From contig OZ241826.1 of NCBI GenBank assembly GCA_965202585.1, forward strand, positions 77,748,001 through 77,812,000: a DNA stretch of 64,000 nt. Reading direction: 5' to 3'. A program made the translations under genes and the position numbers. The first letter of the stretch is position 1. Each line of letters starts with the position of its first letter. Of this stretch, positions 1 through 64,000 are shown one piece after another. The notes beneath the pieces are model-generated. The model saw only the letters and a list, made by a program, of their open reading frames with translations. It had not been told where the DNA came from and did not search any database. The stretch comes from Thalia democratica (taxonomy: Eukaryota).

Positions 1-1815
1 CTAGCAAAAGTTCCTTGTCCAAGCTGGTGGACATAAGGACAAATTATTTTTAAATATTGATAAAAGTATTAATATAAAGTTATATTTTATTAATTGTTAT
101 TTTGTACTCGGAAAGAAAAAGAAATATTTTTTTGTAAGTATTCTTCATGAACCAAAAATATAAAAATACAGGTTTTTTTAATTTGATTTTAAAAGCTTGT
201 TACATCAATATGACTTAGTTGTAATGTTCCCCAATTTTTTTATCAAAACTTAATTTAAATATACATTTAAAACCGTAAAGTATAGTCCTATACAAGACAT
301 TAAACTGTATCAGTTGAGTATGACTCAATAACTTAAAGGTTTTTTCGTACACCACGTCCTTAGACTACGATTTTTTCAATTAATCTGAAAGACTTTTAAT
401 ATTCATTTTAAGTATACTAATGGTTGCTTTGAAACTTAGCTATTTAGTTTTTATGAAAATATTCTTTTTGGATCAAAAAATTAAGATTTTTTTTTGGTTA
501 GTTATTGAAAGCTAATTACATCAATATTACTCAGGTTTATTATTCCCAAGTTTTTTTAATGATAATTCGTGATGTTTTTTAAAGTTTGTAGTTAAAACTT
601 GAATAATGAAATACAAGCTTTTATAATACAAAACGGTCTAAGATAGGCTCTTAAACTATACCTAACAAACATAACTAAATTAATCAACAAAGTACAGTAT
701 AAATTAACACATAGCAGCTTTTATTAAAAGTATGCAATGTTGTTAATCAAAGTCATTTTTTAACAAGTTCAATTCGTTCGAATGACTTAAGTTCAACCTA
801 AAACCTATTAAATTTAAAGTTTTCTGCAACAAACAACTAGTAATTACTGTTCTACTGTCGAAGAACTTTTCTAAGTATTTTTTAATAATTTATCTTTTTA
901 TAACTGTCACCAACTTTTTTGTTATTGCACATGATTCTTTTTTTCTTGCTTTTAGGTGTCTTAAGGTCTGCCTAATATAACTATGTACTTGAAAAATATA
1001 TTGTAAACCTATCAAGTTTTTTCCTATTAGATTGCAAATATTTTTACATGTAAAAAATTAACTTCAAAAAATATTTTTGTTTTAGTTTTCTCTCGGTAAT
1101 TTTTTAATCGTTTCCAATGAAAGGCAATCTAAACAAAACATTATGTTTCTCGTTACCAAAACATTTAGTTTTACTTTGCTGATTAGATTTAATTAATTTG
1201 TTGAATTTTTCTGTTTAAAACTACTTTTTAGACGTTTTATATAATATAATAACAACTAATAGCTCTAGTGGTAAAAGTTACAATGATGGTTTTAATTTAA
1301 CCAAACTTTATTCATCGGAACAAACTTTAATGATTAAATAATAAGATAATGGCTGATAATGTAGGCGTTTCATAGATTTGGGAAAAAAATTTAAATTTTT
1401 TTTTGATATTCGAACGTGATAACTGTTTAACAAAAAAGTTCGGCCTAAAAGGTGAACTCTATTTCATGCAATCTATTCAACAAAATCTTTAATTATCACT
1501 AAACTCGATTTTTTGTCAAAGTCGAATGAAACTATATTTTTTTGACTAATAAATACATTGTAGTTGATCTACACTGGTGCTATTTATTTTATCTTGCGTC
1601 ACGTCTGTAAAAAAGATTAAGAGCTCATTTGCTGCAGTTTTTGTTATCTTTTTATTAACATTTAACACTTTCAAAAAGTTTACATTGATGTAATTAAGAA
1701 AACTACACAAAAATTGTTTGTATGTCTCAAGGCTAACATTAAAACCTGCTTAAAATATGTACTGCCTTTTAGTAGGCTGTAGTGCTGTAACTTAATAGTT
1801 TTCTATAACCGTTCA

Positions 1816-2071
1816 GTTCCAACCCGCGCACAAATCCCACCCGATCAAATCCAACCCGAATCAATTCCCATCCGAATCAAATCCCACCCGATCAAATCGA
1901 GCATTTCCCATCCGAATCAAATCCCACCCGATCAAATCCAACCCGAATCAAATCCCACCCGATCAAATCCCACCCAAATCAATTCCCACCCGATCATTAC
2001 CCACCCAAATCAATTCCCACCCGATCATTTCCCACCAAAATCAATTTCCATCCACATAATTCCTACCCGGT
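1816..2071 (+). repeat. Left terminal array, units of about CAAATCCCACCCGAT / CAATTCCCACCCGAAT
   Basis: Tandem units visible directly; reverse complement of the array at 4950-5337. Confidence 0.9.
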
Positions 2072-2479
2072 CAATGCCCTATATATTATCAAACCCGATT
2101 TTATTTATTCTTGTACGAGTTAAGAATTTTGTTACGTTTGGAACTCACATTAAAGTTTTGTATTTTTTAAAATCATTTGAAATATGAAACTAGTAAGGTA
2201 AAAACGATTTTTTTATTTAAGCTAAAATTGTTACTTTTGCTTATTTTATCATGTTTTTATTTTAATGTCAGTTTTGTTTGTGATAACTACGATAATTAAA
2301 TAATTACGACTCTCGAGCAACAGAAAGTTGGTCTGTTACTTATAAAATGCTATCATTGTTACTAAATTTTATCCAGATCAGGTTTAAATAATAATTAAGT
2401 TTTTAGTATCGGAACCATTTTCTATCATGGTAACATTTGATTGCTTTGACTTTTTTGCTCTTTCATTATTTAGCGATAC

Positions 2480-2720
2480 ATTTAAACACTCCAGGTTTGG
2501 CACACTGCATGACAGCTTTAAACCTTCTGTGCCAACCCTCCACACAATTGTTAGTCCGAAAGCAGTTTGCAAGCGTTTTTTCATTGACATTCTAAAAGGT
2601 AATAGGAAACAATGGTGGTTGAGCGTCAACACCATTGCTACCAATATAGGTATTAATAAAATACTTAATAATTTGTATCGCTTCAGTTGGACAGTCGTTT
2701 TGCCGAAGCAAAAGAAATAC
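2480..2720 (-). pseudogene. MULE transposase C-terminal remnant
   Basis: Minus-strand frame reads EAIQIIKYFINTYIGSNGVDAQPPLFPITF*NVNEKTLANCFRTNNCVEGWHRRFKAVMQCAKPGVFKCIAK. This matches the MULE pattern YF..TY(I)G...P.FP..WN...RTNN..EGWH, with a stop replacing the W. Confidence 0.85.
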
Positions 2721-4949
2721 TAACATTATAACTTAACAATATATTGCTTGCTTCGTTATAAAAAATAAATTGAATACTTTTTTGTAGTAAAACAGTGATT
2801 TTAGCTAAATTAAATAAGTCTACTTCTCGGCTAAAACCGGCCGGATTAGCAAGAAACCGGATTAGCAATGACCGGATTAGCGAGAAAGTACTGTATAATA
2901 AACTACAGAACGTTCACTTAATTAATATTAGTTATATTAGTTCTGCCTCAAGACAACAAAACGTACCTTGTATGGCTTATGAAAAGTAAATTTTAAACTA
3001 TACATAAATTTTGTAGTTTGAAAACTACGTAGTTTTATTATAAACATGAACTGCCTTAAATAAATTATTTATTACCAGTGTTGCAAGAGTTATATTTTTC
3101 ATACCACCTGAAAACTAAATACTTAATAAAAGTTTTCTAATTTGTTTGTTTAAGTTAAAATTTAACGCTCAAGCAGTTGATTTGAAAACTTAGCATTTTG
3201 TTTCAACAAGTATGCTCTATAAAATGTTGATATGTTCTGAACAGTATATACAATTATCTATCATTACTCTGAAATAATTTATCATATTTACAACTGTTTT
3301 ATCTATTTTGACTTCAAAACTGATATTTTTTCATAACACTCTTGTAATTGTTGAAATAGTTTAATTTTACTTTTATCTATTTTTTAAAACTGTTTAATAA
3401 TATGTTACAATACTAAACAATGTTCTTTAATTATTCTTAATTCTTTATTATCTTTAACTATTAGAACTTGAGTTATAGCGTAACCGAGCGAATTTTCGTT
3501 AGCAGAGGACTAAATTTTCGTAAACACTGGTCGCAATATAAAATATAAACATGCTCTCGAGCCACAGTTTTACAAATATGGGCCACAGTTTGCCGAACCC
3601 TTGTGTAGATCATTAAAAAAAAAGTTATCTCAGTGTAGCAGAGAAATTTCTAGGCCTTTTCAAATGGAGAAGCACTATTTTTGCTTTAGTTTAGAATGAT
3701 TCTTCTTCTAACTATAAATAAAAGTTGTTAAAATATATAAGCATCTACTCAACTGTTAACATATTTGTTAATCATAGTTTTTAAATACATAATGTTAAAC
3801 TATCAATAACGTTTTTCAGTCAAATATCTATAATTTTTTTTGTCTACTTCATAAAAAGTTTCTCACTTAATAACCTTGTTAGTTTAAATAAATTTGAAAA
3901 CTATTTAACTCATTTAATTTATAAAATGTTGTTAACATTTTATTATCTAATAGCAAAACATAAAGAAAAGACAAAATTGATTTAAAATATAAAAGAATTC
4001 GAGATAGTTGAAGTTAAATGGCAAATTAAAGAACATGTAGTAATGTCAATATATAGAGGTCGTGTTTAAATAGTTTTGTTAAGTCTAAGGCCTTTTTCAA
4101 TGTATAAGAATCAAAACTAGAATAATAATAAAAAACACACGTGATAAATATAACATGCTAAAAGATGTGCTTGTATTAGCATGTATAACTTTAATAAATA
4201 TGTAATTAGAAGTAAAGTCGCAATATATAGTTGTAAATAACGCATAAGTTAATGAAAAGTCTTCTTTACAAACAAAGTTTCGAAAGTTATAAGCGGTTTA
4301 TAACACAATGAAAAGAAAATAAAGCTTTTTCTTATTAGCGCATACCACAAAAACAAACCTTTTTTACGATAAAATAAAATGTTTGAATTTTGTTATTGCA
4401 TTTGGTTATTAAAGCACTTTTAATACTCGTTGTTATAACTTTAACAATTTTGGAAAGAAAGCACAAGCGAAACAAGTAAAAGTTTATGAATAAACAGCTT
4501 TTTTGGTTAATAAACGAAACTTTATTTTTCTCTTTTTCGTCTTTTTTCATTTTCGCACAGGCTCCAGGTACCCAGTTTAAACACGCCCCTGCAATTAGGT
4601 ACAGCTTATTGAAAATGAAAACAATAAAAATTTTGTAAATTAATAATTTCTCTCATTAAAAGTTATTATAAAAAAAAATTATTATTAAACGTTATTAAAG
4701 AAAACTTTTTGGTCGAAATATATAAGGTAATATGATATTTTAAACTTAAAAAGAATGGAATTTGACTGAAACTTATAATCAATCTTTCTTCTAAACTTTA
4801 AATGTACAAAAATTAAACGGATTAGAATTTATGCATAAAACTATGACCTGAACTAACCGTATAACATATATAAAGGTTGATAATTATTTTATTTGAAATA
4901 TTTATGAACTGGATTGAATCGAATGAAAATTCTCTCGAGTGATAATTTA

Positions 4950-5337
4950 CCTGGATGGGAATTAAACTTAAGGAATTGATCAGGTGAGATTTGATTTGGT
5001 CGGTATTTAATTCGTGATGGAATTGTGCGGGTTGGATTTGATTTAGGTGGGATTTGATCGGGTGGGATTTGATCGGGTGGGAATTGATTAAGGTAGGAAT
5101 TAATTCGGGTGGGATTTGATCGGGTGGGAATTGATTCGGGTGGGAATTGATCGGGTGGGATTTGATTCGGGTGGGAAATGATCGGATGGGATTTGATTCG
5201 GGTGGGAATCGATCCGGGTGGGAATTGATCGGGTGGGATTCGATCGGGTTGGAATTGATTCGGGTGGGATTTGATACGGGTGGGATTTGATTCGGGTGGG
5301 AATCGAGTGGGTGGGAATTGAGCGCGGGTGGGAAATG
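4950..5337 (-). repeat. Right terminal array (ATCGGGTGGGATTTG / ATTCGGGTGGGAATTG units)
   Basis: Tandem units visible directly; ends in GAGCGCGGGTGGGAAATG, the inverse of CAGTTCCAACCCGCGCAC at 1816. Confidence 0.9.
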
Positions 5338-7005
5338 TTAGTATACAATAAGCAGTATGTCACAAAAGATTTTTTAAGCTTTTAGAATTTAAAGGAGTAA
5401 AACTTCAGTAACAATTGTTCTGAGTTATTTTTATTTATTTTGTAATTGTCTAATTTTATCTAAAAAATATATTATACTTTATTTTAAATTGGAATTTTAT
5501 GGAAAGTTATACTAATCCATAATAAATACATAACAAAATGTATTTTAAATGTTATTAAACCTAGTCATGTTACATCTACAAGAAATGGGTATAACTAGTT
5601 CACTTAAAAAATATGACATTTGGTGTTTTTACAATCATCAAAATAACACATACTTTCAATTAAACGAGTTAAATTTGAAACTGTCATATTTTGTTCGTAA
5701 TTTACGTATAATTTAAAATAAATAAGTTAAGTTTTTCAATTCAAACGTTTCTAAATAATTGAATGTAGTGTTTAATAAACGATTATTTGTTTACTTTTTA
5801 AAATGTTACACTACACTGATTTAAGATGAATTCTTTCAAATTTAAAAAAGTAATCAATAAAATGTTTTAAGTTCATCAAAAAGATTATTTTTATAATCCA
5901 GAATAAGTACACGTAGTGTAAGTTATATTAAATTTCTCTAAAGAAAACTTATAAGTTTATATGCGCAATAATAGTAGTTTTAGAAGAATGCAAAATTTTA
6001 TAAGTTTCGTTTTTTTTCAATATTTATTTAGTAAGGTTGTAATTCGTTTGAATATTAAAGGAAAAGTTTTAAGTGTACAAACTATTGAGTTCTTAGCAGA
6101 CTTTCATAGCGTTATATAGTCAACCGTACAAAAATTACGATTGAAAAAAGTTTTTTTAGTCATAACTAATGATTTGAGATTTATGTGAAACTAGCACAAA
6201 TATAATATACAATTCTTTTAATTTATAATTTTAAAACAGTTTAAATTTTATTTTTGTAGATTATTTTCTTATGATTTTTTAATTCATAACAACAAGTTTC
6301 AATTTACAATAAGAATTTTGTTAGCACTTATGTATTTACAAAACATGCTTATTTTGAATTTCAATCAGTAAAATAAAGTCATACATATCACAATTTCTAG
6401 CATTATTATGTTTTGTTAAACAAAGTAAAATTTTGTAAACAAGAAACATTGACGAACACTTATAGTTTATTATTTACTTAAGTTATTTAGTCACAGTTTT
6501 TAACACAAAAGTACTTTCATATAAACACTTTTACTTTACTTAGTATTAAAAAGATTAAACCAGTGCTTAGTACACGTATTGTTTTTAGGTTAAATAATAT
6601 ATAAGAACTTTAGAATCAAACAGTTTATTCACATTTGAAAGTCATAAAACTACGAAATAACAAATAAAAGCAGAGCATAATTTATTCATATTTGAGTAAA
6701 TAATAAAAAGTTGATTGCGTTTAAAACTATAATTAGTTGTAAAAAATTTGTTTAATAACTTGCTATGTACAATATGAAAGTTGTCTCTTTTTTTCTAAGC
6801 TTCAAACTATAAAACACAATTGCAAATTAATAAATGAATATTTTTTAACTTCTGTTTTTTAGCTTTTATATTGATAAAATTATTTCTAGACAAAAGTAGT
6901 CACAATATTATTTTTGACTTAGTTTACAAAAAAGACTTATTATTTTTTACATTTTCAAAGAGCCAAACATAAACAAAAGTAACCAAAATCACAAAAATTT
7001 AAGGT

Positions 7006-9560
7006 TTAATAATTTTTTTCATCTTTCGCTTGATTCTTTTCAAGTTCTTTTAGCTAAAAGTTAAAATTATTTATTTTTATATAAAAGCTAAACTTTTTAG
7101 TTCTAGCATTGAAAACTTATTTTTTATAAACTGAAAAGTATAAGAGTATAAGTACTCTTTGCTTAAAAATGTAAATTTAAAACAAAATAAAAGTTTACCT
7201 TGTTTTCGTACTTATCAGATAATTTTCGGAATACTTCAACAAAGTCTTCATATTTCATTGCCATCTAAAAGAACAAACAGATAATGAAAAGTTGTTATAG
7301 TTATGAATTATTAAAAAAAAAATTTTTTTTATATATTTCGAATTTAAATAGATTAATTTTATGGATTGTGGATTAATTAAAGTACATATGGTTTGTTTAC
7401 TAATATAAACATACATTAGGATATGAAATGTTTATAGTAGTTTTAACCTTTTTTTGTATAAGTTTTTATGTAAATAATTAATAAACAACAATTTAATGTT
7501 GTTTTAGCTCATAACATTACTTCAATTGTAAACAACTAACAAAATGTCTTTGTTCAACGTTTTTCTGTCTTCTTATTTCACTAACATAGGTAACCTAATA
7601 TTTTCAAAACTGTTGAACTGTAGTCTTGGACTGAATTAAGTTATTTTTAAGCGTTTATTTGTCATTATTATAGTTTTATTTTTAACAATTTGAACTTAAA
7701 AAAAACTTAAGATCTAATTTTCCATGAGAAAAGAAAAAATTGTTAAAAAAATAAACCTGTTCCAACTCGCTTTCGAGAATCCTTATTCTTTCTTCTTTCG
7801 ACTGGACCAAATCTTGAAGTCGCAGGTATAGAATCGCGTACTCACGTCGAATATCTTCTGATTCCTGATATTTTTTTTTTTTCGAAGTTGAAAACTTTAG
7901 AGTTATATGAAATAATAGTAAGTTTTTTTTTTGTTATTTTATACATAAATACCCTAAGGAAGTAACAAAAAGGTTTAAATTTCGTACTAAAGTAGGTTTT
8001 TAGTAAAATTTGATATATTTTTTTAAATAGCTATTTTTTGATACATATCAATATAATACCTAATTAAATTATAGTTTTTTTTAAAATAGATAAATTATAT
8101 AAAACATATTATGCTTGTTTACAACTACTAAACTTTTTTCAAAATCTTAAAATATAAAAAAACTTTGTTTGTTATCTGTTATTTTTTTAATTTGTTTTTT
8201 AAGTTAAACTGAAAACTAACAGTGTCATTTAATTTAAAATTTAAACATTATTATACAACAATCTAAGCTTACTTTACTAATAAAAGCACAAACTACTTTT
8301 TTTTTATCTGCTATAGACTAAGTTTGCTTATAATAGAAGTTAGTATTGAAGTAGTTTTTCTCGTTTACTAATTAAATTTAAGGCCGCTTATCATTTTATG
8401 AACAGTTATTTTTTAATAAGCTAGACTTCATTTATATGAATAAAGCTAGGTTACTCGCACATGAACTTTTATATTGAACAAATATCTTTATTAAGCAGTT
8501 CAAGCACTAACTAAGGTTTTAAGACGCTTTTCTTCCTCGATATACCTTTTATTTGTTAAATCATCTCTCTTTATTCTGGAGTTAATTTCTTCAGTTTGCA
8601 TTGCTACATCCTATTTGTCAAGTAAAAGTTTTACTGAGTTGAAATAAACGTTCTTTAAGAGCAAAATTAAAGTAAACTTAGAACATCAATTACACGCTTT
8701 TTACGCTTGATTATTAATAAAATATTTCTTTTTTATAAAGGTTATTAAAGTGTTTAGAGTTTTAATCAACCTGGTACTATTTCTATTAGGTTATAAAAAA
8801 AGTCTGTTATTTTTTACGTGATTTAAGAAATTCAAAACAAAGTAAATTTTGTAAAAGACAAACTCAATCAAAATAAAACTTACTTGAAATTTCAAAATTG
8901 TGGTTTGAGTTGCAACGTATTTCTCTGGTGGTGTTTTTAATTCTGTTTGAGAACTGACATTAGCGATTCTATCTTCAGTTGGTACGCGTAGGTAAATGGA
9001 TTTCTGTAAAGTAATTTAATGATTTCATTTTTATTATTGTTTTTATTTGAAAACACTCAATAATAGTTTTTTTTTTGACTTAAACATATTAAGATTTTAC
9101 TTTTAAATTTTGTATGAACAAAAGCAAACTTTCTGGTGGTACAGTATTGTCATCGCTAGAAGGGTCACTGCAAAAAACATGAAAAGAACGGTAATCAGTG
9201 CCGTCAAATAGTTTTCGGTAGGCTTATTAGCTTTACAAATAGAGTGCCCATCTAACTCGAAGGACGCATCATACATAATAGGTTTTATGTAAGGTGCGTA
9301 AGGCCTTATAACGTAAAAGTGTGAAGAGTTATCAGACGAGTATTTGATGACATTATAGTTGTTTTTTAAAAGTTTATCCTCGCATCGCATTAGATACTTT
9401 TGAAGTGTGCCTTTTCTGAAAACTTCCTCATCTGCTAGTTTACCGTTGTTTTTTTGACAAGAATTTTTGTCTTCTTTAAGGTTTTGGGTTTTTTCATCAA
9501 CAATAAAATACTTGTTTTTGTCATCATCAAAAAACTCTTGACATGTAGTTGGAAATGAGG
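7006..9560 (-). CDS. Single-pass membrane receptor, copy A: degenerate CTLD-like ectodomain, TM, cytoplasmic QT motifs and coiled coil (5' exon not located)
   Basis: GT-AG exons complement(9130-9560, 8884-9003, 8512-8610, 7757-7864, 7541-7594, 7199-7264, 7006-7053) join in frame: ..SFPTTCQEFF..KYFIV..SCQKNNGKLA..ICK..YLTALITVLFMFFAVTLLAMTILYHQK|KSIYLRV..VSSQTE..VATQTT..FQ|DVAMQTE..|ESEDIRREY..ELEQ|VTYVSEIRRQKNVEQRHF|MAMKYEDF..|LKELEKNQAKDEKNY*. Copy B has the same exon structure and phases. Confidence 0.85.
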
Positions 9561-10369
9561 CTATAAAAAGTTAAGTTAATTAGAAGTAAAAAATTAATTT
9601 GCAGAAGTTATATCTTGATATTTACGAGTTAGGTTTAAAAATACTAAAGCATACACTTAGATATGTAAAAACACTTGTTTGTTTGTTTGTAGCTAACTTG
9701 TTTATTGGTTTTAACACTTTTACTTAAACATTAAGTATAGATTTTGTTTCTATGTGATTATCCTTATAGTTTATAAAAGTATAATTGAGCTAAAGTAACA
9801 AAACTTCCTACAAATTAAATTAAACAAAACATATCAAGTAATAATTATATATGTACCTGATAAAAATAAATGTTTTCTTTAATTATTTATTAAAGTAAAT
9901 TAAAAAAATTATTTAATATAGATAGTTTAAACATACTTACTTATCGACTATTCTGTAATAGTTTATATTGAAAAGTTTAATATTAGTAAATTAGTCATAA
10001 AGTGTTTTTACATTATTCTTTTTTAAGTTCTGACATTTATTAACACTCCACTAATATCAGTTTATTTTAATTTATAAAAAAACTTTAGCAATGATAATCC
10101 AGCTTAAATATATTTAAAAAAACCTGAAGGCCTGCACTTTCCTGTAAGTGTAAGGAAAAAGTACCAAAAGTTTTTTCTAAATATAAACATCTGAAAAATA
10201 AATAGCTAAAATAAAATTATTGTAGCAGGCACATCGAAAACAACAGCTTGTATACTTTAGGATGCCTTGACGCAGTAACGTTACATTATACATACATTAT
10301 AGTTCCACATTAAAAAAGACCATTAACCAGCTTTTATTGTTTCTAGATTGAAAAATATACAAGTTTAAA

Positions 10370-11074
10370 ATGAAATTACAAATGGAAAAAAATTGCCCAA
10401 TTAGTATTACCACAAACAGTGGCACTTACACATTCTACGATAAAAGAGTAGAAAAATGCGAAGCAGAACAGATATGTCAGAGCAAAGGGCAGATACTAGC
10501 TCCTATTACAAACATGGAGGACCGCAAAGCCATTGAAAAGCTAGCTAGTCAAAAGTGTGGAATTTTTCTTGACCATTATGCGTCATCTTATCATGTTGGA
10601 CTAGAAATTAAAAAGTGTGGAAACAAAGTCACTAAAATATTTTCGAATGGGGTTGCATACAACAAAACTTTGCATGACAGGTTTTACCACTTTAATTCGG
10701 CAAAAGGGTACGAGCACTGTCTTACTGCATTGTGGGTGCCAAACGGTGGAGTTAAAGCACCTATTCCTGTAATTGGTAAATTCAATAAATGTAAAGATTA
10801 TCATGAAAGATTTATTTGTTTGGATCCAGCAAAACCTGACAATAACTCAACTGTCACTGAAGAAGCTCGTCATCTTAAAAGGTCTAAAAGAAGTGTAAAG
10901 TTTAGCAGGGAAAATGATTTGTTAGGCCAACAAAACTTTTATTTTGTGTCTCAAATGTTTGGTGTTTGTTTTTTAGCTATAGTTTGTTGTTTTTTGCTTT
11001 TAGCAAATAGAAAGCTTAAAAAAAGAAACAACTTTTTGGAAATGAAAACTAAATTAGATACAAACGGATGTTAA
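10370..11074 (+). CDS. C-type-lectin-like membrane protein, copy A (CTLD, RSKR site, C-terminal TM, basic tail), 234 aa
   Basis: CTLD hallmarks: EAEQICQSKGQILAPI, YHVGL (WIGL-equivalent), RFIC. Eight Cys are shared with copy B; sequons NKT and NST; KRSKR precedes TM MFGVCFLAIVCCFLLLA, then NRKLKKR. An acceptor (TTTCTAG, 10346) and an in-frame stop precede the ATG. Confidence 0.85.
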   Translation: MKLQMEKNCPISITTNSGTYTFYDKRVEKCEAEQICQSKGQILAPITNMEDRKAIEKLASQKCGIFLDHYASSYHVGLEIKKCGNKVTKIFSNGVAYNKTLHDRFYHFNSAKGYEHCLTALWVPNGGVKAPIPVIGKFNKCKDYHERFICLDPAKPDNNSTVTEEARHLKRSKRSVKFSRENDLLGQQNFYFVSQMFGVCFLAIVCCFLLLANRKLKKRNNFLEMKTKLDTNGC

Positions 11075-12049
11075 CTTTGTATTGTTTTAGAAAACGCATC
11101 TAAATTAGTTCCAAGCTTTCTACAATATACTATATAAACCCATTCGTTTACTTCTAATAATTTTACCTTTGACTACAGTTCTTTTAAGTTTACCTAATAA
11201 GCGATACGTAAAAGACTTAAAACAACTTTATACAGAACGTAGAATATTTATTTTTCATTGTATAAGTTTTATATTTAGTTTGACACACTATTACAACATG
11301 AGTTAATAATTTCGCCTTTTAAAATAAACTTCTTTTTTTTCAAAAATGTTACTTAGTACCTTGATGTTTGGTTTAAAACTTGTTATCAAAATAACCTTAA
11401 GTTAAATAATATTTTATCTAAAAAAAATCTTTTAAAGGTCTGATAGTTAGTTTAAGTGTTCTAAGTTTTGTTAAAACTACACTTTTTGCTAAACAGAAGT
11501 TTATGTTTTCATAAAATTATAGAAAATATATGAGCAGTACATTTGAATATTTATGGCAAAACACTTTAAAATATTTTTTTTTTATTTAGTTCGACTGTAA
11601 GTCACCTGTAATTTAAAATGTCTTGAAAGCCTTTATTCTTACATTGTTTTGAAATTGTTATCGACTAGAACATTTTTGTTATTGAGAAATAAGTTATGGA
11701 ATGAAAACAAACAAAAAAATTTAAACTCAAATGAATTTACTGTTTTAAAAAAAAAAATTTACTATTGAAATAACAGTCTTCTTTTTAAAATCGAGAAAGT
11801 TTAAATCGAGTTTTTAAAATACTTAATTTAAGGCTGGACACAAATAACTTTAAGAAACAAAATGTTTTGATTGTAGCATTTTTTTAACTTTTTTTATTGT
11901 TATAAATTATAAAAAATAAATAATTAGTAGATCATAATCAAAACTTTTTTACTTAAAGGAAAATTTTAATTCAAAACCTTTATTTTCTTCAAAACATAAG
12001 TATTTTAAGTTTTTCCGCACAAAATGTTTCGTCTAAAAGAAAAGTTTTA

Positions 12050-12405
12050 GGACAAGTAGTTTTAATCGACAGTGACAGTGTGCTTATTTTTGTGTAGAGC
12101 ATCAGCGTGTAGGTTTAGAAACTCTGTGAAAAACGTATAACATTTTAAAGCAAACACATTAATAAACCAACAAGACAAGCTTGTATACTGTTTTTAAATA
12201 ATTTCACACTATTGAGAACCCAATTGTCAATAGCTTTTCGGTCTTTCATGTTATTATCAATAGAAGTTATTATTTGCCTTATGCTCTGAATTATATGCTC
12301 TGCTTGACATTTTTTTGGTCTTTGCTCGTAAAAAGTAAAAGTACCACTTTTTGTGTCACTTAATTTTATTCGTAGACTTAATTCTATTTTCAAGAAACAG
12401 TTCAT
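12050..12405 (-). pseudogene. Inverted, decayed paralog of the CTLD membrane gene (copy A)
   Basis: SGTFTFYEQRPKKCQAEHIIQSIRQIITSIDNNMKDRKAID aligns with SGTYTFYDKRVEKCEAEQICQSKGQILAPITNMEDRKAIE. A key Cys is lost and a stop follows after 86 codons. Confidence 0.8.
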
Positions 12406-14775
12406 CGCAAATACAGTTTAAAACATTAAAAACTTAATAATGGTAAAATTGGTAACAGCTAAAATACAGTTTTGAAGCGAAAATACCAAAATTTTTGAGT
12501 AACATATAGATTGTAAAAGATTAAAACATTCAAAAACAATTTAGACAGCTCATTTGTAATTTTACGAGCTGAGCGGTTGAAAAAGTAAATAATTCTGTAA
12601 AGAGAAAGTATAGCGATTTTACTACATTCTTACATCACAAAAACATGTGTTTTTAAAGTATTTATAAAGTTCACAATTAAAAAACAACATACCTTTTTTT
12701 TTAAATATAAATATATCTTTAAAATTATTAGCCTTTAATGCTTCATTTGAATTTTATTATTAATAACGCCTTTTTAAGTTCATCTTGTTAAATGTTTTCA
12801 TAATAAAGTTTTTGTAAAAAAGGTATCAAAATTCAAACAACTTTACAAAAGTATCATACTTCAGATAAAGTTCTTAATTTTTAAATCTACATACACATCT
12901 ACTTTTTCTCATTTGCAAGCCAAATGGTAACAAAAAAAACATGCTTATAACTTTCAATACTATTTTTTATTTAAAAACAGACTAAAATTTTTCTTTGTAT
13001 AAATTTAATTTGACAAGAATTTTTTTTTTTAATTATGTTTGTGTTGACGAAATTTAAACTATTGTAAAACTGCACTCTATCACAACACAATCATGTGCAT
13101 TTAAACATTTGGCACTTGATACTAAGTGAAGCTTAACCATTTTTCAAATTTTGACAAAAGTATTAAATTAAACAATATAGATGTAACTTTTTTTTCATTT
13201 TAGCTACTTTTCAATAAAATAAACAATATAAAAACAACTCATTTACAAAACATTTTTTTCAATCAAATACTATGCTGTTTTTAAGAAAATTAACAAGCCC
13301 TATTAACAAGTAAAAAAAAAACATAACAAACAGATAGCATTAATTAAAATCCTTTGTAGAATGATAAATCAAAAAATAGGCTAGAAAATTTTAGCTTACC
13401 ATATCACTACAACTAAACTTACAAAAATTTCTCATGGTCGTTATATATTTATTTTTTTTTTGAACAACCGATGATATAAGTATAATAATTTTTTTAACAA
13501 AAACAAACATACAGCTGGCTGTAACTTTAGTTTTTTTTCTTATCTACTTTCTTTGGTTAAGACAATTGAGTATTTATATATACACATATATCTTAAGTAA
13601 AAAATAAAATTAAAACTTAAAACAGTGACTTGCTTTAACAAAAATACTAAAAACTATTTATAAAATAAAAACTTGAATACAATACAGTAGTCCGGAAAGA
13701 ATGAAAAACAAGTAATATAAGCTGATAAATATTTGTTTTTAAGGCCATTGAAAAACAACTTAAAAACTGTGTCAAAGTTACTTCTTAAAATAAAAAACAA
13801 CTCAAGATTTAAACTTTGACCGAAATTTACCAAGAAAAGGGTAATGCAAATTAGAAATTAAGAATATAGTTTTGATTTTAAATTTGATTATAGAGTTTTT
13901 TAAGCTTACGTTATTATAAAATTTTAAAGCTTATTTTTAGAAAAACAAGTTTTATTGTGATCGTAAGTTGCTTTAGAGTTTATAATCTTAACCTTATGCA
14001 AGAAAAACCAAGCAAATTTTATCAAAGGTTTTTCTAAAACATCCATGCTTAATTTCATTGAATATCTTACTTAAATCTATAGCGTTATATGCAGTATTTT
14101 AAAACAGTTAGTTTATGTTTAAAACATTTTATTGGTAAAAGTATTTTTTTATACACAGTAATCTGCCGAGTAACTTTGCAACGTTATAGTTTCGGTTTTA
14201 AGAGAAAAAAATATTGTACTCAACATTTTAAGCTGAGTTTAAAACTGCTACAAATCTTTGCACCTGACATATATCTTCGCTTTTATCACAAATTTTTTCA
14301 CAAAATAAATTTGTATTTCTAAACTTTTGAACTAATCTTTTTCGATATAACGATTAAGTATAAATAATTAAGTAGTTACAATTTTTCTTAACTTAAATTA
14401 TAAGTTTTTCTTTATTTTAATGTTGAAATTGTTAAAATCACAAATATTTTAACTCACAAGACTTTAAAGTTTAACTTAAAAGCCAAGCTTTTAGTAATTG
14501 TTTTCGTATAAATATAAATACAATATTTAATAAACGCTTGTTTATATAAACAAAAGTCATGAAATTAGATTTTGTATTTAATATTTATCTAATGTTTTAC
14601 AGGTAGAAACCATTTAGTTTGCTTAGCCAAGTAAAACTTGCTTTCATTGAAAACTTTAAAGTGAGAATTTAAATGTATTATTACGTCACTATACTAAGCC
14701 TTCAAGTACTGAACTTAGTAAAACGGAAAGTTTTAGTTTAAGTATTAGAGTGGCGCTTATATTCAAAGTCTCAAT

Positions 14776-15063
14776 ATGGCAGATGAATGTAAAAAAGCTA
14801 CTCAGAAAAAGTTGAAGCGAAAGTACACGAGAAAAGCTCCGACGAACAAGGCGAAAAGACAAAGGAAGCCGAAAAAAGCAGTGAAACTTGAAGTTAAAAA
14901 ATCACAAGTTTTTGATGAGCCTGTTGAAGACCCCCTTCCAAATGTCGCTTTCTTTTTGAAACCGTTTGATGTTTACGAAGACGGACTTTCATGGAGGATC
15001 AGTCCCTGGATTCTGAAGACTATCAACTCGCAGAAAACAAACAAAGTAAATTCTGATTTTTAA
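14776..15063 (+). CDS. Small Lys/Arg-rich orphan protein (95 aa, or a first exon ending at 15045), copy A
   Basis: The ORF is conserved in copy B with 4 substitutions over the first 90 codons, all synonymous. A possible donor AAA|GTAAAT lies at 15046. No family recognised. Confidence 0.7.
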   Translation: MADECKKATQKKLKRKYTRKAPTNKAKRQRKPKKAVKLEVKKSQVFDEPVEDPLPNVAFFLKPFDVYEDGLSWRISPWILKTINSQKTNKVNSDF

Positions 15064-16515
15064 ACATTTATTGAAGTGTTGCTATTTTTTTTTGTTCTTT
15101 CTTTTTGTTTTAAATAAACCAGTCTCAACTTGAAGCTTTATAACTTTAATTTTTATTTTTAAAAAGATACATAAAATACTTCAACAATTTTCGTTATTTT
15201 ATTAGCACTGAAGAAAGTTGCTGTTGTATAGTTATTTTACCTATTTTGTATCAATAAAATGATAATTTAAAGAAGTTTTAAAACAAAGCAGTAGTCGTCA
15301 ATTTTATAAAAATTGTGCACACAAAGTTACTGTGAAATAAATTCTGTGCACACTAAACTATAAAATGGACAAAGTATTGTTACAAAGCACTACGTTTAAT
15401 GTTATAACTAGATATTTTTACTAGAAAAAGACAACACAAACGTTATTAAGTTTTTTTTTTTTAACTTCACTAAATTTCCATGCACACTAATTCTAGTGAT
15501 CATAGGTGCACACCGTGAAGAATACTGTATTTATGTATTTAAAGTTTATTAGATTATTCACTAAAGGTTAAAAGTAAGTCCAGACTCACATTTTTTTATT
15601 AAAGAATAAACTAAAAACTTTGAAAACATAAACTTTGATAAAAATAGGTGAAAGTTTAAAAACATAAAGGTAAATATAACAGTAAGTGAGTTTAATGGGA
15701 CAAAAATTTATAAAAAAATTATACAAAATAACTAGTGTTTTAATGAAATAAGGCTTTCTTTTCACTTTCTAAATAGAAAACTCAGTGTTTTATCTTTTAT
15801 TCACTGTTACATCAGATATTGTTTGTTGTGCTTGAGAAGAATTAAAAAAAGAAGTCAATGTAGTTAAAAATAAAGCAGTTAGATGTTTCATTATACTTAG
15901 GTGAAACTTAATAAACCTGAAAATTAAAAAATAAATAGTGTTCAAATACGAGCTAGATGTTTATGTATAAACCTAAAAATTAAATATGTGGTTGAAACAG
16001 ATCTAACAAAGGAATAAATTCAAGATGAAGATTTACGTATTAAAAACTATTTATTTAAAAGTACAGACATTACTAAGTTTCACCGCAAAAGGATTTTTAA
16101 ACTGTGATTTTTATTTTAACAGAACTGTTTTTAGACAACTAACTTTTTACTATTTGATTCAAGTGTTGTTTTTTGTATGTATAAAGTACGTAAGCTTAAA
16201 ACAAAATACTATAAGAGAAACTACATATTACCAAGATTTAAAGATAAATGTTTTTTTAGAATCTAGCTTGTTAGGATAGTAAACTGTGGACTAAAACGCC
16301 CAATAAACTATAAGATTAGGTCCATCTTGGTCGGTTTAGGTTGTTCTGAGAGATGTTTTATTGAGAGTACATTTATATAAACAAAATTTAATTAGGTTGC
16401 GTGGGTTTGTCATTTTCATATGTCAAAGGATTATGCCTACGACTACTTTTTATTTAAGGACAGTTCTTATTAAGTTTGTTAATAAAATTCTTATTACTTT
16501 GGGTTTAGTCTAGAT

Positions 16516-19500
16516 CAGGGGTCGGCAAACTGCGGCCCGCGAGCACGTTATTTTTTTGAATGGAATGCGGCCCGCGAAGGAAAATTTTGTGGCCCGCGAG
16601 CATGTAAATGTGGCCCGCTCAGCAAAAATATATAATCAAGTTAATTTTTTTTCGGTAAGTTGATTTAATTTGATTAGTTTGGTTTTAAGTCTCTGTTTAA
16701 CATTTTAAATTATTAGAAGAAATTACTGCTTTAGTAATTTAGTTTAATAAAGTTTGAAAATGTAAAAAAGACAGATAAACATTCTAACAGGATATTTTTC
16801 TCAGTTTCATAATAACTTCTTTTTTACAACAGCAAGTAATTATCTGAAAAAAGAGTGTAAAGAGTGCTTCAATATAATAAGTTAGCTATATTACACCTAT
16901 TTGTTAAATAAACTAAATGCAAATGTTTTCTATTTTGTACAAAAATAATGCACAGTAATTAACTAAAGTGTCGTTTCTTTATAGCTTAGATATTCTTTTT
17001 AAATTTTTTTTATACCTAAGTTTCTTTTATAGATGTTTTATTTGTAAATTTTATATTTTAGTGTAAAAATTTAAAACAACATAGTTATAAGAAATAAGGT
17101 TTATTTGATTTTTGTTTTGACACATTTTAATTTTTAGGATACTTTCTCTACACTTTAAATTAATTTCTATGCAAACCAACTTAAAAAAATGCTCATATTT
17201 TAAACCACTTTTTATTTAATACTTTAGTTAGTTTAAGTTTAGTTTATGCATAATTTTCTAACATTGTTGTTTCTACATGTAGTATCTAAATTTGTACAGA
17301 CACATTTAAATTAACATATATGACATAAATTAATATAGTTTTTGTTAGGTATACATTTTTCATTTTTCAAACATCTTATTGTAAAACTAAATTAATTTTT
17401 ATGCCTTGCATATCATTACACACAATTGCTGTTTTTTTGAGCTACCTATTTAATATAAACTAGATTTAAGGATAGTAAATTTATTAAGTTTGTACATTGT
17501 AAATCAAAATAGTTTAAATTTAAGCAAATAAACAACTAAACATTGACACACACTTAAATTATCACTATTTGAAGACTTCAAATCTCAGGCCAACTAAGTC
17601 ATTTTATAAGTTTTTCTATAGAATTACATTTGTTTACAAAAATATCAGGAATGTTTTTGTTGACTCAGGCTGGCTTTTTTGCTTGAAAGAGTGGCAAATT
17701 AAACTTATGATGTATGATTTGCTCAATCCACAGTGTTAGTTTTAGTTATAATATATGTTAAATTTTAAGTCTTGCAGCTGATAAAATTCTAAAAGTTATT
17801 AATATTATTGTTAACATTTGAATGTGAACAATCAGTGTTGCCAAAAAACTTGAATCCCGGAAAAGCTTTGAATTTGAAAATTTATGCTTAAAAATTCTGG
17901 AGAAAACTTTGAATTTGAGAATTTTTGAAAAAACCTAGAATTTCAAACAATTTTTACATGCAAAGTAATGAAATTTCGGTTTGACACAAAAAATTTAGCA
18001 AATTAAAATTTTTTTATTATAAAGTATATTGAAGTAGCTTAACAGTATTTTTTAATATTGATATATTTTTTCAGACATTTTTTAAACTTTAATTAAACTT
18101 TATACTAAAAATAAAAGAAAGAATTGTACTTATAAAAACTTTGTATTGGTTCATTGCACCTGTACTTGTAAAATTTCACCGATTGTGTGCTTCGCGTTGG
18201 AACTAAACCAAAAATTCTACTAAAATGTCAAAGTTAGTAAAAACATCTCTAATAAAAATTATTAGATGAGAAATAGTTTTTCTATCAGTGCTCTCATGTT
18301 AACAGATTGATTAAAGTCCTAATTTGATTTATGCGACTTTATAACCTTATGCATTTCCTGAACACGACTTCTTGTTGTCGTTGAAGAAATAAACAAAAGT
18401 TTTTCATTACCGCCAACATAAATTCTTTAAAAAGTTTTCAATTATAAACGGTATCTCATTTTAAGTAATAAATTTTGCTACTTAATAACTTGCCTTAACG
18501 ATTTTTTTCTGATCATTCTGTAGTTACTGAAGATAATCATGTGCTTTGTTGTAACTGACTTTGGTGATTTGTTTTTTTTTATCGTTTCTCGCAATAACTC
18601 CTAACTAACGTTTTTTTTTTTTTTTTTGTAGCTCGTCTTATATTTTACAATTACTATTTTTAAATGCAATATTCTTATTGCAGATAAAGAATTGCTATAA
18701 TGCCTTATAAAAAGTTAGTCTTTCTACTTCGCTAATGACTAAATAAAGTTTTATACTTTTCTTAAATTTATTTAAGAAACTTAATTGTCTATTCCAGCTG
18801 ACTTATATATTTTTGGCATGTAATTTATTTACTCTTAACAACCTTCTTTATTTTTTTATGTTAAGAACTTGATTTTAACTGGGTTGCTACACAAAAAGGC
18901 AATTTTAAAAGCCCTAAAAACTCAGGTTTGTGTTAAACTTTTATTTCAAACACTTCAAAGAAATCTTTTAATTCTCAGAATAGTTTTTATGACTGTAGTG
19001 TAGTAAACTTATTGTAATTTTTTCTTGTTTTCTTACACTTTTTGATAATGATGATATTTTAACTAGATATTTAAGCTTTATTAGCAACTATTTATTAGCT
19101 TTTTCAACTTTTAATAAACTTAGGCTGGTTTGATACAACTCTGATATTTTGCTTTAAAAGTGACAACCATGTAAAAGACTAATCACTAATAAGACATTTT
19201 ATTAAAGTATTCTAGAATTAATGTTAAAGAATATGTTCTAGCTTTTTGGAATATAGGTATTAATTTTATTAAGTTAAGTAATTACTAATTTTTTTAATGA
19301 ATGTAAACTGTTTCACACGCAAACACTTTTTTTGAAGTAAATGTTCTGAGAAATATGAAAAAAGGGTTGATTATATAACAATATATAAAAGTAACCAAAA
19401 AATTGTCTTTCAAGTTTGGTTTTTATAGAGAGTTAGGTTGTAAGTGAAATTACATCAGTTTAACTTATTAAGTGCTTATGAAAGTACATAGTTTATTAAC

Positions 19501-19740
19501 ACTTAAGTATGTTAGTCAATGTAAATTCTATTCTATCAAATATTAATTTGAATAGGCATTCTATATACACATAAAAGTAATTTAAAATAATAAGTTGAAC
19601 AAAAGTAAAAAATTTTTCTAGTGTAATTAAAACTAAAACAAAAATATTATTCAAGTGTCATTAAAACTAAAATTGCGGCCCGCGAAGACTTTTGAATTTT
19701 GAAATTTGGCCCGCGACCACCAATTGCCTGCCGACCCCTG
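16516..19740 (-). mobile_element. hAT (Charlie/SPIN-like) DNA transposon, 3225 bp, specific to copy A
   Basis: TIR CAGGGGTCGGCA at both ends, GCGGCCCGCG subterminal repeats, perfect 8-bp TSD GTCTAGAT (16508-16515, 19741-19748). Copy B has a single GTCTAGAT (empty site) at about 51740. Confidence 0.95.
16830..18620 (-). pseudogene. Heavily decayed hAT transposase inside the element
   Basis: Minus-strand fragments FKEFMLAVMKNFC (about 18400), HESTDRKTISHLIIFIRDVFTNFDILVEFL plus LVPTRST (18300-18190), QIIHHKFNL (about 17710) and LTYYIEALFTL (about 16870). They resemble Charlie-family motifs DESTD..QL.IFIRGV, CIIHQENL and STYLCEQLFS. Many stops and frameshifts. Confidence 0.7.
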
Positions 19741-20722
19741 GTCTAGATTAAGGGTGGGCAACGCACTCAACGCATTTTAGCTTACTAACATCTTGCATAG
19801 ATCAAAATGAGATTTAAAATAACAAATAGTTTAAAATATGCCCTTAATAAACTACTATAAAATACAGTCGTGTTTTCTTTTTTAAAAAAAACCTTGACTG
19901 AGCTTTAAGTAGAAAACAGGGTAAAATTTTGGCAGGTGTGCAAGCTTTCTTTTGCAATGCATCTACATTATCCAAAAAAAAACAATATTTGTTTTCAAAT
20001 TTGTTGCTTATCTAAAACTAGATTAAAAAAGCTTTACTATACAAGTTAACTAAAACAATCAATGACTGTTTTACTTTAAACGGTTGTATTAATTCAACTT
20101 CAAAAGCAATTTAATTGGTGAAAACTTTTCGTGTTATTTTTAAATTCTCAAAGATAATATTTAAGTTATAATCATAACTCCATAAAAATTACTTTTACAA
20201 ACCAAATTGTGCACTAGACTTAATAATACTGAAATTTAGTAGTTGTATGACCTGTTTTAGTATTTACTAAAACCATTTATTCCTCTAAAGTTCTTTTTAT
20301 GTTGTATGTATCTTCTAGTTTAAACTCTTAACTTATTTTTGTGTAAGTGTATATGTTTTTAGGATTTAACTTCAAACAACAATGTGCTTAAATTGTTTTC
20401 TGTGTTCACAACTTGCTTTAAAGTTTCTTCCTTTCACCTTGAAAAGCTTAGTTCTAAGAAAAAGCTTATTTAATAAAAAATTAAGCACTACAATTATAAT
20501 TCATACCTATTACACGAGGTTTATTATTCAATAACATAAACAAAAAATTAAGTAAAAAGTTATTTTTATTTAACTTGTAGCCAAGTCTTTATCGATATTA
20601 AAAGTGTAAAAACAATTAATAAAGCGAATTATAATAATTATTTATATGTAACTAATAACTGTTTTTTTGTAGACGTTTTAACCAGGCCTTAAAAAAATAT
20701 AACTAGAATTCTGTTATTCAAT

Positions 20723-21047
20723 ATGGGTTGCCAATGGTTTTTTTGAAATTTTTACCTATTTACTCTAAATTTCTTCAAAGTTTTCTATAGAACAAGTTTT
20801 TTCGTCCATTTTTAGTTTAAACCTCAAGTAAAAAACTGTCTTAAAAAGTATAACAACATTGAACAGATACTGTAAAGCTACCTTAAATGTGTGTTGTTTT
20901 TTTTTAATAAATAAAAATTTCAAAATGATAGATTTTTTGTATCTAGTTTATTACTTTGCATGTAAAAACACTTTAAAACTTTTCTTTTTTCACTTCTCAA
21001 ACTCAAGGTTTTTTTTTACCTAAATTGTGAAATTCCAGGCAACCCTG
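20723..21047. mobile_element. Short non-autonomous DNA element (GGGTTGCC...GGCAACCCTG ends), present in both copies (B about 52722-53047)
   Basis: Short inverted termini; related AAAACCTGGAATT-type sequence also occurs near 17834, 22700-23030 and 31123. TSD not established. Confidence 0.45.
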
Positions 21048-22445
21048 ATCAGTGCAAGTTTTTTTTTCTAATTTTGCTATAAATTAAAAATACATCAGGC
21101 TGCTGGTATATATAAGTGAATGTGAAAAAAAAAATCCAATCTCAGACAAAAACTGTTTAGGGATAGAGTTCTTTTAAAACAAGTCAACTAAAATAAAACT
21201 TGATAAGAAAATAACTTTAAAACAGCTTTACTAAATTCTACTAATCTAATACTCAGTAATGTTTCATCAACTTTGTTTTGCGCATTTAAATATTAATGAA
21301 GCTTAATATTCAATAGCTTAGTTATAAGTATTTAAACTAGTATAGAAGAATACTTTAGTAAATTAAATATTTTTGTGTAACTAAGTTGTTTGAATAACTT
21401 AATTATAACTTTGACCAAGTGTCAAATAATTTGATTGTAATCAGTGAAAATCTTTACAACAAAGCTGTAAAAAAGAAATATACTTTAAATAAGTTCGTTT
21501 AAAGAGAAAAAATACAACTGAACTCATTACTGATTTTCAAAAAAGAAAATACCCAAGACGCAACCATAATATTAGCATAGAATACTTTATTCTGTGAAAT
21601 CAAAATTCTACCTAAATAAACGAAAAATAATAAATCTTAAGTTAATACAATTATATTTTCATTTTAATCTAAGTCTTTATAACCTAATTTCTCTGTAATC
21701 AGGTTTTGCTTTTTTATTTATGCTAATATTCAAATTTGCTTAACAGCATCACTTGATGTTGCTTACAAAGGGCCATACGGTCTAGTAATTTGATAAATAG
21801 TTTGTACTTTTAACTTATTTAGTATATATATGTTTTTTTTTAAAGCTTACTGTTGCTTTTGGACTAACAGTGATGTAATTGTTTGAATAATATCTTTCAA
21901 AAAGTTATATAAAATATTTTAAGATATATTATTTTTAAGGAAAATAAGCAAGCAAAAATTAACATAACAAAATTTAAGATTTCATAAAGTTTAAAACCTT
22001 TAAAGTTAAAATATCCAATAAAAAAACAAGCAAAAGCTCTTTTTCTAATTTAAAAAATTGTTTTAACAGTTAGTTTTACATCATTAAGTTAATAAAAAAA
22101 AATTAAGAGACTTAAAATTGAAAAAAAAAAAAAACTTTAAGCTGTTTACATTTAAAGATCATTTGTATATTTTATCATAATAATGCAGTTACTTTATCCT
22201 CATTAATGAAATCTCATATTCTTATGTATTTAAAACATTATTCAATTACGTTTTAAATAACCAAAACAAAAAGTTCATTCAGTTCTTTAAAATAAAGCAT
22301 AATAATAAAAATATTAATTAAAAACAGCCTTTAAAAAAGCCGTGCAAAAAACAGATTTTCTTTGAATATGGCCAATTTTGTTAGTAAATGATAAAAGTTC
22401 ATTTTCCAACCTAAATGACACACAATTAAAAAAACACTTTATTTA

Positions 22446-25400
22446 TTAATTTCCTTCTTCCACGTCCATCATGATTTGGTCGAGGGCGGAATCTTCAAAG
22501 TCGTCCTGGGGTGCTTGTTGCTTAGCAACCCTGGTGGGTTTGGTTGGCATGGAAGCCTGCCAATCGATGTTGATGTCTTCCTTCTTCGAACTTTTCTTCA
22601 TCTCGCGAGGTTTTCCTCCTGAAAATTTTAATAACTTTCCTTAAATAATACATTACAAGTTTCAATTTCAAATCTCAAAAATTTTTTAAAACAAAAAGTT
22701 ATTAATTCAGGGTTCCGAAAGGTTTTTTGATAACTTTTTCCAAGATATCCGAATTTATTCTAGGTTTTTAAAAGTACATGTTATTTTGTCCATATTTAGT
22801 ACAAAGTTAAAATTAAGGTAAAAAACTGCTTTCAATAGTATAACAACATTGAAAAGATTCTGCAAAGCTACTAGTGTTTTATGATAAACAAAAATTCTAA
22901 ATACTTTTTTATGTTTGTGATAGATTTTTGGAATCAAATTAAAATTTCATTACTTACATGTAAAAGTTGTTTAAAATTCTAGGTATTTTTTTGGTTTTTT
23001 TTTTTTTGCGTAATTTGTAAAATTCTAGGTTCATTGCAAACCCTTTTAATTTTAAGTTACTAAAAAAAAACAAATATTTGTGAAAACATAATAATAAGTT
23101 ATAAATTATTAAAACTAATAACCCTAACAGACTATCAATATAATTTTATTAATTTCGTACAAATATGTTTGTATGTACTAAGTTATCACCTTTTGTATCA
23201 AGCAAATAAGTTTAAACTTATTAATGAGTACTTTATAATATTAACTTTGTATAATTTTTTGTTTGAATATAAATGTATTTTATTTATTTTATCTTCTTCG
23301 TGTCCCGTTTAAGTGGCTCAGGTTTTGATGCTTGAGTCCAACATTGCACAATAAACAATATAATGATAATAATATAATTAAGTTTAAAAATATATTGAAA
23401 TGAAACAAACCAGTTAGAATTCTTCTACTTTCATCAAAATATTGATTAGGATGAGTTACTTGGAACGCCGTGTGGTCAGACATCTGTAAAAAATAAATCA
23501 TTTTGAGATTTGTTTTGAAGCATCAAAAAATATAATAATAAGTAAAGTATTAAACAAACAAACTATAAAATTAATTCAAGTATAGAAAAAAAAGAATGAC
23601 AGTGAAATATTTTTAGGTTTTTTTAACGAAGTAGAGGTTCAAAAATAAATGATTATAATATTTCAAAAAAACGTTCTAAACAAATACAACAACAAACCCC
23701 GTGAGTGACAGCGAAATACTTCTGACAAGCTATCTGGTAGTGGTGCTTGCTTATCAATTGTACTATTTGCTCAATTGCGTCTGTGGGGCACTTGTACGAG
23801 GATAGCCGTTGTCTCAACACCTGTTCGCTACAGTGCTTGAACGGGCAGCCTGGTGTGTTTGTATTACATATAAAAAATATACGGATTGGATATCTGTCTC
23901 AGCTGCTTTAATTACTTTGAGAAACAGACCTTGCGACTTGAAAGGTATTTTAAGACTGCGAGTTTTTTGGTAGCGAGAAAAAAAGAATCATACTGGGGTT
24001 TACTGACAACGGTGTAAAATTGAAAAAACGAAGGGTTGTAAAAGAAGCCTCTTGTTATAACAACCACTCGGTAACAAGTAGAAACTAAATATACAAGTTG
24101 CAGAAATGCCTTGCGACGCAAAAATACAACTTAAAACTTGTTTCATAGATTGAGGAAGGATATTTATGACATAAATTTCATTTTACAAAACTTATATATT
24201 TGCTCTTTAAATACTACTACAAACAGACATATTTTACAATATTATCGTTCTTTAATTTCTTTTTAAACTACTACTTGTTATTGAAAACGTAAAAAATAAT
24301 AATTAAGTACAGATCTTCTTTTTTTTTTTTGAAATAGATATTACTGTTTTGAATTTTAAATCTTGAATAAGCTACAATGTGAAAAAAAAAAATTTAACAA
24401 TTGTGTTACAACAATACCCCATATTAAAACGTAAATAATAGTTATATTGTGTGCAAATTATCAAAGTGTTAACCGTGGTGTTCCTGGCTGGATTGGGGCG
24501 CATTGGTGGTAATTATCTTCATGCAGCTGAAAGGCGAATAGTTCACTCTTTTGCCCTCCTTTCCGTAATTGTGACGTATGTTGTAAGAATACTGCTTCTC
24601 AAACTGTTCATTGGTGTTTAATATATCTTAAATAAATATAAATACTATATGAAGTATAGTGCTCACATTATTCTTACATTTATAAAAGAAAAAAAAAAAC
24701 ATCAATTTCATTTTGACTTTATTTAAAGATAATAAAAACTTCATAACAATCTTCTCAAACTGTTCATTGGTGTTTATTCTTATTTAATTTACATTACGGT
24801 TAAATTTAGTAAAGTAGTAGTTTATCTAGGAATTATGAACATTATTTTCTAAGTTATGTTCTAATTAGTGATATACCGGATCCACTTTTAAGGATCCGGC
24901 CGGCTCCGGATTCTAAATTTTTTATGTAGTTTAAAAAGAGAACAAATTTATAAAATTTAGTTATTATAATACCATTAATCAGTAAAAACTGTTTAATACA
25001 AACATTTTGTTAAAAAAAACACAAAGTCTTTAAAAGTTTTTCTTTAAATAGTACAAATTCAAACCTTGTCGAGGTCTATCACTTTGGTGAATTCCCTCCT
25101 CCAAAACTTCAGCGCCGACTCAAGCGTGACGCCTATACCCTTCAAATAGAGGGAGTACTGCTGCCTGCCCTGGTACTTGAGGTGGTGGTCCCTCGTCAGG
25201 TTCTGGTGCAGGTTCCGCATGCACAGCGGGTACGACGTTTTCGACAACTGTGGGTTTTGATGAAAGCATTAACGCTGGTATCAAAGGTGTTTGTTGTGAT
25301 TTAATAAAATAAACTTATAGATACTTACAATTAAAAGCGATTATATATTTTTAACTTAATTTAGAAAAAGTATAAAATTAAGAAAAAAATGGTTACATAA

Positions 25401-26555
25401 ATGGATAATCGTCCACTTGGCGAAATTTAAACAATAATGGTCACCCGCTTTGTGAGTTGCGTGAAATTATTTTAAATTAACTGTTTAATTATTGCTAAGC
25501 ATTAAAAGTGGGTAGAAATGTTTTTTTTTTCACTTGAGGTTCTACCTAAAAACTAGATGTTTTCGATAACTGTAAATTGTGTTTGAAATATTGAATTGGT
25601 AAAAAACGTCCTTGTGGTTAGGAACAGACTTGTTAAAATGCTAATTATTACTATGGTAATTCAGCAATGAAGCGTATAAAATTTGGTTTGTTTTGAGTTA
25701 TTAATTTCACGCTCGAGTAAACAAAGCAGAGCTTTTTAACATGTCTGGTTAGGAAGCAAACTTGTAATTACTTGCCATTAAAGATGAGTTTGAATGTTTA
25801 CTTGAGGTTTAATATAAAAAGAAAACTAAATGTAAAAATTATACAATAGTAATATCTAAGTGTTTGTGCTGATTTCAAAGAACTAAACTTGTAACCACTT
25901 TCCATTTTGTAATTTTTTTTAGTACAATATATTGCAATATGATACATAGTCTATTATTTTTTATGTTTCCATACATATACGAACTAATTAAAACATAGTA
26001 CAAAACAAAAAAAAAACCTTATCGAGATCATCGATGTTAACATTTCCCTTGTTTTTATCAGTATCGTATGCGTTTGACACCGCTTCCTTGCTGAAAGACT
26101 TCAGTATCGGAACTATCCGGTTTCCTTCCTCTAATTGGGGCAGTGCGTGGAAAGATAACTGTAACGAGAACTTATGTGATTTTCAATTACACTTTTAAAA
26201 GTTTACTTTAATATGTAACAAGCAGTTGTTTGAGTTAGGCTTAAATCAACTAAAAGTTTTAGTCAATAGATTAGCTGACTTAAGTTTAAAAAAGTTCAGT
26301 TCCTGTTTTCATGAATACAAAAATTTTACACCGCTTAATTAAACTAAATTAAAATTTCTTGACTCAGCCAGGACTGGTGGTAAATTTTTTAGCTGTAATG
26401 AGTGTGAAAAAAGCTAAACTTTTAGTGATTTCAGGTCCAAATAACTTTAGTGCACACATTACATATAAACTTACCGTGAGCCACTTAGACAGGAAGCCTC
26501 TGTATTTAGCGCTAATTATGTTTACAAAGTTCTTTTGAGGCACGTATGCTTGCCC
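22446..26555 (-). CDS. PRIM2: DNA primase large subunit, 3' seven exons, copy A (no upstream exons before the duplication junction)
   Basis: Exons complement(26475-26555, 26018-26158, 25065-25247, 24474-24603, 23698-23849, 23411-23483, 22446-22618) splice in frame: GQAYVP..|LSFHALP..|[39 protein letters not shown]..|[33 protein letters not shown]|[15 protein letters not shown]..|..[14 protein letters not shown]... All four 4Fe-4S Cys (PLCM, FSCM, GCPF, IACQ) are present. Confidence 0.93.
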
Positions 26556-27332
26556 CTGTTAGAAAATAATTTATTAAAAAAATTTATAAGTAAATCAAAC
26601 ACAAAAATATCAAAAATGGTTCTATTTTCTTTTTAAAATATTTAGCATGCAAAATTTATAACTTGTTGTTGGACTATTTTCAAGTATTTGTAAAATAAAA
26701 GGTAAAAATTTTATCAAACTTAAACATTTACTAAAAAAATAAACTAGAAAACTAGATATATAACACTAAAGAAACATTTAAATCTAAATTTATTAATACA
26801 TTTTCTTAAAAAAATAATTCAACTTGTTACTCAAGTTTTTTAGCTTGAAAAAAAAAAAACAAGCTATTTATTTTTCTAATTTTAACTTATAATAATATTG
26901 AAACCATATAAGTATCAATAATGACAAAAAAAGCTTTAATTTACCTATAAAAATTATATAATAATTTAATTCAAACGTGTATTAAAAAACATATAACAAA
27001 TAATTTTGTTACTTAAGTTCAATGAAATTGATTTATCATAAACAAAGTATATATAAATGAACATATAAAAAATATTAAGTGAATTTTTATCTATCAAATA
27101 TTAGCTTTATTAACTTTATTATCAGCTTTATGAACTTTTCGTATAATTTATTTTATTTTAGTCAAAAATAACTTAACAAACTCTAATAAAAATGTAGTTT
27201 TATACGAGAAGAACTAATAATAAAACAAATAACGCAATATAGAAATAACAATACTTTATACAGTTTTCATTAAAAAAATATTTTTTCAATAAACATCTTA
27301 CTAGATAAATTTTGTTTTAATAAAAATAAAAG

Positions 27333-27445
27333 GAAGGTGTTTGAGCTAATCAGTATATTTTCTATCCATATTTTGTAGGGTCATGAATTAAAACAAGTCA
27401 TCACTTCAGCTCGAATGTGGCATGAGTGGGATTCGAGCCCACTTC
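27333..27445 (-). mobile_element. 5'-truncated tRNA-derived SINE remnant at the duplication junction
   Basis: Body nearly identical to 62460-62553; retains only a T-arm/B-box hairpin GTGGG-CTCGAAT-CCCAC (minus strand). Confidence 0.6.
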
Positions 27446-27888
27446 GAAATTAACTTTTGACATTTATATGTTCTAAACTAAGGGTGGGCAAAGCCCAGGA
27501 GCTTAATCCTGCTATTTAATAGAAATCTTTGGCTTGCAAGGTATTTTAAGTTCGCAAACATATTTTTTTTAAACATGAGCTTTTGTTCAAAAAATTGTTA
27601 TAAAATGTTTTATTTATTTAGTTTTTGTACACAGCAGAGCCTTTCAATTTATTATTACGTTACAAATTTACTTTTAAATACTTTCTACTTCTGTAAGCAC
27701 ACGTTTATGTGATCAGATTTTTTATACAAAATCTTTTTACACTTTTTCCAGTGCTGCTGCACAAAAAAAACATTTAAGGTAAATCTGGCCGGCCAATTGA
27801 AAAGGCTGCCGACCCTCTCTTGTAGATTTTGTAATTTAATAAACCTAAATAAGTTCCCTAATTTAATTTACCTTTAAACTTCAAGGTA

Positions 27889-29694
27889 ATGAAGAGCAAA
27901 CCCCACTGCAACCAGCTCTTCCTGACCGGCCTGCAGTGGCCCAACATGTCGGGGCTGCAAATGTGGGTGAAGTTCATCGACCGCATCATCGAGGCGACCC
28001 ACCTCGACAACCAGGTCACCATATACGGGCCCAAGGGCGTCGAAGAGGTGGTCAGGAGGAGGCTGGAGCCCATGTTCTCAAAGACTCGAAAGGACAAGAT
28101 CTGGCCGCACGTGCTGTTCGTGGAAGTGGCGGACGGGCAAAAGGTGAAAAGCTCCCAAGTGACCGTGACCGCTCACGAGCTTTTAAAGGATGAAAACTTC
28201 ATGTACGAGGTCAACTGCGAGCTTCAAAAGGGCGGAGAAACGCGTAGAGCGAACATGTTTATTGCTGAAATGTCAGATACAAACCAAATGGAATCGATCA
28301 AAGACAAGTTGTCTGATATACCATGCAACCCAGATGACTCAAATTTTTTTGTGCAACAAGCTAACACAGGCGGAATTTATAATTTTTCTAATCAGCTACC
28401 CAACTGGCATGTTCTAACTCCCAATGACACCAACAAAGAAGGGAAAGTTGACGGTTGGGCTGTAAAGAACCTGATCAGGAGCGCATGCAACAAAATTTCC
28501 CCTGGTTTTTTCCCGCTGCATGGCAGAAATAATGTTTTAGACCAAAACCTGCTTGTTGATAATAATAATTTTTTTCAGCTCAGCGATTTTACGAACTACC
28601 TAGTAACCGGCACTTACGGTTTGGGCACAAACAACATTCATTCGGCCGAAAAATACACCAAAGTTTACAGAGACTTGAAAGAAAAGGTGGAGGCGGAAGG
28701 TGTGAGCGCGGATCGCACAAAAAGCAACTGCGACTTTCCAAAACTGACCGTGCTGGGGTGCGGGGACGGGAACGACAACTTCAGGAGTTGCAGCGCCTAC
28801 CTGTTGAAAACAACCGAGAACAGGTCCATGCTGATCGACTGCGGGCCGGGCACGCTTGAGGGCATGCTCAACCACTACGGGCGGGAAAGGTTCCACAAAG
28901 TTCTGAGCACGATCAAAGTCGTTTACATAACGCACAAGCACGCGGACCACGTGGGCGGGCTGGGCTCTCTGATCCACCACGTGTTGAAAACGAACGAGCG
29001 CGCGGAGGAGAAAATACTTTTGATCGGTCCGCCGTGGCTGCACACGCTCGTCCCCACCCAGGTGCCCACGGAGGAGTTCAGCAAAAAGTTCAGGCTGCTC
29101 AGCTTCGGCTTCCAACCGACCCACAACTGCCACAAGCTCGAAGCCGCCCTGGACGTCAGGAGCTTCAGGTGCGTGCTGGTGGAGCACGGGTGCCTGACCA
29201 AGGGCCTCGTCCTCGAAACCAACCGCGGCAACTTCAAGTTCGCCTTCTCCTCGGACACCCTCCCCATGAGCGGCCAGCTGATAAAGCACGGCATGGACGC
29301 CGACCTCCTCGTCCACGAGTGCACGTTCCTGGACCCGATGGCGGCCAAGTTCAAGATGCACTCGGACATGCAGGGCGCCGTGGACACCGCCAACAGGATG
29401 CGCGCCAAGAGCCTCATGCTCAACCACCTCAGCAGCCAGTTCCCCATGTACCCGCTGGTGGACAGGGACATTGATTTGCGCGGTTACCGGGGCAACGTGG
29501 TGGTCGCCATGGACAACTTGGAGGTGGGGCTGGGCGAGGTGGGCCGGTTGGCTCTGCTGCGCCCCCGCATGGAGAAAGTGTTCGGGGCCAGCATCGAGAA
29601 GTTTTACAGGAGGGCGGAGAAGAAGGAGTGGGTGAAGAAGTCGAAGAGCAAGAAGTTGAGCGACACTTTCAAGTTTGTCACCGGGACAGAGTGA
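27889..29694 (+). CDS. Long-form RNase Z (ELAC2/Trz1-like) metallo-beta-lactamase-fold nuclease, atypical, probably lacking 5' exon(s); 601 aa uninterrupted
   Basis: C-domain motifs: LIDCGPGT (I), THKHADH (II, HxHxDH), VEHG (III), SSDT (IV), HECT (HEAT), HSD (HST), NHLSSQFP (V). N-domain pseudo-motif LFLTGLQWPNMSGL..VTIYGP. An acceptor-like TTCAAG at 27885 opens in frame (GTA ATG). No symbol given because orthology versus a divergent paralog is unresolved. Confidence 0.9.
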   Translation: MKSKPHCNQLFLTGLQWPNMSGLQMWVKFIDRIIEATHLDNQVTIYGPKGVEEVVRRRLEPMFSKTRKDKIWPHVLFVEVADGQKVKSSQVTVTAHELLKDENFMYEVNCELQKGGETRRANMFIAEMSDTNQMESIKDKLSDIPCNPDDSNFFVQQANTGGIYNFSNQLPNWHVLTPNDTNKEGKVDGWAVKNLIRSACNKISPGFFPLHGRNNVLDQNLLVDNNNFFQLSDFTNYLVTGTYGLGTNNIHSAEKYTKVYRDLKEKVEAEGVSADRTKSNCDFPKLTVLGCGDGNDNFRSCSAYLLKTTENRSMLIDCGPGTLEGMLNHYGRERFHKVLSTIKVVYITHKHADHVGGLGSLIHHVLKTNERAEEKILLIGPPWLHTLVPTQVPTEEFSKKFRLLSFGFQPTHNCHKLEAALDVRSFRCVLVEHGCLTKGLVLETNRGNFKFAFSSDTLPMSGQLIKHGMDADLLVHECTFLDPMAAKFKMHSDMQGAVDTANRMRAKSLMLNHLSSQFPMYPLVDRDIDLRGYRGNVVVAMDNLEVGLGEVGRLALLRPRMEKVFGASIEKFYRRAEKKEWVKKSKSKKLSDTFKFVTGTE

Positions 29695-32600
29695 GTTTGT
29701 TTTCAATCTAATAAAACACTAGAGTTTATTTTTATAGTAGTAAAATTTATTTTAATTTTTTTAACTTATGAATATTTATTTTTCTAAAATTTTAGTAATA
29801 AAATAGTAAAGAGTTTTTGCAAAATTAAAAAAGTTTTTTTTATTAAATTATTCTATAGTTTATAAATTTTTACCTTGTCCATTTTAAACTTTATCTTGAA
29901 TGATATTTATGAAGATTTTTTATGATAATAGTTTTTTATTAAACTAAATGTTTTTAGATTTTAAAGGTTTACTGCAGTTTAGGTAATTTAGGAAATTCAA
30001 TATAGTTTTTTACAAGTCACAATATTTTCTTTAATCTTAAATATGTTTTAATATTTTTGTAAGTTTGAGTTGTAAAACTAAATACAAGGATTTTTTAAAT
30101 AGATTTATAAACTTAGGTAAACTTTTGCAACAACTCTTAGTAATTTGTAAGTTGTATAAAGTAACTTTACTTAAATTACTTTTAATTCTTTTCAAAAAAG
30201 TTGAAGATTGTGACTTTAACAAGAAATTATGTGCTAGTTTTGAAAAGTTTAAATTTTTTTTTATTTGTTAAATTTTATCACTGCTTTTTTTAGGTTTTTC
30301 AATCTAAAATATAATATTTGTTCGGTTTAGTGACTGTTTTTTTGCACTGCATTTTTTTTCTTTTATAAAAAAAAAAAAGAAATTTTTGTAGCATTTACCA
30401 TGTAAAACACGTTTCAAAAAAGTTATCATAATTTCTATCTAAGGATATAAAGTATTTTTGTGAATTTAAAATACTTGTTTTATCTATATTGGGTAATTTT
30501 TTTAAATTTAATTAAGTTATATGAAGTATTCAAATAGGAAGTTTTTTAAACTTAAATATTAAATAACCAACAATTCGTTGATATAAAAATATTGTTAAAA
30601 CAATATAATGTCGTTATTGTACATTTTAAAATATTTTTAATTTGCATCAATTCTCGTTGCAAATCAGACAAGTTTTATCCATTTTTCTGTAATTTTTATG
30701 AGCTGCATACCTTTTTTAATGTTATTATTCAAGTGTAAAAATTTTAAATTCCCTTTTTCATTGATTGAAAAACTAGGTGTATTTTTAATGTCAGCCTAGT
30801 CTTGTCACATAACATATTTGAGATAAAACCATATATTTATATATTTTTACAAAGAAAAAATTAAAATTATATTTTTTAAAACTGTTCTAAATTTAAAGAA
30901 AATTGTAGAAATAATCTTTGTATATTTTTAAATTTAAAACATATAAAAAAACTTTTAATACAACAGTTTTTAATTTTTAATGCAACATTTTTGAACAGCT
31001 ACTTTCAATTTATTAATTTTTTAAAATCAATAAACTTATGTGCTTTAAAAAAATATAATACTAAATTGAAGCTTTTAAAAGAACTTAATATGAGTATTTA
31101 AGAGTTTGTACAGTTTTAAAAACAGGGTTGCTAAAAACCTGGAATTTGACAAATAAGGCAAAAGTAAGTGAAAAATTTGAAACTTTGAACAAAAATCACT
31201 AATAAACTTGGAATTTAATACAATTTTAACATACTTTACTAGAAATTACTAAAAACTTATCAAATACAATTTTTCTGTTTTGTTAATTATTTTGTTTTAT
31301 AAAACACACTTAGAGTAGCATTACAGTATCTTTTATATATTTTATTCCTATTTAACACATTTTTTACCTTTAATTTGTTAAATACTTAAAAAGGATAAAA
31401 AACTTGTACTGTTAAAATCCTAGAACCTTGTAAAATATCATTTCCACAACAGTTTTTAACAAATTAAAAATGTTGGATGAAACTTGCAAATGTTTTTGAT
31501 TGAAGTAACAATAGTTTCTTTTAATCAAAGTTAATTTCCTTTTTTAGAAATTAAAAAAAAAAACAAGTTTTATTTTTAAACAGTAAATATTAATTTAAAC
31601 ACTACCAAGATGTTTTAAGGGCAGTTTAAGAACATAAATACAAGGAAGTTTTAAATAAACAGCTTCATATAAACATTTAACAGGTTTAACAACTTAGTTT
31701 AGAAAGGAAATGTCGTAAAGTAACAACGTAATATATTTAGTAAGGTAGAAAATAGTTATGTTAAATTATTAGTTTTATTTAAACTTAATTTTATAATCAG
31801 TACTTAGTGTATAAAAACCGTATTAACCTAATATTTTGGTCTAAACCTTGGGGACTTACTCGATATGTAGCAACTCTGCATGGGCTTAAAATGCATTGAA
31901 CTAGAAATAAGAGTTTTTAAGTTTTCACTGAATCAGTATGAATTATAAAATAAAGTAGAAAACAGCTTTAGTTTTTATCAATGAATTTTTACAAACTAAA
32001 GATAAAAATAACTATCTAAGCAAAAGTTATCAGAATTCATATTCCACCATAAATCAGTTTTTAGCAATTTTAGAAAAATGTCAGTTTGAATGCTTGAAAG
32101 TTTATGAACTATTAAAAGAAACTAAATTATTAAATACAAAAAAGTTGTAGTTAAATGCTGTAAAAATAAATAGCCAACTTGTAATTTATAGCATTTTATT
32201 ATTTTAACTATTTCGAAGTAGTCTTTTATCGCTAATTAATTAAGCGATCCAATACTTACAAGGTAATCAGAAAACTTAAAACAAAGATTACTTCTCTGTT
32301 GCATATTTAAATAAGAAGCTTTAGTTTGTACAAATGCTATACGTACTCTTTACTCTAAAAAATACTTGTGACACCTATGTAATGTCGAAAAACATTGATT
32401 TAATTTTCATAATCTAATTAGTGTTATAAACAATACCTTTAACAAGTTTTAAGTCACTTGAAACATGTATGAAGTATTAAAATGTTATAATGATATTTAT
32501 TATAATTATAATATGATTTTAGATAAGCTCTTAGCAGTGTGTGTCAGTTATCATTTTATATATAACATAGAATAAAATTGGTTTAAAAAAGACATAGAAA

Positions 32601-33221
32601 AAAGCTGTCTCATTTCTTTAATAAAAACAGGTTCAGGGATCTTTTGTTTTATTAAAATGTTTTCAATTCTTAATCAAAAATCTTTTTTTAAATCAATTTT
32701 ATGTAAACCGAAGTATTTAAAGCTGTCTAATTTATAATATAAACAAGAAACTACCTTCAAACCATTCATTCTTCAATTTATAAATTACAAGTAGCATATT
32801 TTTTTAATAATACGTATAAAAATAGTTTCATGTTTTCAAAATGAAAATAAAGTTCAGCAAAACTCTTTACTTTTAAATATTAAGTAAAGTATTTAACACA
32901 ATGTTTTAGTTTATTGATGGTTATTTTGTACTTAAAAAGTATACAATTTATTTTATATGAAAGTATTCTTAATGAAACAAAAATATAAAACACATATTTT
33001 TTCATTAAAAAAATATTTTCTAAAACTTGTTATATCTATATGACTTAATTGTAATATTCCCCAAGTACTTTATCAAAACTCCTTTTAAATGTACATTTAA
33101 GCCGTAAACTATAGTCCTAGACAAGACATTAAACTGTATCAGTAGTGTATGACTCAATAACTGAAAGGTTTTTTCGTACACCAGCTCCTTAGACTAATTT
33201 TTTTGGGAGAAGTCGAAAAAG

Positions 33222-34084
33222 CAGAGCGTCACTTTAACACGGCGTCACATTAGCACGGAGTTATTTTATATGTTTTAAAAATTTTTTTTAAATGATGTTC
33301 ATTTACTTAATGATTATTAAGTTAAAAAACAAATAATGCGGAAATTAGTTCTAACTCTTTTGAAAATATTACTCAAAAAGTATAAATAAGTTTTTACTAG
33401 TAGTAATTTAAATTAAGCTGTTTCTTAACAATAAAGCTTAACGGTTAGTAAAGTTATTGAATTAAGTTTATTTACCCTTGAAGTAGTCTATATATATAAT
33501 TTTATAAGACATAGACAATTATTAAAAAGATGCGAGACGCGTGCATGTAGAAATAAGAGGAACTTAACATATTTATGGTATTTAAAGCTGTATAGATTTT
33601 TAAAATGAAACAAGTAAAATTTTGATAGGCTGTAAAGCTATCAGAGCTTGTAAAAACAAAGATAAATTGTTTATCAATATCTATCAACCTTTGTATATTT
33701 CACCCTTTATCTAAAATTTACGCTTAAAGTTTAACCTTATTAAATCAATTTAAGCTTTTTTACAAAGTTTTAAGAAACAACCTAGAGCTTGTATGTATTG
33801 ATACTAAAAAATAGTTCTATGTCGAAAACATGAAAATAAAACATTTTTTGTTAATAATTACATAGTAAAATAAGTTAAAAAAGTTTGTAAATTTAGTTTT
33901 ATTTTAGCTTTAATTAAAACTCAAACTTGTATTAACAAATTGTAAACTCAAATTTAGAGCTTATTAACTTTTAGTTTACATGTTGCATAGTTCGTTTTAA
34001 GATTTATAAACGTAGTAATCCAAACTTTATTTAACAAAAAAAAATCCGTGCTAAAGTGTAACTCCGTGCTAAGGTGTCACTTTG
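33222..34084. mobile_element. Non-autonomous Tc1/pogo-like element, specific to copy B
   Basis: Imperfect TIRs CAGAGCGTCACTTTAACACGG / CAAAGTGACACCTTAGCACGG (reverse complement), repeated TTAGCACGGA motif, TA after the right end; not seen at the homologous position of copy A. Confidence 0.55.
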
Positions 34085-34688
34085 TACTAAACTGACTTCG
34101 TGCTTTTCTGACCCGTTCCCAAAGTTGTTAAAGGCTTTTTTGTCCTTCAAAAAAGCAATTATAAACTTTTACACTGAAAAACTGTATGAACAAGTCAGTT
34201 CAGTTGTATCTAATAAACACAACTTAACTAATCAAAGTATATTTAAATTAACTAAAAGTAGCTTATATTAAAAGTATGCAAATGTGTAATCAAAATTATT
34301 ATCTTACACAGTTCAATCTATCTAAAGGACTTGAAATTTACACCAAATTAGTAAAATTTAGACTTGTTTGCACACGTAGAATAAGTAATTAACTGTTTTG
34401 TTGTCAAGAAATTTTTCATAGCAATCTTACTGATCTGCACATTTTCATCTTGTTATATTTGTCACCAATGTTTAGTTTATTGCACGTGATTCTTTGTTCA
34501 TTTTTAGACGTCTTTAGGTCTGTCTAAACAAGCACTTTTACAGTAGCACTCACATTTGTACATAAGAAATACTATAGCTTTATTAAGTTTTTCCTATTAG
34601 ATTACAAATTGTTTTTCATGTTATATTTGTTCTTAGGTTAACTGCAAAGTATATTTTTTATTTAAATTTTTCTCGGCTTGGTTTAAAT

Positions 34689-35010
34689 CAGGGTTTTCTA
34701 AACTTTTTTTCAAATGGCCCCCTTTAAATAAATTTAAAAAGCTATGGCCCCCTCCAACAAGATCACTCAAAAAACTACCATTAAAAACACATAAGACCTT
34801 TTTTTTGCTCTTCATCAGCAACTCTAGAATATCTAGAGTAAGTTTGAAAACTACCATTAAAAGCACATAAAACCTTATTTTTTTGCTCTTTATCATCAAC
34901 TCCAGAATATTTACTGTAAGTTTCAAATTATGACCTCATGGCCCCCTGTGGCCCCTTTACTGTTCATGGCTCCCTAAATATCTGTCATGGCCCACTTTGG
35001 GAAAATCCTG
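34689..35010. mobile_element. hAT-type MITE with GGCCCC subterminal repeats and an internal duplication of about 80 bp, specific to copy B
   Basis: Termini CAGGGTTTTCT / CAGGATTTTCC (reverse complement); 8-bp TSD GTTTAAAT / GTTAAAAT (7 of 8 match). Confidence 0.75.
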
Positions 35011-37486
35011 GTTAAAATCGTTCCCAATGAAAATTAGTTTCAGTAAAATGGTATAATTTTAGTACCAAAGCATTCTGTTTTATATTACTGATTGTATTTA
35101 ATTTATTAATTTAAATTCTCTGTTTAAAATTTCTAAACACCCATCACTTTTAATATTTTTCCTTAATTACAACTAAAAGCGCCAATAAAAGTTACAATTT
35201 TTAAAATATTTTAACTAAACCAATCTTTATTCATTAAAACAATCAAAAAATATTATTAAAAGTTGAGGTAATGGCTAGTAAAAGTAGGCTTTCGACAGAT
35301 TTTGCAAACAAGAGTTTATTCTTTCTTTAAAATACGAACACGATATTTGTTATTTTCAATATTTGCCAACTTTAGACTAAAAGGTGAACCCCTGGCAATT
35401 TCATCTGCTTTATGTCACTTGAACTAAAATCCGCTTCTTTAGTGGCAATCAGTCAAATGAATATTTATTTTCTAAAAAAATCTTTATAAATAAATTGTTT
35501 TTGATCTGCACGGAATCTTATCATTTTATCTTGAGACACGTTAGTAAACAAACTTTTAACACCTCACTGCACTTTTTAACAATTTTTGTCTGCGTCTATG
35601 ACTTTAAAAAAGTTTACATTAAAGAGCTAGGAAAACTTTATCAAATTTATTTGTATTTCGGAAGCTAACATTAAAATCTGCTTCAATTGTGTACTATCTT
35701 TTATTGTATTTGTCGCTTTATAGTTTTAATATGATGTCTGTTACAAAAGATTTTTTATGATTTGTTAAAGTTTAAAGATGGAAATCTTAATAAGTACTTG
35801 AGTTGTTTTTCATAAATTATGTTATTGTTACTTAATTTCTTGTTATAGTATTATGTTTAAATAGTTATATTAAAACTTATAAACGAACCTATAGTAGTTT
35901 ATTCGCGATTTTACAAAAAATACTTTTTATTGTAGTATTTAATATTTGAGTAATGATAATTTTTTTTTTTGAAACAAGTCTTATTTTGTTTTTTTATTCT
36001 TAAACACTAAACAAATTATAAGATAAAATTTTACTATTATTTAAGTCACATATGTTATATGGACACATCTACAAAAAATGGGAATTATTGCACTAAAATA
36101 ACTTATAGTAAGAAATTATTACATTAATAAAAGTAGTTATCTTACGTTTAATGGAACTAGTACCTCTATTCAAAACTGGTTACATTTATTCAATATGCAT
36201 ATAATTTCCTAAATTAAGTAAATAAATTTTTTCAACTCAAACTTTTAATAACTGAATAAAACATTCTATAAACATTTTGTTATCGGCTTTTAAAAACGTT
36301 ATACTAAACTTTTTTTTATTAATGCATTTAGCCGAACTGAATTAATTTATGTAATATTTTTATGTGCTTGGAAATATTTGTTATTTAGTCTCAAGCTGAA
36401 TAAACGTGTATAGTTGTAAACGGTGTTATTTAATAAATTAAACTTTTCAAAAAAAATTGTTAATCTTTTATTGGCCATAAAAAGTATTTTAGAAATATGG
36501 AAAACTTTGTAATTTTTTCTTATGCATTTAAAAATTTTTGTTAATAAGTATCAAACTCGTTTAAATATCACAAGAAAAGTTTAAGTGTACAAACTACTGA
36601 GTTTTTTCATAGTGTAAAATAGTCAACCATACAAAAATTACACTTGAAAAAAGTTTATTTATGCATAACTAATGATTCGTGATTTATGTAAAACTAGCAC
36701 AAGTGTATTACATACTTTTTTAAATTTATAGTTTTAAGACACTTTAAATTTTGTTATTGTACCTTATTTTAAAGTTTATTTTTTTCAAATTTTATTACAA
36801 AATCACCAGCTTTAAGTTACAATAAGAACTCCCTTAGCACTTATGCTTTACTAAAATTGTTTATTTTAAATTTAAATCAATAAAAACCATGTCATACATA
36901 TCACAATTTATAGCATTATTATTATTATTAATAGTAAAACAAACTAAGTTTTTATAAACAAGAAACATCAATAAACACTTATAGTTTATTATTAAATTTA
37001 GTTATTTACTTACAGTTTTTAACACAAAAGTACTTTCGTATAAACACTTTTACTTTACTTAGTATTAAAAAGATTAAACCAGTGCTTAGTACACGTATTG
37101 TTTTTAAGGTAACTAATATAAAAGAGCTTTAGAATCAAACAGTTTATTCACATTTAAAAGTTATAAAACTACGAAATAACAAATAAAAGCAGAGCATATT
37201 TTTCATGTTGAGTAAATAATAAAAAGTTGATTACGTTTAAAACTGTAATTAGTTAAAAAAAAGTTTGTTAAATTACATTATATGTACAAAAATTTTTTTT
37301 TAGTAATTTACAGCTATAAATCACAAATTCAAGAAAAAAAAAACATTTTTTAGCTTCTTTATACATATCTTGGTAAAATTGTAGAAAAAAGAGAGTAATA
37401 TTTTATTTTTACTTTGTCCATGAAAAGATTTTTTCAAGTTTCAAAGAGCAAAACTATAAAATTCATTGAAACAAAAAAAAACAGGT

Positions 37487-40154
37487 CTATGAATTGTATT
37501 CATCCTCCGCTAGTCTCATATCGAGTTCTTTTAACTATAAATTTTAAGTAGTAATTTATTTTACTGAAACTGAACTTTTTAGTACTAGCATTAAAATGTA
37601 CCTGTATTGTTTTCCTATATGTATATATATACATATATATAATAATAAAATAAACTATGAATACTTTTTGTTTAAGTATATAGATAAAACTAGTTGCAAA
37701 AGACAAAAAGTTCACCTTGTTTTGGTATTCAAGCGTAGTGCGTTCATACTTTTTCGAAAGATCGCTGAATACAGTTACGAAATTTTTGTACTTCATGTAC
37801 AACTGAAATACAAAATAAGATAAGCGAAAATTGTTATTTTAAATCTAAAAAAATTTTGATTTAGTATTTGTTATGTACATTTCGAAGTTGAACTTTTGTC
37901 TAAATGAATTTCAATTAAAGGGGGATTTTCAACTTTAATGGTAACTTTTTAATTCATACATACTTTAGAATTATTTAAAAGTTAAAACTAAGTTTAGTTT
38001 GAATAAATAAGAAAGGTTACAGCAATGAATAGTTTGTTGTTCTTTAAATTCTTATTTAAGAGCTTTAATTTTAAGGCACTAACTAAATGTCTTTGTTCAA
38101 CGTTTTTCTGTCTCCTTATTTCACTAACATAAGTGACCTAAAATTTTTAAAACTGTTAAAAATGTAGTCTTTGACCGAATTACGTTTTTTGTAAGATGTG
38201 TTTTTAACTAACTTTTGTTATAATTTTATCTTTAAAAGTTAAATCTTTAAAGCATAATTGGCTTAAGAAGCAAAATTAGTTTATTTAAAACTTCAACAAA
38301 CATGTTCCAGTTCGCCTTCAAGTAACTTGATTTTTTCGTCACGATAAAAAAGTGTTTCTTGCATTTGTAAATATTTGAGAGCATACTCTCTTCTCATTTC
38401 GTCCTGTGTCTATTAAATAGCTAAAATAAATCTTAAGTTTGAAACATTAAAAGTTTTGTGAAATATTTTGTAAGTTTATAACACTTTCCGCTAGGTTAAG
38501 ACTGTTTATTATTAGAGTAAGCTATTAGCGCTTTAAATTACTTACTAAAGTTAATACTATTGTTTTTATTTCAAAGTGTTTTAAACAAACTTTTCACAAT
38601 CAGCTTTCAAATTAACTAACTTATTGTTTTTCTTAAATCTACTAGAAAAGTAAATAAAACAAAATATGATTGTATATAACAACATAACTTATTCTAAACT
38701 TTTATATTATAAGAATTTTGTTAGCGAACCTTTTTTTTTTGTTACGCGTTTCAACAAATCAAAAACTTATATTCCGTTATACATCTATTTTACCTTTCTT
38801 TTAATGAAAAATTTTGATAATGGCGTAAATTACTACCTACTTCCTAGTTTTAAATTACATTTTGCTTATAGTAAATGAAAATCAAAAAAGCTAATATGCT
38901 AATCAAGTTCAAGACAATTTATTACTTTGTTGAACATTGTTTGTTTATTAAGTTAAGTTTCTCATATACAACTAGATTACATGCGCTTGAATAAATTTGA
39001 TATCAAACAAATATTTGTTATAAGCGAAAATAACAAAGATTGTATAAATTTTAAACGCTAACTAAGTTTTTAAGACGTTTTTCTTCTTCTAGGTATTTTT
39101 GTCTTGTTAGTTCAACTTGCTTCTTATGTTTCAAAATATTTTCATCAGTTTGTATTTCTGCATCCTGTTTGTCGAGTAAACATTTTATGAGTAAAAATAA
39201 AAACTTTTCAAGAGCAAAACCAAGTTAATTTAGAGAAAAAAATTTAAGCCTTTCACGCTAAAGAATTTATGAATTATAATTTCTTGTTTAAAAGGGTATT
39301 TTTAATATTCAAAACTTTGGAAATTTTAGTTTTGATTTTAACATTGTTTTTTTTTCAATGGTATAATATGTCTTTTTTATTCGTACCTTATTTAACAATT
39401 ATAGTACAATGTAGGCTCATAAATTTCTAAAACACTAAAATCAATCAAAAAAAAACCTACTTGAAACTTCAAAATAGTTGTTTGAGTTGAAACAAATTTT
39501 TCAGGAGGTAATTGTATCTCTGTCTGGCATGAACTGCTACCAATTTTGTCATCAGTTGGTATACGTTGGTAAAAATGTTTCTAAAAATGTAAAAATTATT
39601 TCATACTTATTATTTTTTTTTGGGCACACATTTATTAATTACCTTTTTCTGTAAACATTTTTTTTTAGTTAAAGCAAACACATAAAACTTTGTATATGAA
39701 TTTTAAATATTTTTAACGCAAACCTTTTGGTAGTACAGCAATGATATCGTTAGAAAAGTGACGGTTACAAATGACGCTATAACAATCACAAGAGCAGTTA
39801 AATAGTTGTTTGGTTCGTCAACCGACTTACATATAGCAAATCCTACCTTCTTGTAAAAAGGGTCGTACTTTTTGGGTTTGAATGAGTGAGTCAATAAAGG
39901 GTTGACAATAAAAATTGATGAATAATTATACGATGAATATCTAATTAAGTTATATTTGCTCTCTTTAAACTTGTCTGTGCATCGTGTTAAATATTTTTGA
40001 AGTGTGCCTCTTCTAAAAATTTCTTCATTAGCCAGAATACTTTTTTCGCTCTTACAAGACTTTATGTCTTCATGGAGCAACCCAGTCTTTACTTTAGCTA
40101 TAAAGTACCTATTTTGACCGTCGTAAAACTTGTCACAATTTTCAGGTAGTGGCG
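37487..40154 (-). CDS. Single-pass membrane receptor, copy B (homolog of 7006-9560)
   Basis: Exons complement(39724-40154, 39461-39580, 39063-39164, 38302-38409, 38084-38137, 37716-37802, 37487-37534): ..PLPENCDKFY..RYFIA..SCKSEKSILA..ICK..TM..YYQK|KHFYQRI..SSCQTE..VSTQTT..|DAEIQTD..|TQDEMRREY..ELEH|VTYVSEIRRQKNVEQRHL|LYMKYKNF..|LKELDMRLAEDEYNS*. The 431, 120, 108, 54 and 48 nt exons match copy A in length. Confidence 0.85.
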
Positions 40155-40900
40155 CTGTATAAGTATTTCAAAGTTAAAAATAGTATAAGTAAGTTATTTC
40201 ATTATCTAAAGACAGCAACCTCAAATAGTTATAGTTTTTTTTTTTAAGTTTACAAAAAACTATAAGCTTAAATAAAAATTACTACGTTTTACTTCACCTA
40301 TAATTAAACTGTAATTAGATTCAATAACATGTACTTTAAATACTTTTAACATACATGTTGCTTAATAAGTAATGTTTGTTAAAAAATAACTTAATTGTTG
40401 TATACTTTCTAAAAAAATTTGCTTTTACTTTAGTTTTTATATCTCAGTCATTGTTATAGTTGAAATAGTCAACAGTTTTTTTATTTTTAGTAAGTAACTT
40501 TTAGTTTTTCAAATGTTCTTTAAAGACATTGTTAAGTACAGTAAACTTTTAGATAGTAGACCAACTTTAAAAACAAGCTTACACTTTTTGAAAGATGTAA
40601 TATCTTTTTATAACTATTATATATTTTATAAATATAACACAAGCTAAAAAACCTGATAGTCCGTTTTCTCCCGTAATTGTCAGCAAAAAAATCCAAAATT
40701 TAAGTTTAAATATAATCATCTGAAACAGATAAGAAAATTAATTATTTAAATCAAATATGGTATTCATTAAATATTATTTTGTTTTACAACGTTCTCCATA
40801 AAACTATTTTTTAGCCAACATAAATGTTAAAACCTTTTTTTTAAACCCGCAAATAATCTGCTTTTATTGTTTATAGATTTTAATAACATAAAAGCTTTAA

Positions 40901-41605
40901 ATGGTTTTAAAACTAGAAAAAAATTGCCCTACAAGTATTACTACTAGTACAGGTACTTTTAATTTCTACGAGGAAAAAGCACTAAAATGCGAAGCAGAGC
41001 AAATATGTCAGAGAAAAGGGCAGATACTAGCTCCTATTACGAACATGGAAGACCGCAAAGCTATTGAAAAGATAGGTGGTCAGGAATGCGGAATTTTTCG
41101 AGAGAGTATACAAGGTTATCATGTTGGTTTAGAAATTAAGGCGTGCGGAAATAAGTTTACCAAAGTGTTTTCAAACGGAGTCAAATACAATAAAACTTTA
41201 CACGACAAACTGTACTATTTTTACCCAATAAAAAAGTTTGACTGCCTCACTGCGTTGTACCCACCAGGTTACGGAGCCGATGAACAAATTGTGGTAGTTT
41301 CGAAGTCTAATAATTGTAAAGGTTACGTTAGGAGGTTTATTTGTTTGGATCCGGCAAAACCAGACAATAACTCAACTGTCACTAAAGAAGCTCTTCATCT
41401 TAAAAGGTCTAAAAGAAGTGAAAATTTTAGCGAGGATAGTGTTTTATCAGGCCGACAAAACATGTATTTTATGTCTGAAGTTTTCGGCTTTTGCTTTTTA
41501 GCAACTGCATGTTGTTTTCTGTTTGTAGCAAATAGAAAGCTCAAAAAAAGAGTCAATTTTCTGGAAATGAAAACTGAACCATTTACCAACGAATGTAAAC
41601 ATTGA
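40901..41605 (+). CDS. C-type-lectin-like membrane protein, copy B, 234 aa
   Basis: About 66% identical to 10370-11074 by manual alignment; same Cys, RSKR and TM; in-frame TAA immediately before the ATG. Confidence 0.85.
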   Translation: MVLKLEKNCPTSITTSTGTFNFYEEKALKCEAEQICQRKGQILAPITNMEDRKAIEKIGGQECGIFRESIQGYHVGLEIKACGNKFTKVFSNGVKYNKTLHDKLYYFYPIKKFDCLTALYPPGYGADEQIVVVSKSNNCKGYVRRFICLDPAKPDNNSTVTKEALHLKRSKRSENFSEDSVLSGRQNMYFMSEVFGFCFLATACCFLFVANRKLKKRVNFLEMKTEPFTNECKH

Positions 41606-42689
41606 GCTTTTTAGATAAAATATCTAAAACAATTCTAAGCTTTCTTTTTTTACTATTTATACTCATTTGTTTATTTTTAATAGCATTATCTATGTCTATA
41701 AATCTTCCAATTTTGTTACTAAGCTATATGCAAAAGACTTAAAAGAAATATGTACAGAACGTACAACACATTTTTATTTGTATATTTAATTTGACACATT
41801 ATTACAACATAACTTGGTATGTTCGCCAAATAAAATAAACTTGTTAAAGTACTACTCAGTTTTTTGCTGTTTAATTTAACATATTGTATCAAAGTAACCT
41901 TAACTTTACTTAGTTTTGTTTAAAAAAAACTTTTAAATGTCTGATAGTTAATTTAAGCGTTACAAAACATTATTATTTATTGAACAACAAAAAATACACT
42001 CGAAAAGTTTGGTCCAAGGACCTGGTATACAAAAAACCTGTCATTTATAAAGTCATATACCAGAACAGTTTAATGTCATGCCCAGGACTAGGGTTACAAG
42101 TTTTTTCACTTTAAAAAAACCATTTAAAAAAACATAAGTTTCCGTTTTCATACAAATATTGAAAATGTGTGTTGTACATTTTAATATTAACAGCAAAACA
42201 TTTTTTAATAATTTTATACTAATCAGTGTAAGTCCCCCTGTAAGTTTAACCTTCTTAAAAGCATTCAGGTTAATATTTTTTTAGACTGCTTTTAATCAGA
42301 ATTATTTTCATTATGGTAGAAATGTTATAGAAATAAATTGTGGAGAAAAACAAACAAAACAACTTTAATTTAAGTAAAATTAATGTTTTAAAATAAATCT
42401 TTTGTTATTGAAATAACAGTCTTTTTTTAAAGTTGAGAAAGTTTGGATCGAAACTTAAAAAAAAATAACTTAAAGATGGATAAAATAACTTTAATGTAAA
42501 AAGTATTTTTCTGGCTGTAGCATTTTTGTAACTTTTTTTATTATTATAAACTTTAAAAATTAAATAATTACTATTCCTAGATTAAAAAAAAAGTTACCAA
42601 ACTTCTAATTTAAAGTCTTAACTTCCTTCAAAACTTTAATTATTATTATTTCTTCTAGAATAAAAGTTTTCACCCAAGTAGTTTTAATT

Positions 42690-43005
42690 GACGGTGACAG
42701 TATGCAAAATTATGTTTCATACTAAAAATCTGCATGTGAGGTTTGAAAACTCTGTGATGAGTTTCAAATGTATAAAAATTTTTTTAAGTAAACATATTTT
42801 AAACATGACAAGTTTGTACACTTTTTTAAATACTTTCATACTAAGGACTACTTATTTGTTCAATAGCTTTTCGATCTTTCATGTTTGTATTAGGAGTTAT
42901 TATTTGCTCCATGCTCTGACATATATGCTCTGCATGACATTTTTTGGTCTTTGCTCGTAAAAATTAAAAGTACCACTTTTTGTGTCGCTTAATTTTATTC
43001 GTAAA
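42690..43005 (-). pseudogene. Inverted decayed CTLD paralog (copy B)
   Basis: SGTFNFYEQRP, then a 1-nt deletion in an A-run (about 42941-42946), then CHAEHICQSMEQIITPNTNMKDRKAIEQ. Confidence 0.75.
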
Positions 43006-46000
43006 TGCAGTTTAAAATATTAAAACTTAATAATGGTAAATTTGGTAACTGCTAAGATACAGTTTTGAAGCAAAAAAACAAAATTATTGAGTAACATATA
43101 GCTTGTGGAAAATTAAAACATTCAAAAACATTTTAGATAGTTCATTTGTTTTTTTACGAGCTGAGCGGTTGAAATAGTAAATACTTGTGTAAAGAGAAAG
43201 TATAGCGATTTTACTACATGCTTACATCATAAACACATGTGTTTTTAAAGTATTTTGAAAGTTCACAATCAAAAGGTAACATATCTTTTTTTGATTGTAA
43301 ATATATCCTTTAAATTATCAGTAATTAATGCTTAATTTAATTTTTATTATTTATAATACTTTTTCAAGCTATTCTTATTAACTGTTTACATAAATAGATC
43401 TTTGTAAAAAAACATATCAACATTCAAACAATTTTAAAAAAGTATCATACTTCAAATAGAGTTCTTAATTTTTAAACCTACTTACACATCTACTTTTTTT
43501 TTTGATTTGCAAGCAAAATGGTTACAAAAAAACATGCTTATAACTTTCAATACTATTTTTTATTTTATTCAAAATATTTTAGTTTAATTCAAAAACAGAC
43601 TAAAAATTTTAATTTGACAAGAGTCTTTTTTTATAATTATGTTTGTGTTAACGAAATTTAAACTGTTGTAAAACTGCACTATATTACAACACATTCATAT
43701 GCATTTAAACATTTGGCACTTGATACTAAGTGAAGCTTAACCATTTTTCAAATTTTGTAAAAATTTTGACAAAAGCTTTAAAATAAAAACATAAATATAA
43801 CTTTTTATTTTAGCTGTTTTTTAATAAAATTAACAATAATAAAACAATGCATTTTTTAAACATTTTTCTAATCAAATACTATGCTGTTTTTTAAGAAAAT
43901 TAAAAAGCCCCATTAACAAGTAATACAAAATATAACAAACTATTAGCACTAATTTAAATTCTGTGTAGAATAATAGATTTCATATTTAAATTCCAATCAA
44001 CAAATCAAAAAAATAGGCTAGAAAATTTTAGCCTACTAAATAATTACAACTAAGCTTACAAAAATTTCTCATGCTCGTTAAATTAAAAACTTTTTTTTGA
44101 ACAACCGATCTTATAAGTATAATAATTTTTTTAACAAAAACAAACACACAGCTGGCTATAACTTTGTTTTTTTTTTGCTTAACTACTTTTTTTTGGTTAA
44201 GACAAATGAGTATGTATATATACACATATATTTCAAGTAAAAATTAAAACTTAAAACAGTGACTTGCTCTAACAAAAGAACTAAAAACTATTTATAAAAT
44301 AAAAACTTGAATACAATAAAGTAGTCCGGAAAGAATGAAAAACAAGTAATATAAGCTGATAAATATTTGTTTTTAAGGCCATTGAAAAACAACTTAAAAA
44401 CTGTGTCAAAGTTACTTCTTAAAATAGAAAACAAGTCAAGATTTAAACTTTGACCGAAATATACCAAGAAAAGGGTAAAGCAAATAAACAAATCTGAATA
44501 TAGCTTTGATTTAAAATTTGATTATAGAGTTTTTTAAGTTGACGTTATTCTAAAATTTTAAAGTTTAATTTTAGAAAAACAAATTTTATTGTGATCGTAA
44601 GTTGCATTAGAATTTATAATCTTAACCTTATGCAAGAAAAACGAAGCAAATTTTATCAAAGGTTTTTCTAAAACATCTATGCTTAATTTCATTGAATATC
44701 TTACTTAAATCTATAGCGTTATATGCAATATTTTAAAACAGTTAGTTTATGTTTAAAACAATTCATTGGTAAAAGTATTTTTTATACACAGTAATCTGCC
44801 GAGTAACTTTGCGACGTTATAGTTTCGGTTTTAAGAGAAAAAATTATTGTACTCAACATTTTAAGCTGAGTTTAAGGGTGGCTTGGCGTTTAGCCAACAG
44901 ATCCTTCGCTCTATTGAGCACAAAAGATAGCTTTTTTTAAGAGAGTGTTCAACGTTTAAAAAAAGCTTACTGATATCTAATATGAAAGTTCATTATCGTG
45001 TAAATAGTTAAATAGCGATGAAACCAATGCGAGTTGGATAAATCAAATTTAAATATCAGTTTTAAACGGGAATATTTTCAAGTGTTTCTTACTGTATTCT
45101 TACACTATACTTTATCTAACTTTTACTACTTGCACAAAATAGTTATGTTGTTTTTTGGTTAAAATATCTAAATAAATATTATTTTATTTAAAATTACATG
45201 TAAAAAGCAACCTTACCTATTCAAAAATTATTTTAAATATAAATAATTTATTGAGACAAAATGAATGTTGTTTAATAAAACTTATAACAATGATTTTAAA
45301 AGTTTTAAACAAAAACTTTATTATTTTTCTACACTCAACGTAAAATAAAATTACACGATTTAAAAATATTTTCAATAAAAGCATAAATGAAAGTATTTAA
45401 ATTATAAAATTAATTTCTATGCACAAAGGGATATTTTTAACAACTATAAAACTATTAATTTTTTCTATTTTATTAACAAACTAATAAAAAGTAGCATCTA
45501 CTTACTTATAGTAAAACAACTAATTGTATATTGATAAGAGTTTAGTTTAGACTTTAAGATATATATAGAGGTGTGCAAATTAATCATTTTATTCGTGACC
45601 GGTTTCGGTGGCAAAAATTGCAACATATTAAATATTCAATTTGCATACCTCTATTTAAATAAACTCTTTACATCCCAGATTCCCAGAAAATTGAGCATTC
45701 ATTTTTATTTAAGGCAAATAACTATATGACTTTTAGACATAAAGATGATTAAACTGGTAAACGAATATACTTTTTATCCTAAAACAAAAAAGAAATTGTT
45801 GAAACGTAATAAATCAAATTTATAGATTAAAAAGTTGGAATTTGATCAGTTTTAACTTAATAATAAAATATATAAAATTTATGATTAAAATAAAAACAAA
45901 AATCTTTTCAAAGGTAATGACTAGAACTTTTTTTTAGTAGTAATAAGTAAAAACTTTTAAAGTTTCAATTAAATGTTATCAAAATTAGTTTTTTATTTAA

Positions 46001-47106
46001 AATAAACACGAAAAACTGCGTAAACGTCCTTAGTAGAACCCTATTGTACATATTTAACATTAGTAATTGGTCGAGACATGGCTTTATAAGCAACTTAAAT
46101 AGAGAATATGATAATAAATGTACATTTAAGTTTTAATAGTCACGAAAACAAAGTTATAGCATCAAAAATTTTGAAATATTGTTTTACTATATAAATTAGA
46201 CAGATAGTTTAAGTCTAAAGTTAACAGTTTTAATAAGAAAATAAATAAATATACTTTTTAGTAAGAAAAAGCATAAAAACGCTTATAAAACTTCTTATGT
46301 AGAGGTTTTTACCACAAAAATTAAAAAAAATAATAAAAATGTAGTTTAAGCAGGTATAGTATATAATCTTACAATAAATAAACTTTTCAACAGAAACAAA
46401 AACACATATAAAGCGTCTTTAAAGTTATTTTAAACAAAGTTTTATGAAAAAAATAAATAAGTCAAGAAAGTATCTTTTCATAGAAATTTCTACCTGCAAT
46501 CCTTCCTTATTGACAACACATATTACAATTCAGATAGTTTAATATAAACAGTTAAATTTAGTTTTTAACACTAACAATACTTAACTTAGTTTATAACTAA
46601 AATTTAGTAGTTTGTTTAGGTAATATAATTTTCAATGACATTAAACAATTTAATAAAGTTTGGTGAGCAGTTATAAAAAAGATAATCTTACAAAAAGTAC
46701 AAACTTTTTGGTAAGAACAAATACAAAAAAAAATATTCCAAACGTTTTAAGTAGAGGTTTTTATTACATAAATTAGAAAACTAGTTTAAGATGTAAGTTT
46801 AGCATGTTTAATAAAAATATTACAACAAATCAGATTTTAGGCTTAAACAACCACAAAAGAACATTTAAAACGACTTCAAAGTTGTTGTAAACAAATTATT
46901 TGAAAAATAAATATGTTTGTATCTTGTGTTTGTTTTACAAAATCATTTTTTCTTTGTTTATTTTTTTGTTTTATTAAGAAAATAGATATATAGTTAATTG
47001 TTTTATCATATATTTCTCGAAATTACATCTAAGAATATAATTGAAGTGCAAAAATTTGTGTAAAATTTATAAAGTATATAAACGCTAAATATAGCAATTT
47101 TGCAAT

Positions 47107-47188
47107 ATCCGATGGCAGAGCGGTTTAGGCGCGAGACTTGGAGTGCATCTTTATCACCTGTCAATGAGTTCAAATCCAGTCTCGGCCA
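47107..47188 (+). pseudogene. Degenerate tRNA-like sequence (tRNA pseudogene or SINE head) inside the transposon
   Basis: A-box TGGCAGAGCGG with a Leu/Ser-type D-loop, B-box GAGTTCAAATCC, 3' CTCGGCCA. The anticodon stem does not pair. Confidence 0.55.
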
Positions 47189-47209
47189 TTTTTCAACATT
47201 AATTGTTAA

Positions 47210-48087
47210 GGCCATAGGGGAGGGGGTCCACTTTGTTTTTTACAACTTGATCTTATTTTGTAGAATTTAATCTGAGCTATCAGACACTTTTAACCGTTTA
47301 AAAAAACTCAAAGTAACTTTTGAGATATAAGCGATCAAAGAAAGGGCGTTCAATAGGTTCCTTATGGAAGGGGAAAACTAAAAATGTAAATAAAGACTAT
47401 TTCACTAAAAATCTATCTCCTCCTTCATTTCTTGAGTAATCTTTCTCAAATTTTTACAGAATGTGTATCAATAAACTTTAAAGAGATCTATTGTAGGAAT
47501 TTTTTAAATTTTGAGTAAAAAAAAATTATTGTCAAAAAACTACCCTTTTTTTTAGTTTTTTGTGGATAAAATTTTTATTTTTCAAAATTTCAAAAATTCC
47601 AACATTTAGATTCTTCAAAATATTAAAATGAACATTTCCTGAAAATTTGAAGTCTCTAGGTCAAAAAATGAAGGAGGAGATAGGTTTTTAGTGAATTTTA
47701 AAATTTCCGAGAAAATTGACCCCAAAGTCCATACGTTTATATTGGAAAATTTTTACAAAAAGTTAAATATCTCAAAAATTAAATGATATTTTTGAATTCT
47801 ATAAAAACTGGCTTATAGTTTGTACTTTAAGCTTTCATATAAAAGCCAAAGTTAATTTTAGTAAAAAAAATGTTGGACCCCCTATGGAATTTTGACCCTA
47901 TGGCATTGGACCACCCAATCATATGAACATTTTATGTTTAATATATTTTTATTAGAGAAAAAAAAATATAAAAACTAATTATAATAATTCTTTTATAGAA
48001 ATATTATCTTACAGTATTTACTCTAAACTTTCAAAGAAGAGTCAATTTTATATTTTGTAAAAATAAAAAAATTAACTCCCTATGGCC
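47210..48087. mobile_element. Nested non-autonomous element with TTAA TSD (Kolobok-like signature)
   Basis: TTAA-GGCCATAGGG ... CCCTATGGCC-TTAA; internal inverted segment TTCACTAAAAATCTATCTCCTCCTTCATTT / AAATGAAGGAGGAGATAGGTTTTTAGTGAA. Confidence 0.7.
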
Positions 48088-50040
48088 TTAAAAAATGAAT
48101 AGCTTGGTCATAAGCTTGTTTTTTTTTCAAACTGTTGAAATAGGATTTTTTCTACTAATGCATAATTCACTTTCTGAAAATATGAGGTCAATTTATTAAA
48201 AAAACTAAGAAGACATAATTTTAGTAATTTTCTTTATAGTTTTGAGGAAATCACCAATAAAAAATTGTTCTTCTACATTTCAATGAAACTTTTTATACAA
48301 AAAACTTTATCATAAAATTTAATTAGTATTTTTTATTCTGTGAAAATCATCTTATGGTATCTAGTTATCTTATCGTATATAATTTTAGCAATCATAAATA
48401 TATTTAAATCTAATATTGAGAATAAAAAAATAGGATAATGGACTCAAAATGCATAAGGGTGGTTCCAAATTTATGAAAAACTTAGTACTTACCTTGTGAC
48501 TCAAAAAGTTTAAGTCCAAATATTTTGTTTCTTTAAAAGTTGTTTTTTTTTCAAAAAGTCAGTAGAGGAATCACATTAGCTCTGCTGATATAAAACAGGG
48601 CTAATTGAAATTACCTAACTGAAATTTTAAGATACTAATTATAATGTATAAGTTCTTCCACTTTAGTTAGACTCTTCCCAGTATTTTTTTTGATTCTTGT
48701 GATAAGTCAGAATGTAAGCGTTTACAACAGTGTTTTTAAAGAAAACAAAGTTATAAAAACTACAATCCTGAGTTTCCATGATTTAAAAAAACCTTTCAAA
48801 AAATCTTTCCTGATAATAAAAAAAAAATTAATATAAGCTACCTTTTTGAATTTTACACTAAAAATTATACCTTTTTTAAACAAAATAAAAGACATTAAGA
48901 CTACTTAAGTAAATAACTTTCAAATAAAAAACTTGAGTTAATTTCAAAAAATATCTTTCACCAAAAAATTTATTAAAATATGAAAATACTACTAAAATTT
49001 TACTTTCCAAAAAATTCTACTGACAAAAAAAAAGCTTCCTTGAAAATTTAAACTACAAATTTTGCCTGTTTTGAACAACAAAAATAAAACCATTTAATTA
49101 ATTACAATCAATAATTGAATTTTCTTACAATAAAAAACTTTTTTAGTATATACCTTAAGCTTTTAAAATGGTATAGACATCAAATAATTATCTTTTATAA
49201 ATAATGAGAACTTCAACTAAACAAATGGACTTAAAACACTATAACATTCTTATTATTATCACATTCTTAGATTAGGCTAACATAGATTTTATTCATTTAT
49301 GTGCTGTTAAGTGTGTCACCATTATTTTTGTATATTATTTCAAATTTTATAAAACTTTACTGTTACACTCAAAAGTTTTATGTTATATTATAATGGTTAG
49401 TTCTTAGCATCAATTTATACGGTTGAATGATTTTATCTCATTTAAAAAAACTATATTTCGTGCTCAGTAGAGCGAAGGATCTGTTGGCTAAACGCCAAGC
49501 CACCCGAGTTTAAAACTGCTACAAATCTTTGCACCTGACATATACCTTCGCTTTTATCACAATTTTTTTCACAAAATAAATTTGTATTTCCAAACTTTTG
49601 AACTAATCTTTTTTGATATAAAGATTAAGTATAAATGATTAAGTAGTTACAATTTTTTTAACTTAAATTATAAGTTTTTCTTTATTTTAATGTTGAAATT
49701 GTTAAAATCACAAATATTTTAACTCACTAAGACTTTAAAATTTAACTTAAAAGCCAAGCTTTTAGTAATTGTTTTCGTATAAATACAATACTTAATAAAC
49801 GCTTGTTTATATAAACAAAAGTCATGCAGTTAGATTTTGTATTTAATATTTATCTAATGTTTTACAGGTAGAAACCATTTAATTTGCTTAGCCAAGTAAA
49901 ACTTGCTTTCATTGAAAACTTTTAAATGAGAATTTAAATGTATTATTACGTCACTATACTAAGCCTTCAAGTACTGAACTTAGTAAAACGGAAAGTTTTA
50001 GTTTAAGTATTAGAGTGGCGCTTATATTCAAAGTCTCAAT

Positions 50041-50328
50041 ATGGCAGATGAATGTAAAAAAGCTACTCAGAAAAAGTTGAAGCGAAAGTACACGAGAAAA
50101 GCTCCGACGAACAAGGCAAAAAGACAGAGGAAGCCGAAAAAAGCAGTAAAACTTGAAGTTAAAAAATCACAAGTTTTTGATGAGCCTGTTGAAGACCCCC
50201 TTCCAAATGTCGCTTTCTTTTTGAAACCGTTTGATGTTTACGAAGACGGACTTTCGTGGAGGATCAGTCCCTGGATTCTGAAGACTATCAACTCGCAGAA
50301 AACAAACAAAGTAAATTCTGGTATTTAA
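50041..50328 (+). CDS. Small Lys/Arg-rich orphan protein, copy B
   Basis: Identical to copy A for the first 93 aa; the substitutions before the putative donor are all synonymous. Confidence 0.7.
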   Translation: MADECKKATQKKLKRKYTRKAPTNKAKRQRKPKKAVKLEVKKSQVFDEPVEDPLPNVAFFLKPFDVYEDGLSWRISPWILKTINSQKTNKVNSGI

Positions 50329-53300
50329 ACATTTATTGAAGTGTTGCAATTTTTTTTTTTGTTCTTTCTTTTTTGTTTTAAATAAACCAGTCTCAATTTG
50401 AAGCTTTAAATGTTTAGTTTTTCTTTTAAAAAAGTTACATAAAATACTTTAACAATTTTCGGTATTTTATTCGCACTGAAGAAAGTTGCTGTTGTATCAA
50501 TAAAATGATAAGTTATAGAAGTTTAAAAAAAAAGCAGTGGTCTTCAATTTTTATAAAAGTTGTGCACACTAAATTACTGTAAAATAAATTCTGTGCACAC
50601 TAGACTATAAAATGGATAAAGTATTCTTACAAAACACTACTTTTAATGTTATAACTAGCTATTTCTACTAGATAAAGACAACACAGACGTTATTAAGTTT
50701 TTTTTAATTCACTAAGTTTCCATGCACACTAATGCTAGTGATCATAGGTGCACATCGTGAAGAATACTGTATTAATGTATTTAAATTTCATTATATTATA
50801 TTTTTCACTAAATGTTAAAAGCATGTCCAACATTTAAATGTTTTTTTATTAAAGAATAAACTAAAACTTTGATAAAAATAGGTGACAAATTAAAAACAAA
50901 AAAGGTAAAAATAACAGAAAGTGAACTTAATGTGACAAGAATATGTAGAAAAATTGTACAACATAACTAGTGTTTTAATAGAATAAGGCTTTCTTTTCAC
51001 TTTCTAAATGAGAAATCTCAGTATTTTATCTTTTATTCACTGTTAAATCAAGTATTGTTTGTTGTGCTTGAGGAGAATTAAATAAACAGAATTAAAGAAG
51101 TCAATGTTGTTACAAATAAAGCAGTTAGGTGTTTTATTATAGGTAAAATTTAATAAACATAAAAATGAAAAGAATAGTGTTTAAATATGAGCTAGATGTT
51201 TATGTATAAACCTAAAAATTAAATATGTGGTTGAAACAGATCTAACAAAGAAAAAGTTTAAGATGAAGATTCATGTAACGAAATATATTTATTGAAAAAT
51301 ACAGACGTTACTCGGTTTCACCGCAAACTGATTTTTAAACTGTGGTTCTTGTATAAGTCTACTTGAATAGTTAACTTTTTACCAATTAATTCAAGTGCTG
51401 TTTTTTATATCTATAAAATACATAAACTTACTACAAAATATTCTAAGAGAAACTACATATTACCAAGATTTAATGGTAAATGTTTTTTTTAAAATCTAGC
51501 TTGTTAGGATAGTAAACTGTGGACTGAAACGCCCAATGAACTATTAGATTAGATCCCATCTTGGTCGGTTTAGGTTGTTCTGAGAGATGTTTTATTGAGA
51601 GAACATTTATATATACAAAATTGAATTAGGTTGCATGGGTTTGTCATTTTCATATGCCAAAGAAAATATGCCTATGATTACTTTTAATTAAGGAGAGTTC
51701 TTATTAAGTTTGTTAATAAAATTCTTATTACTTTGGGTTCAGTCTAGATTAAGGGTGGGCAACGCCGCTCCATGCCCGCAACGTATTTTAGCTTAATAAC
51801 ATCTTGCATAGATCAAAATGAGATTTAAAATAACAAATAGTTTGATACATGCCCTTATTATAACTACTATAAAATGCAGTCGTGTTTTCTTTAAAAAAAA
51901 AACTTGACTGAGCTTTAAACAGGGTAAAATTTTGGCAGGTTTACAAGCTTTCTTTTGCAATGCATCTACATAATTAAAAAAAAACAATATTTGTTTTCAA
52001 ATTTGTTGCTTATCTGAAACTAGATTAAAAAAGCTTTACTATACAAGTTAACTAAAACAATCAATGACTGTTTTACTTTAAACGGTTGTATTAATTCAAC
52101 TTCAAAAGCAATTTAATTGGTGAAAACTTTTCGTGTTATTTTTAAATTCTCAAAGATAATATTTAAGTTATAATCATAACTCCATAAAAATTACTTTTAC
52201 AAACCAAATTGTGCACTAGACTTAATATTACTGAAATTTAGTAGTTGTATGACCTTTTTTAGTTTTAACTAAAACCATTTATTCCTCTGGAATTCTTTTT
52301 ATGTTGTATGTATCTTCTAGTTCAAACTGTTAACTTATTTAGTGTAAAAGTATATGTTTTTAGGATTTAACTTCAAACAAAAATGTGCTTAAATTGTTTC
52401 TGTGTTCACAACTTGCTTTAAAGTGTCTTCCTTTCACCTTGAAAAGCTTAGTTCTAAGAAAAAGCTTATTTAATAAATAATTAAGCACTACAATTATAAT
52501 TCATTCCTATTACCCGAGGTTTATTATTCAATAACACAAACAAAAAATTAAGTAAAAAGTTGTTTTTATTTAACTTGTAGCCAAGTCTTTATCGATATTA
52601 AAAGTGCAAAAACAATTAATAAAGCGAATTATAATAATTAATTATATGTAACTAATAACTGTTATTTTGTAGACGTTCTAACCAGGCCTTAAAAAATATA
52701 ACTAGAATTTTGTTATTCAATATGGGTTGCCAATGGTTTTTTTGAAATTTTTATCTATTTACTCTAAATTTCTTCAAAGTTTTCTATAGAACAAGTTTTT
52801 TCGTCCATTTTTAGTTTAAACCTCAAGTAAAAAGCTGTCTTAAAAAGTATAACAACATTGAACAGATACTGTAAAGCTACCTTAATTGTGTGTTGTTTTT
52901 TTAAATAAATAAAAATTTCAAAATGATAGATTTTTTGTATCTAGTTCATTATTTTGCATGTAAAAACACTTTAAAACTTAAGTTCTTTTTTCACTTCTCA
53001 AACTCAAGGTTATTTTTACCTAAATTGTGAAATTCCAGGCAACCCTGATCAGTGCAAGTTTTTTTTTCTAATTTTGCTATAAATTAAAAATACATCAGGC
53101 TGCTGGAATATATAAGTGAATGTGAAAAAAAAATCCAATCTCAGACAAAAACTGTTTAGGGATAGAGTTCTTTTAAAACAAGTCAACTAAAATAAAACTT
53201 GATAAGAAAATAAATTTAAAAGAGCTTTACTAAATTCTACTAAGCTAATACTCAGTAATGTTTCATCAACTTTGTTTTGCGCATTTAAATATTAATGAAG

Positions 53301-54450
53301 CTTAATATTCGATAGCTTAGTTATAAGTATTTAAACTAGTATAGAAGAATACTTTAGTAAATTAAATATTTTTGTGTAACTAAGTTGTTTGAATAACTTA
53401 ATTATAACTTTGACCAAGTGTCAAATAATTTGATTGTAATCAGTGAAAATCTTTACAACAAAGCTGTAAAAAAGAAATATACTTTAAATAAGTTCGTTTA
53501 AAGAGAAAAAATACAACTAAACTCATTACTGATTTTCAAAAAAGAAAATACCCAAGACGCAACCATAATATTAGCATAGAATACTTTATTCTGTGAAATC
53601 AAAATTCTACCTAAATAAACGAAAAATAATAAATCTTAATTCAATACAATTATATTTTCATTCTAATCTAAGTCTTTATAACTTAATTTCTCTGTAATCA
53701 GGTTTTGCTTTTTTATTTATGCTAATATTCAAATTTGCTTAACAGCATCACTTGATCAGTAGGCCATACGGTCTAGTAATTTGATAAATAGTTTGTACTT
53801 TTAACTTATTTAGTATATATATATGTTTTTTTTAAAGCTTACTGTTGCTTTTGGACTAACAGTGATGTAATTGTTTGAATAATATCTTTCAAAAAGTTAT
53901 ATAAAACATTTTAAGATATATTATTTTTAAGGAAAATAAGCAAGCAAAAATTAACATAACAAAATTTAAGATTTCATAAAGTTTAAAACCTTTAAAGTTA
54001 AAATATCCAATAAAAAAACAAGCAAAAGCTCTTTTTCTAATTTAAAAAATTGTTTTAACAGTTAGTTTTACATCATTAAGTTAATAAAAAAATTAAGAGA
54101 CTTAAAATTTAATAAAAAAAAACTTTAAGCTGTTTACATTTAAAGATCATTTGTATATTTTATCATAATAATGCAGTTACTTTATCCTCATTAATGAAAT
54201 CTCATATTCTTATTATTTAAAACATTATTCAATTACGTTTTAAATAACCAAAACAAAAAGTTCATTCAGTGCTTTAAAATAAAGCATAATAATAAAAATA
54301 TTAATTAAAAACAGCCTTTGAAAAAGCCGTGCAAAAAACAGATTTTCTTTGAATAAAGCCAATTTTGTTGATAAATGATAAAAATTCATTTTCCAACTTA
54401 AATGACACACAATTAAAAAAACAATTCTCTTAGAAAAAACAATTTTTTTA

Positions 54451-57400
54451 TTAATTTCCTTCTTCCACGTCCATCATGATTTGGTCGAGTGCGGAATCTT
54501 CAAAGTCGTCCTGGGGTGCTTGTTGCTTAGCAACCCTGGTGGGTTTGGTTGGAATGGAGGCCTGCCAATCGATGTTGATGTCTTCCTTCTTCGAACTTTT
54601 CTTCATCTCGCGAGGTTTTCCTCCTGAGAAATTTAATAACTTTCCTTGAATAATACATTACAAGTTTTAATTTCAAATCTCAAAATTTTTTTAAAACAAA
54701 AAGTTATTAATTCAGGGTTCCGAAAAGGTTTTTTGATAACTTTTTCCAAGATATCCGAATTTATTCTAGGTTTTTAAAAGTACATGTTATTTTGTCCATA
54801 TTTAGTACAAAGTTAAAATTAAGGTAAAAAACTGCTTTCAATAGTATAACAACATTGAAAAGATTCTGCAAAGCTACTAGTGTTTTATGATAAACAAAAC
54901 TTCTAAATATTTTTTTATGTTTGTGATAGATTTTTGGAATCAAATTAAAATTTCATTACTTACATGTAAAAGTTGTTTAAAATTCTAGGTTTTTTTTTGC
55001 GTAATTTGTAAAATTCTAGGTTCATTGCAAACCCTTTTAATTTTAAGTTACTAAAAAAAAACAAATATCTGTGAAAATATAATACTTATAAATTATTAAA
55101 ACTAATAACCCTAACAGACTATCAATATCATTTTATTAATTTCGTACGAATATGTTTGTATGTACTAAGTTATCACCTTTTGTATCAAGCAAATAAGTTT
55201 AAACTTATTAATGAGTACTTAATAATATTAACTTTGTAAAATTTTTTGTTTGAATATAAATGTATTTTATTTATTTTTTCTTCTTCGTGTCCCGTTTAAG
55301 TGGCTCAGGTTTTGATGCTTGAGTCCAACATTGCACAATAAACAATATAATGATAATAATAAAATTAAGTTTAAAAAAAGATTGAAATGAAACAAACCAG
55401 TTAGAATTCTTCTGCTTTCATCAAAATATTGATTAGGATGAGTTACTTGGAACGCCGTGTGGTCAGACATCTGTAGAAAATAAATCATTTTGAGATTTGT
55501 TTTGAAGCATCAAAAAATATAATAATAAATAAAGTTTTAAACAAACAAACTATAAAATTAATTCAAGTATAGAAAAAAAAGAATGACAGTGAAATATTTT
55601 TAGGTTTTTTTAACGAAGTACAGGTTCAAAAATAAATGATTATAATATTTCAAAAAAACGTTCTAAACAAATACAACAACAAACCCCATGAGTGACAGCG
55701 AAATACTTCTGACAAGCTATCTGGTAGTGGTGCTTGCTTATCAATTGTACTATTTGATCAATTGCGTCTGTGGGGCACTTGTACGAAGATAGCCGTTGTC
55801 TCAACACCTGCTCGCTACAGTGCTTGAACGGGCAGCCTGGTGTGTTTGTATTACATATAAAAAATATACGGATTGGATATCTGTCTCTAAATTAGAGAAT
55901 TATACTTGAGCTCTCTCAAAACTTTTAAAAATAGTCCCTGAAACTTTTAGATGGATATACCATTATGTAACAAGTAACAACGAAATATACAATTTTCTGT
56001 GCCAGAGCTACTATAATTTTAACCTTTTGGTCGAAGTTTTGAAAGGGTAATTTGTTTTTTTACAAAATTTAATGAACGTAGAATTAATATATCATACGAA
56101 ACAAACTCTTATTATAAACAATTTTCTTTAAATTTTTTCGAAACCACTACTGGTTATAAAAACGTAAAAAGTAATGATAAGCAAGCTAGTTTTTATCCAT
56201 TTTTTGTTAGACATTACTGTTTTTTAAGTCTAATTATTGAAGCTAAAAACTGATAAAACAGTTTCCTAATTGTGTTAAAATACATTCATAATACATACAT
56301 ACATAATACATAATAGAAAAAATGTAGTGTGTAATTTTTTCATAACTATCAAAATGTTAACCGTGATGTTCTTGGCTGGATTGGGGCGCATTGGTGGTAA
56401 TTATCTTCATGCAGCTGAAAGGCGAATAGTTCACTCTCTTGCCCTCTTTTCCGTAATTGTGACGTATGTTGTAAGAATACTGCTTCTCAAACTGTTCATT
56501 GGTGTTTATTATTATTTAAATTAGTAGTAAGAGTAGAAAGAAAGATGGACATTAGGGTGCATCTGGTGCCCCTCAAAAATAAAAATTTAGGAACTTCGCT
56601 TAGTAAAACTTTTTGACGTTGGGAAATAACTTAAATAGACAGAACAAAAATAGCTTCCTAGCTTAAAGCCTGCTGGAGCAAATTAATTTAGAAAATTTTG
56701 CTTTATATCAGTATGTTTAAAAAAGGGGAAAAAGACTATTTCACTAAAAGTTTATTTTCTCCTGCGTTTTTTGAGATAATTAAATGAAACGGTTAGGAAA
56801 TGTTACTTGCCATATTTAGAAAATTCTGTATAAACAAAGTTTTAAAAAAATACAAAATAAAAAAATTATGCAAAAATAACGAAAAAAAATCAGTTTTATT
56901 TTTTTCTTTTGAATTTTTTTTATCTAATTTTGTTTATACAGAATTTTCTAAATATGGCAAGGAACATTTCCTAACCGTTTCAGGTAATTATCTCAAAAAA
57001 CGTAGGAGAAAATAAACTTTTAGTGAAATAGTCTTTTTTCCTCTTTTTAAATATACCAAAATAATAAAAAAACATTTTTTAAGTAATTTGCTGCAACAGG
57101 CGTTAAGCTAGGAAACTTTTTTTTTTGTGCTGTCTATTTATGTTATTTCCTAACGTCAAATAAATTTACTAAGCGAAATTCCAAGGTCGGGGAAACAGAT
57201 GCACCCTATTGGACACTACAATCTTAAATACGCTTTAATATTTCAAACTATTTGAAACTAATATTAAAAACTAAATAATAAAACTAATAAATATATTCCA
57301 AACCAACATTGAAAATTTATTCAAATAAAACCAAACAAAAATTTTAAATTAAAAATTACTCAAAGAGTATTTTGCATCTCAAAATGTTTATTGGTGTATA

Positions 57401-60400
57401 TATTATTTAACTATCTTATGGTGAATTTAGTAAAATATTAGTTCTACCAGAAAAGATGAACATTATACTCTTAACTATGGTTTAATCATTTAAAACTAAA
57501 CAAACAGAAAAGATGAAATTTTATTGAAATAAAGGCAAACAAAGATTTTCAAATATTCAAAAAGTATTTATTTTGATACCTTAAAAACATGTTACATTAT
57601 TTATACAAATTAACAAAACAAGAAAATATATTTTATGATGTTTTTTTTTCTTTATATGTACTCAGCTCTTTTATAACGATATCATAAAATTAATCTTAAA
57701 ACATGTATGATGACGATTACATGGTTGCCACAGATCAAGCAGAGAAAAATTTCCTGACTTTTTACTAAAATTTTCCTGACTTTTCTAAATCTAACTCTTA
57801 ATTTAAACTTATTCTTAAATACATAATCTAGAACTAAAACTATACAAAGCTTTCAATATAATTTTAATACAGGTTAAAATAACAGTTTTTTGCAGAATTC
57901 AATCATCAAACTTCCACTAGATCACTTAAACTATCTGTGTATGATTGGTGTACATGCAATAAACAGCTCTATCAGCAAAAAACTTGTATCATTACCTTAT
58001 AAACACAGCTTGTCTGAAAAAATACATATTTTTTTAGCATTTCCTAACATAAATGTATCTAATAAGTAAACAAAACGATATATAAGGAGCTTTTACAATT
58101 AAAATCTTAAAATAACGAGCTTTCACAACTAAAACCTTAAAACAATAACAAACGTTTACAATTAAAACCTTAAAACAATAAAGAACTTAATCAAACACTG
58201 TTTTTTTTATTATATGTACTAAGATTAATTTTCTCCGTTTGTTAATTAGCACTTCAACCTATTCATCTAATGAAGATATGGTTTCCTTCATCTGGTCCCC
58301 TCTCTCTTATAACTTATTTTAAAAATTTAAACAACTCTAAAAAAACTATATAGATGATATCAATACTAAAAAACTTATAAAAACTGCTTGTTCAAGTAGG
58401 GTAGTTGTTTTATATGTTAGAAGATAAGTTTTGCAGTTTAATAAAAGATATTTAATTAATTTATACCAGATGAAGGCATTGGATATTAAATAACTTTGTG
58501 AATTTCTAGAAAAAATTTTCAATTTTAGTTTGACTTTAAAAGAATTTTAGTTAAACTTTTACCATTTGGAATTTAAGGAGTTTTGTAAATTTAAACTGAC
58601 AAAATCTTTTTTTTAAACTTTGTCAAATTTCCTGACTTTTTTTCAAAAACCCCCATTTTCTCCTGACTTTTGTCTTTTTTTTTTTAGTTTTTCCTGACTT
58701 TTCCTGACCTTGTGGCAACCGTGTGATTATGGGCTTTCCGCGCAAAAAAATACAGCGTACCATTTTTTTTTTTTAATTCATTCGTTGGATTATGTCTAAG
58801 CATTTGAAGCAGCAATTATAATGACACTAAATTTACTTTAAAATAAGTAACTAAAAAAAAAGTATAATGTTTGTAAAATACTTTAAAACGTAGTATAAAT
58901 TTTAAGCGTACGAACTATACCTAGTATGACACTCAGGAGAAAGTATTCATTATAAGAGCAAGTGTCTAAACATGTATAATCTGATGCGGCGATCAAATTC
59001 ACAAAAAAAATCAAGCTTAGATGAGTAAGATGAGTTTATATTAAAAACAATTAACTTAAATGGTAAAAATTATTAGTACTGTTTTAAAAATACTGTTTAC
59101 ATACTACGTATCATAGTTTGAATGAATATAACTTCTGCTTTCTTACAACTGTTTTCTTTACATCTATAATTAAATATTTTTAACTATAAATATAAAACAG
59201 AAACTCGACAGTAGACATGTATTAAAAACAAAACTTTATTTAACAAATTAAAATAAATACATAACTGAAAAATAGTAATTAATGTAGTATTTAAACTTAC
59301 GAGAAAATGACAAAAAACAAAGAATAATGAATAAGTTATAACTAAGCAGTGAAAATTTTATATTATATACAAAATAGTTTTGTACTTCTGGTTTTATAAA
59401 ACTAAACATTAGCAGTATTTTATAACTATATACACTTTACATTATCTAAGTTAAAATAATTGTATGTCACCAGAAATACCAAAAGCAAATAATTACCAGA
59501 TGTGTCAGCCAAAATTTACAGACTTCATTTATTTTCAGCTAACTTTACAATGCTTAACACAAACCAAAAACATCAATTAAATTGTTATATTAGGATGATA
59601 GGTCACAAGTTAAAAACAATAAATCAAACTTTTTCAAGATCGATCAAACTTAAAATAAATATAGATAAATAATATAAATCCTTAATTTAAAATATCTACA
59701 AATTTTCAAATAAAATAAACAATTATCAACTAATGGCATAAAAATTAAAACTACTTTTTTCATGTCTTATGTCACTTAACACAAAATACAAACCAGTAAA
59801 AAATGCAAACCTTCTCGCGGCCTATATAATACAAATGTTGAAGACAAATCTTATTATAATGTTAATTAAATATAAAAAGCAATAAAAAATTCAAACTTTG
59901 TCGAGGTCTATCACTTTGGTGAATTCCCTCCTCCAAAACTTCAGCGCCGACTCAAGCGTGACGCCTATACCCTTCAAATACAGGGAGTACTGCTGCCTAC
60001 CCTGGTACTTGAGGTGGTGGTCCCTCGTCAGGTTCTGGTGCAGGTTCCGCATGCACAGCGGGTACGACGTTTTCGACAACTGTGGGTTTTGATGAAAGCA
60101 TTAACGCTGGTATCAAAGGTGTTTGTTGTGATTTAATAAAATAAACTTATAGATACTTACAATTAAAAGCGATTATATATTTTTAACTTAATTTAGAAAA
60201 AGTATAAAATTAAGAAAAAAATGGTTACATAAATGGATAATCGTCCACTTGGCGAAATTTAAACAATAATGGTCACCCGCTTTGTGAGTTGCGTGAAATT
60301 ATTTTAAATTAACTGTTTAATTATTGCTGAGCATTAAAAGTGGGTAGAAATGTTTTTTTTTTCACTTGAGGTTCTACCTAAAAACTAGATGTTTTCGATA

Positions 60401-63400
60401 ACTGTAAATTGTGTTTGAAATATTGAATTGGTAAAAAACTTCTTTGTGGTTAGGAAGCAAACTTGTAATTACTTTCCATTAAAGATGAGTTTGAATGTTT
60501 ACTTGAGGTTTAATATAAAAAGAAAACTAAATGTAAAAATTATACAATAGTAATATCTAAGTGTATGTGCTGATTTCAAAGAACTAAACTTGTAACCACT
60601 TTCCATTTTGTAATTTTTTTTAGTACAATATATTGCAATATGATACATAGTCTATTATTTTTTATGTTTCCATACATATACGAAACAATTAAAACATAGT
60701 ACAAAACAACAAAAAAACCTTATCGAGATCATCGATGTTAACATTTCCCTTGTTTTTATCAGCATCGTAGGCGTTTGACACCGCTTCCTTGCTGAAAGAC
60801 TTCAGTATCGGAACTATCCGGTTTCCTTCTTCTAATTGGGGCAGTGCGTGGAAAGATAACTGTAACAAACAGTTGTTTGAATTTTAAATACTTTTTAGAA
60901 AGTTTACTTTAATATGTAAAACACAGTTGTTTGAGTGAGGCTATCAACTAAAAGTTATAGTAAATAGATTAGCTGACTTGCGTTTTAAATAGTTCAATTC
61001 CTGTTTTAAAGAATACAAACATTTTTACCGCTTAATTAAACTAAACTAAAATTTCTTGAATCAACCAGGACTGGTGGTAAATTGTTTAGATGAGTTAAGT
61101 GTGAGAAAATGTTGTATTTCTTATGTTTTCAGGTATAAATAACTTTAGTGTACACATATAAACTCACTGTGAGCCACTTAGACAGGAAGCCTCTGTATTT
61201 AGCGCTGATTATGTTTACAAAGTTCTTTTGTGGTACGTATGCTTGCCCCTGTTAGAAAACAATTTATTACAAAACTTTATAAGTAAATCAAACATAAAAC
61301 TATAAAAAATGGTTCTATTTTCTTTTTAAAACATTTAGTTTAGCGCATCCTCAGAATAATATTGCTAAAAACTATTAATATTGTAGTGTAATTTTAGCTA
61401 CATAGAATGAATTTTAAAAGTCCAGCTAAAAATTGTTCAGTCATAAAGTATAAAAGTCTGTTTAGAAAAAGCGTAAAATAGAATTGAGTTATACTAAGCT
61501 AATTTGTTTTAGCAATTTTGTCTTATAAATTACTTTATAATAGCTTAGTATAACTCAATTCTATTTTAAACTTTTTCAAAACAGACTTTTATACTTTATG
61601 ACGTAACTATTTTTAGATAGACTTTTCAAATTCATTGTATATAACTAAAATTACACTACAATATTAATAGTTTTTAGCAATATTACTCTGAAGATGCGCT
61701 AAACGAAATTAATTAATTAACTTTTTTCGAAAATGAGTGAGTTATGTTTAAATTTTCTAGTCAAAGCCAGTACCAAAACCAAACTGTTCAAAAATATTTA
61801 GCATGCACAATTTATAACTTGTTGTTAGACTATTTTCAAGTATTTGTAAAATAAAAAGTAAAATTTATTATTAAACTTAAAACTAACTTAAAAAAAAGTT
61901 AGAAAACTAGATATATAACACTAAAAAACATTTAAATCTAAATGTACTAAAACATTTTCTTAAAAAAATAATTTAACTTGTTACTCAAGTTTTTTAGCTT
62001 GAAAAAAAAATTACAAGCAATTTATTTTTTTAATTTTAACTTGTAATTACATATTGAAACCATATAACTATCAATAATGACCAAAAAAGTATTAATTTAC
62101 CTATAAAAATAATATAAAAAAATTTATTTTAACGTGTTTTAAAAAATAAAAAACAAATAATTTTGTTATTTAAGTTCAATGAAATTGATTTATCATAAAC
62201 AAAATATATATAAATAAACAAATGAAAAATATAAGATTAATTTTTATTTATCAAATATTAGCTTTATTAACTTTTCGTATAATTTATTTTATTATAGTCA
62301 AAAATAATATAAGAAACTCTAATAAAAATATAGTTTTATGACAAGAAGAAGTAGTAATAAAACAAATAACGCAATATAAAAATTACAATACATTTTCAAT
62401 ATTTTGTTTTTTTCAATAAACATCTTATTAGACAAATTTTGTTTTAATAAAAATAAAAGGAAGGTGTTTGAGCTAATCAGTATATTTTCTATCCATATTT
62501 TGTAGGGTCATGAATTAAAACAAGTCACCACTTCAGCTCGAATGTGGCATGAGCAGGACTTGAACCTGCTACCAATGGATTACAAGCGCGACGCTTTAAC
62601 CACTAAGCCACAACACTCTCTGGCTTTATGCAAATTAAACGCTTTATAATGGGGACATTTTAGCTGAGATTTATTTGCAAAAGTAAAAGTCTGTAGCGGT
62701 TTACATTTATTTTTAGTTTTATTTTACAACTTAAATATCATTTTGTTTTTCAACTACATTTGATTTTTTTTAATAAAAACTCACAATATTTTTCTTATAT
62801 ATTACTGATAGCATGTTTTTTTTAAATTAACCCATTAGTTACTGATACTTTAATAAACAAAGATATAAATTTTTAAAACTTAACTACAATAATTAAAACT
62901 ATAATATACTTTTTTTGATTAGAAACAAAAATTAAATTTAAGCAAACTTAAACGCTAAATTGTACAACTTATGTATTAAAAAAAATATTTTAGATAGTGA
63001 CTTTTCATTTATGTACTATAGTATCTATGATTTTGTACTTAAAAAAGCTTACATAGTTCGAAATTAACTTTTTCAACTTCAATGCGTTTTAACTTTTATT
63101 TTATTTACTTATTCATTCAACATTTAACTTTTATCAGTCATACTAATTTAAGCTAAGCATATTATTAAATTAACTACTCAATTTTAACTGAAAAAAAAAA
63201 GAAGTTCTAAACTAGTTAACTAAAAGTGCTTTCAGTTCTACTAAAACTTCAGCATACTTATTTAAATACAAAAAGTTCCAAGTATACTTATAGAAATATA
63301 AACATAAATAACAAATAAATAAAAAATAATGGTAACCATAAATAAACTATAACAATAAATTCTTACATAAATAAACAATTTTTTTCAAAAACAAACAAAC

Positions 63401-63547
63401 CTTATACAAGAAAACTTTTCTGCATCGGACAAGGTTGAGCACTTCTGTGAAGGGAACTTTGTAGTAATTTGTTTTCTCCACGTCGGATGTAAGCTCATTG
63501 TCGCAACGTATGAACTTTATCAATTCTTGCTTTTCCCCGTCACTGAT
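54451..63547 (-). CDS. PRIM2: DNA primase large subunit, copy B; eight exons in the window, 5' part presumably beyond the right edge
   Basis: Exons complement(63401-63547, 61168-61248, 60719-60859, 59897-60079, 56362-56491, 55685-55836, 55398-55470, 54451-54623). The extra upstream exon [34 protein letters not shown] matches the PRIM2 segment preceding G(F/Q)AYVP. Confidence 0.95.
56555..57206. mobile_element. Palindromic (foldback) MITE with TA flanks in a PRIM2-B intron
   Basis: TA-GGGTGCATCTG ... CAGATGCACCC-TA; the arms are inverse complements over about 280 bp; absent from copy A. Confidence 0.8.
57720..58723. mobile_element. About 1 kb non-autonomous DNA element with TTTCCTGAC subterminal repeats
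   Basis: Termini CATGGTTGCCACA / CACGGTTGCCACA (reverse complement); flanks CGATTA / TGATTA may be a 6-bp TSD; absent from copy A. Confidence 0.65.
61334..61708. mobile_element. Palindromic MITE in a PRIM2-B intron
   Basis: GTTTAGCGCATC...GATGCGCTAAAC with nearly full-length inverted arms; absent from the matching intron of copy A. Confidence 0.75.
62460..62618 (-). mobile_element. tRNA-derived SINE (complete head) in a PRIM2-B intron
   Basis: Minus strand GAGTGTTG-TGGCTTAGTGG (A-box)-TTAAAGCGTCGCGCTTGTAATCCATTGGTA-GCAGGTTCAAGTCCTGC (T-arm/B-box)-TCATGCCA, followed by a non-tRNA body. Acceptor and anticodon stems are degenerate. Confidence 0.65.
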
Positions 63548-64000
63548 CTAATGTTAAATGACTAAAGTTACAACTCAAAAAATAACAAAAAATAAAATAT
63601 TAGGTCTTATTCTATTAAACAAAATGTTTATTACAAAAGTTACAGTTACTTAGTTTGGCCTATAAAAATTTTAACGAGATTGCAAACTGATATTCAACAA
63701 AATTATTTTTTCAAATTACAAACTATGCAAAAGTTAATAAAGAATATTAAAAATGTTTTGTAATGAAATACTTTTTCTAATCACTGATCTAGTGTTAATA
63801 GATGAAAGCTAGTATTATAGAAAAAAAACCTTAATAAATGTTACAAACGAAAATTAAATTTTAATATTAGGTTTATTCTACTAGATATATGGTTAAAAAA
63901 GATTTAACACAGGAATTAATTCAAATTTTGTTACAAACTATATTTTTAGATATGCTTTACTATATTCACCAAAATAAATTCAGTTTTTTTTTTCTCGATT

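Follow-up and report, generated by a model that had tools for sequence, protein, structure and literature searches.

Adjacent genes with predicted CTLD folds have duplicated together in the pelagic tunicate Thalia democratica

Do two neighboring and highly divergent membrane-protein genes of the salp Thalia democratica form a self/non-self recognition locus, as the original prediction proposed, or does their divergence have another source? We addressed this question in a window of 64,000 nucleotides (contig OZ241826.1, positions 77,748,001 to 77,812,000 of the forward strand), whose own numbering is used below. As predicted, a receptor gene on the minus strand and a gene of C-type lectin fold (CTLD) on the plus strand stand head to head in each of two copies, A and B, and their open frames are intact. 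The copies are more numerous than the two first described: A and B belong to a tandem array of three head-to-head units, the third of which, Z, lies about 40 kb upstream, and seven further pairs were found elsewhere in the genome.

The receptor gene of unit A was modeled from exons on the minus strand. Exon 1 (10124-10190; 67 nt) contains an ATG and 22 signal-peptide-like codons, with the acceptor ttttcag immediately 5' of the ATG and a phase 1 donor, CAG/GTTTTT, that gives an in-frame join to exon 2; its homologues lie in unit B (40653-40719, minus strand) and in the metagenome relative TA. Exon 2 (9130-9560), an open frame of 153-155 codons behind a canonical acceptor, encodes the ectodomain and the transmembrane helix and ends in YHQK/GT; the frame is open and aligns in unit B (39724-40154, minus strand), and the ectodomain is a compact predicted CTLD with four conserved Cys and a conserved N-x-S/T sequon. 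The remaining exons are cytoplasmic: exon 3 (8884-9003; 40 codons, acceptor ttacag, donor GTAAGT, phase 0; A 59% identical to B and Z) with SQT and TQT motifs, exon 4 (8512-8610; 33 codons) with an MQT motif and a charged helix, the coiled-coil-like exon 5 (7757-7864; 36 codons), whose Z copy matches in two frames and may hold a frameshift, and exon 6 (7519-7594; 25 codons plus TAA), the best conserved of the tail exons (A-B 87-90%), with a stop codon conserved in A and Z. The long cytoplasmic tail of the original prediction is borne out by the conservation of these exons in A, B, Z and one metagenome relative, with all AG/GT sites in phase. The YVSE[IL]RR.K core of exon 6 also has weak matches, on the same strand and in the same order, downstream of the receptors on C2 and at C1:38.1 Mb, and a more divergent match downstream of the C7 receptor. 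The model amounts to 300 aa and describes a predicted type I membrane protein with a signal peptide, a compact CTLD ectodomain, one transmembrane helix and a tail of about 139 aa, in which no ITIM or ITAM was recognized.

Two candidate exons were left out of the model. A conserved coding-like block beginning MAMKYEDF (7205-7270, minus strand, AG/GT flanks), formerly counted as part of the tail, cannot be joined in frame to exon 6; it could be an alternatively used exon or untranslated sequence, or belong to a different gene. A GTG-initiated hydrophobic ORF (10297-10425, minus strand) was discarded as the receptor signal exon for its lack of an ATG and of conservation. Word-based protein searches found no spliced receptor transcript or full-length receptor protein, the exon 2-exon 3 junction pattern gave no match, and an exhaustive HMM search returned only eight short exon-2 ORFs running into the intron and no spliced product. 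Related receptor loci were not found in JGI metagenomes. Because there was neither a spliced transcript nor an RNA run holding the A or B pair, the receptor gene model and the expression of the gene are drawn from conservation alone.

The CTLD gene of unit A (10347-11074, plus strand) follows the acceptor tttctag with a 5' UTR of 23 nt and an intronless CDS (10370-11074) for 234 aa. The protein comprises the CTLD (residues 9-155, approximately), a neck with an R-S-K-R motif, a transmembrane segment at about 190-212 and a basic tail of 22 aa, and it carries conserved N-K-T and N-S-T sequons; the R-S-K-R motif, noticed before, was confirmed, as was a hydrophobic segment near the C-terminus. Unit B carries an intact ORF of 234 codons (40901-41605, plus strand), 89% identical to Z and 67% to A. 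The ORFs, of 150-234 codons, stand in DNA of about 25% GC, and therefore are not of chance origin. The R-S-K-R neck motif characterizes the array clade of the CTLD family, and the ectodomain might be freed by furin-type cleavage.

From the acceptor to the ATG of the A gene, all three frames contain stops, and across the family the ATG stands 2-8 residues ahead of the first Cys. The CTLD protein thus appears from its sequence to have no signal peptide and to begin its domain at the initiator Met. An upstream signal-peptide exon was rejected on the closed frames and on a paralogue cDNA that begins with a spliced leader. This full-length cDNA (L046, of the paralogue P0007) shows a SMART remnant, the 16-nt tunicate spliced leader ATTCTATTTGAATAAG, 23 nt and the ATG, joined at a homologous acceptor, and ATTCTATTTGAATAAG is the spliced leader of Ciona (PMC1488885). 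By homology with this cDNA, the CTLD gene is probably spliced-leader trans-spliced. Samples from the Tara series that includes the cDNA sample also yielded contigs of mRNA size (about 1 kb) for genes of the A, D and Z/B types, and at least four members of the array clade were seen as cDNA or mRNA-sized contigs. The predicted trans-splice acceptors of the two genes are separated by a divergent spacer of about 155 bp (10191-10346); with the signal-peptide exon of the receptor in place, this distance supersedes the previous estimate of about 800 bp between the nearest exons.

Structure prediction and Foldseek comparison, which had been suggested as a check, pointed to the same fold in both ectodomains. 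The model of the CTLD protein (pLDDT 77-96 over residues 10-155) matched langerin, CD94, mincle, LOX-1 and NKR-P1 in a Foldseek search of the PDB (E about 1e-6, TM 0.72-0.77 by target). The AlphaFold model of the receptor ectodomain had a pLDDT of 86, and the best 50 rows of its VIA-align comparison were all CTLDs (Z 7-8.8, 85-105 of about 110 residues aligned). Both ectodomains are predicted to adopt a CTLD fold. The EPN/QPD triplet was absent from the alignments of both proteins, the WND position of the CTLD gene reads F-N-K in the alignments, and the long loop is missing entirely from the receptor domain; neither ectodomain appears to carry a motif for Ca2+-dependent sugar binding. A profile-profile comparison of the receptor with the CTLD family (hhalign) gave a probability of 0.6% and no sequence homology, and the two families share the fold only.

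The CTLD family counts at least 150 genes, dispersed in the genome, and is missed by standard domain annotation. Against Pfam Lectin_C the CTLD protein scored 15.5 bits (E 0.029), below the gathering cut-off of 22.6; no precomputed Pfam domain was present in 140 database relatives of the family, and the receptor exon had no Pfam match. The nearest language-model cluster of the CTLD protein was chondrolectin/Lectin_C (0.93, 174 shared features). Sequence relatives were not found outside marine metagenomes, and nothing relevant on the CTLD family was found in the salp and thaliacean genome literature. New here are CTLD folds without sugar motifs, an intronless and signal-less CTLD gene, an unnamed family, and a receptor exon 1 about 155 bp away.

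We searched the 802-Mb genome with a receptor-exon profile and found 10 copies. Nine of them have one of the 10 closest CTLD paralogues at a distance of 0.8-8.5 kb, and the tenth, on a small contig, is decayed. The pairs outside the array, on C1, C2, C6 and C7 (one with a broken receptor exon), are convergent or on the same strand. The receptor and CTLD trees are congruent, with correlated pairwise identities (r = 0.86), and the pair is therefore an old module duplicating as a unit. In this respect the original prediction, of an undescribed linked pair whose genes diverge together, held: adjacent CTLD membrane-protein genes have duplicated together. We consider it fairly probable that the locus represents one copy of a two-gene, lineage-specific CTLD module in a pelagic tunicate, with about ten unit duplications. 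More tentatively, and perhaps just short of an even chance, the two proteins may be partners at the cell surface, as protein-binding and not sugar-binding CTLDs. Such partners would be the chains of one heteromeric receptor, or else a receptor and ligand encoded by linked genes, and the long-tailed receptor would supply the cytoplasmic link.

Functional coupling would be unnecessary if two unrelated, fast-evolving lectin-fold genes were neighbors carried along by segmental duplications. The duplicated blocks do extend over tens of kb and take in several genes, RNase Z and part of PRIM2 among them, and about 140 members of the CTLD family have no receptor neighbor; the lack of any sequence relation between the families agrees with this, and complex prediction on the two ectodomains lent no support to binding, although its score of 0.00 is no verdict, neither for nor against. 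However, the two genes remain neighbors at every locus of a clade with members only about 40% identical, their adjacency has outlived changes among head-to-head, convergent and same-strand orientation, both frames are intact at 8 of the 10 loci, and the gene trees agree, all of which leaves the uncoupled reading unlikely, if worth keeping in mind.

We then return to the divergence that first drew attention to the locus. Units A and B are 46% identical in the receptor exon and 67% in the CTLD gene, versus 95.6-98.6% nucleotide identity on the side of PRIM2, whose exons match Pfam DNA_primase_lrg (E 1.8e-21); these values are close to the earlier ones of about 44%, 66% and 99%. Unit Z is 86-87% identical to B across 16 kb, and A is 65-77% identical to Z or B across the gene pair. 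Past a 4.6-kb insert in B that bears repeats, the right part of B is 89-98.6% identical to the right part of A; this right part is absent from unit Z. An inverted relic of the first 65 or so codons of a CTLD gene is common to the three units (A 12196-12393, on the minus strand; B 42847-42963; Z -28277 to -28444). The contrast with PRIM2 is consistent with a mosaic origin of B, whose left part resembles Z and whose right part resembles A: a later block duplication would have produced the 96-99% identity around PRIM2 and left B with its two unlike parts. Adjacent genes can stay joined via block duplications with no functional tie.

In both ectodomains, synonymous sites between A and B or Z are saturated. 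A and B are old paralogues, two of the three units of the array, and their low identity is a matter of old paralogy under purifying selection; the comparison of A with B does not support a recognition locus. NG86 estimates of dN/dS, which are rough in DNA of 25% GC, lay between 0.1 and 0.4 in each ectodomain, whether the pair compared was close or deep, and were 0.12-0.35 for whole genes. The values above 1 that a recognition locus had been expected to show in its ectodomains were not seen, the ectodomain estimates being 0.11-0.31 and the highest well-supported window 0.39. The CTLD ectodomain had no window above 0.4, the receptor exon exceeded that value only where counts were tiny (reaching 0.93), and no ectodomain window exceeded 1.

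An allorecognition or self-incompatibility locus would consist of a hyperpolymorphic receptor/ligand pair, with A, B and Z, TD and P0007 as long-lived haplotype lineages and with ectodomain matching deciding between self and non-self. The linkage of two membrane-protein genes in a tunicate invites that reading, and A-B divergence does peak at the receptor ectodomain exon (65% nucleotide identity, with flanks at 77-81%); yet the step in A-B identity coincides with the insertion junction, as mosaic duplication would have it, and dN/dS in both ectodomains speaks against it. Tara data contain CTLD types missing from the reference (P0004/P0005 and P0007), D-type and P0007-type units were seen in ocean samples only, and the TD CTLD looks as if pieced together from segments like those of A and of B. 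Tara relatives of A, of Z and of the unlinked C2 pair nevertheless all differ from the reference by 6-12%, like their flanks (identities of 88-97% for A, 93.6% for Z and 90% for C2), and the array locus therefore shows no excess. Moreover, A and Z each have a relative of about 6% divergence in one Tara sample, as paralogues would. Among individuals, the sequenced one has a second contig of equal depth and 13% difference at 8702-8953, in an intron, the only place where heterozygosity is hinted at, and a second individual has no contig over 9160-9343; but the CTLD-A of this second individual has only 0-1 differences over 360 bp, and the same animal holds 72% of the 31-letter words of the B region. 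With seven further pairs on other chromosomes as well, we regard a recognition locus of this kind as very unlikely. Most of what the original prediction had itself named as speaking against it was found, namely the old paralogy of A and B and the large size and dispersal of the CTLD family. An assembly artefact, with both haplotypes of a single locus set in tandem as A and B, is scarcely credible: source-individual contigs identical to A do have about half the depth of a neighboring collapsed contig and the flanks are 96-99% alike, but three units cannot equal two haplotypes, Z lacks the right part and B has its extra insert, a stretch of 154 kb is free of gaps (zero N letters), the second individual contains both A and B sequence, and A-type and Z-type contigs occur together in Tara samples.

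The two-gene module can be compared with several known systems. In the vertebrate NK gene complex, CTLD receptors and ligands are encoded as linked pairs, NKR-P1/Clr, NKp80/AICL and NKp65/KACL. As there, each salp partner is a membrane protein with a single CTLD that lacks the Ca2+/sugar motif, and the two genes are neighbors that have multiplied jointly in clusters; the fold matches include NKR-P1B/Clr-b (6e7d), NKp65/KACL (4iop), NKp80 (8qmd) and LLT1 (4qkg). The vertebrate proteins, however, are type II, whereas the transmembrane segments of both salp genes are C-terminal; sequence homology is not detectable, one salp partner has no signal sequence, the salp receptor tail carries QT motifs and a coiled coil in place of a recognized ITIM or ITAM, and partner binding in the tunicate pair is putative. 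Neither type II topology nor descent from vertebrate KLR/CLEC2 genes was found. In CD94/NKG2 and in the snake-venom snaclec alpha/beta proteins, which are among the top structural matches, two CTLD chains of neighboring or related genes form one heterodimer; the tunicate chains differ greatly in size and architecture, and a heterodimer of them is putative. Chondrolectin and layilin share with the tunicate CTLD gene the type I order of CTLD, neck, transmembrane segment and tail, but are encoded by single-copy genes with introns and carry signal peptides, whereas the tunicate gene is intronless and signal-less, is one of at least 150 family members and scores under the Pfam Lectin_C threshold. 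The allorecognition systems Botryllus fuhc/BHF/fester, Hydractinia Alr and Ciona s-/v-Themis combine extreme allelic polymorphism with Ig, EGF, PKD or fibrinogen domains. The salp locus resembles them in its tightly linked genes for membrane or secreted proteins in a colonial or hermaphrodite marine invertebrate, and differs in having CTLD domains, paralogues as its divergent copies, and purifying selection. We would give only a small chance to a bolder proposal, that pelagic tunicates possess an independent, NK-complex-like linked CTLD receptor-ligand system with haplotype-variable gene content, by which zooids, gametes or blood cells would recognize self or 'missing self', with one partner signal-less and furin-shed.

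For comparisons of tandem copies, the locus illustrates that a steep 'divergence gradient' can have its source in mosaic duplication and not in balancing selection. For the family, a disulphide-rich domain of 185 aa that lacks a signal peptide poses a concrete question about membrane insertion. If the partnership of the two proteins is true, the module would be a second and independent instance, besides the NK gene complex of vertebrates, in which genes for a lectin-fold receptor and its partner have stayed side by side, and it would lie in the closest invertebrate relatives of vertebrates.

Self-comparison of the window, whose GC content is 22–29% in an assembly of 802 Mb, revealed two homologous blocks, A (1–27.4 kb) and B (32.8–62.6 kb). 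Each carries a minus-strand receptor gene and a plus-strand gene for a protein of C-type-lectin fold (CTLD). The CTLD ORFs are intact, each of 234 codons (10370–11074 in A and 40901–41605 in B, both plus strand), and the receptor exon for the ectodomain and transmembrane segment (TM) holds an open frame of 153–155 codons in each copy, in agreement with the original prediction of a pair kept in both. The A and B proteins are 46% (receptor) and 67% (CTLD) identical, close to the 44% and 66% predicted, and the predicted R-S-K-R motif is present in the CTLD protein. Along the blocks, A–B identity is 65% near the receptor ectodomain exon, 74–81% at and past the CTLD gene, and 89–98.6% toward PRIM2, whose exons match Pfam DNA_primase_lrg.

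There is a third unit, Z, 40 kb upstream, which lacks the PRIM2-side part. Z is 86–87% identical to the left part of B over ~16 kb, RNase Z region included, while A is 65–77% identical to both Z and B across the pair and 81–85% just downstream. In the right part of B, homology to A restarts at 89% directly past a 4.6-kb repeat-bearing insert (44.9–49.5 kb). This insert (44875–49506) is specific to B and falls exactly at the step in A–B identity from 81% to 89%; its repeat has other copies at 65.2–65.9 kb and upstream, at −56 kb and −49 kb. The simplest history is an old tandem of Z/B-type and A-type units, then a large duplication about 11–14% ago in which the second copy lost its A-type left part. 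The contrast first drawn between 44%/66% for the pair and 99% for PRIM2 thus mixes old with young paralogy. An assembly artefact, with A and B as haplotypes, was rejected because three units cannot be two haplotypes and no N runs occur in 154 kb.

The receptor A model encodes 300 aa on the minus strand in six exons, with AG/GT at every site and every junction in phase. Exon 1 (10190–10124) encodes a signal peptide, with an acceptor immediately before the ATG; exon 2 (9560–9130) encodes a compact CTLD and the TM; exons 3 (9003–8884), 4 (8610–8512), 5 (7864–7757) and 6 (7594–7519) encode the cytoplasmic tail, with a final stop codon that A and Z have in common. All six have counterparts in B, Z and a contig from a Tara ocean sample, L026. 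No spliced receptor transcript was found in the collections searched, so conservation is the sole basis of the model. With exon 1 so placed, the first exons of the two genes lie ~155 bp apart. A, B and Z also conserve a coding-like block flanked by AG/GT at 7205–7270 (minus strand; MAMKYEDFVEVFRKLSDKYENK); it was rejected as a receptor continuation, since it does not follow exon 6 in frame and exon 6 closes with the conserved stop. Matches to the exon-5 counterpart in Z (about window −32837 to −32948; G000:C1:~77715100) fall in two reading frames, pointing to a possible frameshift and perhaps to decay of the Z receptor.

From the good acceptor of CTLD gene A at 10346/10347 to the ATG at 10370, all three frames are closed by stops, so this ATG is the CTLD start. 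In L046, a full-length cDNA-type contig from a Tara sample (JGI 3300019037) representing the 60% identical paralogue P0007, a spliced leader is joined at the homologous acceptor, 23 nt before the ATG. Its 5' end consists of a SMART-oligo remnant and then ATTCTATTTGAATAAG, the leader lying within positions 1–24; ATTCTATTTGAATAAG is the published 16-nt Ciona spliced leader (PMC1488885). Its presence supports a tunicate source for the window, and the pelagic tunicate lineage thus shares this leader with ascidians. Among 22 aligned CTLD paralogues and ~120 database relatives, the initiator Met stands 2–8 residues ahead of the first conserved Cys and none has an N-terminal hydrophobic stretch; a C-terminal hydrophobic segment is present in 117 of 120 relatives. 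Two features suggest that the CTLD domain probably faces outward: the charge distribution, with N-R-K-L-K-K-R following the TM, and the N-K-T and N-S-T sequons, which are conserved. All three units carry, ~1.1 kb downstream of the intact copy, an inverted relic of the initial ~65 codons of a CTLD gene (12196–12393, minus strand, in A; 42847–42963 in B), which also occurs in the Tara contig L030.

Structure prediction gave a CTLD protein model with pLDDT 77–96 over residues 10–155, matching langerin, CD94/NKG2A, mincle, LOX-1, dectin-1 and NKR-P1 (E ~1e-6). For the receptor ectodomain (pLDDT 86), Foldseek returned weak rows only, every one a CTLD, and exhaustive VIA-align returned CTLDs in 50 of 50 rows (Z 7–8.8). 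By Pfam, Lectin_C scored 15.5 bits on the CTLD protein, below the 22.6 cut-off, and the receptor domain was likewise undetected; profile–profile comparison of the two families found no similarity. The EPN/QPD and WND sugar/Ca2+ motifs are absent from both domains in the alignments.

The receptor exon has 5 genomic copies by single query and 10 by profile. Nine of these have one of the ten nearest CTLD paralogues at a distance of 0.8–8.5 kb, and the tenth is decayed, on a small contig. Orientation varies: Z, A and B are head to head, the pairs at C1:38.1 Mb and C2:59.35 Mb converge, and those on C6 (57.84, 57.92 and 60.92 Mb) and C7 (28.92 Mb) are same-strand or mixed. Trees of the two genes have the same deep split and both unite B with Z, and pairwise identities correlate (r = 0.86). 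These results indicate that the pair is an old module duplicating as a unit, with the receptor evolving faster than its partner. Two C6 pairs 71 kb apart (57844502–57853414 and 57915590–57924502) have identical scores and translations; either the segment was duplicated very recently or the assembly repeats it.

We propose, at somewhat less than an even chance, that the receptor and the CTLD protein are surface partners: two protein-binding lectin-fold membrane proteins would act jointly as a module, the long-tailed receptor supplying the cytoplasmic connection. The closest analogy is the vertebrate NK complex, whose linked genes encode CTLD receptor–ligand pairs or heterodimers and whose CTLDs are also the best structural matches here. 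Mere co-duplication of the two genes is rather unlikely, though by no means negligible; the pair has stayed strictly together across about ten duplications and more than one rearrangement, which argues for partnership.

Whole-gene dN/dS was 0.12–0.35 for every pair. The CTLD ectodomain gave 0.07–0.38 (30-codon windows, ten CTLD sequences) and the receptor ectodomain 0.24–0.31, its sole higher values, up to 0.93, coming from 1–4 synonymous changes; synonymous divergence of A from B/Z is saturated in both ectodomains. At 10820–10954 (CTLD codons 151–195, the neck with R-S-K-R), dS between deep paralogues is 0.32–0.35 versus 1.2–2.0 elsewhere in the gene, which could reflect gene conversion or nucleotide-level constraint.

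The closest public-data relatives came from Tara Oceans marine metagenomes and cDNA-yielding samples of the same series. L026 is colinear with 6299–11151 at 88% overall, 92–97% across the pair and 78–90% in the tail introns. One sample yielded both an A-type contig and the Z-type contig L043, which matches Z at 93.6% identity, and the unlinked C2 paralogue has a relative at 90%; given these similar values, the pair locus is no more divergent than background. The CTLD types P0004/P0005 and P0007 were found in ocean data and are absent from the reference. The sequence run of a second individual, X3, holds 43% of the A-pair and 72% of the B-pair 31-letter words, and its contigs over CTLD-A (10480–10840) differ at 0–1 positions. 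X3 contigs cover CTLD-A and the flanks of 9160–9343, but over that interval, which spans the C-terminal half of exon 2 of the receptor, there is essentially no contig at ≥80% likeness. Such holes prove nothing; a deletion, a highly divergent allele or an artefact of filtering could each account for this one. In the intron at 8702–8953, Logan contigs of the source individual give two versions at equal depth (~47x each), one identical to the assembly and the other showing 33 differences plus 10 gaps, which puts heterozygosity there at ~13%. The extra CTLD types, the divergent intron version and, for what it is worth, the X3 hole would suit the self/non-self recognition locus originally predicted, but the dN/dS values, the background-level divergence of the Tara relatives and the near-identical CTLD-A in X3 bear no such signature, making that reading highly improbable.

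Beyond the pairs, a genome search with the CTLD protein gave 333 candidates and at least 150 scored matches, spread over every large chromosome and often clustered, as at C4:30.9–32.2 Mb. A profile search of public proteins found 140 relatives, all marine-metagenome, unnamed and without a Pfam call. The at least 150 genes are intronless, encoding a CTLD from the initiator Met, no signal peptide, and a TM helix and tail at the end.

Follow-up and report, generated by a model that had tools for sequence, protein, structure and literature searches.

Lineage-private lectin-fold receptors of Thalia democratica with a hidden six-exon tail and a candidate LC8 docking site

Our analysis revealed two paralogous genes, copies A and B, in a 64,000-nucleotide stretch of Thalia democratica DNA (hereafter the window, which is AT-rich eukaryotic DNA of about 25% GC). 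They are real, transcribed genes for lineage-private lectin-fold receptors, and the central one of three QT motifs in their long tail is, according to structural modelling, a credible docking site for the dimeric protein LC8 (DYNLL). The further proposal that the tail is an LC8 client, in which LC8 would drive dimerisation beside a coiled coil, appears to us evenly poised on the sequence and modelling evidence.

By sequence reading and exon assembly both copies consist of eight exons on the minus strand (Table 1) and encode, in this order, a signal peptide, a 4-Cys ectodomain, a transmembrane (TM) helix and a tail spread over six exons (t1 to t6). The products are 330 aa (A) and 336 aa (B) long. 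All 14 introns of the two genes are bordered by GT-AG, and in copy A all tail exons are in phase 0, with AG acceptors and GT donors. The first-pass annotation had proposed that a tail of about 165 aa is hidden beyond the TM helix in six exons, and this was borne out: the coordinates in A are exact and yield 164 aa after the TM exon, and the tail of B has 170 aa. A reading at the level of open reading frames therefore misses the C-terminal half of both proteins.

Table 1. Positions in the window of copies A and B, their exons and the features discussed in the text.
Feature	Position	Strand	Basis or remark
Copy A, whole gene	7006-10190	-	eight exons
Copy A, exon 1: start codon and signal peptide, 22 codons plus 1 base	10124-10190	-	ORF, GT donor, RNA contig X1 record 5
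Copy A, exon 2 (431 nt): ectodomain and TM helix	9130-9560	-	AF2 model, alignment with invariant Cys, RNA record 5
Copy A, 4-Cys ectodomain of predicted C-type-lectin-like fold, with conserved N-x-S/T sequon	about 9220-9552	-	within exon 2
Copy A, TM helix	about 9133-9210	-	within exon 2; AF2 helix 117-142
Copy A, tail exon t1, 40 aa	8884-9003	-	RNA contigs X1 records 3 and 4
Copy A, membrane-proximal SIYLRV	8983-9000	-	t1
Copy A, QT site 1, NVSSQTE	8941-8961	-	t1
Copy A, QT site 2, KYVATQTT	8899-8922	-	t1
Copy A, tail exon t2, 33 aa: QT site 3, then charged stretch, helical by composition	8512-8610	-	junctions 8884/8610 and 8512/7864, RNA record 3
Copy A, QT site 3, DVAMQTE	8590-8610	-	t2; the Gln at -5 is the last t1 codon, 8884-8886
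Copy A, tail exon t3, 36 aa: putative heptad-like helix, ending in ILESELEQ	7757-7864	-	heptad check, RNA record 3
Copy A, tail exon t4, 18 aa, VTYVSEIRRQKNVEQRHF	7541-7594	-	RNA records 2 and 3 join 7757 to 7594
Copy A, tail exon t5, 22 aa, second heptad-like stretch	7199-7264	-	RNA record 1 on 7194-7264
Copy A, tail exon t6, 15 aa plus stop (stop ends at 7006)	7006-7053	-	exon model; low X1 depth, bin 7014-7127
Copy B, whole gene, structure as copy A	37487-40719	-	exon model
Copy B, exons	40719-40653, 40154-39724, 39580-39461, 39164-39063, 38403-38302, 38137-38084, 37802-37716, 37534-37487	-	
Copy B, QT sites	39518-39538, 39476-39499, 39144-39164	-	six-frame search, spliced model
Copy B, span of tail exons	39580-37487	-	170 aa

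Transcription and splicing were assessed with the marine metatranscriptome X1 (5% share of sampled words), the only RNA library in which the stretch was found. Identity between its contigs and the window is about 95%, and the source of the contigs is therefore a near relative, another strain. The junction evidence from X1 covers copy A, where the contigs omit introns at exactly the modelled borders. Specifically, record 5 joins 10124 to 9560 and reaches 9130, record 4 leads from the 9130 region into t1, record 3 joins 8884 to 8610 and 8512 to 7864 and, beyond 7757, reaches the start of t4, record 2 connects 7757 with 7594, and record 1 lies on t5. Transcripts that stop after the TM exon had been named beforehand as an outcome contrary to the tail model. 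This did not occur, since the contigs cross from the TM exon into the tail exons and run on through t1 to t4, with a further contig on t5. At the junction between the TM exon and t1 the X1 transcript is apparently one Lys codon shorter than the GT-AG model for this genome.

The ectodomain (head) was modelled with AF2 from 17 family sequences, with a pLDDT of 88.7 and a helix at residues 117-142. In VIA-align comparisons the model matched NKR-P1A at Z 9.5 (rmsd 2.7 over 89 residues) and BDCA2, snake-venom C-type-lectin-like domains (CTLDs) and LOX-1 at Z 8-9, and every top row, at Z 8-9.5 over 89-101 residues, was a CTLD. NKR-P1A/B, BDCA2, snake-venom CTLDs and LOX-1 are thus the best structural matches of the head. 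Foldseek neighbours were mostly CTLDs as well, with weak E-values of 0.001-0.1, and identities in the structural alignments of the head were 8-16%. On the strength of this model the ectodomain of A and B is of a C-type-lectin-like fold, in agreement with the lectin-like head of the first-pass annotation. Pfam returned no family for either head at E-values up to 10, and the Lectin_C signature is absent. The term lectin-like is therefore true of the fold, and we name the proteins lectin-fold receptors and not lectins.

Several features bear on the topology of the proteins. The N-terminus is signal-peptide-like, an N-x-S/T sequon in the head is kept in all seven paralogues aligned from this genome, and Lys/Arg residues directly follow the TM helix. 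From signal peptide, sequon, TM helix and basic residues, the natural reading is that A and B would be type I, single-pass proteins with a cytoplasmic tail. A compact CTLD head is what they have in common with the NK-type CTLD receptors (NKR-P1, CD94/NKG2, LOX-1, CLEC-2), layilin and CD302, and, as in CTLDs of the NK-receptor type, the head of A and B lacks a calcium/sugar signature. NK-type CTLD receptors are type II proteins with an extracellular neck and short ITIM or charged-TM tails, whereas A and B would be type I and carry a tail of 165 aa, which is unlike the tails of the NK-type receptors, layilin and CD302.

Across the 802-Mb genome the head exon is matched at ten loci, three of which, A, B and a copy C lying about 31 kb ahead of the window, form a tandem on C1. 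The remaining family loci lie on C2, C6 (three loci), C7, at 38 Mb on C1 and, in broken form, on a small contig. A profile of the head searched against the genome retrieved its own ten loci and nothing else. When searched against 1.84 billion representative proteins, a profile of the head found only ten short exon-level fragments from ENA/Tara marine metagenomes, of which none was annotated, and a scan of JGI metagenomes with the head exon gave no relative. For the tail, exon by exon comparison with Pfam and NCBIfam gave chance-level rows only, and among PDB sequences there was nothing for t1 and t2, with t3 leading to keratin at an E-value of 6.2. The t1 reading frame, searched against 5.8 billion proteins, gave no candidate, which is a weak negative because of the 40-aa query and the length filter. 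Neither the ectodomain profile nor the single tail exons matched a described family in these libraries. Nor was a described receptor of the A/B architecture encountered in the libraries and literature searched, with the tail compared exon by exon. The earlier impression of an architecture unlike that of known CTLD receptors thus held.

Between A and B, identity is 59% in the tail and 43% in the head. For the tail we obtained a dN/dS of about 0.21, the synonymous sites being nearly saturated, and as judged from this comparison the tail is under purifying selection. No piece of the protein is better conserved than exon t4 (17/18 aa and 51/54 nt between A and B), and the best-conserved 15-aa window of the whole protein lies within t4 (15/15). 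The second-best window is the central QT block, EK[YF]V[AS]TQTTILKFQD, with 13 of 15 residues identical in A and B; neighbouring tail windows reach only 3-7 of 15. Together with 56 nt of the intron upstream, t4 shows 86-88% DNA identity among A, B and C. We also considered t4 as a repeat or an exonised mobile element. This was ruled out, because genome-wide t4, like the 56 nt of intron, matches only the three gene copies.

Further along the tail, the last 91 aa of A (t3-t6) contain neither Pro nor Gly and consist to 51% of charged residues or Gln (E, D, K, R, Q). In A and in B, hydrophobic residues occupy seven of eight a/d positions in two homologously placed 28-aa windows, which bears on the earlier claim that a coiled coil follows the QT motifs. 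However, the heptad score was reached by 52 of 500 shuffled sequences for A and by 130 of 500 for B and is not significant, which leaves a short coiled coil in the tail plausible on composition. Near the membrane, a YxxPhi signal is kept in A (SIYLRV), B (HFYQRI), C (HFYQRV) and the C7 clade (KDYQAV/KDYQSV). The first-pass annotation had described the signal of A as ITIM-like. SIYLRV of A does fit the ITIM pattern [S/I/V/L]-x-Y-x-x-[I/V/L], with its Tyr only about five residues from the membrane, but B and C have His at -2, so that only YxxPhi is common to A, B and C.

All motifs quoted in the first-pass annotation were recovered by six-frame search and in the spliced models, namely NVSSQTE, YVATQTT, DVAMQTE and SIYLRV in A and SSSCQTE, FVSTQTT, DAEIQTD and HFYQRI in B. 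In A as in B, residues 19, 33 and 45 of the tail are the Gln of the three QT motifs, with site 1 located 14 residues upstream and site 3 located 12 residues downstream of the central site. Based on local Q/T content, the chance of at least three QT in the first 60 tail residues is about P = 0.016 for A and P = 0.048 for B, the two copies being non-independent. While three QT motifs at identical positions are thus present in both copies, calling all three LC8-type was an overstatement. A true TQT anchor occurs at one of them, the central site 2 (KYVATQTT in A, KFVSTQTT in B), and site 1 (SQT/CQT) and site 3 (MQT/IQT) are weak, marginal anchors.

The LC8 anchor has been described as a Gln at position 0 with mid-sized branched or hydrogen-bonding residues (T/V/I) at -1 and +1, flanked by a polar residue at -4, a large residue at -3, no bulky aromatic residue at -2 and D/E/P at +2, and hydrophobic residues larger than Ala at -4 are unseen among LC8 binders (PMC6607443). 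Site 2 has Lys at -5, a fitting Val at -3 and a neutral Thr at +2, and its Tyr (A) or Phe (B) at -4 is disfavoured; this residue breaks the published rule and counts against the LC8 reading. Site 3 (D-V-A-M-Q-T-E/D-A-E-I-Q-T-D) fits the flank rules with Asp at -4, Val at -3 (in A) and Glu/Asp at +2, and is odd at -1. Weak sites are known to bind LC8 by avidity in multivalent arrays or beside coiled coils (PMC6607443). Other motifs were compared by eye. A cluster of S/T-Q kinase sites was set aside since the residue before Q varies between A and B, and for TRAF2/TRAF6, PPxY and KFERQ-like motifs the spacing or the residues do not fit.

The occurrence of the QT sites differs within the family. 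Copy C, which is otherwise near B, has TQK at site 2, so that the anchor is gone, and a net 5-nt indel in t3 that shifts the frame. Because of these two changes copy C is probably in decay, and the TQK in this frameshifted copy agrees mildly with a motif that is of importance in intact genes only. The D/E clade has SVQAVE/GVQAVT in place of QT sites, the C7 paralogue has TETQTV and its Tara relative IETKTV, and two C6 paralogues retain EEIQTDG/AETQTDG. In related RNA and DNA runs, none of the changes listed falls on motif codons. A family-wide TQT rule is ruled out by the D/E clade and by the Tara relative of the C7 paralogue. Since D/E members are without QT and the relative of C7 has TKT, the LC8-type motif is, as far as these alignments go, a trait of the A/B clade, perhaps also of the C6 clade, and not of the whole family.

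The genome encodes a canonical LC8 in two exons (56.14 Mb on C1) and also a DNAL4-like gene. We modelled a complex of two LC8 chains and two t1 chains, with full-length P0026 as LC8, which is 94% identical to the LC8 of this genome over exon 2. The complex scored 0.75 against 0.41 for the best control (an unrelated 43-residue control scored 0.41); of 78 solved complexes 51 attained that mark, as did 2 of 108 mismatched pairs, in a calibration that excludes peptides and disordered chains, and the score may reflect memory of solved LC8-TQT complexes. Three model runs share at least 91% of contacts, with a partner pLDDT of at least 49, and the value of about 50 for the partner is compatible with disorder. 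In the model, t1 residues 25-36 (PPEKYVATQTTI) contact LC8 residues 59-70, 34-40 and 80-89, with LC8 residues 35-36 in contact with the motif Gln. We take this geometry to be the canonical groove mode of solved complexes. Sites 1 and 3 are unengaged in the complex model. Modelling the complex had been suggested as a check of the first-pass annotation, and the outcome favours it in placing the central TQT site in the canonical LC8 groove; we consider this site a credible LC8 docking site on the basis of the model.

The following picture might be drawn for A and B. A glycosylated lectin-like head would lie outside the cell and be joined through a single TM helix to a tail of about 165 aa in the cytoplasm. 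Over roughly its first 50 residues the tail is of low complexity and is taken as disordered, with the Tyr-x-x-hydrophobic signal five residues past the membrane. Here the conserved TQT site would dock as a beta-strand into the groove of an LC8 dimer, with weaker QT sites flanking it, and the candidate LC8-binding stretch is PPEKYVATQTTILKFQDVAMQTEE. Site 3 leads straight into a region of about 110 residues free of Pro and Gly, which we read as helical and which contains two short heptad-like stretches. One LC8 dimer, or up to three with avidity, would clamp two tails in parallel and in register, and this clamp would steady the marginal coiled coil and thereby form or regulate a receptor dimer. 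Disorder, helix and coiled coil, LC8 binding and dimerisation are all steps that we infer, LC8 binding from in-silico support.

The main alternative is a CTLD-fold receptor whose tail functions without LC8. The QT motifs would then be common to A and B due to a fairly recent duplication, and the receptor would work via the YxxPhi/ITIM-like signal, the helical region and t4, which might bind some adaptor. This we regard as a possible but somewhat doubtful explanation. It agrees with the finding that the most conserved element is t4 (15/15) and not a QT site, with the retention of YxxPhi in A, B, C and the C7 clade, and with the aromatic residue at -4 of site 2, which is against the LC8 rule. 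The absence or loss of the motif in other clades and in a relative, and a QT enrichment with P of only 0.02-0.05 per copy, point the same way. It is less easily reconciled with the conservation of the TQT block, 13/15 when neighbouring windows reach 3-7 of 15, and with a complex model that is canonical and well above its controls. Furthermore, sites 1 and 3 keep Q and the T at +1 while the residue at -1 varies (S/C at site 1, M/I at site 3), a pattern that is expected of an LC8 anchor and not of an S/T-Q kinase site.

Two other explanations appear far less probable. LC8 could bind as a link to the dynein motor, making the receptor a microtubule cargo after ligand binding and not an LC8-built dimer. 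The motif and complex-model evidence is the same for this improbable reading as for LC8-driven dimerisation, and membrane proteins with LC8 sites do exist, for example the Kir4.1 channel, which is reported to copurify with LC8 (PMC11999606). Against it, two copies of one client fill both grooves of the LC8 dimer, for which reason LC8 is regarded as a dimerisation hub and not as a cargo adaptor (PMC6607443; PMC12057147), and the sequence gives no pointer to dynein. That the tail exons are non-functional remnants, or that the genes are decaying transcribed pseudogenes, we consider very improbable. In its favour are the net 5-nt indel in t3 of copy C and stop codons in two further members of the family. 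However, A and B have intact frames of 330 and 336 codons in DNA in which a random frame stays open for no more than about 11 codons, their introns are GT-AG in 14 of 14 cases, dN/dS is about 0.2, and spliced RNA is present.

More than 100 LC8 clients are known, and nearly all of them are soluble. Swallow, myosin Va, Nup159, ASCIZ/ATMIN, Chica and KANK1 are multivalent clients in which QT motifs lie next to a coiled coil, and are soluble, cytoplasmic or nuclear proteins. The A/B tail resembles such clients in having a strong [x]QT site and two weak ones, 12-14 residues apart, in a segment presumed to be disordered, in the putatively helical, heptad-like region directly after the sites and in the predicted beta-strand in the LC8 groove. 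In contrast to them it would be the tail of a single-pass surface receptor and has no sequence homology to them. Compared with known LC8 binders the best site of A and B has an aromatic residue at -4, and its binding is a prediction. Among membrane proteins, p54 of African swine fever virus is reported as an LC8 binder. In p54, in Kir4.1 and, by prediction, in A and B, the LC8 site of an integral membrane protein faces the cytoplasm; p54 and Kir4.1 differ from A and B in their topologies and folds, have neither a CTLD head nor an adjoining coiled coil, and show no homology.

A simple testable system is provided by the A/B tail and LC8, with one peptide and one small protein. If the LC8 reading is true, a TQT site with a coiled coil on the tail of a surface receptor would carry the idea of LC8 as a "dimerisation engine" into receptor assembly. 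A more far-reaching reading, which at present we consider unlikely, is that of salp-private lectin-fold receptors with LC8 as a built-in subunit, in which an LC8 ladder and a marginal coiled coil would set the dimer or cluster state and fast-diverging tandem heads would serve recognition. If true, LC8 would here for the first time be seen to set, from inside the cell, the oligomeric state of a single-pass recognition receptor. In this AT-rich genome, gene models that stop just past a TM helix can conceal long multi-exon tails. For tunicate biology, our analysis places on record a family of lectin-fold receptors that is lineage-private and unannotated, with ten loci, three of them in tandem around the window.

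Exon t4, one of the six tail exons that follow the transmembrane (TM) exon, lies in the most strikingly conserved block of receptor copies A and B. This block, which comprises the exon together with approximately 56 nt of the intron upstream of it, shows 79% DNA identity over 189 nt and 94% within the exon, whereas the rest of the gene is far less conserved, and it is confined to the three gene copies A, B and C. Such a pattern of conservation is common around regulated cassette exons. The reading frame would survive skipping of t4 (54 nt); no t4-skipped form was seen. At the TM/t1 junction (window 9000-9007 / 9130-9133), a metatranscriptome contig of a near relative reads ...CCAG|AAATCC..., that is, one AAA (Lys) short of the GT-AG junction predicted in this genome, which is probably a 3-nt strain difference.

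A third tandem copy (copy C) was found ahead of the window. Its head is approximately 90% identical to that of copy B, its central site reads STQKT where STQTT otherwise stands, and a net 5-nt indel in t3 results in a frameshift. Copy C probably became a pseudogene recently, unless these changes reflect an assembly error.

Features in the window and elsewhere in the genome (G000).
Feature	Position	Strand	Remarks
t4 conserved block	window 7520-7701 and 38063-38251		exon t4 and upstream intron
234-aa ORF	window 10370-11074	+	head to head with copy A, unrelated to it
Fragment resembling the 234-aa ORF	window 12145-12405	-	
Copy C	C1:77713200-77717500 (locus L011)		~31 kb before window start
Distant paralogue L014	C6:57.85 Mb		
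Distant paralogue L016	C6:60.92 Mb		
Distant paralogue L015	C7:28.92 Mb		
Dynein light chain family gene, DNAL4 (axonemal) type	C2:35640034-35640357 (locus L018 1435-1758)		intronless, 107 aa

The 234-aa ORF neighbouring copy A encodes a C-terminal TM helix, and its Pfam matches, to Xlink and Lectin_C, are weak (E 0.02-0.03). Upstream of copy B, the stretch 40854-40998 matches the 145-nt block 10324-10467 at 75% identity; the receptor copy and its neighbour ORF may thus have been duplicated as one unit. The window also contains a 2-kb island of 48% GC at 28001-30000, the remainder having 21-29% GC.

QT-bearing tails are also predicted for three distant paralogues. Their predicted first tail exons span 52-59 codons, remain open despite the AT-rich DNA and contain EEIQTDG, AETQTDG or TETQTV; in at least the C6 pair (L014 and L016) a predicted helix-like exon with ...ETLQH follows. 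The same genome encodes, in addition to the DNAL4-type gene, a canonical two-exon LC8 at C1:56.14 Mb.

Follow-up and report, generated by a model that had tools for sequence, protein, structure and literature searches.

The uneven similarity between two large direct repeats in the genome of the AT-rich salp Thalia democratica probably arose from nested tandem duplications, one old and one younger, together with the formation of a recombinant copy and later gene conversion; it is the outcome of an ordinary process and not of an ancient balanced polymorphism. The repeats lie in a stretch of 64,000 nt (GCA_965202585.1 OZ241826.1:77748001-77812000, referred to here as the window), in which self-BLAST and chained MAFFT alignments place copy A (44-27448) in collinearity with copy B (32867-62575). 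The first-pass annotation of this DNA had described a steep gradient of divergence along the duplicated block, and had ascribed it either to an ancient balanced polymorphism, centred on a lectin pair and carried by two haplotypes, or to an old duplication of which the PRIM2 side was recently homogenised.

When 19,439 ungapped A-B columns were segmented by binomial change points, with transposon indels left out of all A-B mismatch counts, the segments listed in Table 1 were obtained. Divergence between A and B is strongly non-uniform (chi2 = 2217, df 37, in bins of 500 columns), as the gradient description implied; its form is a stepwise mosaic, with some razor-sharp edges (e.g., 23900/55887), and not a smooth or monotonic gradient. 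The first 12 kb were correctly described as heavily diverged even outside exons (mismatch 0.25-0.35, and 0.34 when the change-point segments are pooled over 0.4-10.8 kb), as was the region from 12 to 14 kb as intermediate (0.12 over 12224-13474). The region from 14 to 27.4 kb had been called nearly identical, which holds for the 58% of its aligned columns that differ by 1.5-4%; a further 36% are ~11% diverged, and 4% stand at the level of the lectin side. The longest identical A-B run in the right part measures 329 bp, against a permutation maximum of 170 (n=1000). The three mid-age segments are mutually homogeneous (chi2 1.70, df 2, P = 0.43), and the young tracts differ from one another in mismatch fraction (heterogeneity P = 0.0007). 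A lone duplication should indeed leave divergence uniform, as the annotation assumed; the data call for more than one event. Because repeat indels were already excluded from the counts, repeat masking leaves the divergence non-uniform.

Table 1. Features of the duplicated region; positions are those of the window unless a contig is named, and mismatch fractions compare A with B.
Feature	Position	Strand	Mismatch	Remarks
Lectin-pair unit L_A, left part of A	44-12223			old paralogy vs B 32867-42800 and upstream C
Segment of L_A	368-6043		0.32	
Segment of L_A	7116-10810		0.35	
Segment of L_A	10896-12223		0.25	
Mid-age segment 1	12224-13474		0.120	A, B and C converge; genealogy switches
Young tract 1, conversion-like	13475-15128		0.037	
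Mid-age segment 2	15129-19973		0.104	1565 aligned columns; 3.2-kb transposon of A excluded
Young tract 2, conversion-like	19974-23900		0.023	3.9 kb; intergenic DNA and 3' PRIM2 exons (minus strand)
Island in PRIM2 fragment	23901-25054			intron 23901-24448, exon 24449-24620, restructured intron
PRIM2 intron in island	23901-24448 (counted 23976-24448)		0.35	K ~0.49
PRIM2 exon in island	24449-24620		0.04	~17 bp flank per side also conserved
Young tract 3, conversion-like	25055-26165 (counted 25042-26165)		0.015	
Mid-age segment 3	26166-27448		0.109	extends to end of copy A
Spacer S, second copy	27447-32866	+		5.4 kb
Spacer S', first copy of 5.4-kb segment	G000:C1:77703446-77708958			72.0 kb upstream of S
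Copy B, chimeric unit	32867-62575			C-like (~0.12) to ~43-44.6 kb, A-like beyond
tRNA-like SINE head in PRIM2 intron	62545-62617	-		Rfam tRNA, 31.5 bits; right breakpoint of duplication
A-only transposon insertion	1803-5346			many genomic copies at 89-90%
A-only 3.2-kb transposon	16529-19740			95-97% identical to many genomic copies; absent from B
A-only 112-bp miniature element	25634-25745			98-99% identical copies on contig C4
B private insertions	44876-49505, 56536-59886, 61339-61790			transposon content

A partial third copy, C, consisting of the spacer S' and a lectin-pair unit (L_C), is located 72 kb upstream on the same gap-free stretch of contig C1. On the left, C begins within ~5 bp of the A|S junction; on the right, its homology ends at A 14589 / B 49854. 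A three-way alignment has 1302 sites over 6-12 kb that unite B with C, the other two groupings being supported by 262 and 271; the affinity of B to C extends to 12.5 kb, and K2P distances are ~0.12 for B-C and 0.2-0.67 for A-B and A-C, with L_A equally far from L_B and L_C. Over 12500-13000, A is nearest to C (K2P A-C 0.072, A-B 0.146, B-C 0.116; 41 sites support A+C, vs 10 and 22); from 13000 the relations are star-like, and from 14 kb A and B are the closest pair. Because B is chimeric, A and B are compared as old paralogues up to ~12.2 kb and as mid-age duplicates from there on, which yields the apparent gradient. If B is a recombinant, the large step near 12 kb would be a switch of genealogy and not the edge of a homogenised zone. 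All three copies are alike around this point, so the recombination is bracketed only to 12.5-14.0 kb. Across the genome, L_A has DNA relatives only in B and C (67-74% identity); an origin of L_A by import from a distant paralogue was excluded, as the genome holds no closer relative.

The spacers S and S' have a mismatch of 0.029 over 27447-30718 and 0.128 beyond, and the combined S-S' and B-C comparison over 30719-39212 (8.5 kb) also gives 0.128, with patches of 0.01-0.24; these comparisons, too, are mosaics. The mid-age A-B segments (0.120, 0.104 and 0.109) match this value, so a single mid-age event fits all of them. L_C is separated from L_A by a 26-kb block, J, a single block of a multicopy element; it is made up of two old units in tandem, and the element is plentiful at C1:27.2-28.4 Mb. 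Taking J out would abut the end of L_C directly on the start of L_A.

Genes for lectin-like recognition are often fast-evolving, and the left part of the block holds such genes. A single duplication of uniform age, with the lectin side evolving faster under diversifying selection or in a mutation hotspot, is nevertheless barely credible. B and C differ by only ~0.12 across the lectin unit, equal to the adjoining spacer, which indicates an ordinary regional rate, and the noncoding DNA of the lectin side is diverged between A and B as much as or more than its exons (noncoding identity is 65-76% on the old lectin side and 89-91% in the mid-age layer). The right part taken by itself also contains three discrete divergence classes with sharp edges.

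The genes at the block edges give the structure of the duplication. At the junction, the PRIM2 intron in which R_A (the right part of A) terminates meets intron 1 of an RNase-Z-like gene, in which S begins. S contains an intact 601-codon ORF of the metallo-beta-lactamase fold (27889-29694, + strand; Pfam PF12706 and PF00753); the 5' exon of this gene is missing from S and is present only 180 bp to the left of S'. An RNA contig splices this exon, which has a GT donor, to the acceptor at 27884-27886, and wherever S and S' can be told apart, all the RNA letters are of the S' type. A transcript-derived outgroup protein (P0001) is equidistant from S and S'. PRIM2 exons matching PF04104 were found genome-wide only in A (23686-23856) and B (55673-55843). 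B holds a complete, expressed PRIM2 on the minus strand, continuing rightward beyond the duplication; a spliced PRIM2 RNA contig carries the letters of B at 25149, 26062, 26069 and 26129, and in young tract 3 every variant letter in contigs from other runs is that of B. The complete, expressed genes are the outer ones, RNase-Z-like in S' and PRIM2 in B, so that two headless copies of genes meet back to back at the 27448 junction. As read from the sequence, a novel junction with genes complete only at the outer edges would be the structure of a true tandem duplication.

The history proposed here begins with an old layer (Tajima-Nei K ~0.47), in which the lectin-pair unit, A 44-14589, would have been duplicated in tandem to give L_C and L_A, the right ends of which (12.5-14.6 kb) would have remained similar or become so by exchange; the A-C similarity in this stretch itself requires an exchange event. 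In a mid-age layer (K ~0.12), one tandem duplication would have run from intron 1 of the RNase-Z-like gene to the SINE in the PRIM2 intron. The first copy, 72.0 kb in present coordinates, would read S'-L_C-J-L_A-R_A, with complete genes kept at the outer edges and the two promoterless copies left back to back at 27448. A segment of ~37 kb, running from the right part of L_C across J into the left part of L_A, may have been deleted from the second copy or may never have entered it, by template switching or homologous recombination in the similar 12.5-14.6 kb stretch, the product being B, a chimera with its left from L_C and its right from the A side. In a young layer (0.015-0.037), at least two later interlocus gene conversions would have homogenised three tracts of uninterrupted homology, sparing the DNA beside the block ends and beside the older transposon insertion of A.

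Transposon insertions are consistent with this last step. Mid-age divergence is kept at the ends of homology and around the 95-97% identical transposon of A. The B insertion at 44876-49505, opposite A 14242, matches a full-length copy on contig C4 at 99% identity and is a very young full-length transposon; as it sits within a young tract, it is younger than that tract. The assembled sequence also presents the features by which gene conversion may be recognised, namely paralogues on one gap-free stretch, discrete tracts of high identity and a switching genealogy. Interlocus gene conversion has been described as negligible below ~88% identity (PMC3790853), a limit that fits a lectin side that was never homogenised.

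The island in the PRIM2 fragment bears on the homogenisation proposal. At the right edge of young tract 2, A-B identity stops abruptly at 23900/55887, and the intron beyond it is homologous between the copies (local alignment score 76, vs 17.5 +/- 2.6 for dinucleotide shuffles) at 73.5% identity, which falls in the range of the old lectin side and not in that of the mid-age layer. The A and B versions of this intron are each unique in the genome. The restructured intron of the island measures 415 bp in A vs 3.35 kb in B, and a 26-mer at the exon edge occurs twice in A (24595 and 24751) and once in B. Such an old-level island is not predicted by a mid-age origin of the right part unless something further is assumed, be it the capture of a deep allele, fast turnover at this spot, or that the right part was duplicated earlier. 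With its mismatch of 0.35 and its position secured by the flanking exons, it is exactly the unconverted relic that would be expected from a single old tandem duplication with S at the junction, followed by long and short gene conversions on the PRIM2 side; under this scheme C would be a dispersed copy made later from S and the left part of B. The sharp-edged young tracts also agree with this scheme, and with the old-level intron they bear out homogenisation for the 58% of columns noted above; the main cause of the contrast between the two sides is nevertheless the recombinant nature of B. The scheme as a whole appears unlikely: the left breakpoint of C would have to hit within ~5 bp of A|S by chance, C would need to have inserted precisely at the far edge of J, and the agreement of mid-age A-B divergence with that of B-C and S-S' would be left as coincidence. 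It also makes S the parental copy of the RNase-Z-like gene, whereas the 5' exon is found upstream of S' and S' is the copy that is expressed.

Nested duplication followed by recombination and conversion has parallels elsewhere. Interlocus gene conversion and concerted evolution have been catalogued in human segmental duplications (PMC3790853, PMC4132178, PMC10172114), which share with the present locus paralogous blocks tens of kb apart with tracts far above the surrounding identity, genealogies that switch along alignments of at least three copies, exchange only above roughly 88% identity, and a truncated gene copy kept parent-like. Unlike the human cases, the largest step here is not a conversion edge but the breakpoint of a chimeric unit derived from two older paralogues, and the organism is an AT-rich salp and not a primate. 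Complete genes outermost and truncated copies at a novel junction are also seen where tandem duplication is combined with deletion by NAHR, and the recombination of diverged direct repeats into a hybrid unit, with one breakpoint in a SINE, resembles unequal crossing-over in tandem arrays. In contrast to NAHR systems, the junction here is not a hybrid SINE. Copy A leaves the tRNA-derived SINE after the T-arm and continues directly as S, so the duplication appears to have been non-homologous or mediated by microhomology. One replicative event with template switching could yield an indistinguishable end product.

The arrangement also resembles the false duplications found in assemblies of heterozygous marine invertebrates, with collinear copies tens of kb apart and divergence of a few per cent, and the retention of haplotigs is known to affect salp assemblies (PMC10686999). 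That A and B (or B and C) are uncollapsed haplotypes, joined in tandem by the assembler and carrying an ancient balanced lectin polymorphism, is a very improbable explanation. The approximately half depth of A-specific contigs would suit it: in run X5 (the likely source sample), word depth is 42-45 for A-specific, 72-98 for B-type-specific and 75-95 for S words, values that have no single-copy flank as a reference. However, the B-type words of that same run stand at full and not half depth, there are no N letters within 90 kb either side, and the junction alignment reveals no shared overlap at 27448 that an assembler could use, only a clean switch inside the T-arm of the SINE. No read or short-read contig bridging 27448 was found, because the junction sits in a SINE, where short-read contigs break, and public metagenome contigs did not contain the junction pattern either; the junction is thus known only from the assembly. 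Unlike false duplications, the locus has no gap or contig end at the junction, and has a third copy, private transposons of differing ages in each copy, structured gene truncations placed back to back, and lectin units 34% apart. Three lectin units, that of C among them, occur on one gap-free sequence, and A is equidistant from B and C, so in the lectin region A and B are paralogues and not alleles. The haplotype proposal of the first-pass annotation is not supported by these observations.

The duplication itself may be real and heterozygous in the sequenced animal. A recent heterozygous duplication by unequal exchange between divergent homologues, under which the mosaic would largely reflect older allelic coalescence, would place A on one haplotype, in accord with the depth of 42-45 for contigs of its right end, vs 75-95 for B-type sequence and S. 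Contig depths are noisy, however (in run X7, neighbouring contigs that cover shared sequence stand at 50 and 81), and lack single-copy flank calibration. The likely source run has the letters of B at 8/8 sites that distinguish A from B, and the 1.5-4% divergence of the young tracts is close to the 2-3% by which the window differs from contigs of other individuals, a comparison biased by a 95% filter. A deep allele would also account for the island. The copies nevertheless differ mostly by 11-13%, several times this filtered between-individual level, and the explanation is considered quite doubtful. There is likewise only a slim chance that S-B, the second copy, represents a structural polymorphism of recent origin on one of the two chromosomes of the animal, made by unequal exchange between very different haplotypes. 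If it were, the island and part of the mosaic would represent deep allelic lineages frozen side by side, and very deep allelic lineages would exist at this locus.

By self-BLAST, the window holds a single collinear direct duplication, with copies A (44-27448) and B (32867-62575) set apart by a 5.4-kb spacer, S (27447-32866), in a genome of 801 Mb and 26% G+C. Neither the window (C1:77748001-77812000) nor the 90 kb flanking it on each side contains any N. The collinear blocks were aligned with MAFFT (FFT-NS-2) and ungapped columns alone were counted; uniform divergence between A and B was rejected (chi2 2217, df 37). The non-uniformity reported in the first-pass annotation is thus real, although what was described there as a steep gradient is instead a mosaic of steps. 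Divergence classes were obtained by binomial change-point segmentation followed by pooling, as shown in the table below. Mismatch fractions are homogeneous among the mid-age segments (P = 0.43) and heterogeneous among the young tracts (P = 0.0007), with three stretches in each class. In the right part, which contains PRIM2, the longest identical run between A and B is 329 bp, compared to no more than 170 bp in 1000 permutations; the earlier description of this part as nearly identical is true for 58% of it and not for the remainder. Ten ORFs of the 12-24 kb interval yielded no gene in Pfam searches, and this interval was taken as noncoding except for the PRIM2 exons detected with PF04104.

Features of the duplicated locus (window positions; negative values lie upstream)
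Feature	Position	Details
Old class, A	368-6043, 7116-10810	mismatch fraction 0.339; Tajima-Nei K 0.47
Transitional class, A	10896-12223	mismatch fraction 0.248; Tajima-Nei K 0.31
Mid-age class, A	12224-13474, 15129-19973, 26166-27448	mismatch fractions 0.120, 0.104, 0.109; K 0.12
Young class, A	13475-15128, 19974-23900, 25042-26165	mismatch fractions 0.037, 0.023, 0.015; K 0.026
A-private transposon insertion	1803-5346	
A-private transposon	16529-19740	95-97% identity to many genomic copies
B-private complete transposable element	44876-49505	4,630 bp
B-private insertion	56536-59886	holds 1-kb repeat and palindromic element
B-private insertion	61339-61790	
RNase-Z-like ORF in S	27889-29694	+ strand
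RNase-Z-like ORF in S'	-44293 to -42314	G000:C1:77703708-77705687

The large indels between A and B are transposon insertions private to one copy. The complete element in B has a full-length, 99% identical copy on another contig (C4:21349133-21353761) and several more copies at 94-95%, suggesting that its family was very recently mobile. Palindromic (self-inverted) elements private to B were also observed at 56590-57182 and 61333-61709, with arm identities of 82-86%. A miniature element of ~112 bp (25634-25745) is private to A and lies within a 98.5% identical tract; its 98-99% identical copies on C4 indicate a very recent insertion.

The analysis was extended to 90 kb of upstream and 40 kb of downstream sequence around the window. 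A second copy of the spacer, S', lies 71,994 bp upstream of S and is followed by a third lectin-pair unit, L_C; together these form a partial copy, C, whose homology to both A and B stops at A 14589 / B 49854. The right part is found in A and B only. When the three copies were aligned over A 6-12 kb, B paired with C at 1302 sites, versus 262 and 271 for the alternative pairings, and the K2P distance between B and C was ~0.12, with A-B equal to A-C at 0.2-0.67. At 12.5-13 kb C is the closest copy to A, at 13-14 kb all three are within 0.05-0.14 of one another, and from 14 kb onward the closest pair is A-B. Because the B-C divergence on the lectin side resembles that of the spacer, the lectin side is not unusually fast-evolving. 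Judging from these alignments, the lectin unit of A (L_A) is anciently paralogous to a unit present in two younger copies. A distant paralogue was considered as the source of L_A and rejected, as L_A matches B and C alone genome-wide. One 0.8-kb stretch, B 40213-41023, is 24% diverged from C amid B-C divergence of otherwise ~0.09-0.13, and adjoins a 234-codon lectin-side ORF and patches of 1-4% B-C divergence; this stretch could be a misalignment or an additional layer of exchange.

The locus is best read as a set of nested segmental duplications that includes a hybrid unit and has undergone interlocus gene conversion. In the proposed order of events, the lectin unit would first have been duplicated in tandem long ago, producing L_C and L_A, followed by a mid-age tandem duplication of S', L_C, the intervening block J, L_A and the right part of A, a segment of 72.0 kb at present. 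Missing from the second copy (35.1 kb at present) are L_C's right part, all of J and L_A's left part, as expected either from homologous recombination between the lectin units in the 12.5-14.6 kb region where they are alike or from template switching during duplication; this would have left B with a C-like left and an A-like right. Subsequent gene conversion would then have generated the young tracts. This reconstruction explains why S' coincides with the junction, why J lies where it does and why the genealogy of B is chimeric, as well as why the mid-age A-B divergence (0.11) equals that of S-S'/B-C (0.128 over 8.5 kb).

Block J spans 26 kb from L_C to L_A (-26012 to ~20; loci L007-L009) and is made up of two old units in tandem, with 61-81% identity, of the multicopy element found at the left edge of A, where homology to B and C begins at ~30-44, right after the element's end. 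Its two termini carry the same 350-400-bp piece, and other copies of the element form a dense cluster at C1:27.2-28.4 Mb. Part of J is coding-like, with 42-44% G+C. With J taken away, the end of L_C would meet the start of L_A, as expected for the junction of the old lectin-unit tandem duplication.

At the right end of A, A-B homology stops within the T-arm of a tRNA-derived SINE located in a PRIM2 intron, and A then runs into S; the homology of S to S' has its first base within about 5 bp of this junction. A hybrid junction formed between homologous SINEs was unsupported, as A past the T-arm is spacer lacking tRNA-like sequence; no SINE was found to the left of S'. The T-arm itself differs between copies, reading GTGGG...CCCAC at 27424-27446 in A and GCAGG...CCTGC at 62551-62573 in B (tRNA strand). 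The A version is self-complementary and the adjoining acceptor strand is the same in A and B; the A arm could be a replacement from a different SINE copy.

Gene polarity is given by contigs of run X8, in which splicing is seen. S and S' each hold an intact ORF of 601 codons encoding a metallo-beta-lactamase-fold, RNase-Z-like protein, with 48% G+C in this 26% G+C genome. Between the two ORFs there are 33 nucleotide differences (16 synonymous-like, 17 nonsynonymous-like); their proteins agree at 97% of amino acids, and each matches P0001, an ENA protein of transcript size, at 91% identity. No exact match to the S protein is on record in public assemblies, and its closest homologues come from contigs of 2.3-2.5 kb, short of useful flank. 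The gene is not intronless: an RNA contig (run X8) splices a 5' exon onto an acceptor just ahead of the ATG, and this exon occurs once in 194 kb, 180 bp to the left of S' with a GT donor behind it, and so is present upstream of S' only. RNA contigs carry the S'-type letter at every site that differs between S and S'. A spliced PRIM2 contig from X8 carries B's letter at four of five A/B-distinguishing sites (25149, 26062, 26069 and 26129) and A's letter at 25167. The exon placement and these RNA letters indicate that completeness and expression belong to the outer genes, namely the S' gene at the left edge and B's PRIM2 at the right. At position 27448, a PRIM2 fragment that lacks its 5' part meets an RNase-Z-like copy that lacks exon 1, the arrangement that marks a single tandem duplication running from RNase-Z intron 1 to the PRIM2 intron.

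The distribution of the young tracts is consistent with homology-dependent exchange. Mid-age divergence persists beside the homology ends and around A's older transposon; the 99% identical transposon of B interrupts a young tract, which it must therefore post-date. S and S' show a mismatch fraction of 0.029 over 27447-30718, similar to the young tracts, and B-C patches of 0.01-0.05 behave likewise. Interlocus exchange is considered negligible below roughly 88% identity (PMC3790853), and the lectin side, at 65-75%, is far under this limit. The first-pass annotation had offered, as its second interpretation, an old duplication whose PRIM2 side was later homogenised; the conversion-like young tracts bear this out in part, but B is chimeric and a mid-age duplication is involved.

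The PRIM2 intron at 23901-24448 does not fit the proposed reconstruction. It is flanked by the same exons in A and B, and its two versions are clearly homologous (score 76 versus 17.5 +/- 2.6 for shuffles) at 73.5% identity, which matches old lectin-side DNA, whereas mid-age DNA is 89-91% identical; the mismatch fraction over 23976-24448 is 0.349 and the adjoining exon is 96% identical. Independent transposon insertions were rejected as the origin, since neither version recurs elsewhere in the genome and their mutual alignment is far above that of shuffles. The right part may also have been duplicated long ago, as in the scheme of an entirely old block later homogenised; alternatively, the duplication may have captured a very divergent allele, or the intron may turn over unusually fast. 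The next PRIM2 intron is restructured, with 415 bp in A, including a second exon-edge copy, versus 3.35 kb in B. A 26-base piece over the exon edge and acceptor region is present twice in A (24595-24620 and 24751-24776, 156 bp apart) and once in B (56483-56508).

Short-read contigs covering 24600-30500 break at the SINE at 27448, with none crossing it, and the junction sequence had no match among metagenome contigs. In the likely source run (X5), contigs identical to the diverged right end of A have word depths of 42-45, and B-type contigs on A's near-identical stretch have depths of 72-98, with B's letter prevailing at 8/8 distinguishing sites; S contigs, with mixed S and S' letters, have depths of 75-95. 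These depths are noisy and uncalibrated to single-copy flank. They speak against the view that A and B are alleles each at half depth, and are compatible with a true but heterozygous duplication in which A is present on one haplotype alone, a less likely reading. Letters differing from the assembly in other runs were considered as polymorphic conversion and rejected, as they are those of the paralogue (B on A, S' on S), borne by paralogue contigs or popped bubbles. An assembler artefact, in which misjoined haplotypes appear as A and B, is not supported: the sequence is gap-free, the junction has no overlap, and the gene truncations there are structured. These same features, together with the old paralogy of L_A, leave the earlier reading of two haplotypes carrying a balanced polymorphism unsupported.

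Nested duplication and interlocus gene conversion are known from other genomes (PMC3790853, PMC4132178, PMC10172114), and such combinations are well described, so that nothing here is new in kind. The locus illustrates that a single self-alignment may mislead: an apparent steep divergence gradient may mark where a recombinant unit was joined, the halves of which can have different sister copies, here one beyond the window. It also provides a test for haplotype misjoins that does not depend on read depth, namely complete, expressed genes outermost and two headless copies at the junction. The truncated PRIM2 and RNase-Z-like copies are seen to stay parent-like, and the locus no longer gives grounds to propose an ancient balanced polymorphism of a self-recognition-like kind at the lectin pair of T. 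democratica.

Follow-up and report, generated by a model that had tools for sequence, protein, structure and literature searches.

The 64,000-nt stretch of the Thalia democratica genome analysed here (the window; contig OZ241826.1, positions 77,748,001–77,812,000, forward strand) contains an open reading frame (ORF) that a preliminary description, made from its letters, took for a long-form RNase Z whose active site is intact but which apparently has neither the flexible arm nor the PxKxRN loop. According to cryo-EM and deletion work from 2024–25, ELAC2 cannot bind its substrate without the flexible arm, which acts through either the tRNA elbow or TRMT10C. The locus raises two questions: whether the arm has really been lost, and whether this ORF is the working enzyme of the salp or a relic of it.

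The ORF has the architecture and catalytic motifs of a long-form RNase Z

The ORF (27889–29694, plus strand) spans 1806 nt without interruption, encodes 601 amino acids and has a GC content of 0.42–0.63 against 0.16–0.32 in the flanking DNA; a candidate poly(A) signal, AATAAA, lies 16 nt 3′ of the stop codon (29710–29715). A foreign origin, an idea prompted by this GC-rich ORF in AT-rich DNA, was discarded because tunicate ELAC2 proteins are its closest matches and its intron and flanks are native.

A phmmer search against the PDB aligned window residues 279–581 with human ELAC2 447–758 (E 2e-32). In an alignment of 100 long-form RNase Z sequences, D317, H349, H351, D353, H354, H433, D456, H476 and H491 occupied invariant columns and H513 and D542 nearly invariant ones, with E477 and S492 accompanying H476 and H491 in the C-domain motifs. 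Given these conserved columns, motifs I–V, including the zinc-binding His motif II (HKHADH, residues 349–354, 28933–28950), and the HEAT (here HECT), HST (HSD) and AxDx (AMDN) motifs are complete, in agreement with the earlier claim that all metal and catalytic motifs are intact. The long-form assignment held as well: AlphaFold2 (AF2) models, of which that of the window ORF has a pLDDT of 84.7 and a pTM of 0.88, place two metallo-beta-lactamase-fold domains and a linker in one chain and match ELAC2 and Trz1 over both domains. The N-domain carries a His-less pseudo-motif II, in which LFLTGLQWPNMSGL aligns with the canonical IFxTxxxWxNxGGL. Long basic C-terminal helices (residues 548–598, 29530–29682; modelled as 548–564 and 566–598) correspond to the C-terminal helix of ELAC2, and VIA-align extends this match to human residue 791–794. 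These features identify a long-form RNase Z whose active site is intact.

A short hairpin replaces the flexible arm

Canonical long-form proteins have 63 residues (interquartile range 63–64) from the Tyr of the pre-arm strand to the Cys of the 'DCP' strand behind the arm; the salp proteins have 21. P0020, another sequence in the comparison, has 39 residues at this site. When hhalign aligned the salp profile with a canonical profile, approximately 63 canonical columns, including the arm, were left without a partner. In the AF2 model of the window ORF the site at which ELAC2 and Trz1 bear a flexible arm of ~50 residues is occupied by a tight beta-hairpin (residues 103–126, 28195–28266) consisting of a strand (103–114), a two-residue turn and a second strand (117–126), and the same hairpin appears in the model of a full-length relative (P0002), although these models were built on alignments already gapped at the arm and are not fully independent of them. 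MAFFT alignments differed on the placement of the hairpin, and the arm columns were empty in every version. One pairing of salp 'LSDIPCNP' with canonical 'VVVDCP' was dropped because the strand-helix-strand order of the AF2 model fits the alternative, and a second deletion after 'VDGW', seen in a small alignment, disappeared in the large alignment and the AF2 model. No arm or other protrusion was found elsewhere in the N-domain of the window ORF model. The multiple alignment and the superposition with ELAC2 and Trz1 that the preliminary description had proposed as checks thus agree with it that the flexible arm (the exosite, with its GP motif) of long-form RNase Z is absent.

It is highly improbable that the arm only seems to be missing, through an error of assembly or gene calling or through a skipped exon. 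Such artefacts may occur, as in the Strigamia gene model P0093, another 'short-arm' match that may be an annotation artefact; here, however, the ORF runs on unbroken in both copies in the genome, and a TARA scaffold and an unrelated contig (53% identity) have it as well. Moreover, a cDNA contig is colinear with the genome over 27884–28353, spanning the arm site, so no additional exon supplies an arm.

The second reported change concerns the P-loop, where GCGDGNDNFRSCS (residues 290–302, 28756–28794) sits opposite GTGSAIPMKIRNVS of human ELAC2. The loop reads NDNFRS, with 7 residues instead of the canonical 8, and retains from PxKxRN only the invariant Arg (R299); G290 and R299 are both invariant columns of the 100-sequence alignment. 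The PxKxRN loop of long-form RNase Z is therefore replaced, as had been stated, but the change is not unique to this protein, since a degenerate P-loop spans the tunicate clade.

The window ORF belongs to a truncated duplicate of the parent gene

The first residue of the window ORF aligns with approximately residue 98 of human ELAC2 (VIA-align), so the ORF encodes only part of the protein. A two-exon parent gene lies 72 kb upstream (G000:C1:77702903–77705689) and encodes 723 amino acids: exon 1 provides 121 codons, which specify an N-terminus resembling a presequence together with strands one to three and the opening helix of the N-terminal pseudo-lactamase domain, and exon 2 encodes the remainder. 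Met1 of the window ORF corresponds to Met123 of the parent protein. The window homologue of exon 2 spans 27886–29694 (ATG at 27889, stop codon at 29692–29694, plus strand), and the exon junction (...CAG|GTA ATG) was confirmed by a spliced contig from the X6 cDNA set, in which the end of exon 1 is joined to 27886.

Homology between the two copies by blastn begins within the parent intron (L002:883–1497) at C1:77703446, equivalent to window position 27447, and the duplicated block extends to approximately 44875. The window copy thus starts with a 3′ remnant of intron 1 (27447–27885, plus strand; acceptor AG at 27884–27885; 27447 being the duplication junction). Exon 1 was absent from the window in a tblastn search, its sole match lay beside the parent (E 1e-26), and it is single-copy in the 801-Mb genome. 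The window ORF is therefore the 3′ exon of a 5′-truncated tandem duplicate of salp ELAC2 with its breakpoint in intron 1. A processed retrocopy is ruled out by the 439 bp of intron 1 before the exon and by the large duplicated block. A tRNA-like stretch at approximately 27400–27450 is not a called tRNA, as ARAGORN reported no tRNA gene in the window.

The preliminary description had accepted that its reading would fail if this copy were an unexpressed truncated duplicate of a canonical gene. The copy is a truncated duplicate, but the parent is not canonical, being armless too. As to the copy itself, it has no exon 1, N-terminal strands, presequence or inherited promoter, and the PRIM2-like exons upstream of it lie on the opposite strand, so the PRIM2-like gene gives it no promoter either. 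No copy-specific RNA was seen in the assembled contigs (contigs, and not reads, in every run), and the ORF should not be annotated as a complete gene.

It is nevertheless conceivable, although unlikely, that the window copy functions as a gene in its own right, with a new start or read-through transcription and perhaps spliced-leader trans-splicing at 27884/27885; its product would then, with the same low probability, be a 601-amino-acid N-truncated nuclease without a presequence, placed in the cytosol or nucleus and serving a new role. Trans-splicing occurs in tunicates, the ATG lies 3 nt behind a good orphan acceptor, and the same acceptor-then-ATG layout, TTTTTACAG, precedes the true starts of the parent and of L003, which hints at trans-splicing for these genes. 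The ORF has stayed unbroken over 1806 nt, and changes on the window-copy lineage number 7 synonymous to 8 non-synonymous, whereas neutrality predicts 1:3.7 (p 0.026). At 28890 a metatranscriptome contig (X1) has G, a letter that the reference shows in the window copy alone; other window-specific letters relative to the parent include 28225 C, 28727 A, 28820 A and 29629 T. Against such a gene, besides the missing promoter, its product would be missing three core strands and one helix of the N-domain, the letters in all X6 cDNA contigs are mostly those of the parent, and no 5′ end other than exon 1 was seen. The X3 contigs mix the letters of both copies, a pattern that may reflect bubble-popping or real conversion or polymorphism. 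Substitutions in the window copy drift towards AT (8 GC→AT and 1 AT→GC, compared with 5 and 10 on the parent lineage; Fisher p 0.013). Finally, exon 2 of the two copies is 98.2% identical in nucleotides and 97% in protein, with 33 coding differences, 0 stops and 0 frameshifts, but the non-coding intron remnant is just as parent-like (1.5–2.0% substitution divergence, equal to the coding part), so youth or gene conversion would explain the intact ORF without selection. Most likely, then, the window copy is idle and its similarity to the parent has been kept by youth or gene conversion; the intact ORF, the 7:8 ratio and the G at 28890 leave room for some use of it despite the truncation.

The parent is the sole ELAC2 orthologue of the salp

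An ordinary homologue search returned two close relatives and otherwise only bacterial short RNase Z; the ELAC2 proteins were reached only through an exhaustive profile search, which named those of Phallusia, Ciona, Clavelina and Styela as the nearest matches. The family comprises the parent, the window copy, a relative at 91% identity from a TARA metagenome and a relative at 53% identity that has the same armless architecture. The phylogeny suggested at the outset placed the salp proteins inside the tunicate ELAC2 clade (SH-aLRT 100, in a quick maximum-likelihood tree with no bootstrap). A whole-genome search with the canonical profile found the two copies and the ELAC1 exons and no further long-form RNase Z gene; a third Lactamase_B_2 match is DCLRE1A, not a long-form RNase Z, and a search of the genome with the N-terminal tRNase Z family PF13691 was blank and uninformative. 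The parent is thus the ELAC2 orthologue of the salp and the sole long-form gene found, and not an extra paralogue accompanying a canonical one. With an omega of 0.34–0.38 against the TARA relative, the parent is a natural armless form under purifying selection. The family, which includes relatives in other salps, has really lost its arm and is unusual in this respect, though the window copy is probably idle.

A possible role in mitochondrial tRNA processing

The N-terminus of the parent contains 6–7 Lys/Arg residues and has its first acidic residue at position 40–41; in this composition it resembles a mitochondrial presequence. Met60 is a possible second start. The salp ELAC1 gene (tRNase ZS) lies on a different chromosome (C2:34684317–34701304, minus strand) and has several introns, a single domain and a PxPxRG loop. 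Its His-motif exon is approximately 70% identical to human ELAC1, and its arm exon, which encodes a canonical arm, aligns with the Bacillus subtilis arm (174–206). The ELAC1 start codon is 6 residues ahead of the fold, leaving no room for a presequence. On the mitochondrial contig (14,120 bp) ARAGORN predicted 30 tRNAs, none of which has TTC in the T-loop and two of which have GG in the D-loop; many of the predicted genes abut or overlap. The presequence-like N-terminus, the T- and D-loops and the separate arm-bearing ELAC1 without a presequence fit the earlier suggestion that the substrates are elbow-less mitochondrial tRNAs.

We infer from these observations, as the probable reading, an armless and probably mitochondrial tRNase ZL family accompanied by a probably idle, headless window copy. 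The full-length parent enzyme would be imported into mitochondria and would cut the 3′ ends of tRNAs whose genes adjoin and which offer an arm no canonical elbow to recognise. To bind pre-tRNA, it could use the contacts that its catalytic domain would make with the acceptor and T-stem and the basic C-terminal helix that it has kept, possibly aided by partner proteins. Nuclear and cytosolic tRNAs would fall to ELAC1, which bears an arm and lacks a presequence. More tentatively, and with rather less confidence, ELAC2 without arm, PxKxRN loop or elbow reading might carry out 3′-end processing of salp mitochondrial tRNAs, perhaps all of it, ELAC1 having taken over nuclear pre-tRNA. Human ELAC1 is not known to be the chief enzyme of nuclear pre-tRNA processing, which makes this sharing of tasks a guess. 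Human mitochondria, moreover, continue to use the arm on tRNAs that have no elbow, because it contacts TRMT10C (PMC11996679); such substrates by themselves are therefore insufficient to explain the loss of the arm.

A quite unlikely alternative is that the family has given up tRNA processing and now cleaves phosphodiesters in general, or acts on other RNAs, or removes AMP from proteins as a deAMPylase, with mitochondrial tRNA 3′ ends being made otherwise. The loss of both the arm and the P-loop would underlie this change. Schilling and colleagues are said to have found in 2005 that exosite-less ElaC proteins keep their activity on bis-pNPP. Deletion of arm residues 250–298, which read the elbow or TRMT10C, abolishes processing by human ELAC2 (PMC11996679), and a deAMPylase activity has been reported for RNase Z (PMC12663964). 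However, the parent is the only long-form gene of the genome, ELAC1 cannot accommodate a presequence, and the tightly packed, overlapping mitochondrial tRNA genes need an endonuclease; furthermore, ascidians have no ZL gene other than their orthologues, whose P-loops are just as degenerate (PMC3433465).

The armless family could reveal how ELAC1 and ELAC2 split nuclear and mitochondrial duties and how an enzyme co-evolves with degenerate mitochondrial tRNAs. Because the arm has been lost from the only ELAC2 of the lineage and purifying selection nevertheless persists, the salp offers a natural experiment on the minimal long-form RNase Z.

Comparison with known RNase Z systems

Human ELAC2 (PDB 8cbl, 8rr1, 9ey0, 8z0p) shares with the salp protein two metallo-beta-lactamase-fold domains, a linker and a C-terminal helix (VIA-align Z of approximately 40 over 515–537 aligned residues; Foldseek E 1e-40), with all catalytic motifs in the C-domain and the His-less pseudo-motif in the N-domain. 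Overall identity is only approximately 22%, however, and the salp protein lacks the flexible arm (human residues ~250–298) and the P, K and N of PxKxRN; K495 of the human P-loop binds pre-tRNA (PMC11602120). The salp gene also differs in having one intron, and the window copy has no counterpart of human residues 1–97. Yeast Trz1 (PDB 5mtz) has the same long-form architecture (VIA-align Z 37) but possesses both the arm and the PxKxRN loop.

The ascidian ELAC2 proteins (Ciona CinTRZ2, 727 amino acids, P0025; Phallusia; Clavelina; Styela) form one tree clade with the salp proteins. Both are highly divergent from vertebrate ELAC2, the Ciona protein being 19–20% identical to the human one (PMC3433465), and both have degenerate P-loops with Arg alone invariant and a common N-terminal motif, F-[ED]-x-R-L-[KR]-W. 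Ciona and Clavelina keep P-x-K-x-R, whereas the salp does not, and at the arm position the ascidians have an insert of 52–61 residues or longer, without the GP motif, in contrast to the 21-residue salp hairpin.

Salp ELAC1 has the superfamily and catalytic motifs in common with ELAC2 but is distinct from the window ORF in its single domain, PxPxRG loop and arm. The tRNase Z of Thermotoga maritima resembles the salp protein in combining a naturally short arm with an intact active site, but is a short-form homodimer. In the arm-deleted human ELAC2, as in the salp, the arm is absent and the active site intact, and this protein is inactive on tRNA; that deletion was engineered, whereas the salp protein is a natural armless form, maintained by purifying selection as the only long form of its genome.

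Catalytic core and flexible arm of the window ORF

The 601-amino acid (aa) ORF read on the forward strand at 27889–29694 has Pfam matches to Lactamase_B_2 and Lactamase_B, both within its C-terminal half. A phmmer search of PDB sequences aligned residues 279–581 with human ELAC2 447–758 (E 2e-32), with yeast Trz1, B. subtilis RNase Z and human ELAC1 as the next matches. When 100 long-form RNase Z sequences were aligned, D317, H349, H351, D353, H354, H433, D456, H476 and H491 occupied invariant columns, and H513 and D542 nearly invariant ones. Motifs I–V are present, with HECT for HEAT, HSD for HST and AMDN for AxDx. Given these conserved catalytic columns, the active site is complete, and the alignment and phmmer match located every metal and catalytic motif that the preliminary description had reported. 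The GC content of the ORF is 0.42–0.63, against 0.16–0.32 in the flanks; values of 0.55–0.63 within the coding sequence compare with 0.16–0.30 around it. The coding sequence of the TARA relative (a metagenome scaffold of 91% identity) is as GC-rich and its flanks are AT-rich, that of a 53%-identity relative reaches only 0.3–0.47, and the neighbouring lectin-like genes are AT-rich, unlike the RNase Z. The high GC of the ORF might reflect biased gene conversion between the copies, the level of expression or codon use.

The claim that the protein has no room for the flexible arm is borne out by spacing, profile and model. From the Tyr of the pre-arm strand to the Cys of the post-arm 'DCP' strand, the salp proteins have 21 residues, compared with 63 (interquartile range 63–64) in canonical animal ELAC2. 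Profile–profile alignment of the salp group with 16 non-tunicate ELAC2 proteins left approximately 63 canonical columns unpaired, including GVPPGP...LKxGxDVTLxDG. The AlphaFold2 model of the ORF (pLDDT 84.7, pTM 0.88) has a strand (103–114), a Gly-Gly turn and a second strand (117–126), then helix, strand, helix and strand, with no protrusion seen elsewhere in the N-domain, where the arm might have been displaced. The same hairpin occurs at 247–272 in the model of P0002, the full-length 53%-identity relative (pLDDT 80.8, pTM 0.84); the input alignments already contained the arm gap, so that the models are not fully independent of it. Foldseek matched both models to human ELAC2 and yeast Trz1 across both domains (E 1e-40), and VIA-align superposed 515–537 residues (Z ~40, rmsd ~4.2 Å). 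A hidden exon supplying the arm was excluded by a cDNA contig colinear across 27884–28353.

A full-length parent gene and a truncated duplicate

The window corresponds to C1:77748001–77812000 of the 801-Mb genome (1,833 contigs), which holds a second copy 72 kb upstream (C1:77703884–77705686), 97% identical in protein and 98.2% in nucleotide sequence. P0002 (743 aa) is approximately 140 residues longer at the N terminus than the window copy, and tblastn with this part matched an exon beside the upstream copy only (L002:508–891, E 1e-26), and no exon-1 homologue in the 64 kb of the window; in the whole genome, the DNA of exon 1 occurs once. As read from the sequence, exon 1 of this parent gene (L002:520–882) runs from ATG to CAG/GTAATA, and a 615-bp intron 1 separates it from exon 2, which starts at L002:1498 (TTTAAG/GTA ATG); the product is 723 aa. 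A 787-nt contig from the X6 cDNA run joins the final exon-1 bases to window 27884/27886, and intron 1 is therefore spliced in vivo.

Homology between the copies begins within intron 1, at window 27447. PRIM2-like exons, recognized from ORF translations only, run towards this junction on the reverse strand (22446–25247, for example 25059–25247 and 23653–23820). The arrangement fits a tandem duplication with ends inside both genes, ELAC2 and PRIM2-like, so that two promoter-less bodies stand back to back. Residue 1 of the window copy lies opposite human ELAC2 residue 98 (VIA-align), and the absent part comprises, in the P0002 model, strands 95–101, 110–117 and 120–126 and helix 130–139. The possibility that this ORF is a truncated duplicate of a canonical gene thus holds for the truncation, exon 1 being absent, and fails for the parent, which is itself armless.

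In both the parent (L002:505–522) and P0002 (L003:90–110), the start ATG follows a 'TTTTTACAG' acceptor by 2–4 nt, a layout resembling that of a spliced-leader trans-splice site or 5′-UTR intron; the P0002 start as called (TTG, L003:47) probably precedes the true one by 19 codons. At window 27400–27450, a stretch that resembles a tRNA or a SINE, GGGATTCGAGCCC, stops precisely where the duplication junction lies; ARAGORN called no tRNA gene in it, and many loose ends in reads show it to be repeated in the genome. Paralogous single-exon 234-aa ORFs at 10370–11074 and 40901–41605, each with a C-terminal hydrophobic stretch, lie within an in-window repeat of approximately 30 kb (6015–14589 matching 36525–44875).

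The armless gene as the salp ELAC2

An exhaustive profile search gave 86 matches below 1e-30, the best beyond the salp group being the 754-aa tunicate homologue P0020 (6e-95), followed by ELAC2 of Phallusia, Ciona (727 aa; CinTRZ2, PMC3433465), Clavelina and Styela. In a quick ML tree (LG+C20, SH-aLRT only) the salp proteins fell within the tunicate clade with support 100, on a long stem (1.22), with P0020 and then P0021 as successive sisters. A canonical plus tunicate ELAC2 profile run against the whole genome returned, besides the two copies, only two exons that belong to a different gene on C2, and hence no separate canonical ELAC2. The remaining Lactamase_B_2 match, a single-exon 680-aa ORF at C1:51216116–51218158 (L023:1116–3158), was rejected as a homologue of DCLRE1A/SNM1A, having a DRMBL domain and matching 4b87 at E 2e-86. 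Tree placement and the lack of another long form in the genome identify the armless gene as the orthologue of ELAC2 in the salp rather than as a paralogue accompanying a canonical gene. Its omega against the TARA relative is 0.34–0.38. The earlier interpretation of a nuclease freed from canonical pre-tRNA recognition finds partial support in the armless family rather than in the window copy, a headless duplicate.

In tunicates, ELAC2 homologues take the form of uninterrupted ORFs, on contigs of 15 kb (P0020), 578 kb (P0027) and 2.6 Mb (P0029), and L003 has no intron at the position of Thalia intron 1; human ELAC2, by contrast, is split into many exons. The difference could stem from an old replacement by a retrogene or from massive loss of introns. 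A motif F-[ED]-x-R-L-[KR]-W-x-x-[LM] before the first N-domain strand (parent exon 1, L002:628–670) is common to salp, P0020, Phallusia and other tunicate-clade proteins and absent from non-tunicate ELAC2. AlphaFold2 places low-confidence helices there, and the motif might be an added element that binds a partner or RNA.

Selection and expression of the window copy

Over 27447–29644, non-coding intron remnant included, the two copies differ by 1.5–2.5%, then by 3–7% to approximately 30830 and by 9–17% beyond. Because the remnant is as similar as the coding part, the intact ORF needs no selection, and a young overlay or gene-conversion tract accounts for it. Polarisation with the TARA relative as outgroup assigns 7 synonymous and 8 non-synonymous changes to the window lineage (p 0.026 in a test of neutrality) and 9 and 8, respectively, to the parent lineage (p 0.004). 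GC→AT versus AT→GC changes number 8 versus 1 in the window lineage and 5 versus 10 in the parent (Fisher p 0.013), which, for small numbers, suggests that the composition of the window copy is drifting towards that of its AT-rich surroundings. The read data compared were all contigs. In the X6 cDNA contigs, parent-type letters predominate; contigs from X3, another data set of the species, are mosaics over 27463–29723, with the parent letter at 23 sites and the window letter at 29, including a 6-bp indel, reflecting either true conversion or polymorphism between paralogues or assembler bubble-popping. One short piece of marine metatranscriptome has the window letter at 28890. The window ORF most likely represents an idle duplicate that lacks its first exon.

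Mitochondrial context, ELAC1 and a proposed mechanism

Contig C1833 (L028, L029) is the mitochondrial genome (14,120 bp, GC 0.33, COX1 with TGA codons). ARAGORN in metazoan-mitochondrial mode called 30 tRNAs, some probably false and with duplicate isoacceptors among them; none of the 30 has TTC in the T-loop (3–10 nt) and two have GG in the D-loop. The genes, every one non-canonical in its D- and T-loops, abut or overlap in blocks (for example, C1833 1–194 and 693–1289). The N termini of the parent and P0002 contain 6–7 Lys/Arg, with the first acidic residue only at 40–41, a presequence-like signature of a purely qualitative kind. COX1-like fragments riddled with stop codons, all three kinds among them, lie at C4:56.84–56.94 Mb and C757:31294–32138 and probably represent mitochondrial DNA copied into the nucleus.

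A complete-looking, multi-exon short RNase Z, ELAC1, was read from colinear exons on the reverse strand of C2:34684317–34701304 (L019–L021). One exon, MSFDIAFYGTGSGYPMPCRG, bears the PxPxRG loop of the metazoan ZS type (PMC3433465); the His-motif exon shares approximately 70% identity with human ELAC1 (3zwf, E 2e-20), and there are a motif III exon, an exon for the canonical flexible arm aligning to B. subtilis RNase Z 174–206 (E 2e-4) and one with HEAT, HST and motif V. The Met lies six residues ahead of the GTG of the fold, which would leave no room for a presequence, barring an undetected upstream exon.

The human ELAC2 arm reads the G19–C56 elbow of canonical tRNA and, on degenerate mitochondrial tRNAs, leans on the TRMT10C N-terminal domain; removal of residues 250–298 abolishes processing (PMC11996679). 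Salp ELAC2 may have been released from nuclear substrates, for which ELAC1 is a candidate replacement, and would act in mitochondria on tRNAs without an elbow, with binding by the catalytic domain, by the basic C-terminal helix that it has kept (residues 548–598) and possibly by partners. Elbow loss alone would seem an insufficient cause of arm loss, because the human arm contacts TRMT10C on degenerate mitochondrial tRNAs.

The PxKxRN loop in salps and other tunicates

In human ELAC2, K495 of the PxKxRN loop binds pre-tRNA (PMC11602120). The salp loop, GCGDGNDNFRSCS, lies opposite human GTGSAIPMKIRNVS and is shorter by one residue, with the invariant Arg as the sole retained position, in agreement with the preliminary description of a replaced loop. 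A degenerate loop is common to the tunicate clade: that of Phallusia ELAC2 (TTSTTERS) and that of Styela (MKDHEKRC) are degenerate as in the salp, whereas Ciona (MPHKYRA) and Clavelina (QPFKTRS), unlike the salp, retain P-x-K-x-R.
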